In this document: positions 1-64,000 of the stretch, piece after piece
How positions within the stretch are numbered: the first letter of the stretch is position 1
How the letters are laid out: every line of letters begins with the position of its first letter
Origin: Amphiscolops sp. MND2022
Taxonomy: Eukaryota
Direction of reading: 5' to 3'
Assembly (NCBI GenBank): GCA_964187785.1
Contig: OZ076409.1
Span: forward strand, 9,178,001 to 9,242,000
Length of the DNA: 64,000 nucleotides
The notes under the pieces: model-generated
The model's database searches: none
Told to the model about the DNA's origin: nothing
Seen by the model: the letters and a program-made list of their open reading frames with translations, nothing else
Translations under genes and position numbers: made by a program

Positions 1-430
1 CAGTTGCAATTATTGATTGGTAAAAAACCAGTGATCAATTAATTGATTGGATTATTTTTTTCAGACCAATTAATTGTATAGAAAACCTATATGAGGAAAT
101 ATTAAAAAAAAGATATAACGTCATACGTTCAGACAGATTTACGATGAGAAACAAAATATTGTTATCAGACATATCAAAATAGGGTTGTCGGGGTTCGACA
201 ATCTTAGGTAAACCGACTGTCGGGGTTCGATAGTAAAAACCACTGTAAAGAAGCAACTGTCGAGTTTCGACGGATCGCATTGGGAAAATATAGACTTTCA
301 GAAAATGGCGGGCTTCGCCAAACTATGGCAAAGATAAAGGGTATATAAGCGATGAGAAGTTGGCAATTCGCTTTTTGCCTTTTGTCAAATTCACTGAGCT
401 ATATTCAGTGAACACTTTCACAAATTGAAA

Positions 431-1442
431 CACAGAAGCGAAGCCGTGCTTCGCAAACACTTGCGAACTTTTGAAGAAAACCAAATAAGGAATATCATAC
501 GGAAAACCAAGGGTAAAAGGAGATTAAAATTTCATCAATTTTACAGCGCCAAAAAATACCCGAAGGGATAAGCGTAAGCCTCGAAAACCATTCTTCCCCA
601 ACTGAAAACAGCAAAAAAACCATTCTTTCTCAACGGAAAACCTTAAACAGTAAATAGAAGAAAAAAACTTCAAAATTTTTTGAAAACATTTTTGATGGTC
701 TCCGGTAAGTCGCAAAGCCTTGAGGAGTCCTCTCGCAAAACGTTCTGTTTCTTGTAAAAATTGAGCAGAAGCTTCGGTGAAAACAATTTTTTAAAAAGTC
801 GCATAGAAAAAAGGTCGGTCTTTAAAAAAACGGTCTTTTAAAACTAAAAATTGAGAAAAAACTTTCCGAATTTTTTCGATTTTTTTGAAGTTTCCGCTAA
901 GTCGCATAGTGCCGAAAAATGTGAAAAAGGGACCCTTTAGGAATTTATAACATTCGTTCTGTTGCAAGATATCAAAAAATTGAAAGGAGGACGCTTTGGG
1001 GACATTAAAACATTTTTGAAAAAAATAAGGGAGTCTAAAAAAATTTTGAAAAAAATTTAGAATTTTGAACAGTCTCATAGTGCCGAAAATTCTGAAAAAA
1101 GGGACCTTTTGGGATTTTTTAGCATTCGTTCTCTTGCAAAATATCAGAAAAAAATGAACGGAGGACTCTTTGGGGACATTTAAAAAATTTCGAAAAAGTC
1201 TCACAAAGCCGCAAAGTCTCATAGTGCCGAAAAAAATCAGAACCTTCTGCTTCGGAATACTTGTGAAAAAAATTAGCGCATACCCACGGGTTCGAACACG
1301 AAACCTCTGGGTTGAAAAGCAAGCATCTTACCACTAGACCACGAACGCGTGAAACGTGCGAGTTGCCGCGTGAAATCAGAGACTTGTCGCGCGGAAAAAA
1401 AAGCACCCGCACTTTCCCATAACACTTGCTTATCGCAAGTGT
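431..1442 (-). mobile_element. Non-autonomous Helentron-like element (HINE/DINE-1 architecture) inserted in LTR-B
   Basis: Absent from the homologous LTR at about 25810. On the minus strand it has a 5' palindrome ACACTTGCGATAAGCAAGTGT, a 3' inverted copy CGCAAGTGT followed by the hairpin GCGAAGC-ACG-GCTTCGC, and T-rich flanks. It contains internal repeats (CATAGTGCCGAAAA x3). Confidence 0.7.
1276..1349 (-). pseudogene. tRNA-derived sequence (Glu-TTC-like) inside the HINE
   Basis: GCGTTCGTGGTCTAGTGGTAAGATGCTTGCTTTTCAACCCAGAGGTTTCGTGTTCGAACCCGTGGG: A box (TGGTCTAGTGG) and B box (GTTCGAACC) are present, but the stems pair poorly. Confidence 0.6.
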
Positions 1443-1472
1443 AATAAACACATCTTCAAAACATTAACCTAA

Positions 1473-2924
1473 CAGCCCAGATCCCCGGATGGATTGAAAG
1501 CGCTGCTCAAATCAGGCAAAGGAATCTCCAATCCCGCGTTACCCCATTCCCCAGGAAGTCGGCATGGAAGCCTACGGGAAAGATGACTATGTCTGGAAAT
1601 ATGTCCATCGTCCAGCATGATGAGATAAATTCCGTGTTGGGCTCGACAGAACGAGCAAGATGGGAAGAGTACTGTCTGGAGTTGGAGATTGCAAGCTTCC
1701 CTAAGTGGAAGAGAGCTTGCGAGCTCTGGAGCCAACCTGGATGGATCTCACGCCGAGTCGCACTAGCGGTAGAAGGTAGAGCAGAAATAGCGAGACAACA
1801 GGCGTTCGCGCCTACCATGCTCGCACCAACGATGGCGATGTCTTTGGATCAGCCCATCTCTCAACCGATCACCATTAACCTCCCAACCCACTACTTGAAG
1901 CCAGAACCAGTTGGCCGGTCCTCGTCGCGAACTAGCCCTCAGTCCTGGCAGCAGCAGTCCGGAGAACACACTGCCAAGTTGACTCCCAATGCAGCACTGA
2001 TGCAGCCTATTGCCGAGTTGTCGCTCCCCGAAAATCCGTCGGACTCTGAAACAGTTGCCACAGAAGTCTCTCCCCGACGTCGAGCGTCAGTGTCGACTGA
2101 TAACCCAGAACAGAACTCAGATGATGCCACTAAGGAGGGGACCCGACGCACTTCAGCTCAATAAACCCAGCCGCTAATGGGAGCGTTCGCGCTCCCTATA
2201 CCCTTGCAAACTGCCAACAAACTGTGCCTTAAAACTTCTCACCCAGAACGGTGCTACAGTACAAAGTGCAATTTTTGTTCATAGTTATGGTTATATAATT
2301 AGTGTACCATTAGTGTGGCACTGGGTGTATGGCCAATAGAGTACGCCTGCCCCAGTGGCTTGAATTACCAAGCAGAAAGAAGAAAAACTATTATTCAGAA
2401 AAACTGCTATTTTTGTTGCGCACCGTTCGCGGTGTTTTTGAGTTGTCACAATCAAAAGATGTTTTATCCCTCTTGATTGCATTTTTCTTTCTAGTCTAGT
2501 GTTCGTCATCAATTTGGTTGTTCACCGTAAGAGCCCGCAAGCTCTGAAAAAAGTTTTTAATCGCCAGAAGTGAATTGAAGACTAAAAGTGTCAAATAGTA
2601 AGAAAAAGAAATTTTAGCCGACTTTGGTCGCAAAAAAGTTTTTACGTAAATTGGCTGCCCAAACGAGTTTTAACCGGCTGGAAACTTTAGCTCTCGAGCT
2701 GGTGCTAAAACCTCGTTCGTGTTTTGTACAAATAGCTAGGCAGTAAGTCTTTTTTTTCCTCAAAAAAAAACAGCAAAAACTGACCGAAATTGTTGCCGAA
2801 AAACAAGGACTCGTCCTTGTTCCCCGATGTGTGGATGATGGTTCCCAATAGTCACCGTGATGCAGCTTCCAGACGAGCCAGACGCCGCTTGCCAGGGACG
2901 ACAAGCCAGGAGCCTGGGGAGTAA
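1473..2924 (+). mobile_element. Truncated 3' internal segment of a second, tandem copy of element A (end of ORF2, 3' UTR, PPT)
   Basis: Near-identical to 19520-20967. ORF 1583..2164 matches the C-terminus of ORF2 (19630-20211). Confidence 0.93.
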
Positions 2925-3651
2925 TGTAACGGCAAGCTCTGGTACAACAATATCAACCGACATGTTTAGAAAATTTGTCAAAAATTCGTTCAGATTTGAC
3001 GTGGCACTCAAACATGCTCAAGACGAAGTACCTGCCAGAAAAAGCACCCCAGAAAAGCAGAAATCGCCGCTCGCGACGAACAAGCACCGGAGACGACAAA
3101 AAGACGTCCCCAACGCATGCAGAACACGGTATTGTGTCCATCTCTAGGAGATATCCATTACTACAGTAAAGGAAACCGGTGTTCCAGATGTTCGCCTGAG
3201 TATCCCTGCGGTATCCTGTGTGGCAACTAGCGCTAGCGCTGGGAAGCTGAGGTCAATTTTCATCAAATGACTCTGAACTCTTGATCTCTTGTTATATTTT
3301 TGATGTGGTAAATTGATATGCTCGAGAGCTGTTGTTTAACATCTGTTTATCCAATTTGGCGATTTTATCACATTCTCCAATATTACGGTTCAACCTTCAT
3401 CAATTTTCAGCCCGATTTTTAAAGGCTAGTTGAGCAGTGGTCTTGAGTCTTGCAAGATGCCTGTTACTTTTAGCAGTTACAGACTAGGACCAGGCCAGAG
3501 AGTATCCTACAAGACGATTCCCCCACCTTATGACTGGCTCCTTCGGAGGGAAAATGAGCTAGAGCCGGGGAGATCTAGGTCCCAGATTATATTCGCTGTT
3601 CTAGTTCCTCCACTCTACGTTGCGGTTCAAGCGCCTGCGCTTATCGTTACA
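2925..3651 (+). repeat. 5' LTR of element A (also the 3' LTR of the upstream truncated copy)
   Basis: 727 bp with TGTAACG/CGTTACA inverted ends. It is preceded by a PPT (AGGAGCCTGGGGAGTAA), followed by a PBS, and matches 20968-21696. Confidence 0.95.
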
Positions 3652-3666
3652 TAGAACCTCATTTTT

Positions 3667-3684
3667 TGGCGACCACAGAGGGAT
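3667..3684 (+). promoter_or_regulatory. Primer-binding site of element A (tRNA-Arg-like)
   Basis: TGGCGACCACAGAGGGAT begins with TGG and resembles, from memory, the complement of the tRNA-Arg(TCG) 3' end. It lies 15 nt from the LTR end. Confidence 0.7.
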
Positions 3685-6336
3685 CGTCTTGGGAAGCTTT
3701 CCCTAGCGGTTTTTAAAAGATCTGGCCCCATGGTGATCAGCGCCAAGCCCGCCTTCGACTCTGGACAGGAGAGAGAAGCAGAGTTTTACCTCTTTTTCGT
3801 CGTACTACGTCTTACTGGAACTGGGAGAGGCGTTGAACCAGAGAAAATGCCGAAGAAAACGTGTTTTCAGGTGCGAAAATGGTATTTTTGGGCATTTTAG
3901 AAGGAAATCGCTCTTTATGTGTGATGTGTTGTGTACCCATCAGCGGGTACCTTTTTGCAGGTGTAGAGGACCGTAGCACGTGGCCACGGGTGTCTAACAG
4001 GTTTTTTGAGCTATTTTCAGCCATTTTATGACATGCAAGAGGGTACCGGATGGATGGTTGACCATACTCCAGCGAGGCGAAGGAGGGGACGAATCTCGTG
4101 TTGCCTACTTCCTATTCCCATTTCTCGTGGAGACGTCCTAGAGGCATGGTTTTTGGTGGACAGCAAGTGCAACGACAGACGGTGCTAATGGTCCCACCCG
4201 CGTGTTTCTGTCTGGTCTAGATGTGGAGAAATAACGTGGTGAAGATGCACCCCCTGTGACCAGATGCGTCGCTCAGATGGAGTATGGTTGGCGAAAATTT
4301 TGAAAATACACCTCTTTCGATGGAGAATTGTTGGTGTAGGTCAGTGACGTTCTACTATAAATGTAACGACACCCTACGAAGTGCTTTTCTGCGAGAAAGA
4401 TAGCACTTGGAGAAAAAAAAACATTTTTGCGTTTTTTTGGTGTTTTTCTTGGTTTCGAGCACTAGTGCTCACAGAAGCCAGGAAAGTGTGGTAGAAAGCT
4501 TTGAAAAAGCAGCTGCAAGGCTCGAGAAAGCCAGCACGAGGCACGAAAGGTGAAGTTGAAGCCTTTGATTGTGATAAAAGTGCCAATTTGATGCCAAAAA
4601 ATGTGGAAAAAGTGGGAATTTGGCCAAAAAGGCACCCAAAACGTAAACGTACACGAGTATGGAAGTGCAAAACGACAGTGTACGGCACTACCCCAAGTGT
4701 AGTTGACCCTCAGGATACTAATTGCAACTTTTGTAGCGGACTCAGGCAGCCTGGGGCTGATACAGTGCGAAAAACTTGTGATTTTTGGCATTTTCGAGTA
4801 AATAAAGTGCATTGACCAAAAACACCCAGAGCGAAGCTTATTCGAAGAGAGCGGGCTCATTTTCGATTTTAGCAGCAAAAACGACGACGCATCGTGGTGA
4901 AAACCGCGTGCAAAAATTCTTTTTCAGCGTTGAGAAAAGTCGAAAAACCTTGATTTTTGGCCAGTTTCAGGAGTGCCAGAGTGCATCATTAAAACCTCTG
5001 GGGCACTCAGTGTTTTCGAGACCTGGGAGCCCGCGCGCTCTCATTTTCTGTTTTTATAATAAAAACAACGCATAGTGGTGAAAACCGCGTGCAAAAATTC
5101 CTTTTCAGTGCTGAGAAAAGTGGAAAAACGCACTGAATTTGGTCAATTTTCCACAAAACCGGACTGTGTCTGAGCTAGGGTCGGGTCATCGATTCCTGAA
5201 CCCTAGCCAAAAAGTGGTTGCAGTTTCGTAACCACCACAAAAATTAACGTTAGTGCCGAAAATTTGGCGAGCGTATCGCTCACCAAAGTCGAGAAAAGCT
5301 CTCTGACGTTTCGACTTCAGAAAAGCACAAAAAGGCCGAAAAAATCCAAAACTGCAGGACTGTCAGTGCCTTATACCTAACGGGCACAACCAATTGAGGG
5401 TTTATCCCAGTGCTACGGATAGTGGGGCAACACGTTGGTCCCATTTTGCCCGCAGTATCACTTTCTGAGGTGATCCTCTTGGTCAAATTGTGAAAAAAGT
5501 GGTCAAAAACAGTGTTTTTTCGTGTGCAACGTACATAGTAGGTCGAAACCTCAAATAAGCGCTCCCGCTTCAATTCGACCATTTTAGTGGCCTTGTAGGT
5601 GCCCACTGGCATAAACTACCAAGTTTGGTGCCAATCTGTGCGATACTTGTTGAGAAAATAGGAAAAACGTGGCACCCAAAAAGGTGTCCAAAAAGGCAGT
5701 TTTTTTCTTAACTTTTCCGAGTAACCCGGGCACCTTAGCCGACGGGTGGGGCTATATTGCAGCCCGCCATCGTAATTTGTGCTAGTTCCTACGTTGCTGC
5801 AGAGAATTTGAGCTTGCTAGCTCTTTCCAGTGGACCGCAATCTTGAACAAGACGTGAAAAACAGTGCATCTCAGTACATAGTAGTACCGCACGTCTGTAC
5901 CCTGGTGAAACGGCGTAGAAGAGGCGCAGCTCAAAACTGTGTTCAGTTTCGTAAACCTACGTGTACCTGAGATCTGCTGGTCAAATTTGGGCTTGATACA
6001 GCGCTTCCAGCACACACACGAGCCTTTTGAGTGTTGTCGTGCGAGTTTTGAAAAATCCTAAAATCCTTCGAAATTCTTCCTGTGAGTGACTGGAGACTTC
6101 TTGCCCCAAAACAGGTTGATTTTCTGGCCCAGCGTGCTTGTGGGAAAGCGCTGTGCAAATTTCAATAGCCTACGAGCCTTAGAACGTGTTTCGAAAATCT
6201 AGGACGTTGAGTACCATCAAATCTCTTAAGTGCTCACCGGGACGACCAAGGGATCAGCCTCGAATTGAAGACCCTGGTGCGTTCGGCGACCCAATTTGAG
6301 TCTTCCGAGTAATTGTGAGCGGTAACTCGATCGCTG

Positions 6337-8685
6337 TTGATAAACGCGTTGGCCACCGAACCGATGGCGGTGCCCCATATCGGTTCACAATCATGGGTCA
6401 CGATAGATGGTTCGCGTTTTTCAGACGACATGTCTGAGGAAGTCACTATCGAACAACAGCGAAAAGAGGAATTGGCCGCTATGGTTCCTCCCTCAGAGAA
6501 CTCCAGTGTTTCTGAAAATTCGCGTCGAACCGAGCAGTGGGTCGACGAAACCTGCCGCGATAGAGCCAATGAAGTGGAAGAGGGCTGGCCCAATTCGAAT
6601 GCAACCGATGAAATGGCGGCTGAGGAAGGGTGCTCGCGCGCACCCCCGGCTGGAGAGAGACAACTTGGCTCACAGCCCGACATGGAGCAGGACCTCACTT
6701 ATGTGGGAGGCATGAGTTACGCGAGACAGCGAGGATTCGGGACCACTCGAGGACCTACCCGGGTCTGTGCCTACGGGAAGCACAAGAAGGTGCGACCACC
6801 CATACTACAGGTAGGCGATCCACGTCAAGAGGTATCCCGTGTCAGGAGTATGACAGGCTCATTGGCCTCGTCGCAACGGTCTTCAGTATACAAGGCAGCG
6901 TTATTGGATGCCCAAGCCGAAACCCAACGGGCCCTAGCAGGTCTGGCCAGCACTCGTGCTGAATGCAATGAGCAACATCTTGCCATCGTGGAGAACATTA
7001 AAGTGATGCAGACGACGATGCGCGAGGGCCAGCAAGTCAGCGATCAATTGCGTACCGCGCAGAACGTGCAAAATGCTCGAGTGGACACATTGGGTCACCG
7101 GATAGGAGAGATGAATGACATGTTGATGGCTCGCGAGTTGCGCGTGGAAACGCAGATCAACAACTTAAGCAATCAGATGCACACGGTACTCAATGCCATT
7201 GATGTCATGAGGCGTGAGAGGTCACTCCCGCGGCAGCCCAGTGCAAGTGGAGGCGTGCGGAATGGAGGTCCAGTCCGTATCTCGGAGCCGACGTGCCCGA
7301 GCCAGGTAGTGAAATCGGAACTGCCGAGCGCGCTGAAGCCTAGCACTTCCAGGCCGGCAGTGCCTGCGCCCCGGAAAGATGAAGGAGTAGCCGGAAATTT
7401 GGTGATAGCCACGCCTGAGGCAGAGCGCAAGCCTGCACGAGTGCAGATGAGGGGACATCACGACTCAGCAGAGTCATCGATGCCTTCTGCAATTGAGAGC
7501 ACCACTCGAGATCAAGGCGTGGACCCGATGTCGACCATCTATCTTGAGTCTTCGGTTGAAGTCGACTTATCCAACACTAAGGCAACCCTGGGTTCTCAAA
7601 CCGAGGGAGCAACGTTCGCAACGGCCCCCATTTCGATATCAGAACCAGATTCCTTATACTTGACAGCAGACTTGTCAGCCGATCATGGACTGCCCTCCGG
7701 CACTCCCTGTGCTAGCAGCACTCGCAAAAAGGATGAAATCGCTGACCTGTCGATACAAGCCACTCTTGGTACTCATGACAAGACACGTGAGGGGGAGACT
7801 AAGACTGAAGACGAAGCCATATCCCCTGAGCAGCTGAGATTTACAACTGCCTTATGAAAGGCGATGTCAAAAGAATTAGCGCCTTTGCTTGCTGGTAGAG
7901 ACTTGGCTCAGGCGAGACCCAACGTGTATCGTGGCTCCAAAGACGGATCTATTGATGGGTGGATCCTCATCATGCAGAGACATTTGAAGAGGACGCAAAC
8001 CAAGGTCTCGGCAAACCTTGAGGGCGAAGCTCGCAATTACATCATCAATAAAGCCGAATCTGAACGTGATACCCCTGAGAAGGTGTTTGAATTGTTATCT
8101 AGCCGCTTTGGCGCGAGGGGAAATTGCATGCAAGTGCGACAAGCCTTCCAAAGCCGCGTTCAACAAGAGAAAGAAGACTGGATGCAGTACTTAGACGCTC
8201 TAGAGGGTCTTAGGAGTCAAGGATTCCCACAAGAGGCCATCACTACCAAGCGCTACGAAATCCTGCAACGCTTCATGGAAGGCGTGCGAGACCCCGCATT
8301 GAGACGGGAGCTTGCTATAGTGTATGCCTCAGAAGTCTTCCTGACCGAGCCACCCACGGTGGAATCTCTACGTTTCACCACCCGCCAATTGCAACGCAAT
8401 CGTCCTAAACCCAACCAATTCCAACCTTATGACACCAGATTAGCGATGAGGTCTAGACCTCATCCCTTTGCACCACTACCCCCAAACAAAATGGTGCTGC
8501 CACAAGGAGTGATGCCCCCCCACCTGCGAGCAATACTCCGCCAAATCAGGCAGCAGTGCAGCCCGCGGCACGCCAACCTGTTGGCGCATGCTTCAACTGT
8601 GGCCAAACTGGGCATTTTGCCCGGGACTGTCCCACCCGCGACCAGGCTCGCAAACCAGTGGCAGCCCCCGAGTCGGAGGGCGTGA
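6337..8685 (+). pseudogene. gag: gag of element A (coiled-coil N-terminus, capsid-like domain, CCHC knuckle), disrupted
   Basis: ORFs 6337..7857 and 7864..8685 are in frame across one TGA. Capsid-like YRGSKDGSIDGW and QEKEDWMQYLDAL are present. CFNCGQTGHFARDC lies in the shifted frame near 8590. Confidence 0.88.
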
Positions 8686-10296
8686 AAGTCACAGCCGAAG
8701 ACGTGGCTGACAGCGTGTTGGAGAATTATCCAGGCATTCATCAGTGTACGCACTGTGGAGTCTATGATCATGTGGATGTCCCCTGCAGTGAGCATTCTAA
8801 TGTCTCGAGGCCTAATGATGAGCTGGCCTACAATCGATGGGCTGAGGTGGAATCCGCTGGTGTCGCCGCTCAAACTGTACCCTTAGAGGATGACCGTGTG
8901 TTGATGTTGCACCCGGCAGAATCTCCAGCATTTCATGCCCCCCTGATAGTCACGTGCGGAGCAAAGCAAATCCAAACGTGCCTGGAGCCTACCACGTTCG
9001 ACCCGCAGGGACGAACGTTGATCTCGATTCATCTAATGTTGGCCGCCGAGCAAGTGCGCAGACCAACGCTAACGAAAGCAATGGTACGTCCCTGGAGAGT
9101 ACGAAACCTTGACTACATACTCTCCGGTGCCAGTCTGTGCAACGAAGGACGGCGTGGATGTGAAGTTTGAGGCCTGTGTGGTGGTAGGTGTATTCCCACC
9201 CGGCTCATGCTTGGGACCTCAAGAGCTGAAATGCTATAATATCAACCACCAAGAACCCACCGGGGAAGCGCGGATAGATGAGCGTGCGTCGCTTGTTGTC
9301 TCCTTTGTGGTGCCCCATGCGGCACCTATCCCACTGCGAGGCTTGGTGGATACTGGTTCCGGGGTATCCATACTAACCTTCTCCGCCTTCAACCGGGTAG
9401 CTGCACGGACCGGTGCGGTCCTGAAACCCTATCAAATTGATTTGTACGCTGCCAATGGGAAGACAATAAAGACTTTCGGGTTGGCTGAGCAGGTACGCTT
9501 CCAGTTGGGAGGGTATGAACTCGAAACCAATTTGGTCGTGGTAGATGACGCAATGGGCGTGGAGGACTTTCTGTTGGGTCGAAACTTCCTCCGTTCCTAC
9601 CAAGTCCTGGTAGTTCTAACCTCCATGAAGATAGTGGTGCGAGCACCAGTGAAGCCCGTCCGGCATCGTGCACACACCCAGGTAGGTGATGCTTCGCTAA
9701 CTACTCCCATTGCTCTGGACAGTGACCTGGTCCTACAGCCTTTCGAGCGTACAGTGGCAAAGGCTAAACTTGTCACCAACGCGCTTGAACCATTAATCCT
9801 CCAGACCGTGGCGCTTAACGCCTCGTTGTCTGATCCCTCATTGCAAAATACCATCTTTTTAGAGGACAGCGTGGCCACTGTCAGTGAGACAGGAACACTG
9901 TATGTGAGTCTGGTAAACCTCACCAGCAACCAGCAGCGTGTACGATGTGGTGCCCACCTGGGCACGGTAGTGCCTGTGTCTTTAGTATACCAGGCTGTGC
10001 CCCAAAAGCTGGATGCTACTGCGGAAACTGACCACAAAACTGAAGCCGACAACAGTCGAGCAAATTTTGTTTATAAAGTGTACAGTGAAATGAATCTATC
10101 CACTGCTTCTGAGTTAACTTCTTCATCTGAATTTGAGTTTTTGTCTTCGACGGATCCAAGTGAATCGGGGCTTTCGGAGCGCGAGATTCGCAAGCGCACC
10201 GATCCAGACCTATTGGCCCCGATCCCTGGGCCCGATTCTCAATTGCAAGAAGTCAAAAAACTCTGGCGCCTGCGAGTCCTTGGACAACATTCTTAA
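8556..10296 (+). pseudogene. pol: Zinc knuckle, aspartic protease and post-protease spacer of element A (frameshifted)
   Basis: LRGLVDTGSGVS catalytic motif and FLLGRNFL motif in ORF 9109..10296. Confidence 0.9.
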
Positions 10297-11760
10297 CGAG
10301 TTTGATGACCTATTCATGAAACGCAAGGCGGATATTGGCCGCTGTACCATTGCTAAACACACCATAGAGGTAGAGCCTGGGGCTGTACCGCACCGTGAAG
10401 GTGCTCGCAGAATGTCCCCCGAAAAGGCTGAACGAACCAACCAGGAGGTTCGGAGCTTATTGGCCTTAGGGATGATACAACCTTCACTGTGCCCATGGGC
10501 AAGTGGTATCGTAATGGTAAAAAAGAAAAGCGGGGAGTTACGTTTTTGCTGTGACTTCCGACCGCTGAATGAAGTAACCATTAAGGATGCCTACCCCCTG
10601 CCCCGCATCGATGAAAGCCTGGCGCGACTGGGCAATGCAAAGATCTACACTAGCATAGATCTTGCCTGGGCTTTCTGGCAAATTCCCTTGCGAAAGGCGG
10701 ACCGCCACAAGACAGCTTTTGCCTCTGAATTGGGACTCTTCGAATGGCGAATAATGCCATTTGGCTTGTGCAATGCATCAGCCACCTTCCAGCGAGCAAT
10801 AGCGCGAGCGCTACAAAAAATAGTCAATCGCAAAGGCAGCACGGTCATGGCATACATCGACGACATAGTTATAGCAACAGAGACTGTGGAAGATCACATG
10901 GCGCGTCTGCGCGAGGTTTTTGAATGCCTCCGCGAGGCTGGCTTCAAGATGCGCGTAGCCAAATGCGACTTCATGAAACCAGAAATCAAATATCTGGGAC
11001 GCGTAGTCTCCGCAGAAGGTGTCAAACCGGACCCGAAGGCTGTTGCCAAACTGCGCGATTGGGACATCACTCGCAACAAAACCGAAATGCAAAGTTTCCT
11101 GGGATTCGCTAATTATTATCGTGAATTTATCCCATGGCATGCCAAGCTGGTTGCGCCCCTCCACGCCGTTACGGGACTGAATGCCACGTTTGCATGGGGT
11201 CCTGACCAACAAAAAGCCTTCAACGAAATCAAGACAGCATTGATCGAGGCGACTGCGCTCGCGCAGCCTGATTCCGAAGGAGAGTTTGTGCTGGACACCG
11301 ATGCCAGCGCCGTTGCCATTTCCGGTATCCTACACCAGTGGCAAGGAGCTCCAGGAGAGCGACGCCTACGACCGATCATATACGGCAAGAAATTGACCAC
11401 CACCCAAGCCAAATATGGGGCACCCAAGCTGGAAATGTTTGCAGCCTACTACTTCATCCTGAAATACCACAGCTACCTTTGCCCCCGAAAGTTCACCCTG
11501 AGAGTCGACAACCAAGCCCTATCCTGGTTGAAAACCTACTCCACGGACCAAGCATTGATTGGACGTTGGATCATGACGCTGGACAGGTATCACTTTCGCG
11601 TGGAACACAGACCGCGAACTCAACACCGCAATGCTGATGGCTTGAGCAAACGAACCAACGATTATCGATGCCGAGAACAGCAGCTTGCGCAGCTGCCAGC
11701 TACTGGAGAGCGTTGGAATTTCCTCTCGGCCGAGGAATTCGACAACCTCCCCATAGCCCC
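10262..11760 (+). pseudogene. pol: Reverse transcriptase and RNase H of element A
   Basis: LRFCCDFRPLN, YPLPRID, MPFGLCNA, YIDD, FVLDTDAS and NADGLS motifs in ORF 10133..11911, with frameshifts at both ends. Confidence 0.97.
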
Positions 11761-14700
11761 TGGTTCGACCTGCAAGGTCGAATCATTCCAAATCATCCTG
11801 ACCTACCACCGCATCTGCAGAAATTGGAGCCTAAGGCTCCTGACCAAGCACTCCGTGTGCTTCGCCGTGTGCAACGAGCGAACAATCGAGAACGACAGGC
11901 GAAGGCGCTAGCCGCACCTCTACCGCCCAAGACTCCACCCGTACTGCAAAAGCACGAGGACTTCTACCCAGACTATCCTGAAGACTGGATAGACGTCACC
12001 ACTGAGGCGAGCGAGGATTACCTGCTGCCAACACATGCAGTAAATGTCCCCTCGCGCACCATCTATTCAGTGACGGGAATGAGTAACGCCATGCTACAGA
12101 ACTCTCCTGGTGGCGTGCGCGAGTCGATCATGGCCCTCAAGGACATCGACACCGAGCTCCATGAACACACTCATACCGTGCATGGGATCAAGGATTTGGT
12201 CCTAGCCCAAAACCGCGATGTCCATGTGCTAGCGCTGAAAAAGCTCGTGCAGTGTGAATCCCTAGATAACGATGTGTTTCCCGAGAACGTGCGTGAGTTC
12301 GCACGTAATTACTTCCGCCAGAAAAAGGACCTCTTGTTCATAAACAAGAATGATGTCCTTTGCGTGCAATACTCCCCCACCCAACGCCCATTGCACGAAC
12401 GTCCGTGCATGATCATAATGCCTCAACTGTACCAGCATGAAATTCTGTTCCGTGCGCACGACGCAATGGGACACCAAGGTATCTCAAAAGTGGTAGCTCG
12501 AATTCAAGAGCGCCACATTTGGCCCGGCATACGGCGCAGCGTCGGTCGATACGTCGGCCAGTGCCTCACCTGCCAACAAGTACGTGACAAGCCTGGTGAC
12601 GTACGATTTCAACTGAAAAACATTCAGAGTGGCTACTTCAACGAGTTGGTCCAGTACGACCACTTAAAAATCTGCCCCTCTGATAATAACAACACCGGCA
12701 TTTTGGTCATCATCGACCATTTCTCTAAATTTGCAGAGGCAGTCCCTTGTAGTCACCACGACTATGACGCAGTAACCACCTCACGATTGCTGCTGCAGAA
12801 TTGTTTTGCCCGCCACGCCACCCCCACTCGCATGCAATCAGACAATGCTCCAAACCTCACCGCTGAAGTCTCCAATGAGTTCCTAAAGGCAGCTCACGTC
12901 ACTAAGGTGACCTCCACTGCCGGACATCCACGAACTCAAGGCTTGGTGGAACGGCAAAACCGCACCCTCTTAACCTTGTTGCGAGTCTTTTGCCCACGTC
13001 GCATGCGCGACTGGGACCAATGCTTAGATGAAGTGATCGGTGCCTATAATTCCACCAGGCACGCCACTACAGGCTTCTCGCCCTACATGTTAACAAGGGG
13101 TGTTGAGAAAGCAATCCCCCTCACCTTTTTGTACCCTGAATTTGCGGCCAAGTCCTTTGATACGCATGAAGCATACGTGGATCATGTGTTGGCTCGCCAA
13201 CAAGAAATTCACGACTTGGTCCGGCGCAATACGCACCAAGCCCAATTACGCCAAAAATTGAAATATGATCGTGCTATCCGAGCACGAGCTTACCAGCCAG
13301 GAGAGCTTGTCTGGGTTTTTTGCCGCTACGTGCCGCAAAAAGGCTCTCCCAAACTGATGCGAGCCTGGCGTGGCCCGCACAAAATAGTACAAGTCTTTCA
13401 AGAAGGACGCGTCTATGTATTGGACACAGGCCAAAAGGTTCATTTTGAGCGCCTGAAACCTCATCATAGTGGGCCCTTTGAGCTCGCCACCGCGCAAGCG
13501 GACAGCGGCGAAATAGTGGTACTCATGGACCCTGACCCTGAACGTTCTATTGAAGTAGTTGACGACGATAAGTCCCAGTCTTCATATAAAACTGAACAAC
13601 TACTTTCAGAAGCATCTGACGTATCCTTGCCTTCGCGCAAGCACCATTGGATGGATACCCGTTTGCGCACAAAGCTACGTGCTGGAGGTTCCCGCATGCA
13701 CTACCAGCAGTTCGACTACTCGATCTCGGGCACTGACGACGAGTTGTCCGAAATCATGTTACCGGTACCTCCTGATCCCGTTGATGCTGATCGTACGGAA
13801 CCCGAACCCCAACCCCCTTCAGACCAATCAATATCACCTACCCATCGTCTACCTCAACTATTCTCAGACCATGAGCGCGCGCGCTCTCCGTCACCACAAA
13901 TATCCTCTCCCGAAAAACAGCCCTCATTATTGGGAACATCGGCCCCACTACTGACAAATCCATCGCTGACGAGTTTCCTCAATAACTATCCCATTTGGCC
14001 GGCCGCTCCGTCCCTTCCTCTGAAATCCGCCACCGACGATGACGACGCTCAGTCCAATGTCCCTACTCTTCCCACGACATTGCCCGGAGCGGGGACCGCT
14101 CCTTCTTTCAAAAGGGGGAGGGGGAGACCACCCAAAACGCGAAAAAGGCTGGTCAGAGCGAAGGCAAGAACGAGGAAGAAAGAAACAACAACAACAATGC
14201 CGTCGGAAACAGCAATACCGACCGAGGCTTCTGAGGTCCCCCGATACCAGCTGAGAAGCAGGCGGCAGCCACGCTACAAGTGCGGGACCTGTGGGCTGCG
14301 AGACTGTGTTTGCTTGCTAGCCGTCAATGAGAACCGGAGGGTTCCCACTGGAGCCCGGGGAGTCCCTCCAGAGCGGGGAGAAAATCTAGTACATCGCCTT
14401 ACGGTGAGAGCTGAAAAGACTTATTCCTCCCTGGAACGACACGGAGACCATCCTGTGGATACTATTCTAGAGAAGTTATCACTGCCTGGAGTAGCGAAAG
14501 CTCCATCTCCTCGATTCAAGGAGTGGACTAGTGACGGAAAAGGGTTAGAGTTTACCCTCGCAACGGTGATGCCCCCAGTACCCAGCAATATTGCGTTTGG
14601 ACCCTTCAACTTCGAGCGGGAGCCTGTGCAAATGGTCCGATGCATCACCGCTGATCTTCTCTGTGACAAACACGGAATTCACGTGGATCCGGGCGGAGTA

Positions 14701-15615
14701 TACAGCCCAGCGCCGCACTGGTGGTTGCTGGTCACTGCTCCACGAGTGGAGGCAATAGTGGAACCACTGCACCTGCTGTCCTGCTTGGAAGGTCTGAGGA
14801 CCCTCACTACCGCGGACTTGATACTTTGCTTCCACATCATAGACTGGTATCGTGGCAAAGTGAAATTCGCGTGGTGGTTGGAACTGATCATCACTTGTTT
14901 CACCAATTATCCTCGCATTAGATTGCTGGACGAGTGGACTCATACTTTCGAGATTCCGCTTCCCCCAAAAGCCGCTTTGAGCACCCTGGATACATGGGTC
15001 AGGGCGAGCAGCGATAATCGAGCGATGCCACGCTCGGTGTGGCAAGACCTGGCTGCAATCCAGGGGCGTACGCCCCGCGTATGCTTGCCTGCCGACAATG
15101 GGCCGGGGAGAGAGATTATCTACCCGAGAATTCTGCATTCAGCCCCAACAGAGCACCTCTCATGTGATGTGACTGATTTTCTTCAAGTAAAAGGTGATAT
15201 GGTGTTAGCGTGTCCCGCTGACCTAGAGACCAACTCAGCCGCCCTACGGTACGTGCTACGAGAATGCGGCAAGGAGAATGTATTCTCCTTACGTCCTAAG
15301 GTGGGAGAGATTCTCACCATTCCTCCCGATATCAACCCAAACCCCAATCAGAGCATTCACTTACTAATAATCAGAGCAAACCAGCGTGCGCCGCTGCTCA
15401 CCGACTACTACCTACGTTGTATGACGCACTTGATACAACGTTTGATAGAGAAAGGATCCACGAGGGTCCACCTACCTATACTGGATCCAGAGCGACCCGC
15501 CCTTTCATTGGTAAACCTGTACCATACCCTAACGAATTTGCTGGAGGGCACTGGCATTCACGTGATGCTGCATAACCGCGTGTATGTGTCCATTCTGAAC
15601 ATAGGGCCGGAGTAG
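11668..15615 (+). CDS. pol: Integrase of element A with a long C-terminal extension (AT-hook, Cys cluster, two macrodomain-like units)
   Basis: HHCC (HDAMGH...CLTC), DDE (QYDH, QSDN, VERQN) and WRGPHKI. KRGRGRPPK lies at about 14110, CGTCGLRDCVC at 14281, and macro-like segments at about 14590-14940 and 15150-15600. Confidence 0.92.
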   Translation: MPRTAACAAASYWRALEFPLGRGIRQPPHSPWFDLQGRIIPNHPDLPPHLQKLEPKAPDQALRVLRRVQRANNRERQAKALAAPLPPKTPPVLQKHEDFYPDYPEDWIDVTTEASEDYLLPTHAVNVPSRTIYSVTGMSNAMLQNSPGGVRESIMALKDIDTELHEHTHTVHGIKDLVLAQNRDVHVLALKKLVQCESLDNDVFPENVREFARNYFRQKKDLLFINKNDVLCVQYSPTQRPLHERPCMIIMPQLYQHEILFRAHDAMGHQGISKVVARIQERHIWPGIRRSVGRYVGQCLTCQQVRDKPGDVRFQLKNIQSGYFNELVQYDHLKICPSDNNNTGILVIIDHFSKFAEAVPCSHHDYDAVTTSRLLLQNCFARHATPTRMQSDNAPNLTAEVSNEFLKAAHVTKVTSTAGHPRTQGLVERQNRTLLTLLRVFCPRRMRDWDQCLDEVIGAYNSTRHATTGFSPYMLTRGVEKAIPLTFLYPEFAAKSFDTHEAYVDHVLARQQEIHDLVRRNTHQAQLRQKLKYDRAIRARAYQPGELVWVFCRYVPQKGSPKLMRAWRGPHKIVQVFQEGRVYVLDTGQKVHFERLKPHHSGPFELATAQADSGEIVVLMDPDPERSIEVVDDDKSQSSYKTEQLLSEASDVSLPSRKHHWMDTRLRTKLRAGGSRMHYQQFDYSISGTDDELSEIMLPVPPDPVDADRTEPEPQPPSDQSISPTHRLPQLFSDHERARSPSPQISSPEKQPSLLGTSAPLLTNPSLTSFLNNYPIWPAAPSLPLKSATDDDDAQSNVPTLPTTLPGAGTAPSFKRGRGRPPKTRKRLVRAKARTRKKETTTTMPSETAIPTEASEVPRYQLRSRRQPRYKCGTCGLRDCVCLLAVNENRRVPTGARGVPPERGENLVHRLTVRAEKTYSSLERHGDHPVDTILEKLSLPGVAKAPSPRFKEWTSDGKGLEFTLATVMPPVPSNIAFGPFNFEREPVQMVRCITADLLCDKHGIHVDPGGVYSPAPHWWLLVTAPRVEAIVEPLHLLSCLEGLRTLTTADLILCFHIIDWYRGKVKFAWWLELIITCFTNYPRIRLLDEWTHTFEIPLPPKAALSTLDTWVRASSDNRAMPRSVWQDLAAIQGRTPRVCLPADNGPGREIIYPRILHSAPTEHLSCDVTDFLQVKGDMVLACPADLETNSAALRYVLRECGKENVFSLRPKVGEILTIPPDINPNPNQSIHLLIIRANQRAPLLTDYYLRCMTHLIQRLIEKGSTRVHLPILDPERPALSLVNLYHTLTNLLEGTGIHVMLHNRVYVSILNIGPE

Positions 15616-15903
15616 CCCGCCCAAAACTCTTTTTTGTTGCCCCCCTCTTTGATTTACCCACCCCGATAATCGTTATGTCTGGGAGGAAGTCTTAAACCAT
15701 CCCATGAAATGATTACCTTGTAACGTAGCGTTAAATAACTCCTATCTTTATGTTCTAGTTAGTTAGTTGAACTACAATTTAAACTTGTTGCGGTTCCCCT
15801 ATGGAACCATCTTTGTACTATTGCAGCTGGATGACGAGCCTTAAGCTCTCCTCACAATGCACCTAGTAAGCCTAACGGTAATCCTTTTTAGACCTATGAT
15901 ATA

Positions 15904-18900
15904 ATGGCTTATTACCCCAACAACACGGTGCCTATTTCCACGACGGGACCTCACGCCAATAGGTCTCAAGAATTGCCTGCGCGAGCGCAGAGGACTAATC
16001 AAGTCCAATATGTAGAAGAACGACTGAGGAACGGCCTCTCACCGTTAGCGGTAGCGGGCGTGGCCGCCCTGCTCGCTCAACTAGACACAATGCAGACGCT
16101 GCCGGGTGTATCTGTGTCTCTGGTGACGGAAGTAGCCGGTTACCGTCGCACGCTAACCTGCCAAAACAATGCGTGGGATGGCCACGATTTGACGCACCAG
16201 TTCTTGGGTGAACGTTCTACCACAATGCTCGGGCCCAGCCAGGGCACGAGATTCGAGCAAGAAGCCTCACTGTGAATGGTGCCTGCCAGCGTAGCAACAA
16301 TGCCACCTCCTCAGATGGTCGCATTGCCCCCACCAGCACCAAAACCAGTACCAATGACGCCAACCTATTCCGGTTCACCTGCCTTTGGAACCTCATATCG
16401 AGCACCACACATGGTACTGCAAACCACTACTAGTGCACCAGTCTCTGATCGGGAGCCCTCGGGGTCCCGGTTGCCACCCATACAAAACCTAGAGCTGACG
16501 GGAAGGAGTACCAGCGAACAGGCCGTAATTGTGGCCTTGCAAGCAGTGGCCAACTATCCCAACTCCTCCGATTTTGTTCGTGCCGTAGAGCAGAGAATCC
16601 CTGGACTAGCCACTTATCTGCAAGCTGCTGTTCGGCCCGCGGGCTGTGACCCTCCTGCTCCCTTAGTCGAGACGGCATCTATGGATGTGGAAATTGCCGC
16701 TGGACCAAGCAACAGCGCAAGCGCTGCTACTGGCGCACGAGAAGAAGCGGGGAGAAAGCGACTAACTGAAGAAACTGTCTCAGTTACCCCAGCTAGCTCA
16801 GTAACCGAGAGCCCGACTAGTCGTCCCCCTCCCGACAAGCGCGCTGATGTACCTCGACCCCAGCTGAAGAGTGTAGTCATCCCTAGGCCTCCGTACCGGG
16901 TGGGTCATCTAGGCCGAAGCGCACCTGAAATGTCTTTAGCGGACGCGATCGAGCAGTATGGAGATCCGGATGCAGGCTCGGAAGTGAGCTCTGTGCCCTC
17001 GGGCACGAATCCAATAGATGTGTCCTTGGAGGTACCTGAGATGTGAGAGGAGAATTGCCCTCCATCTTTCCTCCCTCCCTCTGATGACGTATCCGGTTCA
17101 GTAGTCACCAATGACAGTAAGCGCATTTGGATGGCGGCTGAGCATCTCTACCCCAGTCAATGCGCTATAAAGAAAAGGACCCCTCCAACTGAAACGGAGC
17201 AAAAGGAGATTAACCGAACCACGATACCGGCGCAGGTCACACGTTCGCTGCGCCCCCGGGACGCAGATATGTCGGAGCAGGCCTGGGAACAGCGTGCTCG
17301 AGAGCAGCTGCCTACGACAACTAACGATTACATGGCACCCTTGCAACATAATATCACCGAGCATTTCCCCGCACGGTATGTGTTGCGAGAAGGTGAGACA
17401 TGGGAAGCGAACGCCCGCTACGCTCGCAATTTGAGATCTCTGAAACCACTATTGAAAGCAGCTCTGCAGCGCGCGCGCTACTGCATGGCGGTTGATTCTA
17501 CTTGCCGGAGTGACCTCCCTATTGACAATTTGATGCCTGACGTGCTGGTGCTGACTATGCCCCTGTCTCGCTTTGCTGAGGTCGCCGAGATGGTTGGAGC
17601 CATATACGATCCAAACTTAAGAGGATCACAGAAGGAAGCAACCCCACAGCGCGTGATCTTTGCCAATCTTCTGGATCACATGGCTTGCGAAGGGTTGCTG
17701 CGTGACCTGGACGCCATAATGTCCGATGTCCGACGACTTGGAGACATTGCAGCCCTGGTAAATGAGGTAGTCGGTGCAATGGAACGTGCCGCAGGGATCC
17801 TTCGGGGTCGTCTGGGAGCGCTCGCGCTCTTTGTATCCCCACCAGGATTTATGTATTGGCCACGAAGTCTGCAGCAGTTTGTCTACATTCTGCTGGAGGT
17901 ATGCAAGGCGCGCAGAGTCGAATTCGCCATCTGTGCACCAAACTTGCGTGTGGACCGAGAGGACCTGTGCCCAGATACCTTATCGTATCCAGCCTTCTTT
18001 GCCGCCGTATCTAGAGCACTCGTGGCTATAGAACGCTCGGGAAATGCCCAGCTAACCATTGACGACGCTATCCTCTATGATTATGGAATGCGGATGGGCA
18101 GATTGGCCTCTGACGTTGACGGCAACCGCATCGCCCGAGAGTCTAATGTAACCAAACGAGAGGCTGTTCGTCGGTACAACTGGCTAGTGCAAAAAGACAA
18201 AGAAATCCCAGTGCGCGCAGAGTTAGCCGAACTGACAAAACAAATTGGTGCATGGCCTGCAGCGCGCACCGTTGAGAGAACAATCCCTCAGATCCACTTC
18301 GCCTCAGGAATCGTGCCCGTGAAGCTGCCTGTAGGACTGCGATGCATCGTGGCAATGGAAGCAACAAATCTGAAGGCAGAGGTCGACGCCGCAGCCACCA
18401 TTTACGCCTATTGGTACCAGACTAGGTTTGCCACCAGAACTCTGGCAGAAGTAGCTCGAGAGCTCAATTGTCCATTGGAAGCCTTCTGTACCAGTCTTGG
18501 TCTGGGATGGAACCTTGAAGTGCTAACTTCCGAGTTTTCGCTGACCCCTACGCAAACGGACAAGCTGCTAGAAACAATTGGAGAGGCAACTGTCGGAGAA
18601 ATACTAGCGCTCGCGCTAGCGATGGGTCCAACAAAGTTTGTAGCCGGACCACTGGCCTTGTTGGTCGACATCGTGATTGCCTGCGACCTCACCGTGTTCT
18701 ACAGCTACTTGGTCCTGGCACAAGGACAACTACGCAGCCTGACCCGCTGGGGACACTTGATGACCTCCAAAGACCAACAAGACTATTCCGCTCAACTGGA
18801 GCGCATGCGTGCGTCGATCCAGCACTGGCTATATTCCACCCTGGTGTTCACCTCTGGTGTATTCGTGGGCGTGGACCAATCCCAACCACTACACAACTCA

Positions 18901-20211
18901 GACCAGCAGATCCCACGGGAAACGGCAGGGTTCCCCTTGCCGCAGCAGATTGCTGATCTCACCCTGGCTGAGGTAGAGGATTTCGTGGCAGCCATGGCTC
19001 CTGTCTTGGCCCCTATCTTTGGCGCAGTGGGCGTGTGCCGATACCCTACAAAACCATTAGCAACAGCAGTCCAAGTGCACATGGTCTCCTTTAGCACCTA
19101 TCTGCGAGGCCGTCCCTCACTGGCATATCCAAGGGTAATACATGCCGTGCTGAGTGGTGAAGTGCCGCATGGGTACACGACCATAAAATCCGAAAGAGAG
19201 TTGGAGGAGAACCTGATGGGTTTGTTGCGCGCGCGCACCAGGAAAGCATGTCCTCTGCCCCGAGAGCATGGGCCAGTGAACTGGTACTCCGCACCTCTCA
19301 ATTTGGAACGAGTCCCCTTTAGGTTCCCCTGGAGTCAAGAGTTCATAAGAAAGGCGATTCGCGCCAGCACTAGTGCTGGTCCACCTGTGGACCCTTTATA
19401 CAGCTTTAAATGCATCGCCTTCCCGAATCGCTATTGGAAGGAGCCGTTAGGTTGGCCTAGGGCGAAACCCGTTGGACGCGCCCCAGAGGTTTTCAACCGT
19501 CAAATCCAACACTTGAAGTCAGCCCAGATCCCAGGATGGATTGAAGGCGCTGCTCAGATCAGGCAAAGGAATCTCCAATCCCGCGTTACCCCATTCCCCA
19601 GGAAGTCGGCATGGAAACCTACGGGAAAGATGACCATGTCTGGAGATATATCCATCGTCCAGCATGATGAGATCAATTCCGTGTTGGGCTCAACAGAACG
19701 AGCAAGATGGGAAGAATACTGTCTGGAGTTGGAGATTGCTAGCTTCCCTAAATGGAAGAGAGCTTGCTAGCTCTGGAGCCAACCTGGGTGGATCTCACGC
19801 CGAGTCGCACTAGCAGGAGAAGGTAGAGCAGAGATAGCGAGACAACAGGCGTTCGCGCCTACCATGCTCGCACCAACGATGGCGATGTCTTTGGATCGGC
19901 CCATCTCTCAACCGATCACCATTAAACTTCCAACCCACAACTTGGAGCCAGAACCAGTTGGCCTGTCTTCATCGCGAACGAGCCCTCAGACCTCGCAGCA
20001 GCAGTCCGGAGAGCACGCTCCTGAGTTGACTCCCAATGCAGCACTAGTGCAGCCCATTGCCGAGTTGTCGCTTCCCGAAAGTCTGTCGGACTCCGAAACA
20101 GTTGCCACAGAAGTCTCTCCCCGACGTCGAGCGTCAGTATCGACTGATAACCCAGAACAGAACCAAGATGATGCCACTAAAGAGCGGACCCGACGCAGTT
20201 CGGCTCAATAA
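15904..20211 (+). pseudogene. Accessory ORF2 of element A (about 1,435 codons, three in-frame stops) with an SGNH/GDSL-like domain
   Basis: ORFs 15904, 16276, 17131 and 19864 share one frame and the gaps are open. The TAG at 19768 is GAG in the upstream copy (reads CELW). Confidence 0.85.
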
Positions 20212-20949
20212 ACCCAGCCGCTAATGGGAGCGTTCGCGCTCCCTATACCCTCACAAACTGCCAACAAACAGTGCCTTAAATCATCCAGAACGGTGCTACA
20301 GTACAAAGTGCAATTTTTGTTCATAGTTATGGTTATATAATTAGTGTACCATTAGTGTTGCACTGGGTGTACGGCCAATAGAGTACGCCTGCACCAGTGG
20401 CTTGAATTACCAAGCAGAAAGAAAAGAAAAACTATTATCAAGAAAAACTATTATTTTTATTGCGCACCGTTCGCGGTGTTTTTGAGTTGTCACAATCAAA
20501 AGAAGTCTTATCCCTCTTGATTGCGTTTCTTTCTAGTCTAGTGTTTTTCATCAATTTGGTTGTTCACCGTAAGAGCCCGCAAGCTCTAAAAAAGTTTTTA
20601 ACCGCCTGAAGTGAATTGAAGACTATAAGTCTCAAATGGTAAGGAAAAGCAATTTTAGCCGACTTTGGTCGCAAAAAATTTTTTTTACGTAAGTTGACTG
20701 CCCAAACGAGTTTTAACCGGCTGAAAACTGTAGCTCTCGAGCTGGTGCTAAAACCTCGTTCGTGTTTTGTACAAATAGCTAGGCAGTAAGTTCTTTTTTT
20801 TTTTCGTAAAAAAACCGCAAAGCTGACCAAAATTGTTGCCGAAAAACAAGGACTCGTCCTTGTTCCCCGATGTGTGGATGATGGTTCCCAGCAGTCACTG
20901 TGATGCAGTTCCCAGACGAGCCAGACGCCGCTTGCCAGGGACGACAAGC

Positions 20950-20967
20950 CAGGAGCCTGGGGAGTGA
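20950..20967 (+). promoter_or_regulatory. Polypurine tract of element A
   Basis: CAGGAGCCTGGGGAGTGA lies directly before the TGTAACG of the 3' LTR. Confidence 0.7.
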
Positions 20968-21696
20968 TGTAACGGCAAGCTCTGGTACAGCAATATCAAC
21001 CGACATGTTTAGAAATTTTGTCAAAAATTCGTTCAAATTTGACGTGGCACTCAAACATGCTCAAGACGAAGTACCTGCCAGAAAAAGCACCCCAGAAAAG
21101 CAGAAATCGCCGCTCGTTACAAACAAGGACCGGAGACGACTAAAAAGACGTCCCCAACGCATACAGAACACGGTATTGTGTCAATCTCTAGGAGATATCC
21201 GTTACTACAGTAAAGGAAACCAGTGTTCCAGTTGTTCGCCTGAGTATCCCTGCGGTATCCTGTGTGGCAACTAGCGCTAGCGCTGGGAAGCTGAGGTCAA
21301 TTTTCATCAAATGACTCTGAACTCTTGATTTCTTGTTGTATTTTTCGATGTGGTAAATTAATATGCTCGAGAGCTGTTGTTTAACATCTGTTTATCCAAT
21401 TTGGCGATTTTATCAGATTCTCCAATATCACGGTTCAACCTTCATCGATTTTCAGCCCAATTTTTAAAGGCTAGTTGAGCAGTGGTCTTGAGTCTTACAA
21501 GATGCCTGTTACTTTTAGCAGTTACAGACTAGGACCAGGCCAGAGAGTATCCTACAAGACGATTCCCCCACCTTGGGACTGGCTCCTCCGGAGGGAAAAT
21601 GAGCTAGAGCCGCGGAGATCTAGGTCCCAGATTATATTCGCTGTTCTAGTTCCTCCACTCTACTTTGCGGTTCAAGCGCCTGCGCTTATCGTTACA
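20968..21696 (+). repeat. 3' LTR of element A
   Basis: 729 bp TGTAACG...CGTTACA, homologous to 2925-3651. Confidence 0.95.
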
Positions 21697-21814
21697 TTAC
21701 AGGGGTGACAAGGGTTCTGAAACCCACAAATCACAATCTCAAAAATAATCATCTGAAATATTCTTCGCCGAACTTTTTTTGCTCTCTTCAAAAATACTCT
21801 TCAACGTCTTAGGC

Positions 21815-22154
21815 GGGTGGGCGGAAATAGGTCGAAGGAACGGGATCGAAAATCAGAGTTAGTCTTCAGGTCGACAATACCAAATTTTTGAATGGGATCG
21901 AAACAACTCGGATCGAAATTTTTTTAACGTAGGCAGATATGTTCACATACCCCTAGTGCCCTGAATGCAGGAGCGAAGCGACGTGCCATATGGCCATGCC
22001 TCAATGTTGCTACTTGGCGAAGGGAGCGAAGCGACCGAGCCATACAACAAATACGATAAAATTCGACCGCATTCCATTCGATCCCTGTAATTCGATCAAA
22101 AGGTTCGACCTCAGTCCTTTCGACCAGAAAAATTCGACCTATTTACAGCCACCC
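21815..22154. mobile_element. MITE with 9-bp TSD (Mutator-like)
   Basis: TIRs GGGTGGGCGGAAATAGGTCGAA / TTCGACCTATTTACAGCCACCC are flanked by GTCTTAGGC on both sides. The element is absent in copy B2 at about 25990. Confidence 0.85.
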
Positions 22155-22189
22155 GTCTTAGGCATTCCAAAAAGTTCCAGACCCGAGAC

Positions 22190-22693
22190 GGCTACGTGGA
22201 ATCAGGTCTAATGAAATAGATCTAAGAGAGGGGGCAAAACTGAGATCTAAATAAATTGATCTAAAAATCAGGTCTAAAAATCTTTTCTAATTTGATCTTA
22301 TTTGAGAAAAAAATTAGTCAATTAGGATCTAAAACTAAAAAGTGATATAAAGTATAAAACGTGCCTCGGATATGTCCCCATTTCCTCTAGTGCCCCGCGG
22401 CCTCTTGGGGCCGCTTATATTCCCATCTTGCTAAGCGAGGTCGAACAGGGGCAAAGACCTAGCGGGAACGGAGATCGCGAAGCGATCGTAGTGGGAGTTG
22501 GTCTTTGCGACGGTGAGGGCGAGCGTGCATACATCGCATATGCCCCACATTACATTTTCGCTTTCAGAACACATATTAGATCATAAAGTGGTTAGACCTG
22601 AGTATTTTAGATAAAATAAGATCTTAAAGTTAGACCTAACAGTTAGATCTAAATCCATTAGACCCAAGCCATTAGATCAAAGGCGTACACTCC
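22190..22693. mobile_element. Second MITE-like insertion with an imperfect 9-bp TSD
   Basis: Flanked by ACCCGAGAC/ACCCGAAAC, with inverted GATCTA/TAGATC-rich arms. Absent in copy B2 at about 26015. Confidence 0.7.
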
Positions 22694-22899
22694 ACCCGAA
22701 ACTACGATCCATACAACAAAAGTTAGTACTTTTGGACTTTATCTAGTGGAATTACTGTAAGTCTCAGAGTCGACTAAAGATTATAGCAAATTTGGTGTTC
22801 ATGTCTTTCTCAAAGGCATTTTAGTTTAAGTCTTACGAAAAGGTAACCAAAAAACAACCACTCAAACTAAACTACTATTGGTAGCGCCACCAATTGTTG

Positions 22900-24535
22900 A
22901 GACCGGCCACAATCAGAAGTCATGAAGTAAGATCAACAGGAAGAAAGGAAAGAGGTAGGGAGATAAATAGAAACACAAAAGCCAGGACCCCAACTCCAGG
23001 AAGATCGCCGGGAAGACAGTGAAAATCTCATACACGAGAGAGGTTTCCAAAAACTGATCGAGAAGTGGGATTCCGAGATGGTTGTTGTCGTATCTGCGGG
23101 CATAGTGGACACTGGGCGAGAGATTGATTGCAAAAACTCTTTCAGGTGTGGTAGTTCAGAGCATTTTAAAAACGATTGTCCGTTTTTAAACCAAGACAGG
23201 CTAAGGTGGAAAAATCTTCACCTTTGCCTAACTGTAACATGGCCATGATGGGAGTAACAGCCAACGAAATAACAGGAAAACTCAAGCTATGTATATGACA
23301 TTCCTCGTCAAGGGAAAATGACGAAGGCACTAGTAGACGGCGGAATTAGCGTCTCATTAATCAGAATCAGTTGGGCTTAAATAAACACACAGGGTTTCAG
23401 TGGAGAAACGGAGAAGTACAATGGAAAAAAATAACAGCAAATAAAACACAGCTATCAGTGGAAGGAAAAGCAGAGCTGATTGTGCAATTAGAAAAGAGTT
23501 CACCCGAGTTTCGGGTTGGTTTTCTGATATCATCAGTGGATATTTTCGATTTCCTTTTGACGCTGGATTTTTTCACAGAATTCGATTGTATTTTGTATAA
23601 CAAACGGAAATATTTTTTACGCGGGAAGAAATCTAAGACCTTGGAATTGAAGTCAAGCTTGCAAAACCTTGGTACCATGTTTTTAATTGTCGGCCCAACA
23701 CAAATTATACCTTCAAGAAGCGAAAAATTGATTCAATGTGAAGTACGGGAGGCATACCAGGAGGCAACAGGGTTATGGGTAGCACAGTCACTGTTGAAAG
23801 ACAGTGAAGGAATTCGTTGGGTACAATTTTTAAATATCCAGGACGAGGATATTCCGGTAACTTGGAAGAAGCGGAACTTTAGCAACAAGTTTTTTCACTT
23901 CAAGCAGGAAAATCAGCTAGAATTTTCACTAAACGTTTCAACTTGGAAAAACGCGTAAACATTAACAGTGTTCATTTGACAAGAGAACAACTGGACGCGG
24001 TAAAAAGTCTGTGCCAAAAGTACGAGAAAAATTTTTCGGAAAACTGGAAAGATTTAGGAATTACCAATCAAATAGAACATCAAATCAAGCTCAAACCAAA
24101 CGCTCAGACGTTTCGTAGAGCGTACGAAAACATGCGTTTTGACAAACGCAAAATCATGAAAAAAATTGTGGAAGGATTAGCGAATGCTGATCTAATAACA
24201 CCACCCCATTCGGACTGGGCAGCACCTAGTATTTTGGTTCCAAAGTAAAACGGAACGTACCGTCTTGTGTTAGGCTACCGTGGACTCAACAAACAAATAG
24301 AGAAGACATGTTGGCCGCTGCCTAGAATCAACGACGTGGATGATTCCCTTGTTGGGAACATATTTTTCTCGAGCATTCACTTGACATCGGGATACTTTCA
24401 ATTGGCTCTGAAAGAGAACAGTCAGAATCTAACCACCTTCATCACGCCTATGGGCCTCTACAAATGGAAGCGGTTACCATGGACTCGCTTCTGTGCCAGG
24501 GGCTTTTCAAAACTTGATGGAGTTGATTTTCAGTG
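22900..24535 (+). pseudogene. Decayed gag (two zinc knuckles), protease and N-terminal RT of element B1
   Basis: CRICGHSGHWARDC and FRCGSSEHFKNDC at about 23086-23180, KALVDGGISVSLI at about 23325, and WAAPSILVPK, YRGLNK and WPLPRIND. Confidence 0.88.
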
Positions 24536-24539
24536 GGAA

Positions 24540-25317
24540 GCAACCCACCCTGGACAATTGTGCAGTAACGTTCGTGAAAAAGAAAGCTAGGAACGTTCTC
24601 GGTTGGCTGGGCTGGAGTAGGTATGCGTAAACCTGGAACCTTTTGCATTCGTTGAAAGTGAGATTAAAAGAAAATATTGCAGCCTGAAACTGGTGTTTTT
24701 CAAATCAATCAAATCAATTTCGCTGAAGAACAATCGATCATAGAGCATCTATTGCCTCCGCACGAAGATGCTGACGTGGAGGCTTTTGGGGTGTTGAAAA
24801 TGCTCCAATCAGTGCCCTTGGCGCTCCAGCGTGAAGTTTTAGATCTGTCTTCTGTTTGGCTGCTCTTTGACGAAGCAGAGAGGAAGTTTCCTTCCCTGGA
24901 TCATGGCGGAAAATACCCAGAAAAGGACGCAGCAATCAAAAAACAGTTCGTTTTGAATGCGGTGTTTCGAAAATTACCCAGAGCAGAGAAAGTGATTTGT
25001 CAGTTGTGGAGAAACTAACCTGAGGAAGACTCTGTAAACGCCCAGATGACGACGAAAACGACTGTTCAGTGCAGTCTGTCAGTGAAGTGTTTGCAACAGC
25101 CATTCTCAAAGAACAATTCGAGAGGGCCTGTGGACAACTGAATTTGGAGCTCCTGAAACCAACAAGCAGGGTATCGGAGAGGTCCTTAAGCTCCGCTGGA
25201 TTTACCATGAATGGGAGAAGACAAAGTTTGACACCTGTTCAAATAGAACAACAGCTTTTCCTCAAAGTGAATAGGAATTACTGGGACATCAGCACCGTGA
25301 TTAATTGTTTTGAATGA
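24540..25317 (+). pseudogene. hAT transposase 3' remnant (C-terminal dimerisation domain)
   Basis: PTSRVSERSLSSAG...RRQSLTP...EQQLFLKVN in ORF 25069..25317. A possible CCCTG TIR end lies at 30910-30914, beyond element B2. Confidence 0.78.
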
Positions 25318-25457
25318 GTGATCATTCGTTCTGAATACTTAACGTGTTGATGATATCCTTATTTTTTGCCAATCTTTGCAATAATTTCTATTTTTGACTG
25401 GTAAAAAACCAGTGATCAAATAATTGCTTGGATTATTTTTTTCAGACCAATTAATTG

Positions 25458-25881
25458 TATAGAAAACCTATATAAGGAAATATTTAAAAAAAGATATAAC
25501 GTCATACGTTCAGACAGATTTACGATGAGAAACAAAATATTGTTATCAGACATATCAAAATAGGGTTGTCGGGGTTCGACAATCTTAGGTAAACCGACTG
25601 TCGGGGTTCGATAGTAAAAACCACTGTAAAGAAGCAACTGTCGAGTGTCGACGGATCGCATTGGGAAAATATAAAGACATTCGGAAAATGGCTGGCTTCG
25701 CCAAACTATGGCAAAGATAAAGGGTTTATAAGCGATATGAGAAGTTGACCATTCGCGTTTTGCCTTTTGTCAATTTCATTGAGCTATATTGACTGAATAC
25801 TATCACAAATTGAAATAAACACGTCTTCAAAACATTAACCTAACTCTTTTTTATCTACGTCTTCATAAAGAGGACGTTACA
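25458..25881 (+). repeat. 5' LTR of B2
   Basis: TATAGAAAACC...GGACGTTACA, homologous to 77-430/1443-1473 and to 30449-30886. Confidence 0.9.
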
Positions 25882-26114
25882 GTGGTGACAAGGGTTCTGA
25901 AACCCACAAACCACAAAATCTCAAAAATCATCATCTGAAATATTCTACGCCGAAATTTTTTTGCTCTCTTCAAAAATACTCTTCAACGTCAGGCATTTCA
26001 AATAGTGCCAGACCCGAGACTACGATCCAGACAACAAAAGTTAGTAATTTTTGGACTCTACGTAGTGGAATTACCGTATGTCTGAGACTCCACTAAAGAT
26101 TATCGAACTCGAGC

Positions 26115-28723
26115 AACAAGTTTTTTTCATTTGAAGAAAAAAAACAGCTGAACGTTTCAACTTCGAAAAGCACGTAAACATTAACAGTGTTCATTTGACA
26201 AAAGAGATCAACTGGAGGCGGTTAACAGTCTCTGCCAAAAGTACGATAAAATGTTTTCAAAAACGCGAATGATTTAGGAATTAACAATCAAACGGAACAT
26301 CAAATCAAGCTCAAACCAAACGCTCAGTCGTTTCGTAGAGCGAATGAAAACATGAGTTTTGACAAACGCAAAACCTTGAAAAAAATTGTCGAAGGATTAC
26401 CGGAAGCTGATCTAATAACACCAACCCATTCGGAGGGACAGAACCTAGTATTTTGGTTCCAAGGAAAGCCGGAACGTACTGACTTGTCGTACACTACCGT
26501 GGACTGAACAAACAAATAGAGAAGACATGTTAGCCGCTGCCTAGAATCAACGACATGATTGATTTCCTTGAAGGGAACATGTTTTTCTCGAGCATTGATT
26601 TGACATCGGGATACTTTCAAATGGCTCTGGAAGAGAACAGTCAGAATCTTACCGCCTTCTTCACGCCTTTGGGTCTCTACAAATGGAAGCGGTTACACAG
26701 AGGCTTTTCAAATCTTGATGGAGCTAATTTTCAGCGGTTTATCATACAAAGTAGCAATTGTTCACGTTGATGATATTATCGTGTTTAGTAAAAACATTGA
26801 AGAGCACCTTGAAGAAAGAATGGAGCATATTATCGAAAGACTGGAGAAACGTGGATAGAAAATCAAAGGATCAAAGTGCAACTTTTTTCAAAAAAAAAGA
26901 ATATGTTTTTTGGGCCACGTCATCTCGGATAAAGGAGTGAGAGTGAACCAAGAGAAAGTCAAAGCAGTAGAGAAAATGAAAGCACCCACCAGTTTAAAGG
27001 AAGTGAGGGCAGTTTTGGGATTAGTACGGTTTTAAAAGAAGTTTATTCCGGGTTTCGGAAAAACTTCAGAACCTCTAAATAACCTTTTCAAAAAAGAGAA
27101 AAAGTTCGTCGGGACCAACGAATGTGAAAGCGCTCTGAAAAAATTGAAATACAAACTATTGAAAGAACTTATCGTGGGTATCCCAACAGCCGACATGATT
27201 TTACGCTAACTACAGACGCCTCTTTGACAGACTTGATGCCATTTTGACACAGAAACGCAACGGGGTGGATGGAGAAATTGCATATGCCACAAAACACTCA
27301 ATTGGAGCCAAAGAAAATACTCAGCAACAAAAAGGAAATTTCTAGCGGTTGTGAAATTCACAAATCATTTCCAAACGTATCAGTTGGGGCGCGAATTTGT
27401 TATTGTAACCGACCATCTGGCTTTGTTTGGTTGTACAGTTTCAAGGAACCTTAAGGTATGATTTCAAGGTGGTTATAGAAATTGGGACAGTTTGACTTCG
27501 AAATAAAACACAACGCAGGAAAAGCCATCCCACTTGCGGACCGTTTATGAAGAGTTTAATCTAAAGGAGAGGAAACAAGAGCTTTTATCGCTGCATTTAC
27601 ATTTGAAGAAAACGTTCAAGAACAACCGAAGACCCCTTGGATGTTACTCCAGGGACAGCAGAAATAATCACAGGAAGCAGCAAGAGGATAAAAATCTGGC
27701 GAAAGTCTTCGCGTGGCTCAAAGATAAACAGCGCCCTGACCGACGGAGCATGTCCTTGGCGTCTAAAGGATTACGGAAGTATTGGGTCGATTTCAAGAAT
27801 TTTGCTGTCATGGATGGAATTATATATCGAAAAAAAGCAGGAAATGTCAGGAACTGCTGTGCTGCAACTAGCAGTTGCTGCGTCTCAGGTTCCACACATT
27901 TTACCATAACTGGACGAGTCTCTGTGTACGAGCCACCTGGGAATCGAGAAATCACAGAGCGCAAGAACAATTATTTAGCCAGGCATGAAAATAGACGTCA
28001 GAGAATGGGATAACAGTTGTAGTGAGTGTCTTAAAAAGAAAGAAAAACCACAATAACATCGCGACAGTCTTACTACATGGCAGGCCAGTCACCCGTTTTG
28101 GCAAGTATCAATGGACGTCATGGGACCTCTTCATGACTCTCAAGGTTGTACATACATTCGCCTAAATGGGGATCAATTCAGAAAGTGATATGAGGCCGTG
28201 GGAATGCCAAACCAAGAAGCCAAAACAGTTGCCGAAGCTCTAGTTGAAAATGGATCACACGTTTTGGGTGCCCTGTCAATCTTCATAGTGATACACCTAA
28301 TGATTCCATATTTAAAACAAAGCGTGAGCTACAGGAGGCATATCATTGGATCAGGATTCAGATGGAAGTAGAACAAACTAGACAGAAGTTCTACTACGAC
28401 TACCGCGCATAATGTACCGAGAAGGACAGCGAGTTCTTGTCTTTTTCTCAACAGTAAAAATGGGAGAAACAAAAAGTTGAGAGCGTTCAACAAAGGACCT
28501 TACGAAAATGTTGAAATTGATAACAGATAGAATCAGATTCAAACAATATAGGTGTAGGGAGCAAACATCTGTCAGAATTAACGAAACTAGGAGACGAAGA
28601 GAGTTGGAGGAAAAATCATTCGTCGAGGAAGTTGGAGATGACTTCATTGAAATTGAAGTCGAGCAAACAAACGAACCGGATAGGGAGGATCATGGACAAC
28701 TTTTCAGAATGAAAACCAGGTGA
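26115..28723 (+). pseudogene. pol: Heavily decayed pol (RT, RNase H, integrase) of B2
   Basis: FSSIDLTSGYFQ, VDDIIVFS (about 26767), FTLTTDAS (about 27200), CSEC, FWQVSMDVMGPL (about 28095), LHSD and KGPYE. Confidence 0.9.
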
Positions 28724-29349
28724 CAGCTGATCCACACAATGACGTTATAACCGTTGAAGAAAAGCCTAACGAGCGACAGTGTAGCGCGTCTTCAGAGAAG
28801 GACGGAAGTAGCAGTAGAGATAACTTCTCGACCGAAACAATTAAACCGAAAAATCAAAACAAAAAATTAAAAACAATCCACCACCTGGCGAAAAAGCAAC
28901 TGTCGCAAAAAGGGTCACCCAGGAGCGCCAAGAGCAGCCGAGGAACATTTTCGAGCTTGAGTTCGACAACAGAGTGCAGCGAGAAAAAATACGGAAAAAT
29001 ACGAGAAAAAAATACGATCCTAGCGCGCCAAAAGATACTGGCGAAGGGTGAGAGAAACAAAGCCAGAGTAACGGAAAAACTTATTAGGAAGCTGAAACAC
29101 AAAAACCTCATCCAACGTCCGTTCACACCCTATGAGATTCTTTCCGCAAAAGATGACGCAGACGTGAATGATATCAAACGTGATTACAAAAAATTAGCTG
29201 ACTTAACTCATCCTGACGCTGATGGATGTGATGAACACTTCAAAACAATCCACAGTGCCTATCTTATTTTGAGTAACCAGAATGCAAGAAACATATACGA
29301 CATATTCAGGTTAGAGGGGGCAGAAAAAAGAGTTAACCCGGAAGGCTAA
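28720..29349 (+). CDS. J-domain (DnaJ/Hsp40-like) protein segment, probably the frameshifted Pol C-terminus
   Basis: TPYEILSAKDDADVNDIKRDYKKLADLTHPDADGCDEHFKTIHSAYLILSNQNARNIYD fits the J-domain pattern, with HPD at 29209-29217. Confidence 0.88.
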   Translation: MTADPHNDVITVEEKPNERQCSASSEKDGSSSRDNFSTETIKPKNQNKKLKTIHHLAKKQLSQKGSPRSAKSSRGTFSSLSSTTECSEKKYGKIREKNTILARQKILAKGERNKARVTEKLIRKLKHKNLIQRPFTPYEILSAKDDADVNDIKRDYKKLADLTHPDADGCDEHFKTIHSAYLILSNQNARNIYDIFRLEGAEKRVNPEG

Positions 29350-29620
29350 TTGGAGCGAATAATTAAAATTAACTGCTAACTTTACAGTTTTTTGTACTTT
29401 TGATTTGTATAAAGAAAAAAATTATAAAAATCCTTTAGACATAATTGTTTAGGTGGGAATCACCTAGAAAGCGGGTATTTAAAGTGTGATCACTCGAAAA
29501 AACGACAAAGTGAGAGTCGCCTGTTGATTGACAGAGTTCGACAAATTCCAGCACTAGCGGGAATACTATACGCACTAGTAATATTACATTTATACGTAAT
29601 TATGGTGCTGATTTTGGTGT

Positions 29621-30330
29621 TTGAGCATGCATTCGTCAGTTGGGGACATCGTCTATTACTTGCCTGAGGTTTTTGTGGTGAAATCTCAAATGCCTTCTGG
29701 AGTGTTCCGGGTGGAAGGACTAGTCAGCAAAACTCGGGAAGTTGCAGCAGCTGACACTCTCTATACAGTGACCCTGGTTAGCACAGCTGAGATTGACGAA
29801 GAAGGACTGTCAGTACTGCGAAACAAAAATGAGGATTTGATGACGGAACGGCATTGTCTTGTTTTTCAGCTGGATGATTTTTTTCAGCTAAGATTCTCAG
29901 TTGGCAGAAGAAAGCAGACATCACTCACGGGCAACTACGTCTCTGGAAAGAAGCAACCAGCCAGCAGCAACATTCCTTGGTTGAGTACAAAGAAACATCG
30001 AAGAAAATGTGGCCACAAGTGGACAGCATTGAGGCTGACAATGCCGCAGCGATAACGGAATCATGGTCTCAAGCAGGAACTGCACTTGAAGCCAGAGAAA
30101 CCTTCAAAATGGGCGACAAGCTAGCGCTGCACTACCAACTTCTGGTGTCGTCCATTGTTTCAGTCGAGGCTATTGCTGAAAGATTTAAAAAACTCAGCCT
30201 GCTCTGCCACCCAGATCATGGAGGCTCCCACAACGTGTTTGTTCGGCTTCAGAGGGCCCACTGAACACTAAGTGACCCCGAGGGAAGACTCCGCTACGAG
30301 GGAGCATCAGAGGAGTTTACCAGTTTTAAA
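29621..30330 (+). pseudogene. Second accessory ORF of B2 with a C-terminal J-domain (frameshift and internal stop)
   Basis: HYQLL...IAERFKKLSLLCHPDHGGSHNVFVRLQRAH*TLSDPEGRLRYE, with HPD at 30208-30216. Confidence 0.82.
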
Positions 30331-30345
30331 AATAACAGCAAAGAC

Positions 30346-30400
30346 TGTTTTTGATGTTTTGCGTGTTTTTGCGTGTTTTTGCGTGTTTTTGATGTTTGTT
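30346..30400. repeat. Short tandem repeat (TTTTTGCGTG)n
   Basis: Three exact decamers plus degenerate flanking units upstream of the PPT. Confidence 0.8.
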
Positions 30401-30448
30401 TGTTTATTTCTTCCAAGCGGCGAATAACTTCTCATTCGCAGGGGGCAA

Positions 30449-30886
30449 TATAGAAAACCTATATAACGAATTTTGGAAAAATTAAAAATGATTAAAGGTG
30501 AAACGTTCAGACCGATTTACGTTGAGAAACAAAATACTGTTAACAGACATATCGGAAAAAGGGTTGTCGCGATTCGACAGTCTTAGGTTAACCGACTGTC
30601 GGGGTTCGACTGTAAGATTTCCATAGTAAAAAAAGCAACTGTCGGGTTTCGACGGATGGCATTGAGAAAATATGAAAACTTTCACAAAACGGCTGGCTTC
30701 GCCAAAGTATGACAAAGATAAAGGGTATATAGGCGATACGAGAAGTTGGCCATTTGCGTTTTGTCTTTTGTCAAGTTCCTTGAGCTATAAATCACATTGA
30801 ATACTTTCTCAAAATAAAAGAAACACATCTTCAAAACATTAAAATAAATCTTTTCATATATACGTTTTCATATAGAGGACGTTACA
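30449..30886 (+). repeat. 3' LTR of B2
   Basis: TATAGAAAACC...GAGGACGTTACA, visibly more diverged from the 5' LTRs than those are from each other. Confidence 0.9.
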
Positions 30887-31689
30887 TATTGCATATAATA
30901 ATTGTCAGGCCCTGCATTGAAGATGTATGTTGGTCACTAATTATCGTCTAGTGCGCTTAAATTTCTAAATTCAACCTCTCCGATGAGCTCTTGATAGATC
31001 GTCGTCATTATTCGAGTGCCGTTTAGGTCATCATGTAGGGGGAGATGACAAACATCTGTGGTAGCAACCAAAAGAAAAACGAAATAAACAAAAAAGCACA
31101 CTAATACAGCCATGCTCTCAGTAGACCGACAGAACCGAAACTACAAACAACTCTCAACCCATGCTGATCGTCGAGTTGCAAATATGAAAGCCAGTCCCGA
31201 CAAACAATACTTTATGTAGTTGTAGTTTATTGGATCAAGTGTTTGTAAACACAAGGGACTACGTCCTCACATTTATCGCGGCCTAGATGCTCATTTTGCG
31301 TTATTCATCGCGCAAGCTTTTTTCCAAATACACTTGTCACTTTCTTTGAAGATGTTGAGACCCTGATAAAAAAGAGTTAGTTTTTCCACTAAGAGATCAC
31401 GGATTTTGTCATCGTTGAAGTGCCATGTGTGTCAACCTGTTGGGGGCGGGAGAAGACACATATCGTGGTCTGCAACGAAAAGAGGAAACCCCATACCAGT
31501 CACTATCCCAATAGACCAGAAACAACAAAAAACAAAGAAACTTCATACCAACCACTATCCCAGCTGAACAGTCGAAACAAGTTTTAAAAAAGCTGCAATG
31601 ATATAAAATACAGGTTTACTATATACAGGTTTGAAAAAAACATCTTTAAAAAATTGTAAATTTCTTCAAACGCATCTGTCGCTACAGTT

Positions 31690-32560
31690 CGTAGAACACA
31701 GGCCCCATTGCCGATCTGCAGGGCCATTGAGAACCGCTCTTTCAAAAAGCTTCCATCTCGTTGATCGTCGTGCGAACGATGGAGAATTGTACAAAGACGC
31801 GTAAAAAAGGTTTCACTGCTCTCGCGTGAAAACCCTTTTTTCCCTGGCCACCGTATGAATTGTCTACCAATTCAAATTTAACACGCTTCATCCACGGTGG
31901 CGGTGGTTCTGGGTTGCAAAAAGAGTCCTTATTCCGGGTGAAAAAGCATCCAGCGACATCCCACACCAGCTGTTACCGCTTTCCCAAGGAATCATGGTAA
32001 CATCGTCTGGAAAATTGCCTTCAGTTCGGTACAGTCGGTACAGTCCACGCGGCCGGCTCGATCAGAGTGCAAGAAAGATCGTGTAACAAGTCCCTTTCAA
32101 CTCTTTTACAACATTGTACGTATGCAAAACTCAAGTGTTGCAATAAACAACGTTCAGCCACTGCGACCCGAATTTGCCTTGATGAGCGTTGAACACTTTT
32201 GAAAGTTTGTCATCCGTTCTAGAAATCAAGGTTTGGGTGATTTAGACAGATCCATTGTTTTCTGGATTCCACCGAGAGTACGTTTCTGTTCATTCGTAAA
32301 TTTCTTTTTTCTCAACAGCCATTTCTCAATCGCTTTTGTGAACAAAGCATCCTCGAAGGTTTTCAAAAAAACCTCTAATTAGTTTTTTCTTCAATTTTGA
32401 ATTTCGTTTGCTCAGTGATATCTACCCTTAGAAACTGTGAGAGCCTGCAAGTTAGGTCGAAGTCATTTTCCAGAGTTTTGTTATTTGACTTATCCAGTTT
32501 TTGAGAAGCGTGAGAAAAAAGAGATGAAAGGTGTTCGAAGCCATTGATAGTCATAGCGTC
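31690..32560 (-). mobile_element. Decayed 3' fragment of a non-LTR retrotransposon with a restriction-like endonuclease (RLE)
   Basis: The minus strand encodes degenerate PRGLYR..G..PD.VTMIPWESG.QLVWDV (about 31950-32060). Homologous to 36570-37330. Boundaries approximate. Confidence 0.65.
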
Positions 32561-32949
32561 CACCTAGTACATTTGTTTACCGATAGTTTGGCTCAAAAGC
32601 ACTTAGCCTAGTTTTTTCCTTGAGTCGTTTGGTTTAACAATAATTAGGGACCACAAAATTAATCCAAGTCCATTCTAACTTAAGCACTGGCTATAGAGAA
32701 CGTATCAAAGACCCAAATTGAATTGAATTTGTACCGAAAAATTCAAGAACCGAAAAAGTTACCAAATGATAAGCATATTTGTTGTATGATTCGTTATGCA
32801 CCCTTCGCCGAGTAGCAACATTGGGGCGTGGCCACATACCACGTTGCGTCGCTTCCCTTCGCTCCTGTATTCAGGGCAATGTGAACATGTGGAGAGTACG
32901 TCATTATAATCATTTCGACAAAGTCTGCTGCGCGTTCTGAACTTATGGA

Positions 32950-34800
32950 TTTTCAGTTAAATACTATTAGGCTAAGTGACCTACCCAAGACGTTTGGCTT
33001 TTTTAAATTTTGTCTTTTCTAGGGATCATCCATTCATCTTCTGTTCTGAGGGGGGTTTCCAGTTGAGAGATAGAATACTTGCTACGGATAACAGGGTGTA
33101 CCTTTAACAAGGATGGTGACAATCATCGATTTCTGTAATTTTAGTTTCGCACTCTACGAAACAAGAGACACGTTTCTTTTAATCATTTGGAAAAAACTGA
33201 TCTCTTCTCCACAAATTTTGTCAATCTGTAAATGCATTTTCAAAACGCCGGAAAAATAAAGACCTATATCAGTTTTTGTTTCCCTTGATGAAAGGATTTC
33301 TTTGGGAAAAATCTATGTCCTCTTGGATAGCTTTCGTGTCTAATTTAAAGCACGAAAGTTTAGCATCATCTGCAAAAACTAGGGGTATACTTCTTTACAG
33401 AGGTTGGGCAAGTCATTTAATGAAATGAGGAAAAAAAGAGGGCTTTGAATCCTGCTTTTTGGCACTTCCAGAAAAAATTCTCTACACGGACTTGTTGTCT
33501 ACGTGAAAGAGGTGATCATGTCAAAGAGTTTTCGTCGAATACCCATTTCGAACTTTTTCTAAACGTAATCAGTGGTCGATTTTGCTGAAAATTTTACTGA
33601 TGTCTGTAAAGAAGACATCAATTTTGCTACTTTTCTCAATCCTTCCATGTATTTTTTGAAGAAAATTAAGTAGATGAATAACTCTCGATCGAGTTTTCCA
33701 GATTTCAAACAGCGAATCATGTAAAAAAGTAGAACAAAAAATAATTTAAAAATAACGTTTCGATAGATTTCCAGACTTATTGGACAGTGATACAGGTCGA
33801 AATTTGACAACTCGAGACTCGCTTCAATTTTTAAACAGGGGAACAAAGATTGCGTGTTTCCACACATCGGAGAGAATTCCTGTTTGCATGATTTTTCGAT
33901 TGATACGAAACAGGGAAAGATAAATATGTTTTCTTGAGTAGTAATTGGGTGCAATGCAGTCCTTTGCTTTTTTGGTTTTCAAATCTTCACGAATAATAAT
34001 AATATTTCACAAACACAATAATTTTTTCAAAAATGTCAAGATTCTGTTAGGTGAAAGAACATTTCGGAAGATGTTCTGGAAAAGTGAACTCTGATGATTT
34101 GATAAACATCGAAAAGAAAACGTTTTCAAAAAGATCAGTTTTCGGTAAGTCGTTATAGGATGATGTCTTTCTGTTTGTCCACTTTCTGAGGAATTTTCGG
34201 AAACGAGATTTTAGCGAATGCGCTAAAATATTCGATTATTGCAGTTGTAATTCGGTCTCCGGCTAGTTTTTCTTGAAACTAAATTTGGCCGCTTCGGCTG
34301 CAGCTTCCATCAGTTGAATGATATATCGAACTTTTGAGTTATTTTATGTTGGGTTCACTTTGGAAGAAACCTTCGCTGGCATAACGTTTCCATGATACCA
34401 GAGTTCCAACATTTTTGTAGGATTTGCCAGCGCAAACTGTCGAATCGGCTTCAATGAATAAGTTTGAAAGATTTAAGAAGTTCCTATTAAATGCAAAGTT
34501 AGTTTTCTTTCGTGGTTGGTGTTTGTGTAATCAAAGAATTGTCAACATTGTAAAAGTTTCCGAGAGGACTGTAGTTCGAGAACTTGTTTTTCGTGAGACA
34601 ATAATTGATTTTTAGTAAAACAATACTTACCATTTTTTTGGTAACCAAAGTAAAGCCCAAAAAGCCGCTAGCAGCAGTGCTGGAATAATATTGTTGTTGG
34701 AATCTCATCCGATGACACGTTGTTTCAATTGATCGAAAGAAAACTGAAGTCTCCAAAATGAATATGCCAGTAAACGTTCGTCTGAGCTGTGAGATATTAT
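32950..34800 (-). mobile_element. Highly decayed LINE (CR1/L2/Jockey-type RT)
   Basis: PLFFLISLNDLPNLC...LVFADDAK at about 33360-33445 (minus) and a CPISL remnant in ORF 33559..33954. Boundaries uncertain. Confidence 0.65.
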
Positions 34801-36189
34801 CAAATTATGTATTAGATATTCACAGTAATAACGATATTTGGTGTGAGCAGATGGTAAATAGCATGAAATAATCAATTTTGTCAGTTTTTTTAAGAGTTAG
34901 GGAGCGTAGAGTTACTAATCCGTTAACATCACAACCCAAAGCAATTGTTCGGAAACAATAGATCTTCTGACGCAGATCATGGAACATCCGCGAGTAGTGT
35001 CCACAATGGTGATTTTTGCTTGGATGGGTAGCATTGATACTCTGGGAGAAAGGGTTCACATTTTGTATTAGCATCTGTTAGCCATATTTCGCAAAGTCGA
35101 ATGTTCTCGTTTTTTTTTTTCAGATGAAAGAAAGTTCGAAAACCTTCTCGGTTTAGCTTCTGAATTTGTAAAAAATAGGAATTCTCTGGATAAATGAATT
35201 CGTCAGGAATTCAGTTTTGATGTCTTCCTTATACAAAAAACACTCCATTTCAAATCGAAATGTCTCTCGAGTGGTTATTTACCCTCTTCTTATTTTCAAT
35301 ACGTTAACTGCTGTTCTGTTTCTACCGACTTTGATGAATATAAATTTTTCATTTTCATTCTTGTGGGCTGTTTTCATTCATTTATTTTTCATTTATGTAC
35401 TCGAGATCAAAGGTCTTCAGCATTCATACTCAGACTTTTACCTTGCGAATATTGTAACTGTTCTTGAACTTCAAAAGATCCCTAAACCACGTTGAGTTTT
35501 AATCAAACTTTCCGTTCCGGTGGAAGCCGATCTGTCTTTTTTGTCAACTGCCTGGTGGTTCACAACGTTATGAAACAGCTTCGTTGACACCTTCTGAGGA
35601 GCTACTATGGGTAGACCTGAAACCCCCCGCTTTGCCCTTTGAATCTGCCAAAACTTTGGGACCACTAATCAGCGATTTAGCGCAGATTTTGTTCAGCGCT
35701 TTTAGTAGCAACTCGAATTAGCAGCATCTAAGAAACTGTTCGAAATCAAAACTTCATCTCAGTATACAGGGAGTTACAGAATGAATTTCGAAAAATTCCA
35801 ACTCTAACCATTGTATAACACACAGAGTATGAAAAATTCCCTTTTTTCCCCGCAAAGACTGAAATTAGTTGTCATTTAATTTTAAATTATACTTGAAACA
35901 AAAGTTTAATAGCGTTTTCTTTGTGTTCCAAGGTTAAATTTCGATCAAGTTTTGTTGGAGTTTTTCCTCCATTTTTGTTTTATTTTTCTCTTGATAGAAG
36001 CTTCCATTTCAGGAAGGTGACTGTTGTACTTCTAATAACAATTTTTCAAATAGAGTCAGGAAAGGGAAAACTCCTTTTTTTCAGTTGATGACGACTCGGT
36101 TGTCGCTTGAGATGCAGATGCCATCCCACACCGGGTTTTCTCCACGCTTCCGATAGATTTGATAAAATTGGCAACATCTTCGGCAATTT

Positions 36190-36315
36190 CTCATATGGAT
36201 ACTGTTTTTCCCAATGGTTGGGAGTGGGCAATCATCGCAGAAGAAATGGTTGTTTCTCGATTTGCCACGGAAACTGTCCCAATTCTCGCTGTTACCAAGG
36301 CAAGCGCTGTGAATC
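36190..36315 (+). pseudogene. Decayed EGF-like module
   Basis: Across frames it reads YCF.NG.E..IIAEEMVV..IC...CYQGKRCE, resembling the EGF at 40092-40230. Confidence 0.45.
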
Positions 36316-36569
36316 CACAGCTCTGAAATTTCGCAATGAATCTAATTTTTGCATTCAGTTTCATGGCACAATTTGGAAGAGTCTCGTTGTTTCGAGGCCA
36401 ATCTACCTCGAGTTTCAGGCATATTGGAAAGAAGGTATTTAATGGTAATGAGTTTATCACATTATTGTGTAATCGCTTTCTTCAAAAGGATCCCTGTCAC
36501 TCATTGTTTCTAGAACACAAGCCGCATTGACGTTTTCTGTAGCTATTGCATACGTTTTTAAAAAAATAT

Positions 36570-37330
36570 CGGCTCGTTAAATATCGTGCGAACGACGGAG
36601 CATTTTACAGAGGGGTGTTCTCATTATTTTACTGCTTCCACCTAAAGAAACTTAACTTCCAGTTCCACCGGGTGAAAGATGTGTTCGTTCTCAATCAAAC
36701 CTTGAAACATCTCAAGATTCTAAAAATCTGCATCGGATACGGGAATCCAAGGGTCGCTCAAGGAGTTTTGATTCAAGCGGCTTGTTGCAAGGTCATCGAC
36801 AACTGTGATATCACATGCAAACTGTTCACCCATTTCCCAAGGAACCATGGTAACACCGTCTGCGCGATTGCCGTCGAATCAGTACAGTCCACGGGGTACC
36901 AGCATTGAAGGCGAGCCGCGAGTCTGCTTTATGGGTCACTTAAGATTAGTATGACGTGAGATGAGACACGCATTTTTGATGCAATAAAGACCGTGTAAAC
37001 CGTGACTTTCAACTCTTTTACCACTGCGCAAGACAGATAAATGTCCCAAGGCGTAGACTGACAGAAATCCGGAGCTGCTGATCATCGAATTTCAGGTCCA
37101 AGATTTTACAGGGTACGACGTTTAACCACTGCAACACAAACTAAAATTGTTGAGCGTTGAAAGCTTTCGAATGTTTATCGTCCATTTTAGATTTCAAGCT
37201 CAGAGCAGTACGCTGGACCAAGGGTTGGGTTCAGTTTCTCCGGGTCTCATCGAAAGGAACCTCCGGTGCGAAAAGATGATTACAACACCTACGCTTAGTC
37301 GTTTTCCACCGCTTTCATCACTCAAATGAT
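36570..37330 (-). mobile_element. Second RLE-type non-LTR retrotransposon 3' remnant
   Basis: The minus strand reads QLRISVSLRLG, GKRVESHGLHGLYC...SRH (zinc knuckle), PRGLY..DG..ADGVTMVPWEMG.Q...DITVVD. Confidence 0.72.
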
Positions 37331-38153
37331 CTTTACACCCGAATTGTTAACCCAGTAGACCAGTATACATATACATAGTCGGAAGTTTTTGCACATTCTG
37401 GTTAAACCGTTTTGAGTCTCGGATAAACTTCACAGCAGTATTGCGAACAGGTATAGACCATTAGCAATCCAATATAACCCAAGGGAGCGGTTGTGACAAA
37501 AATTATAGGTAGTAATTTTCCTCGAAAGATTCTGTCGCTCAGTTTCTTGAACACTTGCTACATTTCCAACCTGGAGAGCTATCGAGATACCTAGCTTGGA
37601 GAAACGAAAAATCTGAGGACCAGTTGGAAGCGCAAAGGAATGCATTTAAACAGTATTTAACAGGGGAAAACTCTAAAGGGGTTGATAGAAAACTCTAAAG
37701 GGCTTGCGTCCTGAAACAGCTGACCCGAAATACATCACTGGAGCCTCCAATAAAACGTTTCTAAATCGTCCAAGAATTTTTGAACAAATCTTCGTACGCC
37801 TGCTATGAAAACTCATGGGGAGTCACGGCCACTCAATTTCAGATGCAAACAAATTGTGAAGGTTTTCTCTGGTTTCCGTCCTCCCACTTGTCATCGAAGA
37901 TGTTCTAAAACGCATGAGCGGACGACATGCTTAACGAAATGTGCCGTTCTAAATATGATCGAGCTCGGCTCGAAAAAGCAACAAGTGTTTGGGCAAAATT
38001 GTGTCATAAAATACGCCTTTCATACTCGTGCATAGAAATTAGATTGAAACGAAAATAAAATAATGCGGTTAATTGATACCAACAACGCCTTTAACTCACT
38101 GAATTGTTCCCTTTTTACCTAAATTGGTTCTTCAAAAGGTCAAACTTATTTTT

Positions 38154-38661
38154 GGTCGGCGCTTTTATTAATAAAAGTATTAATTAAAAGACCGACTCTT
38201 ACAGTCACTCATTTTTTAAAATTTAAGACAGACTCGAAGCGACGAACGTCAACGTTCAGTATCTTCAACTAAAGGAAACTAAACGAATACCCCGGAAACG
38301 CATCTAAGTTATTCCAAAGGGTCCCCCCTTTGGTTTTTTACTTTTTATTTACTTTTTCAAGGAAACCCACAAAACCGGACGTGCCGAAAGGGTCCCCCTT
38401 TGGATTTTTTTTCGGCACTGTGCGACTTTTTTTCGAAAAATTTTCAATGTCCCCAAAGGTCCCCCCTTCGAGGTTTTTGATATTTTGCAACGGAATGTAT
38501 GTTAATAAATCCAGAAGGGTCCCCCTTTTACATTTTTGGGCACTATGCGACTTTTTTTGAAAGAGAAAAATTTTTCAAAAATTGCAAGTTTTTTTCCAAA
38601 AATTGTTTTGCGCTTTTTGAGCCTTAGATATGGCGCCGACTTTAGACGTTCTCGTGTTGTT
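38154..38661 (+). mobile_element. HINE/DINE-like non-autonomous element
   Basis: Sub-terminal inverted repeats GTCGGCGC / GCGCCGAC and internal GGGTCCCCC repeats related to 431-1442. The 5' end is homologous to 63809 onward. Confidence 0.6.
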
Positions 38662-40091
38662 CTTCTCTTCACGATACTATTTCAAACTCAAGAAACCACC
38701 TGGCGCTTCGGAAATAAGAAAAAGGTGTTGTTCAAAGGTATCATTGAGGAAGACCCCCTTGGTATTGTCACGTATGGTGTGGCTCATATGCTGCTCATCG
38801 ACAATCGTAGATCAGCTGTTTGCAGTTTAGAAAGCTTACGTCAAGTTTCAGACCATGTCATTAAACTTGTAATTTTTTTGGTTACGATGTCAAGTCGTCA
38901 AGGTGCCACGTTACAGTCTCCAAAGGAACCTCGATACTATTTGAATATGGATTCCGAGAACTGGCCTGAGATATTGGAAAAGAATATTTTGGTAATGACT
39001 TCATATAGCAAAAGGCAAAAAATACCTGTGTTACTGGCACCAACTGTGTTCAAACTCAAATCGGCTCTTTTCTGTTGCACGGAAGCTCGGAAGCTCGGAA
39101 CGTGATGCAAATACTAGCCAAGAAATCAGCCAAAAACGAGATGAGTCATCATTTGACAATATGAACTAGATTCTCAGCATCGTTCTGCCCAGAAGCTTGA
39201 TTCTCTGTCTCAGAGGATATAGGAGTTTTAAAAAATCAACCTGGTGAAACAAACTGAAATTTTTTATTAGGAAGTTTGGCCTTAAACTAGGTATACAGTG
39301 GAAAACTAGGTATACAGTGGAAGTCAATGGATGGGAAAAATTATTGTGTGCGTTTTTCATTTTTAATTTGCTGTAATCTTTTTATACAATGCAGTTAGTA
39401 TTTTTCCTGCTCGTGTTTTTCAATGACCAGGGGGTTATTCATCGACATTGCACAGGAGCGGTAGCGCTTACAGCACATCCCAGGCCAATTCTGATCCGAT
39501 CAGAGTCTCAGGATGAATCAGTGAAGTTTTCAGTTTTTCTTTCTTGGAACTTTGCCACTGACATTTTTGACGATGGTTATCAAGTATAGCGATGTGCATT
39601 GTCCCCTTCATTGTTTACCCATGTTCAAAGGAGTCATCGAGTTCCTGTCTGGTCTGAAGCTGTGCAATCGGTCCAATACAGTCCACAAGCGTGCAGCATT
39701 AGAGGTAACTCGATTGCATGGTCCGATCAACAGAGACTAGACGCGAAAGAGATCAGCAGAGAACAATCGAGATCAACAAACCGCTAAAAACCTCAACCAC
39801 TTTTGCTGAAAGACGGACCAAGCAAAACGATTGTTCTTTCAACACGGTAAAATTGAGTCGCAGTGGTTCATTGAACTTACCTTAGTATCGCGGTTTCTAA
39901 TCGTGCTCTGAAGTTTAATTTTCACTGACGCTTTGCAAGTTAACGTAGATTTGATGCTACGTAGACTAGAATGTTACAAATTTCGAAAAACAAAGTCAGC
40001 TTAGTTGAGGTGTGACTGAATGGGCAGAACTCTATGCGAAATTAGAATTGAATTGCAAATGTTGTATTCCTTGTGTATATGGAATGTAATT

Positions 40092-40418
40092 TCAGTGATA
40101 CCATAAGTATTTCTCACAACGTTTACCGCCATAGAGAGCCAAACATTTGCATGCAACAATATTTTCTTCCGGCACGTTGCAGCAGTGACCCCCATTCATA
40201 CAAAAACCTCCGTATTGCGGTGAACAATCGGAGTAAAATGTTACTGATGAATTTATGGGTTGTTCAAATTTGGCTGATTTTATTTTTATAGACTCTTTGT
40301 TTACTGTTTTGTCTTTGTTTCCCACAACCAATTCAGCTCCGTTCACCAGCAGTATCACGGTGGCTATTACGGAGACGATGGTTGCGCAAATAACTATGAT
40401 TTGTCATCAGTTTATCAT
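40092..40418 (-). pseudogene. Intronless membrane-anchored single-EGF-domain ORF with two early TGA codons
   Basis: MIN**QIIVICATIVSVIATVILLV (hydrophobic), then CSPQYGGFCMNGGHCCNVPEENIVACKCLALYGGKRCEKYLWYH. Confidence 0.78.
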
Positions 40419-42641
40419 GCTCCGTTTTTACCTGCTCTGCACACTTGCCAAGTCGTAAATTTATTTGTTATGTACGTGAAACCTCTTCCAAAGCAAACAG
40501 TGTAATTCAAATATTTGTAAAACGGACGTAAAAATCAAGGATTAGACCCGTTGTTAACTGCCAAATCGCAAAGAACACCCACCGTTGTGAACCCTCCCAT
40601 CTTCCATACTACTTACGACCTTTAAATTTCTAGGATGTCTTGACTTGCGTTTCATGGAATCTTTGCCCAATCACCAGGTACCGGTGTGTTTGTATGTATC
40701 TCGATTTCTTTTGCGCCCATATATCTAGGCATTTTTGGCAGCCAAATTCAATACTGTTCATACCCTAATAATCAGGAGCTCATTTGGAGTGTTCATTGCC
40801 AAGGTAATGGGCTAAAAATCGTCCAAAAAGCTTTGAAGAAATTCTGGGCTAGATGAAAGACTTTTACCAAAAGCTTGCCTTATAAAAAACAATTGAATTG
40901 AGACTTCAAAAATACTTCAATTGAATTAACGTATACAATGAAAATGAAGTTCTAATTATCTAAAGTAGTAATCACATTATAAGTAGCAACTTTCACGAGA
41001 CTAAACGTCACAAAGACGAATGCTTTCAACATAAAGTTGATTTAGTTGTTCACTTACTAGTTTACTAGTATGTAATCTCTAGAAATGCATTAAAAACGGG
41101 TTAAAACACGCAGAAGCATAAAAAAATTCAAGTTAGACATGTTAGACAAGAGTTTCAATGCTTTTGAGACTTCCATGACACGACTTCAACACTTACATTT
41201 CAGTTCTAGCGATAATCAAAAATTGGTTTCAACTGAAAGCATCGTCATCATTGGTGAATTTCCACTTCAATTCAAGTCTTCTGTTTTCGAACTTTCAGTA
41301 CTTTTACGAATTTTGCAAACAACGTATTTCTCACAGCTATTTGGGATCATGCATACAAAATGTGAACAAAAAATACTCTTGATTTTATGGTCAAGTTTTC
41401 CCTTTAAAAACGTGTATATTTTTGAGAAAATTGTGTGAGAAAAAAGTGAACAAAAACTATTTTCAGTCGTAGATTTATTTGCCTTGATTTTCAGTCATGT
41501 CATGGGAGCTTTTAGCCGTTAAATGTTAAGCGAAAATCATTCAAAGGGTACAACATATATTCATACAGTGAGGTCACTCATGTTGGTTAGAGGGTAAGGT
41601 TTTGTAATAACCCAGTTTTTAACTGATCAATCAAAGCAACCAGGGGTTTTAGAAAGTCATTTAAAAATAAACCGGGTTAATCTTCCATAGATAATTGACA
41701 TGATCCTGCTAAGATGTTGTATGTTGGTAAGATTTCACAAAAACAGACATGATTCCGAGAAAAATGTTACTGAGAACGACAAGATGTCAAGGATAAAAAT
41801 TTCAGGATAGCAAGAAAAAGTAGCATCAGAAAAAGTTACAAATATTTGAAATAGAATTTAATCGGAATTGAAGATCACTGCATTAAATACAAGAAATAAG
41901 GTCTAACTCACTAAAATGAAATACAAATCACAAAAAAATTCTGACGTATTAATAAATACAAATCACAAGAAGAGATTTTTTACAAGCGAAAAGGAACTCG
42001 GATATGAGATCTTCACCATGATCACGTGACCATGAGAACGCTTAACCAAACTAGCTTTCTCTCAAATCTGATTGGACGACAAACTAAGCAACTGTTATAT
42101 AAACGGCTACCGCAAATCCACGTTGCTGCATTCCGTTTGTGGTGCTAGATCCTTTGGCCGACGGCGCTATTGACCAACGATGCAATTGGCAGACTAAATA
42201 GTTTCAGAACATCGGAATTAGACCTCAGATAGAGTTCTTAATTTTAAATGAAAATAGAGTTTTCACAGAGATCAGGAAAATGACCTGATCTTGATCCAGA
42301 ACCATTTAATTTTTGTATCCTTTCAAATTAGAAATAGTGAGCGCGTTGACAAGCAAATTTCTGATGCACATCTAGCTTTTGATTCGATGCGATTTATAGT
42401 TAGTTATTCACAAAGTTCAGAATATTCGAACTAATATCCAATCACGTTCAATAGGGTTGTCTAACTGCATAGTCGGTCAATTGAACAGTCGACAAATTGT
42501 TCAATGGGCTCCATTTTCAATTTTGCTCACCATTGTTAGTAATGATTACGTAATCTGTAAATGTCGGCTGCAGATTTTCAGCTTTAACTTTTTTCGTCAT
42601 TAAGCTCGATTGGCTATACTACCTATCACAGCGAGATCTCT

Positions 42642-42904
42642 TCAGTCAGTTCTGATCAAACGACATGAAAACATGTAGTACATCATGCCCACTGCGTAGT
42701 ACAATGCAGCTGCAATGACTGAGTAAAGGTAGACCATACTTTGAACACCTTCTTTGATGATACAGGCGTATGCTAGGAGACAAAGCAAGATACAAACAAC
42801 GGCTCCCGGCAGTCGGAATGGGGAGTGGTAGGTGTCAGGGTTAAGGTTTTTCACCTTGAGCACTATGTAGGACACGCACTGAAGTATGTAGGAGACCAGG
42901 GCGC
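42642..42904 (-). CDS. APC-family amino acid/ethanolamine permease-like gene, last coding exon seen
   Basis: AG acceptor at 42906-42905. The phase-1 join gives NLALLG|ALVSYILQCVSYIVLK...YHSPFRLPG followed by two TM helices. Confidence 0.85.
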
Positions 42905-45065
42905 CTGAAAAACATAAAATGTAGAACTATAGAGGAGTTTGGACTCAATTGATTGCATGTTTTTCTAGATCACTACTGTAGGGAAATTGCTACTAGTGTC
43001 TATTTGATACTACTAATTTGCAACGCAATCAAAAACAGTTACTAGTTAAGGGCTAGTTTTATTCGTTGTGTTGCTTTAATAAAATTTAATTTTTTGACAA
43101 TTTCGATGAATTGTAGGAATGTTTGATTATACTTCCACAGACATTTTGGCCTGACTGCTGATTGCAATCGAAACACAAACTATCAGCAAGTAACACCGTA
43201 GTTTTCACCAATAGTAGAAGCTGCCTGGTAGCGAGTTTCGTTTCAGCCAGTAGTCCTGTCAAATACCTGTCAAGATTTTTGTATCAAGTGTTTTCTGGAT
43301 TCTTTAGAATTTACTACCAGAACAGTCTACTTTTCTAATACTTACCAAAAGTGCGTTGCGAAAAAAAAACACGCCCTAGTCAAAAGGTCAAAAGCGTCCT
43401 AGTGGAAAGCGCCCCAATCGAAAGTGTCCACTTTATGCAGTCAAAAGCGCCATAGCCTAAAAAGCTCCAACATGGAGCGCCGCTTTAAATTATAGGTGAT
43501 TTCTCCGTCTCAAATCAAACCTAGTTTAACCTGTGCTAAAAAAATCACTGAGTGGTTGTACCAAAAAAGGCATTTTCGAAAGTCCATTTTGAAACTAATT
43601 AGGTTTTTAATTTTGGTTTCCCTGTTTTAACCACCAAATATTAACCTTAGAATAACCGTACAGATCAGGTATAATCTGCAAGGTTCTGGCATCTCAGATA
43701 CTCTCTGTCAGAGCCTGATATTTCTAGAAAGATTAATTCAAGGTTTTTCGAAGTTTTTGTAATATGTAAGCTTCGTGTAAGGAAATGTCAGGCAGGTTTC
43801 CTTTGTTCTTTACAAGCCATTACGACGCCAGTTGTTGATTTTTTTTTCAAGAATTGCCAAGAGCTAGTTTTCACAACTACCAAAAAGTGTTTTCAAGAAT
43901 TCTCGAAAGTTATGCACTTCAAAGAAATTGGCAGTGCCTCCAAAATGATTGAAGAATTCACACACTAATTTTATCAGTGCTAAAATGAATTTTTCACAAA
44001 ATGAGAAATATGCTTTGCGGATTCATCATATTACTGATAATCTACGCTGCACATGTAACAGCATTGGTTTGAGAATTCTTCACATTTTGACATTTCTTGA
44101 ACTTTTTGAGATATTTGAAGACTTTTTTGAATTCTTGGTCACTTTTTCGCGGATTGGCGTCGTAATGGCTTTGTCACTGTTTTCACATGTTTAACATTTT
44201 TCACTTTCCACCATTTTTGCGCGTGCTTTGATGTTTTAGGCGACTTTGTCTTGAGGTTTTTCAATTTCACTTTCATTTTGGGAAACTTTCAACCAGAAAA
44301 TAGAATTGTTCAAAACATGAACACAATGTACAATTTATGAAGTACAATAAGATATTCATACAGTACATAGCTTCATATCAGAAACAGATCCTTTTCCTAG
44401 CACAGGGAGTCCTTCATTGTTTTTCTACATTCTACGTTTTCTACATTTGTGGTTTTTGAGGATTTCTGTTGCAAGAAAATCGTTTCCTTAGTCTTCAGGT
44501 GTGACCGATATAGTTTCTTTTGGTCACGTGGGACTGATGAGGGTGTTCTCAAGACTTTTGGACTTTTCTCACATGAAGTTTGGAGCTGCTTCATGGTGGA
44601 AACGCGCATATAAAAAATTCCTGTCACCCCCCCCTTGATCCTATTATACACGACGGTTCTTTTCTGTTTTCCACCCACCACCTATTTTTTCGAAAAAAAT
44701 TCTTGTGAAAATATTAAAATAAAAAGACTTAGAACTGAATTCGAAACCTTTACTTTTACATTTATTCTCACAATGAAAGTTCAGAATTGAGATACTAACT
44801 TTGTTTAAGCTATACTTCCTAATGAAGTCACGCATTCTTGTTGAAAGTTCAACAGCTTCCTGTTTTGAATCACAAAAAAACAGTTAATTTTCAACCTATT
44901 CGCAGTCAAAAAGTGTGAAAAAATGTTTTGTTCAAACAAAAAACTATTCCAATAGAAGTTAATTTCATGTTATGGAAAAAATTTTACTTCGCATTCAACT
45001 AGTTTAAAAAATTTCGGTAAATTTCTCTCAAAAAACTTGATGGTGGGGGGAACAGAAAAGAGCCT

Positions 45066-45145
45066 ATACGACGTGAAGCGACAATTCGTCCCAAAGTCCA
45101 AAAAGCGACAATTCGTCCCAATTATAAAAAACTGCAACTCGTCCT
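45066..45145. repeat. Left arm of a foldback/MITE-like element split by element C
   Basis: GCGACAATTCGTCCCA repeats here; inverted copies (TGGGACGAATTGTCGC) lie at 61030-61175. Confidence 0.65.
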
Positions 45146-45197
45146 CACTTTAATTGCCCATTTATACCTTTGTAATAATGAAATCCGGAAATATTAC

Positions 45198-47105
45198 TGT
45201 GTTGACCGTGATTCGGGAGTAAATCACTTGGTTCAACTAGTCTATATCTATATTCCGCGTTTTCTACATCTTCGTCGTCGGGACCATGACGTACGTTGTT
45301 AGACGGTCTTTCTGTCAGCGTATCGATTTTAGAAGTCAGGTTCTCTATCATCTTCAGAATCTCACGCTGTCCGACTTCCGCGTCTTTGTTTCTTTTACTT
45401 ACAGATTTTTCTATCTTTTCAGATAATTCCGTAAAATCCTTATCAGACAAAGTAGCAGCGTTTTCAGTTCTTATGCTAGAAGATTCAGGTTCGTCTAAAG
45501 AGTTCACAGGGGAATCCCTTCTGGCTTTTCTTTTGGAGCTACGTTCTGGCATCTTACGTAGGCTTGATAATTCTCGATTTTCTTTTTACGGAAATTAGAG
45601 GAAGTTCTCAAGTGACAAAGTGTGACGTTTCAAGATTTTTAATTATCGTTAAACGAAAGATAATTGTTTCGCAAAATAACAAAATTCAACTAAAAAATGG
45701 CTTCTAGCTCGCATTGTATTTATACTTCCCATCCCGGAAATCGGGGAAAAGACACGAACATACTTCACATTTTGTTCAGTCCGGCGTCCGTCCGAGGCAG
45801 GGAAACAGGAAATTCAGTTCCGCTTTGTCGAACTCAGGCTTTCAGCTTGTTCATGCTTTCCGAAGAAAAGCACGCATCCACTTCCGGCCTGAGTTGCGAC
45901 TCCGCTTCCCTTCGCCTCCAATTTCCCGCCTCTTCAGGACGCCGAACTGAAAAATTATCAACGACACGCGCTATGAGCCACTGAATAATATTGATTAACT
46001 GCACAAATTTGGGAACAAATGATGACAACCATTTTTCTTTACAAATAATTCCCTAAATTAAATAAATCAGCAACAATTTGAATGAAATTCAACACAAATT
46101 ACACATTAGGCTTTAAATGAAAGAGTAGAATTGCTTCTACAGTACTTGTAGCTCTGATTTTGATTAATAACACAAAGCCTGGTCCCAGGCCATAGTCCGG
46201 GACGGACAAACATGTTCAGTGGGTAAAGCAACTATTATTTATAAACAGCATCAGATACATTGTTCAGAAAGGTATTTAATGCAATTAAACGGCAACAGAT
46301 TCAGGGAACAGGATATACATGTTATTAACACTTGGTTTAATATTCGGTACTAAATCTTTGGTTCAGGCTGCGGTTCAGGCCTGTTTATAGATTAATCAAT
46401 ATTTACATGTAAAAGAACGTTATATGTAATATTTTAAACGACAATATAGTTTAAGATCGTAGATAATAATCTCTAGGTTCATTTTGAGACAAAGTTACAT
46501 GGTAGCATCATCATCTTTCACTTTCGTGATTGATTTATCGTAATTAACTCTCAGGCCGCATCCCAGGCCGCGGTACGTGATGTTCTATTAAGTTAGCACG
46601 GAAATCTCAATTGTTGGTATATTTGCAATCGTAATGTTAATAAATCACTGCACTAGACATTAGTTCGTTTACATGTATTCACTATAGCGCGCGCTTGCAT
46701 ATTGATCCGCTGAGGTTGCAATTCTCAGGCTGCCTGCCAGGCCGCCGCTTCAGTGCGAGTATTTGAGGCCGGCTGCCAGGCCTCAGTTCCGCCTTTAATT
46801 TCTCAGTTCATTCACTGAGCGGTGTAATTCAATTATTATTATTACATAGTATTGTATTATTATTAACTGCACAAATAGCTCCGTTATTCCGTAAGTACGT
46901 ATTTATATAAGTGTACAATATTATGATAATAATACTAATATGCATATATTTAATAATTTAACTTCAAATTTATATTGTTTAACTCCTTTGTTTCTGATTG
47001 TTTGTCCGTTGTCTATTTCCTCTTCTTTTGTTCTTTTCCCAATTTATTCTTCGAAGACTGGGTTGTGTTTGTTGCAATACTCGCAGCTCAGTCGGGGCTG
47101 TGACA
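45198..47105 (-). repeat. 3' LTR of element C
   Basis: Near-identical to 58916-60823. On the minus strand it is preceded by purine-rich AGAAGCCGAGGAC. Confidence 0.97.
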
Positions 47106-47849
47106 GTCCTCGGCTTCTGTACCCAGTTCCCTCAGGAAGAAGAAATTGGGAAATCGATCGAATCGGGGTCTCAAATAGCGTTGGGAGATCGTCAGTTAAG
47201 GAATTGTAGGATCGCCAAGATGAGTCTGTCTCCCAATCACTTCCCGAATAGTAGCCTTCTGAGCTACTGTAGAAACTTATCGGGCTATCAATGTGTAGTC
47301 GGGATCATCGTAAATTTCACGGTCGAATTGCCTGACCGGGCTCACAAATGTGTCTTCGGGGATCACTGGGTTGTCTTGCGTGAAACGTCTGATGACTCCC
47401 GTCTAGTTTTCTGTGTTCGTAGTATCGGCCGGCGTTTCTTCATGTACTAGGACTACGTGGTAGTCCTGTGTTTTAACGATTTCGTAAGTAATGTTAATTT
47501 GCCGCGTGGTAATTAGGTTATAATCTGGTGGCGGTGTACCGGCTCTTTGTTCGGGCTGCTGCTGTTGATCTCGTTCGAGAATGAAGACGTCTTCGTCCAT
47601 TTTGCTGTTTGAATTTGGATGATTCATTGTAGTAGAAAACTAAGCGTCAGTCAATTTTTAGTACAACTGATTTGCTTCGCTTGGAAAATTTGTTCACACG
47701 GTTTGTGTCAACTCCATGAATTGTTCAGCTGGCAGACTGAACAACTCTCCTTATATAGTGGATAACTTTTAGTAATAATATTTCCATTGATTTTACGCCA
47801 CATCTTCTTTTTATTTTTTCCATGGTTTGTTATTTTCAGACAATTGATT

Positions 47850-50800
47850 ATGTGCTCGACTGAAGAAGATAGTGCATTGTTGCACCGCAGTCGTGAAGCG
47901 GAGTTAGTCGAGAGTGGAGCTGAAGTTGAGTCTGTGGTTGAGTCAGTTGTCCGTGAGGGTGGAGGAGTGATTGTGGATGGCGACAAAAGGGAGGGAGGAG
48001 AAGCAACTGACGGTGGAATCTCTGCTGGTCATGGTTTTGGCGAGAAGGACAGTTCTGGAGATGAAGGTCCTGGGCCTTCGGACGGTGGAAGTTGTGTAGA
48101 GACTGGATCCTACCACTCGACTTGTAGTGAGGAGCGTCATGATCTGGACTACCTGGCAAGGAAGAAAGGTACACTTTTCCTAGGAACTGATAGTTGGCCA
48201 GCCTTTTCTAGGTTACTTTTGAACGCGTTCTTTTTCATCTACTTTTTGTAGCTACTGATGAGAGCGATGAAGATTATGTCCCCCCTAGTCAGCCGAAATC
48301 TCAGAGCAGTTCAAAACAACGGACTAGTCGGTTTCTGTCGACGAGTAGTGTGCGTTCTGCTAAGCGGGTGCGGCTGGCAGATGTAGTGGCTGGGTCCATT
48401 CCCAAGCCACCTGCCCTGGTCGATAGTTCTGGAGATGACTATTTTCCTCCAACCGTCTCTGCATCCCGTACTCTTGAAAGTAGGTATTCCGTCTTCTTTC
48501 TTTCTTGGTTTAAAGTTGCTTGAGAAGGGTGCTAAGCGCATGTGTTCTGTTCTCTTGTGCATATTTTTCGTTTTGTTCTATAGTCCCTGATCCAACTCCT
48601 ATTACTGGGATGCAAGCTTCTGTGGTGCCTCGGGTTGTTACCTCCACTGGCAGTGACGTTTTCGTTTGTGAGGAGGCACGTGATACCCCTGCTGTTGGGA
48701 GTGATCCGGCATCTGTGCTCGCTGACGAGGGTGTCCAGACGTCTCGGACGCAACATGGCCGTGATGCAATCGGACTGGAGCCTTCGGTCGTATACAACGA
48801 CTGGGAAAAAGGTATTGTTGAATGAGGCTGTTATTTTGTTGATGATTGCGTTTTCTTTAGTGATCGTTTTGTTGTATTGACATGGGGAAATAATATACAG
48901 GTGGCTTGTACTTTATCTTCGTGTCTTTTCAGTGGGTCTGAAGACTGTTTCTCCTGGGTCGCCAATGATGATGTCTGCTGCCCAGTGTGTGATGCTCGCT
49001 CGTAGTTCTGCTCGGGCTGAGCGGACAGAGACTCTGAAGGAGACCAAGACCCTGGCAAAGCGTAAGTTGTTTTCTGAAGTTGTTCCATTTCGTAGTGTAT
49101 TCTGATTGTCTTCCGTCTGGTCTTGTGTTGTTGTCTACTTTGTTTGTCTGTTCTATTTGGGTTGTTGATATTTCGTCATAGTACATTGGGTCATTCATTG
49201 GTGTTGTATGTTGCAGAATTTGAAGAATTGTCACGGCTCTTAAAAGAGAAAGGGATCGACGCAAGTGACCCTGGGCGCGTCCTGGATCCTGTGGCCCGTG
49301 ATTGTTGGAGCGATTGTTGGCCCGTGATGAAGAGCGGAAGAAGAAACAGACTGAGCGTCATGTATTGACTAAAGCTATGGTCAATCATCCAATTCCGCGT
49401 CTATTCGTCAGCAGGCGTACTGACAAAAGCCCCAATGGTTTCAATTGTGCCGTTTGTCGGAAAGATGTCTCCTTCTTATCCCGGGGTCCCCGGGGCATCT
49501 GGAGGCATTTTAAATGCAAGGGGCATTATTTGAAAGACCGTCGCTACCGTCTGGACCATGAGGATGTTATTTACAGCGAGAATTTAGATGCCATCCCCGT
49601 TGCTGAGGTGTCTGCTGAATTACGGGCTGAAATTGAACTGACGCCCCCTGTCACTCTCGGCAGAATGAACAAGTTTGTGGAGGACGAGGTCGATGCACTG
49701 GTTGGCGTCCCTTCCAATGTACCGCCGACGACTCTCGTTGGATGCCTCTTCGAGTTGCTGAGGAGTGGAGGGTCACAAGTGTTCCTGCGTCGTCTCTGGA
49801 ACCAATTTCGGACGACCTTGCCGGTGGAGAGTCCCTATGCTTCCGTGAGCTGGAGTAAGACGGAGACTTTGGTTGTTATTGTCCAAACTCTTTTCCCTCG
49901 CGTTCTTCGACGTGTGAAATCGTGGCTGGGTGACAGTCCTTTTAGCTTGGCGCTGCAGTCTTCGCTCTCAGGAGTGAAGTGTGTCGTCCGTTGCTGTCCC
50001 GACGATTCTGTACGTGAGATCTGTCTGGTTGATGTGGAGTTTGGCGGGGTCTCCTGTGAGACGGAGATTCAGTGTTTGGCTCGGGTATTATCGCTTGTGC
50101 CAACTCGTCAGGGCCCCGTTTCCATCCAGGGTTGTCCTCCTGTGCTGTTCAATGCCTACGTGGATTGGTGCCAAGCTGTCGGTCGACCTGTTCCAATTGC
50201 TGCTATTGTCTTCGACTGTGATGTTCTGCGTCGTTTGATGCATGATGCTAGTTTTATGTGCGTTGGGTCAGTGGACCCCTTTGCGACTGTGGAATACTTG
50301 GTGCAGCGCCTAAAGCGAGTCCGACATCAAGCTTGGTTATTGAACTTGCCTCGATTCCGTATGTGTTTGGAGTCTGGTGTCATACCTGCTGCCTCTTGGT
50401 GTGATGTGGTCCAGGAGCTGCTGGATAATTGGTCAGATATCAAGATTTGCCTGTCAAATGATACTCTCTTGATGAAGAAGAACGTTAACGTTGTTGATCT
50501 GGATTCGTTGTTGTGCTCGGATCGTTTGGGATTGCCTCGTCTTGCTTTATTGCATGTGGTGTTGCTGTGTTTCCGCTCTAATTGTAAAAAACAGTTTGAG
50601 TCTTCTGTGCGGGACTACGGTTGCAGGAACTCCAGTGATTTCTGTTTCTTCTATTGGAGTCTCTTGAGCAAGGTCAAGAAAGTCAGCCAATTGCCTTCAA
50701 TCGACAAGTGGTCCGAGTATGTGTCAAAGCCATTGAATAATTGGGCCAATGTAACAGTTGCTGAGTGCCTGCAGGGGGAACCCAGTATTTTGAAAGCTCT

Positions 50801-51680
50801 CCGAGGGTTGGATGAGTCCCCTCGTCGCTCTTTCTTGCGCGAGTGTCAGGGATGTTTACTTGAACTTTTGAAGCAGCTCAGTTCCAGTCCTTACGCCCAT
50901 TCGCGGATTGCTCGGTCGTTGAGTTCCTTAAGTGTGGACATGTTGCTGGGCGGGGACGCCGATTACGTCGCAGACTTATTCCAGGATCTTGTAGCCTGTT
51001 TGCAGGAGTCTGGTTGCCTAGATGGTGTGGAGCGTGAGGCCGCATCAAACGAGTTCAAGTCTTTGGTCGTGGAGTTGCGTGGACGTTCTGTGGATTGTTC
51101 CCAAATCGATGATGTATTCAGTTTTTTGGAGTCTCTTGATATCTTCCAGTGCCGGGCTCATGTGAGGCAGGTCGTTCGTCTCGTGCGCGTGATTGTGTGT
51201 CCTGCGCCTCGTCCTCTTCCTCACGTTGAAATATTAACTAGTGGTTGTAGTGTGCCTCTGTCTGTGATCCAGACTGGTTTGAGTGGTGTTCAGTCATTTG
51301 TTATTCAGCCTAAGTTTGTATCAACTGAGCTTTTGACAGTGGAGTGTATTGCAGAATTGAAGAGTAATCTGTTAGTTGGTCATCTGTTCTTGGGTTGCAG
51401 TACCTTCGATCCCTGGGGCGGAATCAGTCGTCATCCATATGAAGATGTCTTCGGAAGTATCTTTCGGTGTTATACTGCTTATTATGCTGGGCAAGTTGAT
51501 GAGTGGAGAGCTCGTATGACAGCCGGCCCGTCTTCTCGAGGAGAGGCCTCTGGAGGTACGTCTGTAGCTGATACTGCGTCTCTTGTTGTAGCTTCTGGAT
51601 CTCAACAGGGCACTACTAGTCCAGCATCCGAGAAGAAGAAAAGGAGTAAGAAGAACGTTCGGCAAGGAAAGTCGTGTTGA
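47850..51680 (+). CDS. Spliced antisense cargo gene of element C: BED-finger, hAT-transposase-derived protein (about 1,114 aa reconstructed; one 23-nt frameshifting insertion)
   Basis: Exons 47850-48168, 48252-48479, 48584-48811, 48933-49061 and 49217-51680 are joined by four GT-AG phase-1 introns and keep an open frame. CAVC...RHFKCKGH and SKTET...SPFSLAL motifs are present. Confidence 0.8.
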
Positions 51681-52015
51681 ATGATATCGTAACTGGAGAC
51701 TTTGAAGAAACTGTTTCTTTGTACTTTGTTTTTATTGTTCTTGTTGGAATTAGTCATTGTTCTTCTCATATAGTTAGGTTCCGCGTGTCGGTTCCTTTGG
51801 TAGAAGAGAAAAAAAAATCATGCTCTGATATTATGGAGCGGAGAAAAAATTTGAGGCAGCTCCGTGGTCCACTGGGTTATTCAATTTAGTATTTAGCCTC
51901 TGTATTGTTTTCATCCGAGTCGTAGAGTACAGTAGAGTGAGTGAAAGCCATTGTGATTTGAAGAGATTTGAAGTCAGGTCATAGGATTGTGGTCCAGGCC
52001 AGTGTCTGGGCCTGA

Positions 52016-53646
52016 TTAATTTTCTGATCTCGGACTGCCGTCTGGGCCGAGGTCCGCTAAAACCTGTAATTCTGGGCCGTTGTCCAGTCTGTCGGAAGAA
52101 TATGCCAAGTTTGTTGAATTGGCTGTTAGGGCATTGTAATAGGCATAATCTGGTTTCCAATTTGACGTCGGGTTTTTCCGAAGGTTGTAGTGGGATTTCC
52201 GGGGGGATTGAGGTGCGGGTGTGTGATTTTCGGGTTCATCATCGATATTGGTTAGTGGGTCCTGTGTCTGGTCACTTGGGTGATTAGGAATGATTTCGGG
52301 GTCGTATATTAGGTTAGGGCTTGGGGGGCCGGGGTGGGTGGGTTCAATGATTGTATCTGGGGTTGGTTGGATCACTTCAGGTTCGGGTAATTGTTTGTTT
52401 TCGGGTTGGTTAGGGCATTCTTTGTAAAGTTCTTCCCACGCCATTGCGAAGAGGTCGTCGTGCTGTATGGCTACCTCTGTATCCTGCTGGAAATCTTTGG
52501 GTGGGACTGTAATGTCAGGCAGCTTGTGACTGCTTGCGAAGGGGCGTAGCCTGATTCTGTGCAGGATCTGTGTGAAATTGGTCTGGAGTTTACGTATAAG
52601 ATAGTTGTTGTTGGGTAGGGTTTTGACCACGATATATGGTCCCGTCCAAAGGTATTCCCGAAACGGCAATTTCGTCGCTTGGCTATGCGCCTTTGAATGT
52701 AAAGCATAGCAGTAGTCGTTTACTACCAAGGGGTGTGCTGATGCTTTCCGGTCATAATAACGCTTATGTCGGACGTAGGCTTGCATCAGGGCTTGTTGGC
52801 TCTGGTTGAGGATTTCTTGTGTTTGTTGTAACACTCCCTCAGCTATTTCGTGGTTGGTTGGGGCAGTGGCCTGGGGTTTAAGGCCGTACTTTAGGTCGAG
52901 TACGTTGTATGGCACTCTTCCATGGAAAACTCGGCTGGGTTCGCAGCCTAATGATGTGTGGTAGGAAGTGTTGTAATTTAATACTGCCATTGGTAAGAAT
53001 TGGTGCCACATCGTTCGCCTCTCTCCCGTCATGATTTTTAGGCTTGCTTTGAGCGAGGCGTGGGTCCTTTCTAGGATGCCTATCGTCTGTGCATGTTTGG
53101 TGGTGGCATGTTTCAGTTGGATTCCGAGAATGGCTGTTGTTTGTTGCATTGCCTCCGATATGAACTGGGATCCTTTGTCCGTGATTACCGTTGTGGGGAG
53201 ATAGCAGTGTCTTGTGATGATATCTGTAAGGACCCGTGTGACAGTCTTGGTGTCGATTCTGGCGACGCTATACGCGAATAGATAACGGGAGAATACATCC
53301 ATCGCTGTGATGACTGCAGTGTATCCTCCTGAAGGGTCGTCGAAAGGGACGATGTCCATTTGTAGTGTGTCTTCTGGGCCCATTCTATTTTGGACATGTC
53401 GATGAGCGGGGGTGTAATGTTGGCATTTGGTATCCTTTTCGTTTGAGCGCATTCTGGGCATTGTGCAATATGGGTGGCTATTCGGGCGGCTAGCCCCGGG
53501 AAGTAGTACTTTTCGCGGCATTGCTGGATGGTTTTAGTTATACCTGGGTGTTTCCCGAATTTGCCATGGTGGTGTTGTATGAATTCGTCAACTAGTTGCT
53601 GGGGGAGTAGTACTTGCAAGTACTTGACTTTCCCTGTATCGCCAAA
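52016..53646 (-). pseudogene. pol: Integrase of element C (frameshift near 53385)
   Basis: HHGKFGKHPG...CPEC, LQMDIV, ITDKGSQF, LERTH, WTGPY and a Pro-rich tail. Confidence 0.95.
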
Positions 53647-56600
53647 CTATTGTCGATACAGGAGTCCATCTTTTATGATGATGCGATCATCTTGTGTGAG
53701 GTATTTGGCCGCTCTGGGGTCGTCGTTCAGAAGTTGGGTGTCGTACGGTTCTTTTAGGATTTTCAGTTTGAGGTTTCTGAGGACGGGGTCCTGGTCTTGG
53801 TACGGTCTCAGACTGCGCGGGAAGCTTGTGTCACTGTGAAGTTGGCGCCGTTGTTCTTGCTCTGGGTCTTGGATGTTGTTGCAGACCAAGGGTAGGTTCT
53901 CGGGTTGGGAGATGGTTTGGACAGTTTCACTCTTGGGGTCGGAGTTCTGGTCATGGGGTGTGTAGATCTGTTTCCTGGCTTGTTGTTTACGCTCCCAAAT
54001 GACTTCTTCGGTCTCAGTATCGTCCTCTGGTAAAAAATAGAATTGATCTTCTTCATGGATGTCGGAGGATTGTATGTTTACCTGGATCGGCGTCGTTTGA
54101 ATGTCTTCTCTGATTTGGAGAAAGACTTTTTCTTTGGGGCTAATGTCTAATCGGGAGAGGAAATCGGCTGCTGTATTCATCCTTCCCGGCACATGGGCGA
54201 TTTTAAAGTGAAATTGCAGTACAAAATCGCAGGCATTCCAGAGGGAGGGTGGTATCATCTTGGTTTGGAAAAACCTGGTGACTGATTTATTGTCGGTTAA
54301 GACAATAGTCGGTTTGGATGAACCCCACAAGATGTGACTATATTCCATAAAAGCGAAATAGATAGCTAAGAATTCTTTGGCATAGATTGACATCTTCAAC
54401 TGGGATGGTGAAAAAGTTTTAGAGCCTAATGCCACTGGTGCGTAAGTCTTCCTGGTGGAGGTTATCTTTTGCTCCGGGTCTTCTTCCGTCATCAAGGCAT
54501 ATCCGGCATTCTTGAAGCTTGCGTCTGTCATTAGTACGTACTGCCGGTTTGGCAGTGGCTGTTTGAGCCAAAGGCCGCATGCGTTGTCTAACGTTTTGTT
54601 GATAGCTTCGAAATTGGATATGAGTTCCTGATCTATCTTGACTGGCTTGTCTGATTTGATGAATTCATGAAATGGGGCAATCTTCTCTGATAATCGGGGA
54701 ATGTAGTTTCTGTAGTAATTTACGAAGCCGATGTATCTTTGAAGTCCCTTCTTCGTCCGGGGGAATTTGATGGTCTGAAGGTGTTTCTGGATCTTGTGGC
54801 TTTGGGGTGCCACCCCTGCTGGGGAAATTGTTCGCCCAAGGAATTCGACTTCCTTGGCGCCGAACTGACATTTGGCCATGGAGAGCCGGAGTCCTGCTGC
54901 GCGGATGCATTGGAAAACTTCTCTCAAGTTGTTCTTTAACTCCTCGGGAGTGTTGGTGGCGATTCCAATGTCAACGTACTGAGCGCATTTGTCCGCCTTT
55001 ATGGCCTTGTCGAGGTATTCCCTCATGAAACTTGAAAAGGACGACAATGAGCGGCTCAGGCCTTGGGCTAGCCTGAGGTACGCGAATGTCCTGCTGGCGA
55101 AGTTGAATGCTAGAAGTTGAACGGACTTCTGGTCTGCCATTTGTAGCACGTGGTAGGCTTGTGAACAATCAAGCTTGCAAAACAACTTCTTGCCGGCGAG
55201 GTGTTGCGCCGCGTCTGTCAGTGTGCTCACTCGATGATTGTTGTTAATGTAATCATCAGATATCAGATTGTTGATTTTTCGGAGGTCGACTAGTAGGCGC
55301 AGGCGGCCGTTTGGCTTCCGTTGGGCGAAAATGGGGCTGGCATACTTGCTGAACGGGAGCGTGGTTATAATCCCGAAGTAATGCATTAGGGCCAATTCGA
55401 CCGTCAGATCTTCTTTCAGGTTAATGGGGCAGGGCAAACTTTGTGAGTAGACGGGGTCGTCTGTTTTCGGTGTGAGTTTGATTTTGAAATCATGGTTGAT
55501 TCCAATGTCCAGTCGATGTCTTGCAAAGATGTCGTTGAACTCTATGAGTATTTCTTCGATATCTTTCTTGTCATCTTCGGAGAGTTGTGAATCGTCCCAG
55601 TTGAAGCTTTGGAGGAATGTTTTTCGTTCCTCTTCACTGTTGTTTGGGTCGAGTTTCTGGATTTCTTCCAGTTCTTTGATTTCTCGGAGAATTCGGTTCT
55701 GGATCGGGGTGTAGGTAGCAGGATCCCCGGGGTGGTCTGGTGTGGGAAACCAAAAGTTTTGATTGTGAGATGGTTTTTCTGAGGTTTTCAGGAGCTCGTT
55801 GATGTACACCATCGCATCTTCGGAGTCGTCTTCGGCGAGCACTTTGAGTGCTGCTGTGTTGAGTGGTTTGAGTTCTTTTGCCTCTTCGGGGGACAGGATT
55901 TTGAATTCTGCTATTGTTGTGTTTCGTTTGATGGTATAGGGTGTAGGGGTGGTATTTGTTACTCTGATGTCGATTTTTCGGTTTGAGGCTGTTGAGATTG
56001 AACTGGCTACCACTAGGGGGTCACCACTGCAGTGGTTGGTGGCTGGCTTGATGACACCGGTTGTGTCGACGTTGGATGGTATATCCGTGGAGCCTGTTAT
56101 TGTTTGTGTCGTTTCAGGGGGAATAGTGAGTGGATTCTTTATTTGTACTTTGTACAGTTTCCTGTTACGGGTATATTTATCGGTTTCGATTGAATATGTG
56201 AGGTGGGGGAAGTGTAGCAGGCCCTGGCTCACGTCCAGGATGGCGCTGTTATTTTTAAGGAACGTAAGGCCAAGTATTGGGCCTGTCAGTCGTTTGGCCA
56301 CGATAAAAGTTTCCTTAAAATTCCAGTCTCCGATTTCGAATTGGAGGATGATTGTTTTGGTAGGCGTTTCAATGTCGCCATTTGCGACTTGGAGTTTGAA
56401 AGGGGGTGGTTCCAACTCTTTAACAATGTCTTTGGGGGACATTTGGAGGATTTTATTGTAATCGGTTTTGGAGATGCAGTTTACAAGGGCGCCAGAGTCA
56501 ATAAGGGCGTCCAGGGTCAAGTCCTGGAAGTCCATGGGGGCGAAGAGCATTTTCTTCTTCTTTTTGAGGGATACTGCTGAAAAGATTGGTATGCACTCTT

Positions 56601-57780
56601 CTTTTGTTATGGGGTCTCTCGTGAGGTATTCCGCAATCTGGGCTAGGGGGTAGGACTAGGGTTCGTCCTGGGGTGGTGTGTCGTTTACAACACCGGTGGG
56701 GGATCCAGATTGTGTATTAGTTGCGGCAGGGTTGAGGGGTCGAGGGTCCTCGACTTCGTTTTCGGTCTGCCTACTGAAGAGAGAGGTGGGAACGTTGATT
56801 TCTCTGACTGGACTTTTGTTGTTCCTCTGATATTCTGCAGTCTGCTCAGGGAGGTAGGACTTGGGAACGTCCTGTTGCGGTGTGCCGTTTGCAGCACCTG
56901 ATGGGAATTCAGACTGCATGTTGGTTGCGTCAGCTATGATGTGTCGATCGGTGTCGATTTCATCTTCTAGCTGACTATTGAGGATAGTGGGTGAGAGCTG
57001 TGTCTCGTGTTGAACGGAGGGTTCTAGGAGAAGAGATCTCTTTATTCGTTTGGTTTTTGGTTTGGAGAAGTTTGTCTCCGAGTTGGGTGTAGGTGAGGTC
57101 GGGTCCACGGCTTCGATCGTGGTCCTGTCGGTGAGGTCTCTGTGTTGGTGGCTGTCTGGTGCCACGTCCATTGTTGGGGATCGTATGATACCGGCTCTGA
57201 TAGGGTTTCTTGGCTGATCTTTTGGTGGAGAATGGGGAGCCATGGTATAGGATCCTTGGTTCTTGAGTATAGATTTGACGTTGTTCTGTGAGATATCAAC
57301 TAGGATTTCTGTTACGTGTTCGACGTCCTGGTTGTAGTCTGGGATAGGTTGGACGGTTTTGGACCTGTAGCGTGGCTCGGTGGAGATATTCATCCCTGTT
57401 TTCCTGATGTACTCTTCAAATGGCGTGCATTCCTGTTGTTTGAACGTTAGGGTCGTCTTGTCATATAGTTGAGGGTTATAGTATGGGTCGCAGTTGAAGT
57501 CAGAGTCGTGGAAGTAGGTTTCAGGGGAAGTGCTTTCTGGTAGGGGTCGTTTAGGAGTATTGTAAGCAGTCGGGTTGTCAAGGTACCACTGAGGGTAGTC
57601 TTTCTTTGCGGTGTTTTGGCGATTATATTTGTGGAGCTTGTGAATCTGCCATCTTCGCTGCCAGTCGAGAGATGGTTCTTCGTGTCGCTCGGTGTTCTTT
57701 TCGTAGTCATATGAATTTGGGGGTTCGGATGTTGTGTACTGTCGGGTTTCGACAGTCTCCCCAAATCGAAGATGTGGCAT
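53647..57780 (-). pseudogene. pol: pol of element C: about 400-aa N-terminal extension, protease, RT, RNase H (in-frame stops at 56656 and 53647)
   Basis: ALIDSGA, LRLLVDLRKIN, KLDCSQAY, LAQGL, YVDIG (one Asp of YVDD missing), MTDAS and AADFLSR. Confidence 0.95.
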
Positions 57781-57782
57781 AT

Positions 57783-59270
57783 TTAGTTTTTTGATTGGCT
57801 GAACTCGAGGGTTTGGTTTTGGGGTTGAGTGGTCTGCGGGAGCATGGGTTGGTAGCCCGTTTGGCTATTTGTTTGGTTGTTATATGGCTGCTGATGTACT
57901 GGTGTATTGTCTGGAGGGTACTGACCTTGTGTATTCTGTGGCAGCGGGATGTTATTCGGTGAAGTTGCTTTAGGGGTCTTCCACCATTGGGGTCTGTTTG
58001 CCCAGTTGGCGCCAGAATAACATTCCTGTGTCGTATGGCTATTTTTGCCGCAGGTTTCACATGGGTTTGTTATTTTAGTCGGTGCCCTGTTGCCTCGGTT
58101 GCGGGCTTCTCGGGCAGTTTTCCGGCAGTTCTTTATTACATGTCCTGGGTTGCCACATTCGAAACACGGGCCTGCTGGTTTGGGTGGATTGGCGGTTTGT
58201 TGTGGGGCATCTTGTACATCGATTTGGTGTACTGCCGTTATGTTTGTTTCGCTTGGGGCCAGGAGTCCGTTTAACTCCATCTCGCGTTCCAGGTGTTGGA
58301 CCATCAGGTCGTACGACTCTGTCTCGAGTCTTGCCTGGTTAAGGACTCGTTTTAAGTGCGCTGGCATTTTTGCATAGAATGAGGTTTCTATGAATTTTGG
58401 GGCGTCGTCGCCATATGCCTCCTGTGCCAATTTCTGGTATTGCTCCAGGAAGTCTTGGAAGGTTTGGCGAGTCGGGTCAAAGTAAAGCTGTTCCCACTTA
58501 CATCTTGCGGTGGCTATAGATTGTGGGCGAACGTATCGTCTTCGGAATGTGGTAATGATGTCGTCTAAACTGGCGCGGTTTGCGTCTGTCATATTGCGAT
58601 ACGTCTGTAGGGCATCGCCTCTCAGGAGGGAGTGGAAGTAGTGAATTTGCTCTTCCTCTGAGATATTTGGATATACTTTGAGGCTCGTCATAAACAGGTC
58701 CTCGAAGTGCTCGAATTTGTCATTGCGGCCATCAAATGTGGGCATGGTTGTTGAGAGTGCCTTTGGGAGTCTGGGCAATCCCGCGCTCTGTTGTGTGGCA
58801 TTCTTCAGGGATTCGAGCAGTTTGTCCACGATATCGTCTGGATATCTCATGTTGGGCGGGGGTAGGCTGGATGATCGGGTGGGTATGTCCTGGGTTATGG
58901 TAACTCCTGTCACCATGTGTTGACCGTGATTCGGGAGTAAATCACTTGGTTCAACTAGTCTATATCTATATTCCGCGTTTTCTACATCTTCGTCGTCGGG
59001 ACCATGACGTACGTTGTTAGACGGTCTTTCTGTCAGCGTATCGATTTTAGAAGTCAGGTTCTCTATCATCTTCAGAATCTCACGCTGTCCGACTTCCGCG
59101 TCTTTGATTCTTTTACTTACAGATTTTTCTATCTTTTCAGATAATTCCGAAAAATCCTTATCAGACAAACTAGCAGCGTTTTCAGTTCTTATGCTAGAAG
59201 ATTCAGGTTCGTCTAAAGAGTTCACAGGTGAATCCCTTCTGGCTTTTCTTTTGGAGCTACGTTCTGGCAT
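57783..59270 (-). CDS. gag: gag of element C (495 aa, intact), initiating inside the 5' LTR
   Basis: MPTFDGRNDKFEHFEDLF capsid-like motif and two knuckles, CFECGNPGHVIKNC and CETCGKNSHTTQEC. Confidence 0.93.
   Translation of the reverse strand: MPERSSKRKARRDSPVNSLDEPESSSIRTENAASLSDKDFSELSEKIEKSVSKRIKDAEVGQREILKMIENLTSKIDTLTERPSNNVRHGPDDEDVENAEYRYRLVEPSDLLPNHGQHMVTGVTITQDIPTRSSSLPPPNMRYPDDIVDKLLESLKNATQQSAGLPRLPKALSTTMPTFDGRNDKFEHFEDLFMTSLKVYPNISEEEQIHYFHSLLRGDALQTYRNMTDANRASLDDIITTFRRRYVRPQSIATARCKWEQLYFDPTRQTFQDFLEQYQKLAQEAYGDDAPKFIETSFYAKMPAHLKRVLNQARLETESYDLMVQHLEREMELNGLLAPSETNITAVHQIDVQDAPQQTANPPKPAGPCFECGNPGHVIKNCRKTAREARNRGNRAPTKITNPCETCGKNSHTTQECYSGANWANRPQWWKTPKATSPNNIPLPQNTQGQYPPDNTPVHQQPYNNQTNSQTGYQPMLPQTTQPQNQTLEFSQSKN
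57786..57792 (-). promoter_or_regulatory. -1 ribosomal frameshift slippery site A_AAA_AAC
   Basis: The minus strand reads TCA AAA AAC TAA at the gag end. The -1 frame reads AAA AAA CTA AAT ATG CCA into pol. Confidence 0.8.
58902..58915 (-). promoter_or_regulatory. Primer-binding site of element C (tRNA-Leu-like)
   Basis: TGGTGACAGGAGTT lies immediately after the LTR end and is similar, from memory, to the tRNA-Leu PBS TGGTGTCAGGAGT. Confidence 0.7.
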
Positions 59271-60823
59271 CTTACTTAGGCTTGATAATTCTCGATTTTC
59301 TTTTTGAGGAAATTAGAGCAAGTTCTCAAGTGACAAAGTGTGACGTTTCAAGATTTTTAATTATCGTTAAACGAAAGATAATTGTTTCGCAAAATAACAA
59401 AAATCAACTAAAAAATGTCTTCTAGCTCGCATTGTATTTATACTTCCCATCCCGGAAATCGGGGAAAAGACACGAACATACTTCACATTTTGTTCAGTCC
59501 GGCGTCCGTCCGAGGCAGGGAAACAGGAAGTTCAGTTCCGCTTTGTCGAACTCAGGCTTTCAGCTTGTTCATGCTTTCCGAAGAAAAGCACGCGTCCACT
59601 TCCGGCCTGAGTTGCGACTCCGCTTCCCTTCGCCTCCAATTTCCCGCCTCTTCAGGACGCCGAACTGAAAAATTATCAACGACACGCGCAATGAGTCACT
59701 GAATAAGATTGATTAACTGCACAAATTTGGGAAAAAATGATGGCAACCAATTTTCTTTACAAATAATTCCCTAAATTAAATAAATCAGCAACAATTTGAA
59801 TGAAATTCAACACAAATTACACATTAGGCTTTAAATGAAAGAGTAGAATTGCTTCTACAGTACTTGTAGCTCTGATTTTGATTAATAACACAAAGCCTGG
59901 TCCCAGGCCATAGTCCGGGACGGACAAACATGTTCAGTGGGTAAAGCAACTATTAGTTATAAACAGCATCAGATACATTGTTCAGAAAGGTATTTAATGC
60001 AATTAAACGGCAACAGATTCAGGGAACAGAATATACATGTTATTAACACTTGGTTTAATATTCGGTACTAAATCTTTGGTTCAGGCTGCGGTTCAGGCCT
60101 GTTTATAGATTAATCAATATTTACATGTAAAAGAACGTTATATGTAAAATTTTAAACGACAATATAGTTTAAGATCGTAGATAATAATCTCTAGGTTCAT
60201 TTTGAGACAAAGTTACATGGTAGCATCATCATCTTTCACTTTCGTGATTGATTTATCGTAATTAATTCTCAGGCCGCATCCCAGGCCGCGGTACGTGATG
60301 TTCTATTAAGTTAGCACGGAAATCTCAATTGTTGGTATATTTGCATTCGTATTGTTAATAAATCACTGCACTAGACATTAGTTCGTTTACATGTATTCAC
60401 TATAGCGCGCGCTTGCATATTAATCCGCTGAGGTTGCAATTCTCAGGCTGCCTGCCAGGCCGCCGCTTCAGTGCGAGTATTTGAGGCCGGCTGCCAGGCC
60501 TCTGTTCCGCCTTTAATTTCTCAGTTCATTCACTGAGCGGTGTAATTCAATTATTATTATTACATAGTATTGTATTATTATTAACTGCACAAATAGCTCC
60601 GTTATTCCGTAAGTACGTATTTATATAAGTGTACAATATTATGATAATAATACTAATATGCATATATTTATTAATTTAACTTCAAATTTATATTGTTTAA
60701 CTCCTTTGTTTCTGATTGTTTGTCCGTTGTCTATTTCCTCTTCTTTTGTTCTTTTCCCAATTTATTCTTCGAAGACTGGGTTGTGTTTGTTGCAATACTC
60801 GCAGCTCAGTCGGGGCTGTGACA
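58916..60823 (-). repeat. 5' LTR of element C
   Basis: 1908 bp, TGTCACAGCC...GGTCAACACA on the minus strand. Confidence 0.97.
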
Positions 60824-61029
60824 ATTACGTGCAGTTGCAGGCACCAACAATTAACACCAATTACTAGGACCTCATTTTATCAAACGGTGTAATCTTCTTT
60901 CACATTCTTCAGTATTTCAAGACTTAGTAAAATGCGATTCTCAATCATTTCTACTTTTAGAACTATTTGTTCAACTTTGTAATTTCAATCTTCAAAAGGT
61001 TGTTAAGTAGCTGATCAATTAGAAATTTT

Positions 61030-61175
61030 GGAACGAATTGTCGCTTTTTACAAATGGGACGAAATGTCGCCTTTTGAAAATGGAACGAATTGCCGCTTGG
61101 GACGAACTGCCGCTTGGGACGAATTGCCGCTTGGGACGAATTGTCGCTTTTTCGAAATTGGGACGAGTCGTCGAT
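61030..61175. repeat. Tandem ~20-bp repeats (GGACGAATTGCCGCTTG), right arm of the element split by C
   Basis: Several tandem units, reverse-complementary to 45077-45145. Confidence 0.75.
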
Positions 61176-61222
61176 TCGCCCAACATCTTCCCGAATTTGA
61201 CTGACTATGAATAATACGTCAC

Positions 61223-61519
61223 CTAGCAGGGCAAGATTTATCATGACTGAACCCAAATCATCCGCGTCATCGATGACGTAATACAGGATGATGGTGATTG
61301 CGTAACTCATCAGGGATCCAGTGATCAGGGCAATGTAGGGTGTTTTGAAGTGCCTCTGCACTCGTGACAGGGGGCTAGGAAAGAGACCGTCTCTGGAGAT
61401 GGCATAGAGAAGACGTCCAGTGCAAAAGAGAAAAGAATGAAAACTGGCAATGAGCCCCACAACCAGTATCCAGCTGAAGTAGTCCAGATAGGACGAGTTG
61501 TTAAAAACTGTCTTGTAGC
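61223..61519 (-). CDS. APC permease-like gene, internal exon
   Basis: AG/GT boundaries, phase 1/1. GLIASFHSFLFCTGRLLYAISRDGLFPSPLSRV...KTPYIAL. Confidence 0.93.
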
Positions 61520-61749
61520 CTGAAATTACAAACATGTATGCCTCATTTTTTAAACATTTCAGTATCGTATCGAAAACAAGCAAAAAAGTATGTATCTCAA
61601 TTATTATTTTCAACCCCGTGTTCGTTTGAATTCATTCGCTGTGTTCGGAAATATTTGAAAAGAAGTGCAAAACAAATAGCAAAGAGTAAAGCTTTTTTGT
61701 TACTGCTCACTGCTCAACTGGAAATTTTGTAGAAATATATATTCAACCA

Positions 61750-61975
61750 TGGTTGAGAAGCAATGTTTTGCACATTTACTATGATCTTGTATCGTAATGA
61801 ATTTTTCTCGGATTCCTTGGAAGATGCTTGCACGATTCTTGCTTAAATTGCGTTCGTTGTACGATCCGTGCTAACAATGCATTACTTGCAAAGATCTTGT
61901 AAGATTTTTCACGGAATGTGTGAAATGCAAGGATCTTGTTAGATCCTTGCAAGAATTGCATTCTTTCTCAACCAA
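61750..61975. mobile_element. Small intronic MITE-like inverted-repeat element
   Basis: GGTTGAGAAGCAATG ... CATTCTTTCTCAACC terminal inverted repeat. Confidence 0.5.
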
Positions 61976-62040
61976 AAAAGTTACGGTTTGTGATGGGAAA
62001 ATAACGCCTTTTCAAATGCTACACTTCAGGTATACTCAAC

Positions 62041-62311
62041 CTGTCAGAATAGGTGACCCGTCATTGTATATAGCATGGGCACCTGGCTCCACTGAGCTGC
62101 TGAACAGTAGGGTGAGGAAAGAGACGACAATAAGAGTGCAGATACTGATGATGATTCCATAGGGCATAGTCCTGCTGGCATCTATGGTCTCCTCAGTCAC
62201 CATCGGCAGTTCCTCGATGCCCAGGTAGAACCAGAGTGAAAACGACAACCCTTTGGCAACCCCATCGACGCCGTCGTTGTAGAGCCAGCGTTTTGGACAT
62301 GTCTCATTAAC
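62041..62311 (-). CDS. APC permease-like gene, internal exon (upstream exons not identified in the window)
   Basis: AG at 62313-62312 and GT at 62040. GVAKGLSFSLWFYLGIEELPMVTEETIDASRTMPYG is the TM6-7 signature. Confidence 0.93.
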
Positions 62312-62351
62312 CTAGAAACTATGTGAAAATTAGCTGAACTTGTATCTTCTA

Positions 62352-63034
62352 CCCGGGTCGACACTCCATGGATATCTTAGTAAGATCTTGGCAAGATCTT
62401 TGAAAAATATTAGCTAAGATCTAGCCAAGATATTGCCGAGAATTGCAAGATGTCATGGTAAGATCTTATCAAGAGAGCCATGTTCCCAAGAAAACTTTTA
62501 TTGTAAAATCCTATTTTGCCAGAAAAAATTTAAAAGGAAGTCAACAAAATCAGTCGTTTGAGAGTATTTTTCTCCGTCTCTGGAATCGACAGGAGTGATA
62601 AGTTACAAGTTTTTAAAAAGCCCTTGAAATGAGCTTTCATTTGGTTTTTTTCGCATTTCTCAGTCTTGAACTGGCGAGGAATTATTAGAATTCTCGTCAA
62701 AATTTTGGAATATCGTAATTTTTCGCACATTTTTGTATGCAAATTTGTTTCAGCACGTTTAAGCATTTTGATTCTGAAAACGAGTAGAATTAGTCGTTGT
62801 TGGGTGAAATGAGCCTTTAGATTGAGCCTTGGCTGCTTGTACCGAAGGTATGCTGTTCTTTTACTATCTTAGAATTTTGTCCATCGTGATGAGATACGAT
62901 CTTGGAATAATGTATTATCTTAGTAAGATCTTATCAAGATTCTTGCCATGGGATCCATGGTCGCCAAGATGTAGTAAGAATTTGGTAAGATCTTGCCAAG
63001 ACAACCAAAATGCTAGTAAGAGGGTCAACCCGGG
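62352..63034. mobile_element. TA-flanked MITE
   Basis: TA|CCCGGGTCGACACTC ... GAGGGTCAACCCGGG|TA with AAGATC-rich subterminal repeats. Confidence 0.7.
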
Positions 63035-63059
63035 TATGTAAAATGTCAATCAAACAGCA

Positions 63060-63336
63060 TTAGGGGAGGAGGCAAACAGATACTAAGATTGTTCGCTTTG
63101 TGTCCCCGGGTTGGCAATTAATCGCAACCCACTGGTGCTCAGTGATGACTCACCAAAGTCCCAGCGGATCACCGAGGTGGCATCTGCGACCAGTCGGTGG
63201 AGACATTGCAATATTCGTACAAAACAATGCATCAACAGATATGCAAACCTGTAATCTATGTAAAGCATCACCACGGGTTGAAACCCAAATCTCATGTCGG
63301 CCAGGCAGACGCTCTACCAACTGCGCCATGGTGACT
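63060..63336 (-). mobile_element. tRNA-derived SINE-like element
   Basis: Minus-strand head AGTCACCATGGCGCAGTTGGTAGAGCG...GGGTTTCAACCC (A and B boxes). The 3' boundary is approximate. Confidence 0.6.
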
Positions 63337-63808
63337 AGAATTTACTAAATGGATATGAAGTGGAGATTTGGCAGAATTTAGAAAATATCGCAACACAGAG
63401 TATGATTTTCCTCTCCGATTATATGTCGGCGGAAAATAATTAACTTTCTAACTAACTTTTCAGACATTTATAGTGACTGTGTTGTAGTTAATTCAATTTG
63501 TCGTCAAGTGATTACATGTTCTCTCAACAATTTGAAATGAAAGTGCTGAAGTAGAAAAAAAACGTCTCAAATTAAACATTTTTTTTTCAAATTTTCTGGG
63601 ATAAGTTTATTGGTAACGTTTGACCCTAAACGTTTGTTGTTGCTCAAATAGTGACAGTGCTCAGGAAGCTACTTGGTTTTAGAAGAGTTTTTCGGATAAG
63701 GGCTTCACGAAATAAACATCGAAAGTTTCACTCACATTGTTGCAGTTTCCAAGAACCCACTAAAACAAAGAATAGCTTAGTATTCTTCAAACTGTGAATA
63801 TCCTTTTT

Positions 63809-64000
63809 AGTCGGCGCTTTTATAAATAAAAGAGCTCGACTATTACAGTCACTCGTTTTTTTTTGTTAAAGACAGACTCGAAGCGACGAACGTTAAAATT
63901 AACGTTCAACTACTAAATACAGTACTAAACTACTGGACCGGCAAAGGCAAATGGGGAGCGCATTTAGGATAGTGCAAAGGGCCCCCCTTTCAGTTACTCC
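63809..64000 (+). mobile_element. 5' part of the HINE-like family also seen at 38154 (runs off the window)
   Basis: AGTCGGCGCTTTTAT...TTACAGTCACTC...AAGACAGACTCGAAGCGACGAACG is shared with 38155-38260. Confidence 0.65.

Follow-up and report, generated by a model that had tools for sequence, protein, structure and literature searches.

A large multi-domain third ORF with an apparently non-catalytic SGNH-fold domain in an 18.8-kb Gypsy element of Amphiscolops sp.

The window analysed here is a stretch of 64,000 nucleotides from Amphiscolops sp. MND2022 (contig OZ076409.1), in which self-comparison and inspection delimit an 18.8-kb element on the forward strand. It is bounded by a 5′ LTR of 727 bp (2925-3651) and a 3′ LTR of 729 bp (20968-21696), both of the form TG...CA and identical at 702 of 727 aligned bases (96.6%). 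A putative primer-binding-site-like TGG motif, recognized from sequence, lies 15 nt past the LTR (3667-3684), within a 2.7-kb 5′ leader (3652-6363) that holds no long ORF. The gag gene (6364-9170), broken into three pieces by a stop and a frameshift, encodes a PNMA capsid-like region (PF14893, E 0.003) and a CCHC knuckle (PF00098, E 4e-9), and the frameshifted pol (9073-15615) encodes PR, RT, RH and IN in that order by Pfam, followed by a long C-terminal extension. A purine-rich tract found by inspection (20947-20967) stands directly ahead of the 3′ LTR, and the same tract precedes each of the two LTRs. By its TG...CA LTRs, primer-binding-site-like motif, polypurine tract, CCHC gag and PR-RT-RH-IN order, the element is a Ty3/Gypsy LTR retrotransposon, and the named relatives of its integrase are animal sequences (~30% identity). 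In the copy in the window, gag, pol and ORF3, the gene of interest here, are all defunct; one Pol relative, P0348 (2,175 aa), is free of interruption.

The end of Pol carries a degenerate macro domain related to TARG1/OARD1 (15160-15570, forward strand), detected with an iterated profile. The profile links this segment to P0406 (Pfam Macro at the cut-off) and P0386 (TARG1 4j5q, E 3.6e-24), while a reversed-sequence control gives a best E of 1.1. The domain occupies the same place in Pol relatives whose integrases are as little as ~33% identical, and is well preserved in P0386; the ~200 aa preceding it are also conserved. No dUTPase family is found by Pfam in the window pieces or in the full-length relatives P0348, P0406 and P0408. 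A disordered stretch after the integrase, within the Pol extension (11638-15615, forward strand), contains the sequence KRGRGRPPK, which we take to be an AT-hook-like motif.

Downstream of pol, 288 nt from its stop (15615), begins ORF3, a frame of 1,435 codons from the ATG at 15904 to the TAA at 20211 (forward strand, frame +1). In this copy it is split by premature stops at codons 124 (16273), 381 (17044) and 1289 (19768) into the ORFs 15892-16275, 16276-17046, 17047-19770 and 19771-20211. The initial annotation read these four pieces as a single broken frame, and relatives bear this out: at least 13 of 331 are uninterrupted (1,426-1,493 aa) and cover the positions of all three breaks, so that the stops are not shared by every copy, as they would be if these were separate genes. 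The underlying homologue searches covered 90 proteins and the best 150 of 472 and best 120 of 332 cluster representatives, nearly all of them ENA sequences. The stops are private decay of this copy. The further proposal that the two TGAs arose by CpG decay does not hold, since it fits none of 13 and none of 16 close relatives (at least 88% identity), with mixed states in more distant ones. These observations support a single ancestral ORF3, situated where a Gypsy element would carry env. A candidate branch point and pyrimidine tract ending in an AG 12 nt before the start codon (15872-15891) is a weak lead from sequence pattern: the match is the only one in the window, but the pattern was written after the site had been seen, and 1.09 matches are expected by chance. 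A two-codon upstream ORF (15896-15906, forward strand) has a stop that overlaps the ORF3 start codon.

A truncated copy of the same family lies upstream (1473-2924, forward strand), comprising the 3′ end of ORF3, the 3′ UTR and the polypurine tract, with 94% identity to 19520-20967. The left LTR is common to this copy and the full element, which makes the arrangement a tandem one. The upstream copy has an open frame at 1448-2164 and, as had been noted at the outset, lacks the stop found at 19768. Over 228 ORF3 codons the two copies differ with a dS of 0.167 and a dN of 0.042 (ratio 0.25, Fisher p 7e-6), the ratio being 0.09 over the first 109 codons. The dS of 0.17 is higher than the divergence of the 3′ UTR (42/751 mismatches) or the LTR (25/727) in the same pair (1473-3651 against 19520-21696), and the copies therefore represent distinct sub-lineages or recombinants whose noncoding end is conserved or homogenised. 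At 1473 the upstream copy is cut and adjoins another repeat. Dispersed or inverted repeats occur at 9-430, 25390-25881 and 30449-30886, and at 899-1215 paired with 38409-38555; these are probably non-autonomous DNA elements, one of which abuts and truncates the upstream copy.

The relatives of ORF3 form families at about 95, 80, 50, 40 and 27% identity, and relatives of the integrase are tiered alike (92-98, 82-84, 63-65, 45 and 33-39%), which suggests that the two are co-inherited. Divergence of ORF3 across the tiers is about as slow as that of the integrase. Clusters hold 491-1,094 members, corresponding to hundreds of copies per family. ORF3 is thus shown to be a genuine accessory gene, under strong purifying selection, in a clade of Gypsy elements of very large size.

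Structure models and conservation together show a chain of predicted regions in ORF3. A small conserved N-terminal domain (aa ~25-112, 15976-16239) shows 41% identity within the 40% family, where the linker shows 29%, and has no Pfam match. The linker (16276-17103), disordered and rich in Pro, Ser and Thr, contains two conserved basic motifs, RKR at 16753-16761 and SPxS[RK]PP[PT]DK[RK] at 16810-16842, both retained in the ~95, 80, 50 and 40% families and missing from the 27% relative P0275. It is followed by an SGNH-fold domain (aa ~473-717, 17320-18054) and by a confidently modelled all-helical domain (aa ~801-981, 18304-18846), whose model gave no structural match when searched. A conserved, mildly basic C-terminal region (aa ~986-1288, 18859-19767; net charge +4 to +9) is modelled partly at low confidence and is 40% identical in the 40% family. 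By hydropathy and alignment, the protein ends in a hydrophilic low-complexity tail lacking a membrane anchor (19771-20211). The initial annotation had described about 580 aa following the SGNH-like blocks as helical; this remainder is helical only in part and finishes in the tail of ~145 aa.

The place of ORF3 between pol and the 3′ LTR, together with its large size, would suit a divergent envelope or fusion protein, yet this identity is very improbable. A Kyte-Doolittle scan of six ORF3 proteins shows no hydrophobic peak at either end, in agreement with the earlier remark that signal peptide and C-terminal anchor are missing; furin-like sites number 0-2 per protein and are not common to relatives; and the best-modelled domain is SGNH. 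The earlier judgement that the protein is not env-like therefore stands. Searches of Pfam, PDB and BFVD gave no match to viral fusion proteins, although matchlessness alone does not exclude homology.

The SGNH call made from the sequence is borne out by fold matches of the structure model, in which the domain adopts a three-layer α/β SGNH fold. The best match is a subunit of brain platelet-activating factor (PAF) acetylhydrolase (PDB 1BWP), an active enzyme with only 13% identity to the ORF3 domain. The Z score of a bacterial GDSL lipase (3p94) is within 1 of that of 1BWP, and hence no donor can be named. The motifs lie at the positions first given for them, with the Ser of block I at 17497, block II at 17557-17574, block III at 17659-17679 and block V at 17959-17976 (forward strand). 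Block registers were assigned by motif comparison with Table 2 of PMC10792757, not from superposed coordinates. In block I (xDST) the Asp is kept in 140/146 relatives and the Ser in 139/145. In this motif register the Gly slot of block II is Leu in 141 of 157 and Gly in only three, including the distant P0275. Block III (VIFANLLD in the window) is in place, as first described, and its Asn is conserved (147/153), but by the Table 2 register this Asn most likely sits in a Gly slot, the oxyanion Asn slot itself being hydrophobic or Asp. The Asp of block III is kept in 151/153 and a His directly follows the block in 145/153; in P0275 and P0220, the most distant relatives, another residue takes its place. 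In block V, which reads x-D/T-L-R-P, Arg stands (148/159) where enzymes carry His, and the acid slot three residues earlier is variable, with no conserved acid; the window copy departs from its family at the Arg. After filtering to 42 rows below 70% identity, the counts for the active-site blocks are 21/22, 19/22 and 18/22. The absence of the catalytic His, first remarked in this one copy, is thus a property of the family down to 27% identity.

From these replacements the domain would be a pseudo-esterase in which the Ser and its loop stay and the His has become Arg, and what was once the active site most likely serves as a docking surface or a pocket for an anion rather than as a hydrolase. 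Since the fold is under strong selection and the His is lost throughout the family, catalysis is evidently not what is selected in ORF3. The retained pairs, Asp-Ser in block I and Asp-His at block III, could also belong to a rewired hydrolase or acyltransferase, with the Ser as nucleophile, the His after block III as base and the Arg binding substrate. This is improbable: every SGNH enzyme listed in Table 2 of PMC10792757 keeps the His base, and in ORF3 the substitute His is itself replaced in P0275 and P0220 and the block II Gly is lost.

SGNH domains have been captured several times by unrelated retroelements. GDSL/SGNH ORF3s, overlooked in the initial annotation, were already published in the Vesta LTR retrotransposons of bdelloid rotifers (Rodriguez et al. 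2017, PMC5408684), where ORF3 is described as having intact S, G, N and H, a length of about 1.3 kb and no TM or coiled-coil anchor; the same source describes catalytically dead derivatives of GDSL/SGNH ORFs in Athena-L. Vesta, also of Gypsy type, resembles the present element in that a separate ORF3 behind pol encodes the SGNH domain and likewise lacks a TM or coiled-coil anchor. By its description, it differs in the intact residues and a dUTPase between PR and RT, whereas here ORF3 is 4.3 kb with four extra regions, His and Gly are lost, and Pol carries a macro domain with no dUTPase match. A large His-less SGNH ORF3, or a macro-plus-SGNH layout in a Gypsy element, was not found reported in the open literature, although Repbase may catalogue the clade. 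ORF3 is apparently new relative to published SGNH third ORFs in being much larger, multi-domain and, it appears, non-catalytic, in a giant element with a macro-like Pol end.

The other retroelement comparison is the ORF1p esterase of the CR1/L2/RTEX-type LINE ZfL2-1 (PDB 4C1B), reported with an active triad, marker H191, pI 10.8 and a coiled coil (PMC3905857). It shares the fold, and the Ser/Thr in the strand after block III of ORF3 may match its S228 by motif; it belongs, however, to ORF1 of a non-LTR element, ORF3 lacks the triad, the His of the HVGTND marker, the high pI and the coiled coil, and 4C1B is absent from the top 50 fold matches. The idea of a lipid or membrane role for retroelement SGNH domains rests on this one protein. 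Applied to ORF3, for which the initial annotation had suggested membrane association or cell-to-cell transfer, it would have the dead pocket take up an acyl chain or a lipid head group, tying particles to membranes or vesicles, possibly for cell-to-cell transfer in an element without env. The ZfL2-1 esterase is reported to bind anionic lipids and liposomes even with its catalytic residues mutated (PMC3905857), and the env position, the PAF acetylhydrolase match and two hydrophobic stretches (aa ~903-937 and ~1024-1045) point the same way. We consider this role unlikely, if less so than the other alternatives: ZfL2-1 binding is attributed in that source to charge at pI 10.8, whereas the ORF3 domain is near neutral (pI 6.2-9.2 and net charge -1 to +4 in four relatives), block III lacks the LINE marker His, the model puts the first hydrophobic stretch within its packed helical domain, and there is no sign of secretion or fusion.

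Two captured enzyme folds within one element, and the abundance of the clade, could instead reflect counter-defence, in which ORF3, perhaps with the Pol macro domain, would bind a host factor for restriction or silencing or act as its decoy. In favour of this proposal, viral macro domains counteract ADP-ribosylation. Strong purifying selection and integrase-like slowness of change, rather than rapid evolution, speak against it, we know of no host partner for ORF3, and it seems somewhat less probable than membrane binding.

Our preferred explanation, to which we give a probability of only about 0.4, is that ORF3 is a soluble intracellular multi-domain scaffold acting on the RNA or particle of the element itself. 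By a thin margin it ranks ahead of membrane binding, with counter-defence, rewired catalysis and an envelope following in that order. The protein would be translated from a subgenomic RNA, probably a spliced one, would enter the nucleus through the linker basic motifs, and would scaffold the 18-kb RNA or the particle for export, protection or delivery to the assembly site, the dead SGNH pocket binding an anion. This is preferred because of the basic motifs, an SGNH domain without strong positive charge, and analogy with two proteins. The OSK domain of Oskar (PDB 5A4A) has an SGNH fold without a catalytic triad and, in the motif register, an oxyanion slot that is likewise hydrophobic; it differs in having Asp for Ser and keeping the block II Gly, it is part of a host gene with a LOTUS domain, and no sequence similarity to ORF3 was detected. 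CERV of C. elegans Cer1 is described as a 517-aa protein spliced from the gag region, with a GTPase-like fold (PMC10309623). As a Gypsy accessory protein joining a catalytically dead α/β enzyme fold to domains of unknown fold it offers an analogy only, differing in origin, size and fold. Several points weigh against the scaffold: a domain so weakly charged suits RNA no better than membranes, a rewired enzyme would show the same conserved Ser and His, and the basic motifs are missing from P0275 and stand 24 residues apart, a spacing longer than in a classical bipartite nuclear signal.

An extended form of the scaffold model is speculative and itself rather unlikely. It posits an undescribed clade of giant ‘complex’ Gypsy elements with two captured, inactivated enzyme folds (TARG1-like macro on Pol, SGNH in ORF3) and a helical domain whose fold is new; ORF3 would there be an independently evolved, Oskar-like RNA scaffold that routes the genome to the germ line or past silencing. 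More broadly, few third ORFs other than env are on record, and ORF3 joins them as a large accessory gene whose helical domain has no structural match; its family is a natural sequence set with which to ask if RNA, lipid or a host protein is what the pocket binds.

Elsewhere in the window, a DnaJ-domain ORF (28684-29349, forward strand), whose N-terminal part is long and basic, lies inside a repeat-rich, AT-skewed region. A second Gypsy element (45198-60823, reverse strand) has 1,908-bp LTRs that are 98.6% identical, a 5-bp target duplication and a gag that starts inside the LTR. Antisense to it, between the integrase and the 3′ LTR, runs an uninterrupted ORF of 792 codons (49302-51680, forward strand) with no Pfam or PDB match; its N-terminal Cys/His pattern is like a zinc finger, and it appears hAT-transposase-like by eye only. 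A fragment of an amino-acid permease gene (60963-61631, reverse strand) adjoins the second element.

Follow-up and report, generated by a model that had tools for sequence, protein, structure and literature searches.

Two J-domain genes downstream of a predicted envelope gene in a Ty3/gypsy element family of Amphiscolops sp. MND2022

The window, i.e. the whole stretch of 64,000 nucleotides of contig OZ076409.1 analysed here, contains between positions 25458 and 30886 an LTR retrotransposon called B2 (Table 1). Alignment with fuller copies of the same family showed that four internal deletions have reduced B2 to 5.4 kb, and comparison with seven fetched copies showed the losses to affect gag and the protease (PR), env together with the front of the gene called J1, and part of a second gene called J2. 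At 26097/26105, a gag-protease block of about 2.3 kb is absent, and about 0.2-0.3 kb are gone at 28293. The junction 28895/28922 corresponds to positions 7884 to 10323 of copy A (about 2.4 kb). The two LTRs are 82.5% identical (59 mismatches and 8 gap openings over 440 columns). In the J1 remnant the helix part is out of frame up to about 29030, and J2 carries three defects, namely a frameshift in a T-run near 29876-29885, a net deletion of 66 nt at 30056/30065 and an in-frame TGA at 30262-30264. In the spacer between the two, the TATA-like TATTTAAA at 29476 adjoins a purine run which is PPT-like in other copies. The initial annotation had called this copy decayed, and the four deletions together with the frameshift and the TGA in J2 bear this out: of an element with env and two J genes, the window copy keeps only heavily deleted remains.

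Table 1. Features of element B2 (window positions).
Feature	Position	Strand	Remarks
5' LTR	25458..25881	+	starts with TG, ends with CA; followed by a primer-binding-like site (TGG...)
RT, RNase H and integrase remnant	26105..28293	+	80-84% to pol in 5 of 7 fetched copies
Integrase C-terminal region and pol tail remnant	28293..28895	+	Integrase_p58_C in the corresponding ORF of a fuller copy
Deletion junction	28895..28922	.	2.3-3.0 kb in other copies: whole env and the 5' ~40% to half of J1
J1 remnant	28922..29349	+	part of the long helix and J-domain (29128-29301); stop codon 29347-29349
J1-J2 spacer	29350..29626	+	AT-rich (36% GC across 29290-29690)
J2 remnant	29627..30354	+	ATG at 29627, conserved N-terminal module, helix region, J-domain (30133-30300)
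Polypurine-tract-like run	30440..30448	+	immediately 5' of the 3' LTR
3' LTR	30449..30886	+	from pairwise LTR alignment and comparison with fetched copies

Two HPD-containing J-domains had been proposed upstream of the 3' LTR, and both translations match the Pfam DnaJ profile PF00226 above its cut-off of 27.8 bits. The J1 match (E 1.7e-14, 54.1 bits, profile positions 2-63 of 63) sits in the stop-free frame 28684-29349 and has its HPD at 29209-29217; J2, which was scanned as 29878-30330 with the in-frame TGA read as X, reached E 4e-9 and 36.9 bits, with the HPD at 30208-30216. Both domains in the window are genuine J-domains. All eight intact J1- or J2-type proteins pass the same profile with 49-61 bits (E 5e-13 to 1e-16, profile positions 2-63), and the motifs of the family proteins read HPDAGG, HPDVNG or HPDQGG. 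HPD is invariant in the nine sequences of the J1-type alignment (A3); in the J2-type alignment (A4, five sequences) the H and the D are invariant and one decayed copy has HSD. The motif is lost in some copies (HAD in J1 of L049, HSD in J2 of L047, NPD in J2 of L049), and in copy L033 an insertion brings J2 under the Pfam cut-off (E 0.085).

Fuller copies in the 1.07 Gb genome represent a Ty3/gypsy element of about 10.5 kb in the order LTR, gag with zinc knuckles, PR-RT-RH-IN, env, J1 (ORF of about 235-243 amino acids), a spacer of about 300 nt, J2 (about 250-270 amino acids), PPT and LTR. This anatomy was drawn from the ORF maps of seven fuller copies of the lineage called lineage 1. None of these seven has every ORF open. 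Pfam matches in a fuller copy follow the order zf-CCHC, RVP_2, RVT_1, RT_RNaseH, Integrase_H2C2, rve and Integrase_p58_C, and the LTRs, gag and the succession PR-RT-RNase H-IN are those of Ty3/gypsy LTR elements. The Pfam scan of the fuller-copy ORFs gave no match to the BEL-type domains Peptidase_A17 or DUF1759; the combination of RT_RNaseH with Integrase_H2C2, with BEL-type domains lacking, is only suggestive in favouring Ty3/gypsy over BEL/Pao or Retroviridae.

Between the end of pol and J1, fuller copies carry an env gene of about 670-700 codons whose product matches PF24664, a Monjiviricetes-type fusion glycoprotein family (E 1.4e-15). The same family is matched by two relatives that are full-length (668 and 703 amino acids; E 1e-15 and 4e-17, respectively); read by eye, both sequences begin with a hydrophobic leader and end with a membrane anchor. 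The family has the fusion glycoprotein ORF 3' of pol that characterizes env-bearing gypsy elements, and the window copy is without it. A search for longer env homologues found none, and the best match among PDB sequences was at chance level (E 0.25). A class III or gB-like fold of the env product would follow from its Pfam family and from a statement in the part of the errantivirus survey available to us (Chary and Hayashi, eLife 2026, PMC13524379). The element is predicted to be an envelope-bearing, retrovirus-like gypsy element with a chuvirus-like type I membrane glycoprotein, a point absent from the initial annotation.

The J genes are linked to this element throughout the genome, which contains at least 151 J-type matches (all genome-wide counts of J, env and LTR-probe matches are lower bounds). 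At 36 of the 37 J1 loci listed (those with E <= 1e-40), J1 is immediately preceded in the same orientation by an env match, the exception being the window copy, and at 35 of the 37 J1 begins 11-480 nt past the env match as a separate ORF. Conversely, 48 of the 57 env loci listed have a J match within 1.5 kb downstream. A probe consisting of the J2 tail and the LTR matched with both parts (query from position 1-2) in at least 23 places and with the LTR part alone in at least 19, as counted by hand from 42 listed matches; this ratio of roughly 1:1 is as expected if J2 precedes every 3' LTR. The seven fuller copies had been found with a J-segment probe and are a biased set, for which the J2-tail/LTR probe and the env-locus count are less biased complements. 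The J segment is present in all seven and in 5/5 loci of a second lineage, and the order env-J1-J2-LTR is constant across lineages, down to 33-50% identity in env and 35-58% in the J proteins. The proposals that the J-domains belong to the element family and that the second one occupies its own ORF are confirmed by these copies, in which J2 is a separate ORF. A segment missing from other members, or a nested insertion, is not what the copies show: the same segment recurs in the same order. Intact J relatives (29-40% identity) occur in other public assemblies. Some of them are listed on contigs of the size given for env relatives, namely 10,100 bases (P0003, P0035, P0183) and 9,213 bases (P0017 cluster, P0188), which suggests that they share contigs. 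In Macrostomum lignano, a 'J domain-containing protein' (P0058) has a fragment of gypsy-type integrase flanked by a J-domain on either side.

The AlphaFold2 model of J1 (mean pLDDT 80.4) consists of strands (residues 18-51) that make up a short, conserved beta module at the N-terminus, a helix of about 95 residues (68-162) and a set of C-terminal helices (167-241) predicted with a pLDDT of about 87-93. The C-terminal part was matched by Foldseek to the J-domain of Sis1 (6d6x; TM 0.78 on the target, rmsd 2.3) and by VIA-align to ERdj5 (Z 10.1, rmsd 1.7, 69 residues aligned), and in the model it has the four-helix J-domain fold. J2 aligns end to end with J1. Both proteins are without a signal peptide and lack the glycine-rich, zinc-finger and client-binding C-terminal parts of a complete DnaJ. 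Class C (type III) J-proteins such as auxilin have a C-terminal J-domain, lack the G/F, zinc-finger and DnaJ C-terminal domains and derive their specificity from other modules. From sequence and model, J1 and J2 look like specialised class C J-proteins; they share the C-terminal J-domain plan of the auxilin-type proteins, but no homology was detected outside the J-domain. Folded alone, the N-terminal module reached a pLDDT of 49, too low for a structural search, and 8/8 pieces of it matched no Pfam family at E values up to 10. An Atlas search with J1 residues 10-66 gave no usable match and one with whole J1 returned only unnamed clusters (scores 0.78-0.80), while the matches listed in a wide structural search with the whole J1 model are J-domain and coiled-coil ones, with residues 1-62 lying outside them. 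For a complex of J1 with J2, prediction gave scores of 0.07 and 0.06 (mark 0.34), which count neither way.

Outside the family, the J-domain is matched by phmmer to cellular DnaJ proteins at 40-54% identity over about 65 residues and is therefore ultimately of cellular type. The phmmer matches beyond the family are generic DnaJ J-domains and single out no host donor gene. The acquisition of the J gene must once have been a capture, and an ancient one.

J1 and J2 are 25% identical (E 6e-19) and form two clades in the tree (support 100/99); to judge from their sequences, they are deep paralogues. Both are present in lineage 2, whose J1 is 55-58% identical to that of lineage 1, and among the five lineage-2 copies fetched J1 is open in 5/5 and J2 in 2/5. 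A search for sequencing runs with a lineage-2 locus listed none of RNA. Intact J ORFs remain in lineages which share only 35-58% identity. The long residence in the family that had been supposed from the divergence of the two domains is upheld by this identity, the two clades and the presence of both genes in both lineages. Of the dN/dS comparison that had been proposed alongside, the part between lineages agreed, with nonsynonymous differences (0.28-0.29) far below synonymous ones (0.88-0.90), although synonymous sites are saturated at this distance and the two values give no proper dN/dS. The part within lineages was near neutral (0.42-1.07 for ten pairs in lineage 2, 0.62 for one pair in lineage 1), which is what dead copies should show, and yields no positive proof of selection. 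Invariant columns of alignment A3 concentrate in the N-terminal module and the J-domain, and the helix has only one. Long-term retention of the J genes with constraint on their amino acids is shown by these comparisons.

We consider it probable that two paralogous accessory genes, each encoding one of the J-domains at its C-terminal end, belong to the standard set of an env-bearing Ty3/gypsy element which resembles an endogenous retrovirus. We infer that J1 and J2 would recruit host Hsp70. The proteins would be located in the cytosol or the nucleus, perhaps as coiled-coil dimers they would grip a client of viral or host origin through the N-terminal module, and the HPD loop would trigger ATP hydrolysis by host Hsp70 on the client held. 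At a guess, the preferred client may be the element's own Gag or particle, during assembly or uncoating.

Alternatively, J1 and J2 may be real genes of the element aimed at the host: by drawing off Hsp70, competing for it or imitating host J-proteins of silencing or restriction, they would serve defence evasion. A targeting module, a dimerising helix and a J-domain, as modelled here, would suit any adaptor role, and the logic would be comparable to that of the polyomavirus T-antigen J-domain in remodelling host complexes. In Arabidopsis, the host J-domain protein SILENZIO acts with Hsp70 in transposon silencing according to the part of the report available to us (PMC8616336), which illustrates that J-protein/Hsp70 machinery can stand on the host side of the conflict. 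However, this precedent comes from a plant, and host-directed and assembly or uncoating roles fit the present data alike; we regard a host-directed function as unlikely. Improbable to a higher degree is that the domains are J-like without co-chaperone activity and that the proteins act through the N-terminal module and the coiled coil, for example in a structural or matrix-like role. The single copies with HAD, HSD or NPD would agree with this, but HPD is retained throughout the J1-type alignment, the J2-type sequences keep H and D, all eight intact proteins score well on PF00226, and conservation along the protein peaks in the J-domain and one other region.

The initial annotation saw only a frameshift between the integrase tail and the first J-domain and a TATA-like sequence before the second; the corresponding reading is an ancestral Pol-J1 fusion, with the J-domain as integrase C-terminal domain, plus a second ORF behind an internal TATA promoter. 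Indeed, a single stop-free frame (28684-29349) joins the pol tail to the J-domain of J1, a gene caller predicted from it a protein of 209 amino acids (P0006), and TATTTAAA does precede J2. In the fuller copies, however, the stop of pol is followed by env and then by a J1 ORF with its own ATG, and it is the roughly 2.4 kb absent at the pol/J1 junction, more than a frameshift, that brings the two together. Compared with intact copies, the 221-codon frame is a mosaic of pol tail, an out-of-frame stretch and the 3' part of J1; the loss of env and of the front of J1 gives the window copy the false look of a Pol-J fusion. TATTTAAA is private to this copy, being missing at that column in 9/9 other lineage-1 and 3/3 lineage-2 copies, and an internal promoter of J2 was rejected as the TATA-like box is not conserved across these 12. 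The fusion reading is very improbable. For annotators, 'DnaJ-like' gene models in such genomes can be transposon genes, P0006 being a deletion chimera. Least credible of all is a one-off event that brought pieces of host DNAJ genes, or a nested insertion of foreign DNA, into this copy or a young subfamily, with no role in the element: the canonical gypsy gene set is without J-domains and matches outside the family are cellular DnaJ proteins, but the J segment recurs in constant order in all fuller copies and lineage-2 loci fetched, with J ORFs open and nonsynonymous change far under synonymous.

Accessory J genes of an env-bearing element, the reading we prefer, can be set beside several known systems. 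The metazoan env-carrying Ty3/gypsy 'errantiviruses' (Chary and Hayashi, eLife 2026, PMC13524379) have env genes of F-type and herpesvirus-gB-type and, like the present family, LTRs, gag, pol (PR-RT-RH-IN) and env 3' of pol. The present family differs in the two J-protein genes that follow env. The words DnaJ, J-domain, Hsp70 and accessory do not appear in the main text of that survey, as far as it was available to us, and by its own account it did not search for other ORF arrangements (PMC13524379). In the literature searched on LTR retrotransposons, endogenous retroviruses and Metaviridae, in which subscription journals were thinly covered, no retroelement-encoded J-protein was found. Bdelloid rotifer LTR retrotransposons reportedly captured extra ORFs, described by Rodriguez et al. 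in 2017; these are not known to include J-proteins, and the likeness lies in extra genes maintained by lineage between pol/env and the 3' LTR. In polyomavirus T antigens, too, a virus encodes an HPD J-domain that presumably acts through host Hsp70. Their J-domain is N-terminal, fused to a replication/transformation protein and reads HPDKGG, whereas here it is C-terminal (residues 167-241 of 243) in a small stand-alone protein of a retroelement. At most, the present J-proteins may work like the T-antigen J-domain, and they are not members of that type. The T antigen is the classical viral example, and J-domains have been described in polyproteins of positive-strand RNA viruses from 11 families of Kitrinoviricota and Pisuviricota, with suggested roles in polyprotein folding and processing or virion assembly, in the part of the preprint available to us (bioRxiv 10.1101/2022.02.15.480533). 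Repeated capture of J-domains by viruses is the common feature, but those domains are embedded in polyproteins (bioRxiv 10.1101/2022.02.15.480533), unlike the separate, duplicated genes of a reverse-transcribing element found here.

More tentatively, with a likelihood we place somewhat below even, an old clade of env-bearing gypsy elements may have kept two Hsp70 co-chaperone genes throughout its diversification, which would be the first J-proteins of a reverse-transcribing element, the two together making a coiled-coil adaptor bringing Hsp70 to the capsid, the pre-integration complex or a host restriction complex. The same solution may have evolved independently in other animals, for which P0058 of Macrostomum lignano is a lead. 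To our knowledge, retroviruses and retrotransposons depend on host chaperones and are thought to borrow them without encoding a recruiting factor. If the co-chaperone reading is true, chaperone hijacking would be a heritable, element-encoded step of retroelement replication, and a retroelement with its own conserved, duplicated J-proteins would offer a tractable genetic handle on which step of the life cycle needs Hsp70. The few kinds of accessory gene on record for invertebrate endogenous retroviruses would be joined by a new one, and the recurrent capture of J-domains known from polyomaviruses and many RNA viruses would extend to reverse-transcribing elements.

The initial annotation had described two J-domains with a His-Pro-Asp motif in B2, the deleted Ty3/gypsy copy of the window, and this observation is confirmed. 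Both translations were run against the Pfam DnaJ profile (PF00226) and scored above its gathering score of 27.8, with 54.1 bits for the J1 frame (E = 1.7e-14, profile positions 2-63 of 63) and 36.9 bits for the J2 frame (E = 4e-9), and His-Pro-Asp is kept in both. The copy is also decayed, as had been stated: four blocks are missing and J2 is broken by a frameshift, a deletion and a TGA. Because its LTRs are only 82.5% identical to each other, the copy is old, or its LTRs come from different parents. The sequences on either side of B2 (5' TTAAT, 3' TATTG) do not form a matching target-site duplication, consistent with B1-LTR-B2 being a tandem or recombinant arrangement; B1 is an upstream copy of the same family, apparently split by ~21 kb of nested elements. 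The window holds further retroelements, and the frames without Pfam match in the GC-rich one are possible accessory genes.

Features of the window (strand in brackets where assigned; a slash marks the site of a missing block)
Feature	Position	Remarks
B1, LTR	75-432
GC-rich retroelement	6319-19770 (+)	52-56% GC, long open frames
1325-aa ORF of this element	11638-15615 (+)	Integrase_H2C2 and rve near N-terminus, then ~890 residues without Pfam match
ORFs of 256 and 907 aa after it	16276-19770 (+)	907-aa ORF without Pfam match
B1, leader, gag and RT pieces	21694-24537
Interval from B1 RT remnant to next LTR	24537-25457	920 nt; no match to the full element or to Pfam
B2, LTRs	25458-25881 and 30449-30886
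B2, missing block	26097/26105	~2.3 kb, gag-protease
B2, missing block	28293	0.2-0.3 kb
J1 frame	28684-29349
B2, missing block	28895/28922	~2.4 kb, whole envelope gene and 5' ~40% of J1
J1 His-Pro-Asp	29209-29217
Spacer purine run and TAATTAAAGTGTG	about 29462-29490
J2 start	29627	ATG
J2 frameshift	near 29876-29885	T-run
J2 frame	29878-30330	X at in-frame TGA
J2 deletion, B2 missing block	30056/30065	net 66 nt
J2 His-Pro-Asp	30208-30216
J2 in-frame TGA	30262-30264
792-aa ORF	49302-51680 (+)	without Pfam match
LTR-type element adjoining it	52016-59312 (-)	gag, protease, RT, RNase H, integrase; ORFs of 509, 402, 1002 and 505 aa; apparently well preserved

The 1.07 Gb eukaryotic assembly containing the window was searched with DNA of positions 28720-30330, and 55 matches were obtained, with identities of 74-86%; query positions 179 and 203 were separated by 2.3-3.0 kb in most genomic copies. 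Alignment of the window element to seven fuller copies fetched from the genome gave a full element of ~10.5 kb from LTR to LTR, compared with 5.4 kb in the window. The ORFs of one fuller copy contain, in order, zf-CCHC, RVP_2, RVT_1, RT_RNaseH, Integrase_H2C2 with rve, and Integrase_p58_C, which is the Ty3/gypsy order. The ORF set after the pol stop matches PF24664 ('Monjiviricetes_fusion, viral fusion glycoprotein', E = 1.4e-15); two full-length relatives of this envelope (env) protein (668 and 703 aa) also hit this family, at E = 1e-15 and 4e-17, and both have, from sequence, a hydrophobic N-terminal leader and a C-terminal membrane anchor. The order 3' of env is J1 (243 aa from the first ATG in lineage 1, that of the window copy, and 234 aa in lineage 2, whose J1 is 55-58% identical), a ~300-nt spacer, J2 (~250-270 aa), a purine run and the 3' LTR. 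None of the seven fetched lineage-1 copies has all ORFs open. An ancestral Pol-J fusion, considered initially, is contradicted by the fuller copies, which have env between the pol stop and J1. The junction of integrase tail and J1, previously read as only a frameshift, consists of the deletion at 28895/28922 and two frameshifts, and the 221-codon frame joining integrase tail to J-domain is their by-product. P0006, a public gene-caller prediction of 209 aa, is exactly this chimeric frame of the window; here a transposon remnant produced by a deletion has been annotated as a J-domain protein.

The J segment is present in other family members, in line with its initial assignment to the element, and is a feature of the family. 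A protein search of the genome with J1 returned at least 151 matches, in lineages at 100, 90, 55-58, 40 and ~30-35% identity. Of 37 distinct J1 loci with E <= 1e-40, 36 had an env match directly upstream on the same strand, within 480 nt at 35 of them and at 1466 nt at one (in a tandem array); the only locus without upstream env is the window copy. A J match was found at most 1.5 kb downstream of env at 48 of 57 env loci, the other nine being partial env matches. With a probe spanning the J2 tail and the LTR, both parts matched at 23 places (query from position 1-2) and the LTR part alone at 19, a ratio of ~1:1 as expected if 3' LTRs were always preceded by J2. These genome counts of J, env and J2-tail/LTR matches are lower bounds, only the best candidates having been scored. 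The 3' part of the element (env tail, J1, J2, LTR) is repeated in tandem arrays at C3:59886694-59908000, C1:1175297-1184025 and C4:81991113-82004237; the period is ~2.9-3.2 kb in the arrays of contigs C3 and C1 but ~4.7 kb in that of C4, and two J1 ORFs in the C3 array are 100% identical to the query. The arrays look like products of unequal recombination, not new insertions.

J1 and J2 are paralogues encoded by the element; both are conserved and have a canonical J-domain. An AlphaFold2 model of J1 based on a 12-sequence alignment (mean pLDDT 80.4) has four short strands (residues 18-51, pLDDT about 69-78), a single helix (residues 68-162, pLDDT 82-97) and a helical domain (residues 167-241) that matches the Sis1 J-domain (TM 0.78 on target, rmsd 2.3) and ERdj5 (Z 10.1). 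Invariant columns of the J1-type alignment number 9 in the N-terminal module, 19 in the linker and J-domain, and only one in the long helix. Pfam detected the DnaJ domain only, and no G/F, zinc-finger or DnaJ C-terminal domain, in J1/J2-type proteins, a layout which we take to be that of a specialised class C J-protein. End to end, J1 and J2 align at 25% identity (E = 6e-19), and in a tree of 12 sequences (midpoint root for drawing only) they form two clades with support 100/99; the duplication is therefore older than the lineages, and the long residence of two divergent J-domains in the family, as first suggested, is upheld. All five lineage-2 copies (loci L045-L049) have an open J1, and two of them an open J2. 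The nonsynonymous difference between lineages 1 and 2 is 0.28-0.29 for J1 (synonymous 0.88-0.90, saturated) and 0.42 for J2 (synonymous 0.77), so that amino-acid change has been kept much slower than neutral, dN/dS itself taking no finite value with synonymous sites saturated. Within lineages, the proposed dN/dS comparison across copies gave values (0.42-1.07 over 10 pairs and 0.62 for one further pair) that would be expected of dead copies decaying neutrally off a constrained master and, alone, are no evidence for selection.

Beyond the genome, an exhaustive profile-free search yielded 53 representatives (E <= 1e-10). Among them are intact proteins with the same three-part layout (P0011, P0013, P0017, P0020 and P0035), which are 29-40% identical and all pass PF00226. 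The longest listed contig has 10,100 bases for the env relative P0183 as for the J relatives P0003 and P0035, and 9,213 bases for the env relative P0188 as for the cluster of the J relative P0017; these matching figures suggest that env and J are also linked in more distant lineages. The 498-aa 'J domain-containing protein' P0058 of Macrostomum lignano (UniRef100_A0A1I8G7E4) has a gypsy-type integrase C-terminal fragment between two identical J-domains, which are 30% identical to those of J1/J2 and unrelated in detail; it may represent an independent association of a J-domain with retroelement pol, or else a gene model drawn by mistake over tandem copies.

A TATA-like TATTTAAA at 29476, before J2, had been pointed out initially. 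This motif is private to the window copy: the nine other lineage-1 copies all differ at that column, eight of them reading TAATTAAA or TAACTAAA, and no TATA-like motif is present there in any of three lineage-2 copies, so an internal TATA promoter is not supported. The spacer purine run and TAATTAAAGTGTG are conserved in lineage 1 (L002, L005, L010, L014, L031, L033, L035, L039 and L043) and absent from lineage 2. They resemble the 3' end of the element, where a polypurine tract adjoins the start of the LTR, and the run may be a second (central) polypurine tract or the relic of an old LTR boundary.

Stimulation of the Hsp70 ATPase by J-domains depends on the HPD loop. Recruitment of Hsp70 by J1 and J2 is plausible: the two proteins, possibly as coiled-coil dimers, would bring host Hsp70 to a client picked by the N-terminal module. 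The favoured candidate for this client is Gag or the particle of the element itself, during assembly or uncoating. The main rival is a host-directed role, in which J1 and J2 would remodel or out-compete a restriction or silencing complex. The proteins are unlikely to take a direct part in folding the ectodomain of Env inside the ER lumen, because J1 and J2 have no signal peptide, for which there is no room since the conserved N-terminal module begins at most ~10 residues from the start codon; contact with the Env cytoplasmic tail is possible.

Gypsy elements with an env gene of F type or gB type have been described from across the metazoans, and gypsy pol genes have been found next to a Chuviridae-like, gB-like glycoprotein (PMC13524379); DnaJ, J-domain, Hsp70 and accessory genes do not appear in the text of that study, and other ORF arrangements lay outside its search. 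Another study (10.1101/2022.02.15.480533) describes J-domains as stimulators of the Hsp70 ATPase; among viral proteins it places them in the T antigens of polyomaviruses and, for 11 RNA virus families, in polyproteins. No report of an LTR-retroelement-encoded J-protein was found in the full-text literature searched, which excludes most subscription journals. We hold the structural and evolutionary account of the J1/J2 element family with good confidence; within the literature searched, the family is a known element type that carries two accessory genes not described before.

Follow-up and report, generated by a model that had tools for sequence, protein, structure and literature searches.

Most known cases of LTR retrotransposons with an accessory open reading frame on the antisense strand come from plants, and the antisense gene HBZ of deltaretroviruses is expressed from the integrated DNA form only, with spliced isoforms. 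The plant aORF-3R frames of the Ty3/gypsy elements Retand, Grande and RIRE2 are conserved within their lineages, lie antisense between pol and the 3′ LTR, are suspected of acting as regulators in the nucleus or through DNA binding and, in the case of Grande, have a promoter of their own (PMC11963269, PMC7264820). Most of them encode TRP28 (PF04195), and their origin has been called unknown, an origin by TE insertion being considered unsupported as no similarity to other TEs was seen (PMC7264820). HBZ-type genes likewise encode a protein on the antisense strand, at the 3′ end of the retroelement that carries them (PMC10186651). Animal LTR elements have gained extra modules of other kinds, such as the bdelloid ORF3s and arthropod CopiaMBD, some of which are thought to guide integration or to counter silencing (PMC5408684, PMC6673714). 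Finally, ZBED proteins and DAYSLEEPER are domesticated proteins derived from hAT transposases that have kept fold and finger, have lost catalysis and are presumed to bind nucleic acids (PMC3499209).

The window analysed here, a stretch of 64,000 nt from Amphiscolops sp. MND2022 (contig OZ076409.1), shares something with each of these systems. Our preferred reading, which we regard as probable, is that it holds a Ty3/gypsy-like animal element with a five-exon antisense accessory gene for a hAT-fold protein, captured and kept for propagation. Position and orientation of the gene recall the plant aORF-3R, but we found no PF04195 match, and the gene has four conserved introns, a predicted hAT fold and an animal host genome, whereas the main text of the two plant accounts does not contain the word intron (PMC11963269, PMC7264820). 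An affiliation with plant Retand was rejected, there being no TRP28 domain and the genome being metazoan (Metazoa_SRP 218 bits, Plant_SRP below the cut-off). HBZ is a small bZIP protein made from the 3′ LTR, whereas the present protein has ~1,120 residues, a predicted transposase fold and, by Pfam, no bZIP, and its promoter-like block is internal rather than in the LTR. The bdelloid and CopiaMBD modules (GDSL, DEDDy, env-like, MBD), as far as their descriptions show, follow pol or form part of its ORF, and they are different domains; in PMC5408684 the word antisense is used once, for small-RNA reads, and neither introns nor a transposase are mentioned, and in PMC6673714 the word antisense does not occur. 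ZBED proteins and DAYSLEEPER are single-copy host genes that serve the host, while the gene described here multiplies with a selfish retroelement in thousands of copies. No earlier case of a spliced antisense hAT-fold gene in an LTR element was found, subscription journals and Repbase-type libraries lying outside the scope of the search. If our reading holds, the element is an unusual hybrid that unites both principal classes of mobile DNA, an LTR retrotransposon and a hAT DNA transposase, and gives an antisense ORF a structurally identifiable origin, namely a DNA transposase.

The host of the antisense gene is a Ty3/gypsy-like LTR retrotransposon (Metaviridae) of 15.6 kb (45198-60823) with a 5-bp target-site duplication (TSD), and its parts are as follows.

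45193-45197, no strand: left copy of the TSD, 5 bp, the same five bases at both element ends
45198-47105, minus strand: 3′ LTR, left in window coordinates and, on the plus strand, upstream of the antisense gene
47106-47125, minus strand: approximate polypurine-tract region, only moderately purine-rich, adjoining the 3′ LTR, by sequence reading
52016-59312, minus strand: gag, protease, RT, RNase H and integrase by Pfam matches, broken in the window copy
58904-58915, minus strand: primer-binding site, starting TGG and adjoining the 5′ LTR, by sequence reading
58916-60823, minus strand: 5′ LTR, 1908 bp, paired with 45198-47105
60824-60828, no strand: right copy of the TSD, matching the left copy

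The two LTRs are 98.6% identical over 1908 bp and end in TG...CA, and together with the 5-bp TSD and with a PBS and PPT beside the LTRs they identify the LTR element as the mobile unit. The original prediction had placed the gene antisense to gag-pol within such an element, and this is borne out by the minus-strand Pfam matches (RVT_1, RT_RNaseH, rve, zf-CCHC and Retrotrans_gag, in the order gag, PR, RT, RNase H, INT) and by the flanking LTR pair. The gene itself occupies 47850-51680 on the plus strand, opposite to gag-pol, in the interval that separates the end of integrase from the 3′ LTR. It consists of five exons and four phase-1 GT-AG introns, listed here with their state in 20 sibling copies.

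47850-48168, plus strand: exon 1, acidic, 319 nt, with the ATG at 47850 (ATG in 18 of 20 siblings)
48169-48251, plus strand: intron 1, 83 nt, phase 1 (GT in 18 and AG in 20 of 20 siblings)
48252-48479, plus strand: exon 2, 228 nt, with a KRVR-type basic patch (231 nt in most siblings)
48480-48583, plus strand: intron 2, 104 nt, phase 1 (GT in 20 and AG in 16 of 20)
48584-48811, plus strand: exon 3, 228 nt
48812-48932, plus strand: intron 3, 121 nt, phase 1 (GT in 20 and AG in 19 of 20)
48933-49061, plus strand: exon 4, 129 nt (the same length in 19 of 20 siblings)
49062-49216, plus strand: intron 4, 155 nt, phase 1 (GT in 20 and AG in 19 of 20)
49217-51680, plus strand: exon 5, with the finger and the predicted hAT-fold core, a 792-aa open frame from 49302 and the stop at 51678-51680

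All four introns thus begin with GT and end with AG at the positions originally named, and their common phase follows from the exon lengths of 319, 228, 228 and 129 nt. Projecting this structure onto the 20 siblings, a check that had been proposed, finds GT intact in 78 of their 80 donor sites and AG in 74 of their 80 acceptor sites; in the three copies of a family with 71% identity an in-frame AG lies 9 nt upstream of the intron 2 acceptor. Complete open frames of 1,119-1,135 codons under the same exon plan occur in 4 of the 20 siblings, from three subfamilies, and a family with 47% protein identity has introns at the four homologous sites, all GT-AG and phase 1, and an open frame of 1,176 codons, so that open frames of 1,119-1,176 codons extend across subfamilies down to 47% protein identity. 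With the splice sites largely kept across the 20 siblings and the frame open in 4 of them and in the 47% family, the exon-intron structure is, as far as sequence comparison can tell, far beyond chance.

The gene also belongs to the element over long evolutionary distances. The families with 71%, 47% and 26% identity, all traced within this one 1.07-Gb genome, repeat the arrangement LTR, gene (plus strand), INT (minus strand), RT, gag, LTR. A first look at three families in this genome gave 382, 12,126 and 8,481 candidates, and in one family 40 of 54 scored last-exon matches are free of stops. Gene, position and intron sites are common to lineages down to 47%, and position alone down to 26%. 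The search for the gene in other copies, which the original prediction had called for, thereby supports the view that it belongs to the retroelement lineage as a conserved and integral component rather than having been nested there by insertion. The least probable of the explanations that we considered, and in our estimate almost certainly wrong, is that a hAT element was recently nested here or that a host gene was picked up by transduction and carried as a neutral passenger. Nested insertions are common in repeat-rich genomes, and genuine hAT elements abound in this one (at least 150 matches above the cut-off), but the gene keeps its place and orientation in four diverged lineages, diverges together with pol and is strongly constrained. 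As originally predicted, TIRs are not seen around it: of the 30 inverted-repeat pairs found, the 25 longest include none that brackets the gene. Nor does an 8-bp TSD surround the gene; the duplication present is instead the 5-bp one of the LTR element. Conservation across these lineages supports the conclusion that the introns have survived many rounds of retrotransposition, since they are antisense to the genomic RNA and cannot be spliced from it, which makes the element a clean natural example of introns passing through reverse transcription by way of the antisense strand.

Upstream of the gene, a further conserved stretch stands out when five sequences are aligned whose subfamilies have diverged to as little as 47% protein identity.

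47726-47807, plus strand: conserved promoter-like block upstream of the gene, near-invariant in 5 of 5 aligned sequences

The block comprises two 17-nt motifs (47726-47742 and 47791-47807) and, between them, a TATA-like TATATAG (47752-47758) that is not kept in the 47% family, and a conserved pyrimidine-rich stretch ending in CAG precedes the ATG by ~10 nt. In the 71% subfamily the 5′ flank is 82% identical, as against 38-50% for introns 2-4. This pattern leads us to infer a promoter function for the block.

The dN/dS comparison proposed earlier gave values of 0.05-0.17 between subfamilies. Two subfamilies yield 0.105 at a dS of 0.49 (0.17 in exons 1-4 and 0.08 in exon 5), and the comparison with the 71% family yields ~0.05-0.07, a value obtained where dS is saturated. 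These ratios show strong purifying selection acting on the coding sequence, with the protein constrained as strongly as for many host genes. They also bear on the idea that the antisense RNA is what matters, through copy-number control, dsRNA or small RNA, or transcriptional interference, with the long ORF being secondary. Conserved regulatory antisense transcription has been proposed for LTR elements; multi-exonic non-coding antisense transcripts are described for Arabidopsis Copia elements (bioRxiv 10.1101/2024.04.02.587720), and a review of plant aORFs raises dsRNA-mediated regulation (PMC7264820). However, a dN/dS of this size over 1,100 codons, with frame and phase kept across subfamilies, argues for selection on the protein, and we consider a primary role of the RNA improbable. 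A role of the RNA could coexist with one of the protein.

The protein begins with the acidic, disordered-type N-terminus that had been predicted (exons 1-4, 298 in-frame residues: D+E 50, K+R 32, S+T+G+P 110), and its last exon contains two structured regions.

49446-49526, plus strand: CCHH zinc finger, last-exon residues 49-75, the two C and two H of its motif unchanged in all 20 proteins aligned
49707-51323, plus strand: predicted hAT-transposase-like core, residues 136-674, in which an all-helical insertion splits an RNase H-like domain

The AF2 model of the core has a pLDDT of 80-95. In Foldseek its ten top matches are all Hermes, at probabilities of 0.99-1.00, and the next match reaches 0.10; two further structure searches place Hermes at least 6 Z units above every other fold, with a structural alignment of ~400 residues that covers both the beta-sheet and the insertion domain. 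These matches support the hAT (Hermes) transposase fold for the predicted core. The peptide blocks cited in the original prediction as hAT-like are present in the 792-aa last exon, but the resemblance to hAT proteins stands on structure, as no sequence method backs it: Pfam finds 0 families at E ≤ 0.1 in the protein and none that is meaningful in 16 relatives, phmmer and profile searches of the PDB return nothing significant (best profile E 0.2 and 1.1), and hhalign against six genuine hAT transposases from the same genome gives probabilities of 0.14 (21-row alignment) and 0.20 (40-row alignment). The hAT C-terminal dimerisation domain PF05699 is readily found in the genome's own hATs (at least 150 matches) and is not detected by Pfam in the protein or the 16 relatives; since the structural alignment extends to Hermes residue 609, a diverged equivalent may be present.

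Compared with Hermes (PDB 8edg, 4d1q, 2bw3, 6dww), the protein shares the predicted fold of residues 136-674 and a zinc finger N-terminal to the core, but it has only ~10-12% identity and no detectable sequence homology, no DDE triad that could be recognised as conserved and no PF05699 signal, and adds ~70 structured C-terminal residues and a ~335-aa acidic N-terminal extension; its gene, carried by a retroelement, is without the TIRs and 8-bp TSD of a hAT element. The protein could instead be of non-hAT origin, either some different RNase H-like protein that has a helical insert or one that evolved anew, the match to Hermes reflecting a common architecture or a modelling artefact, and this would leave a conserved, spliced antisense accessory gene standing. 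We hold this to be unlikely, as the lead of Hermes by Z score in the two further searches spans sheet and insertion alike, Foldseek gives it 1.00 against 0.10 for the next match, a CCHH finger occupies the N-terminal position of the BED finger in hAT, and the independent language-model neighbours, a lead only, are hAT-derived clusters at 0.81-0.84. The finger had been called BED-like. Its C-x2-C-x16-H-x5-H motif is present, it lies ahead of the core, and its model (pLDDT 83.7) is a beta-hairpin and a helix, but its identity as a BED finger is unproven: the model leans to RNA-binding U1/matrin-type fingers over BED, with every score weak, and on its own gives no Foldseek match at E ≤ 0.001 (best E 2.2, BED domains at ranks 16 and 28).

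For the catalytic residues, the aligned ranges of RuvC-type folds put the first Asp at ~Q219, a placement made from these ranges and secondary structure and not by superposition. Across relatives, position 219 is Q, R, K or F and position 220 is S, E, K, C or D, and the family alignments hold no conserved acidic residue on strand beta1 (214-220) and none after beta4. Since beta1 keeps no acidic residue, the protein is probably catalytically dead, which falls short of proof of the catalytic loss originally claimed. A transposase or nuclease that is still active through non-canonical residues, providing the element with a second, DNA-level activity, would fit the full hAT-like core, the strong constraint, the acidic residue at position 220 in several divergent families and Q343-x-W345, which is invariant in a 21-sequence alignment, is kept in the 26% lineage and, we presume, might correspond to the hAT RW motif. 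This is very improbable in our estimate, given that no acidic residue is conserved on beta1 or after beta4, the absence of TIRs bracketing the gene and the LTR-type 5-bp duplications of the copies.

In the reading that we prefer, an ancestor of the clade would have captured a hAT transposase gene, which would then have lost its terminal repeats and catalytic acidic residues. Transcription of the antisense gene would be driven by a promoter of its own, the conserved promoter-like block that closely precedes the ATG, and the protein would therefore be made only from integrated DNA copies. The protein would act in trans as a nucleic-acid-binding accessory factor needed for propagation of the lineage, most likely by regulating the element's own transcription or chromatin state, or by assisting the pre-integration complex. 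With regard to integration, 14 host flanks and the window (one of 15 rows, an internal PBS-side junction, was left out) have no target-site consensus and so lend no support to sequence-specific tethering. A search of the LTR and spacer for recurring short motifs that might serve as binding sites gave nothing above shuffled controls, and the tandem repeats are trivial. The furthest-reaching version, in which the clade is a stable class I / class II chimera of thousands of copies that depends on a dead, finger-bearing, nucleic-acid-binding factor, seems to us doubtful. In that version the antisense layout and the introns would be functional: they would confine production of the protein to integrated copies, and they would supply a spliced, host-gene-like transcript that could help the element to escape surveillance of intronless mobile DNA, an idea that derives from work on HUSH in vertebrates (PMC8770142). 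If the protein is needed for propagation, the element would be a convenient system in which to study how one class of mobile element domesticates another, and its product a new kind of retroelement accessory factor, a candidate for a role in transcriptional control, chromatin evasion or integration.

The copy in the window is itself damaged, and its antisense frame is broken at one point.

within 49287-49309, plus strand: copy-specific frame-shifting lesion, where the window differs from 20 of 20 siblings

The original prediction took this for a 23-nt duplication-like insertion whose removal restores a frame of 1,115 codons. Against the siblings, all 20 of which agree with one another across the point, it is instead a short rearranged stretch with a length change that is not a multiple of three, and deleting 23 nt also drops seven codons present in every sibling, so the natural open form of the subfamily would have 1,122 codons. 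Exon 2 of this copy is 3 nt shorter than in most siblings. Pol carries at least two lesions, an early stop codon at 53647-53649 and a shift of frame somewhere in 53185-53533, which together with the frameshift in the antisense gene mark the window copy as dead by its sequence.

All four introns originally predicted in the antisense gene of element C, an LTR retrotransposon whose gag-pol lies on the minus strand, begin with GT and end with AG on the plus strand (83, 104, 121 and 155 nt), and exons 1-4 of 319, 228, 228 and 129 nt place each of them in phase 1 ahead of a last exon whose open frame of 792 codons ends at 51680. Joined together, the exons of the window copy total 3,368 nt, two more than a multiple of three, and the frame is not open. 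When 20 sibling copies (71-99% DNA identity) were aligned to it, donor GT was found at 78 of 80 sites and acceptor AG at 74 of 80, the misses being single degenerate copies, one deletion and, at intron 2, the three 71%-subfamily copies, where an AG 9 nt upstream preserves the frame. Almost every copy has internal exons of 231, 228 and 129 nt. Under the projected exon plan four of the 20 siblings, with three subfamilies represented, are fully open (1,119-1,135 codons); the remaining 16 carry frameshifts or stops, as is expected of old insertions. In a family with 47% identity in the last-exon protein, the four homologous positions are likewise occupied by introns (90, 98, 111 and 153 nt), each GT-AG and in phase 1, and the reading frame is open for 1,176 codons. 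The other copies thus bear out the predicted introns.

The same does not hold for the proposal that these exons splice into one frame broken by a 23-nt duplication-like insertion at 49287-49309. All 20 siblings agree with one another there, and the window copy alone carries a short rearranged stretch that alters the length by a non-multiple of three. Removing 23 nt to restore 1,115 codons would delete seven codons present in every relative; the open form of the window subfamily has 1,122 codons.

The suggested comparison of dN/dS in other copies gave values of 0.05-0.17, between subfamilies. The overall ratio between subfamilies is 0.105 at an unsaturated dS of 0.49 (0.17 for exons 1-4 and 0.08 for exon 5), falling to ∼0.05-0.07 in the comparison with the 71% family, for which dS is saturated. 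Exons 1-4, which encode an acidic, Ser/Gly/Pro-rich extension of ∼300 residues, are constrained too (0.12-0.17); this composition agrees with the acidic N-terminus of the original prediction. On the splice sites, open frames and dN/dS of these copies, the antisense gene is a genuine protein-coding gene whose introns have survived many retrotransposition cycles.

The element that carries the gene and the lesions in its pol are as follows.

45198-60823, gag-pol on the minus strand: complete LTR element C
45198-47105 and 58916-60823: LTRs of element C, 1908 bp each, 98.6% identical
53647-53649, minus strand: premature stop TAG in pol, just before the integrase HHCC finger
within 53185-53533, minus strand: frame change inside the integrase

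The LTR ends are TG...CA, identical 5-bp duplications lie on both flanks, and a PBS with a TGG start adjoins the 5′ LTR. The Pfam order on the minus strand, gag (Retrotrans_gag, zf-CCHC), aspartic protease, RVT_1, RT_RNaseH and rve, is Ty3/gypsy-like. As the pol stop and frame change stand beside the lesion in the gene, the window copy is defective in both. A further in-frame TAG (56656-56658, minus strand) lies between the protease-RT ORF and a 402-aa ORF located downstream of gag; since an identical 3-nt gap parts the two tblastn matches in the 71% family, this TAG may be a programmed read-through stop and not a mutation. The gag and 402-aa ORFs overlap by 82 nt in different frames. The host genome (1.07 Gb, 1,929 contigs) is that of an animal, as Metazoa_SRP reaches 218 bits (cut-off 70) and Plant_SRP falls below its own cut-off.

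The order LTR, gene (plus), integrase (minus), RT, gag, LTR recurs in three further families (the 71% family, the 47% family and a lineage of about 26-34% protein identity), so the antisense gene is part of the element. One example of the 47% family has LTRs 99.9% identical, and in the 26-34% lineage the gene is split into more frames. No inverted repeats bracket the gene among the longest 25 of 30 pairs, consistent with the lack of visible TIRs originally reported. In one comparison the accessory protein diverged faster than RT (47% versus 72% identity). First-look candidates for three families number 382, 12,126 and 8,481, rough counts of a lower-bound type, and 40 of 54 scored last-exon matches in one family are stop-free. 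Database searches returned 36 relatives in one case and 368 in another; the two that were traced are each 100% identical to a place in this same genome, so the family is known so far only from here. At L057:1549-4360 (minus strand), a 26%-lineage locus, the homologous gene spans at least four reading frames, owing to extra introns or frameshifts. In this copy, the one read from that lineage, the first finger cysteine is replaced, although database proteins of related lineages keep CCHH.

The hAT-like sequence blocks originally reported found no significant match. Pfam assigned no family to the last exon, neither exons 1-4 nor 16 relatives yielded a meaningful hit, PDB profile searches reached best E-values of 0.2 and 1.1, and hhalign against six genuine hAT transposases of the same genome gave probabilities of 0.14 and 0.20; one of these six transposases itself matches Hermes at E 9e-21, its D, D, W and E motifs being visible in the alignment. 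The proposed fold check against Hermes came out in its favour. The last-exon protein was modelled with AlphaFold2 from an alignment of 21 sequences; confidence is high for residues 140-745 (pLDDT mostly 80-95; overall mean 71.9, pTM 0.67), and the model's top ten Foldseek matches in the PDB are all Hermes hAT transposase (E 6.6e-4 to 1.4e-2, probability 0.99-1.00), after which the probability falls to 0.10. A language-model search, taken as a lead only, places hAT-derived clusters among the neighbours (0.81-0.84). On the strength of the modelled core and its Hermes matches we accept a hAT-transposase fold, with the caveat that the structure is a predicted one. Canonical hAT elements are themselves plentiful in this genome: PF05699 gives at least 150 matches above the cut-off and 2,215 first-look candidates, and several of the elements have open frames of 600-700 aa with BED, DUF659 and dimerisation domains. 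They are possible relatives of a captured ancestor; no sequence link between them and the antisense-gene protein was found.

Strand beta1 (residues 214-220) has no conserved acidic residue across families, position 219 being Q/R/K/F and position 220 S/E/K/C/D. Judged from aligned ranges of RuvC-type folds, as opposed to a superposition, the first catalytic Asp would fall at about residue 219, in line with the predicted Q at that site as far as ranges can place it. Conservation after beta4 falls on G/C-P and not on a D. Q343-x-W345 does not vary within the 21-sequence alignment and is retained in the 26% lineage, and V-Q-S at 663-665 and R618 are conserved across divergent families, with Q664, S665 and R618 nearly invariant; these may correspond to hAT motifs, a lead only. 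The finger, C-x2-C-x16-H-x5-H, is invariant in 20 of 20 proteins and is modelled as a beta-hairpin plus a long helix (pLDDT 83.7).

Conservation in the 250 bp ahead of the ATG exceeds that of the introns: for the 71% family, identity is 82% over the 5′ flank (47600-47849) and 38-50% over introns 2-4. Two blocks are almost invariant in five sequences including the 47% family.

47726-47742, plus strand: 17-nt block
47791-47807, plus strand: 17-nt block

A pyrimidine-rich ...CAG just before the ATG is equally constant over five sequences reaching the 47% family, and possibly marks a leader-exon acceptor. Between the blocks lies a TATA-like motif (47752-47758), present in closer families. We read the conserved block as the gene's own putative promoter; alternatively, the conservation may reflect a cis element of the sense RNA. 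Intron 1 (48169-48251) is 79-80% identical in the 71% subfamily, against 52% for exon 1 and 38-50% for introns 2-4, and may hold a regulatory element.

We conclude that a conserved, selected and spliced antisense gene with a transposase fold is linked to element C. In the mechanism we propose, an ancestor would have captured a hAT gene, catalysis would have been lost, and the gene would be expressed solely from integrated DNA, its protein serving in trans as an accessory factor that binds nucleic acid. The LTR showed no repeated motifs that could be candidate binding sites, and 14 host flanks showed no target-site consensus; the factor may therefore control transcription or chromatin, or it may assist the pre-integration complex. 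The plant elements Retand, Grande and RIRE2 have antisense ORFs at the same position, but these code for TRP28 or other domains and are described as of unknown origin, and the word 'intron' is absent from the main text of both sources (PMC11963269, PMC7264820), whereas the gene of element C has a predicted hAT fold. Multi-exonic antisense transcripts of Arabidopsis Copia are reported as non-coding (bioRxiv 10.1101/2024.04.02.587720), and bdelloid rotifer and arthropod elements capture other modules (PMC5408684, PMC6673714). An LTR element with a hAT-fold antisense gene was not found in the openly accessible literature covered.

An amino-acid-permease-like ORF fragment (60963-61631, minus strand) lies 140 bp beyond the 5′ LTR, so element C may lie within or beside a host permease gene. 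The window also holds a second, different Ty3/gypsy-like element (6319-19770, plus strand) with LTR-like repeats ∼18 kb apart (1473-3596 and 19520-21641) and, downstream of its integrase, sense ORFs at 16276-17046 and 17047-19770 (256 and 907 aa) that have no Pfam match. A DnaJ-domain ORF occupies 28684-29349 (plus strand).
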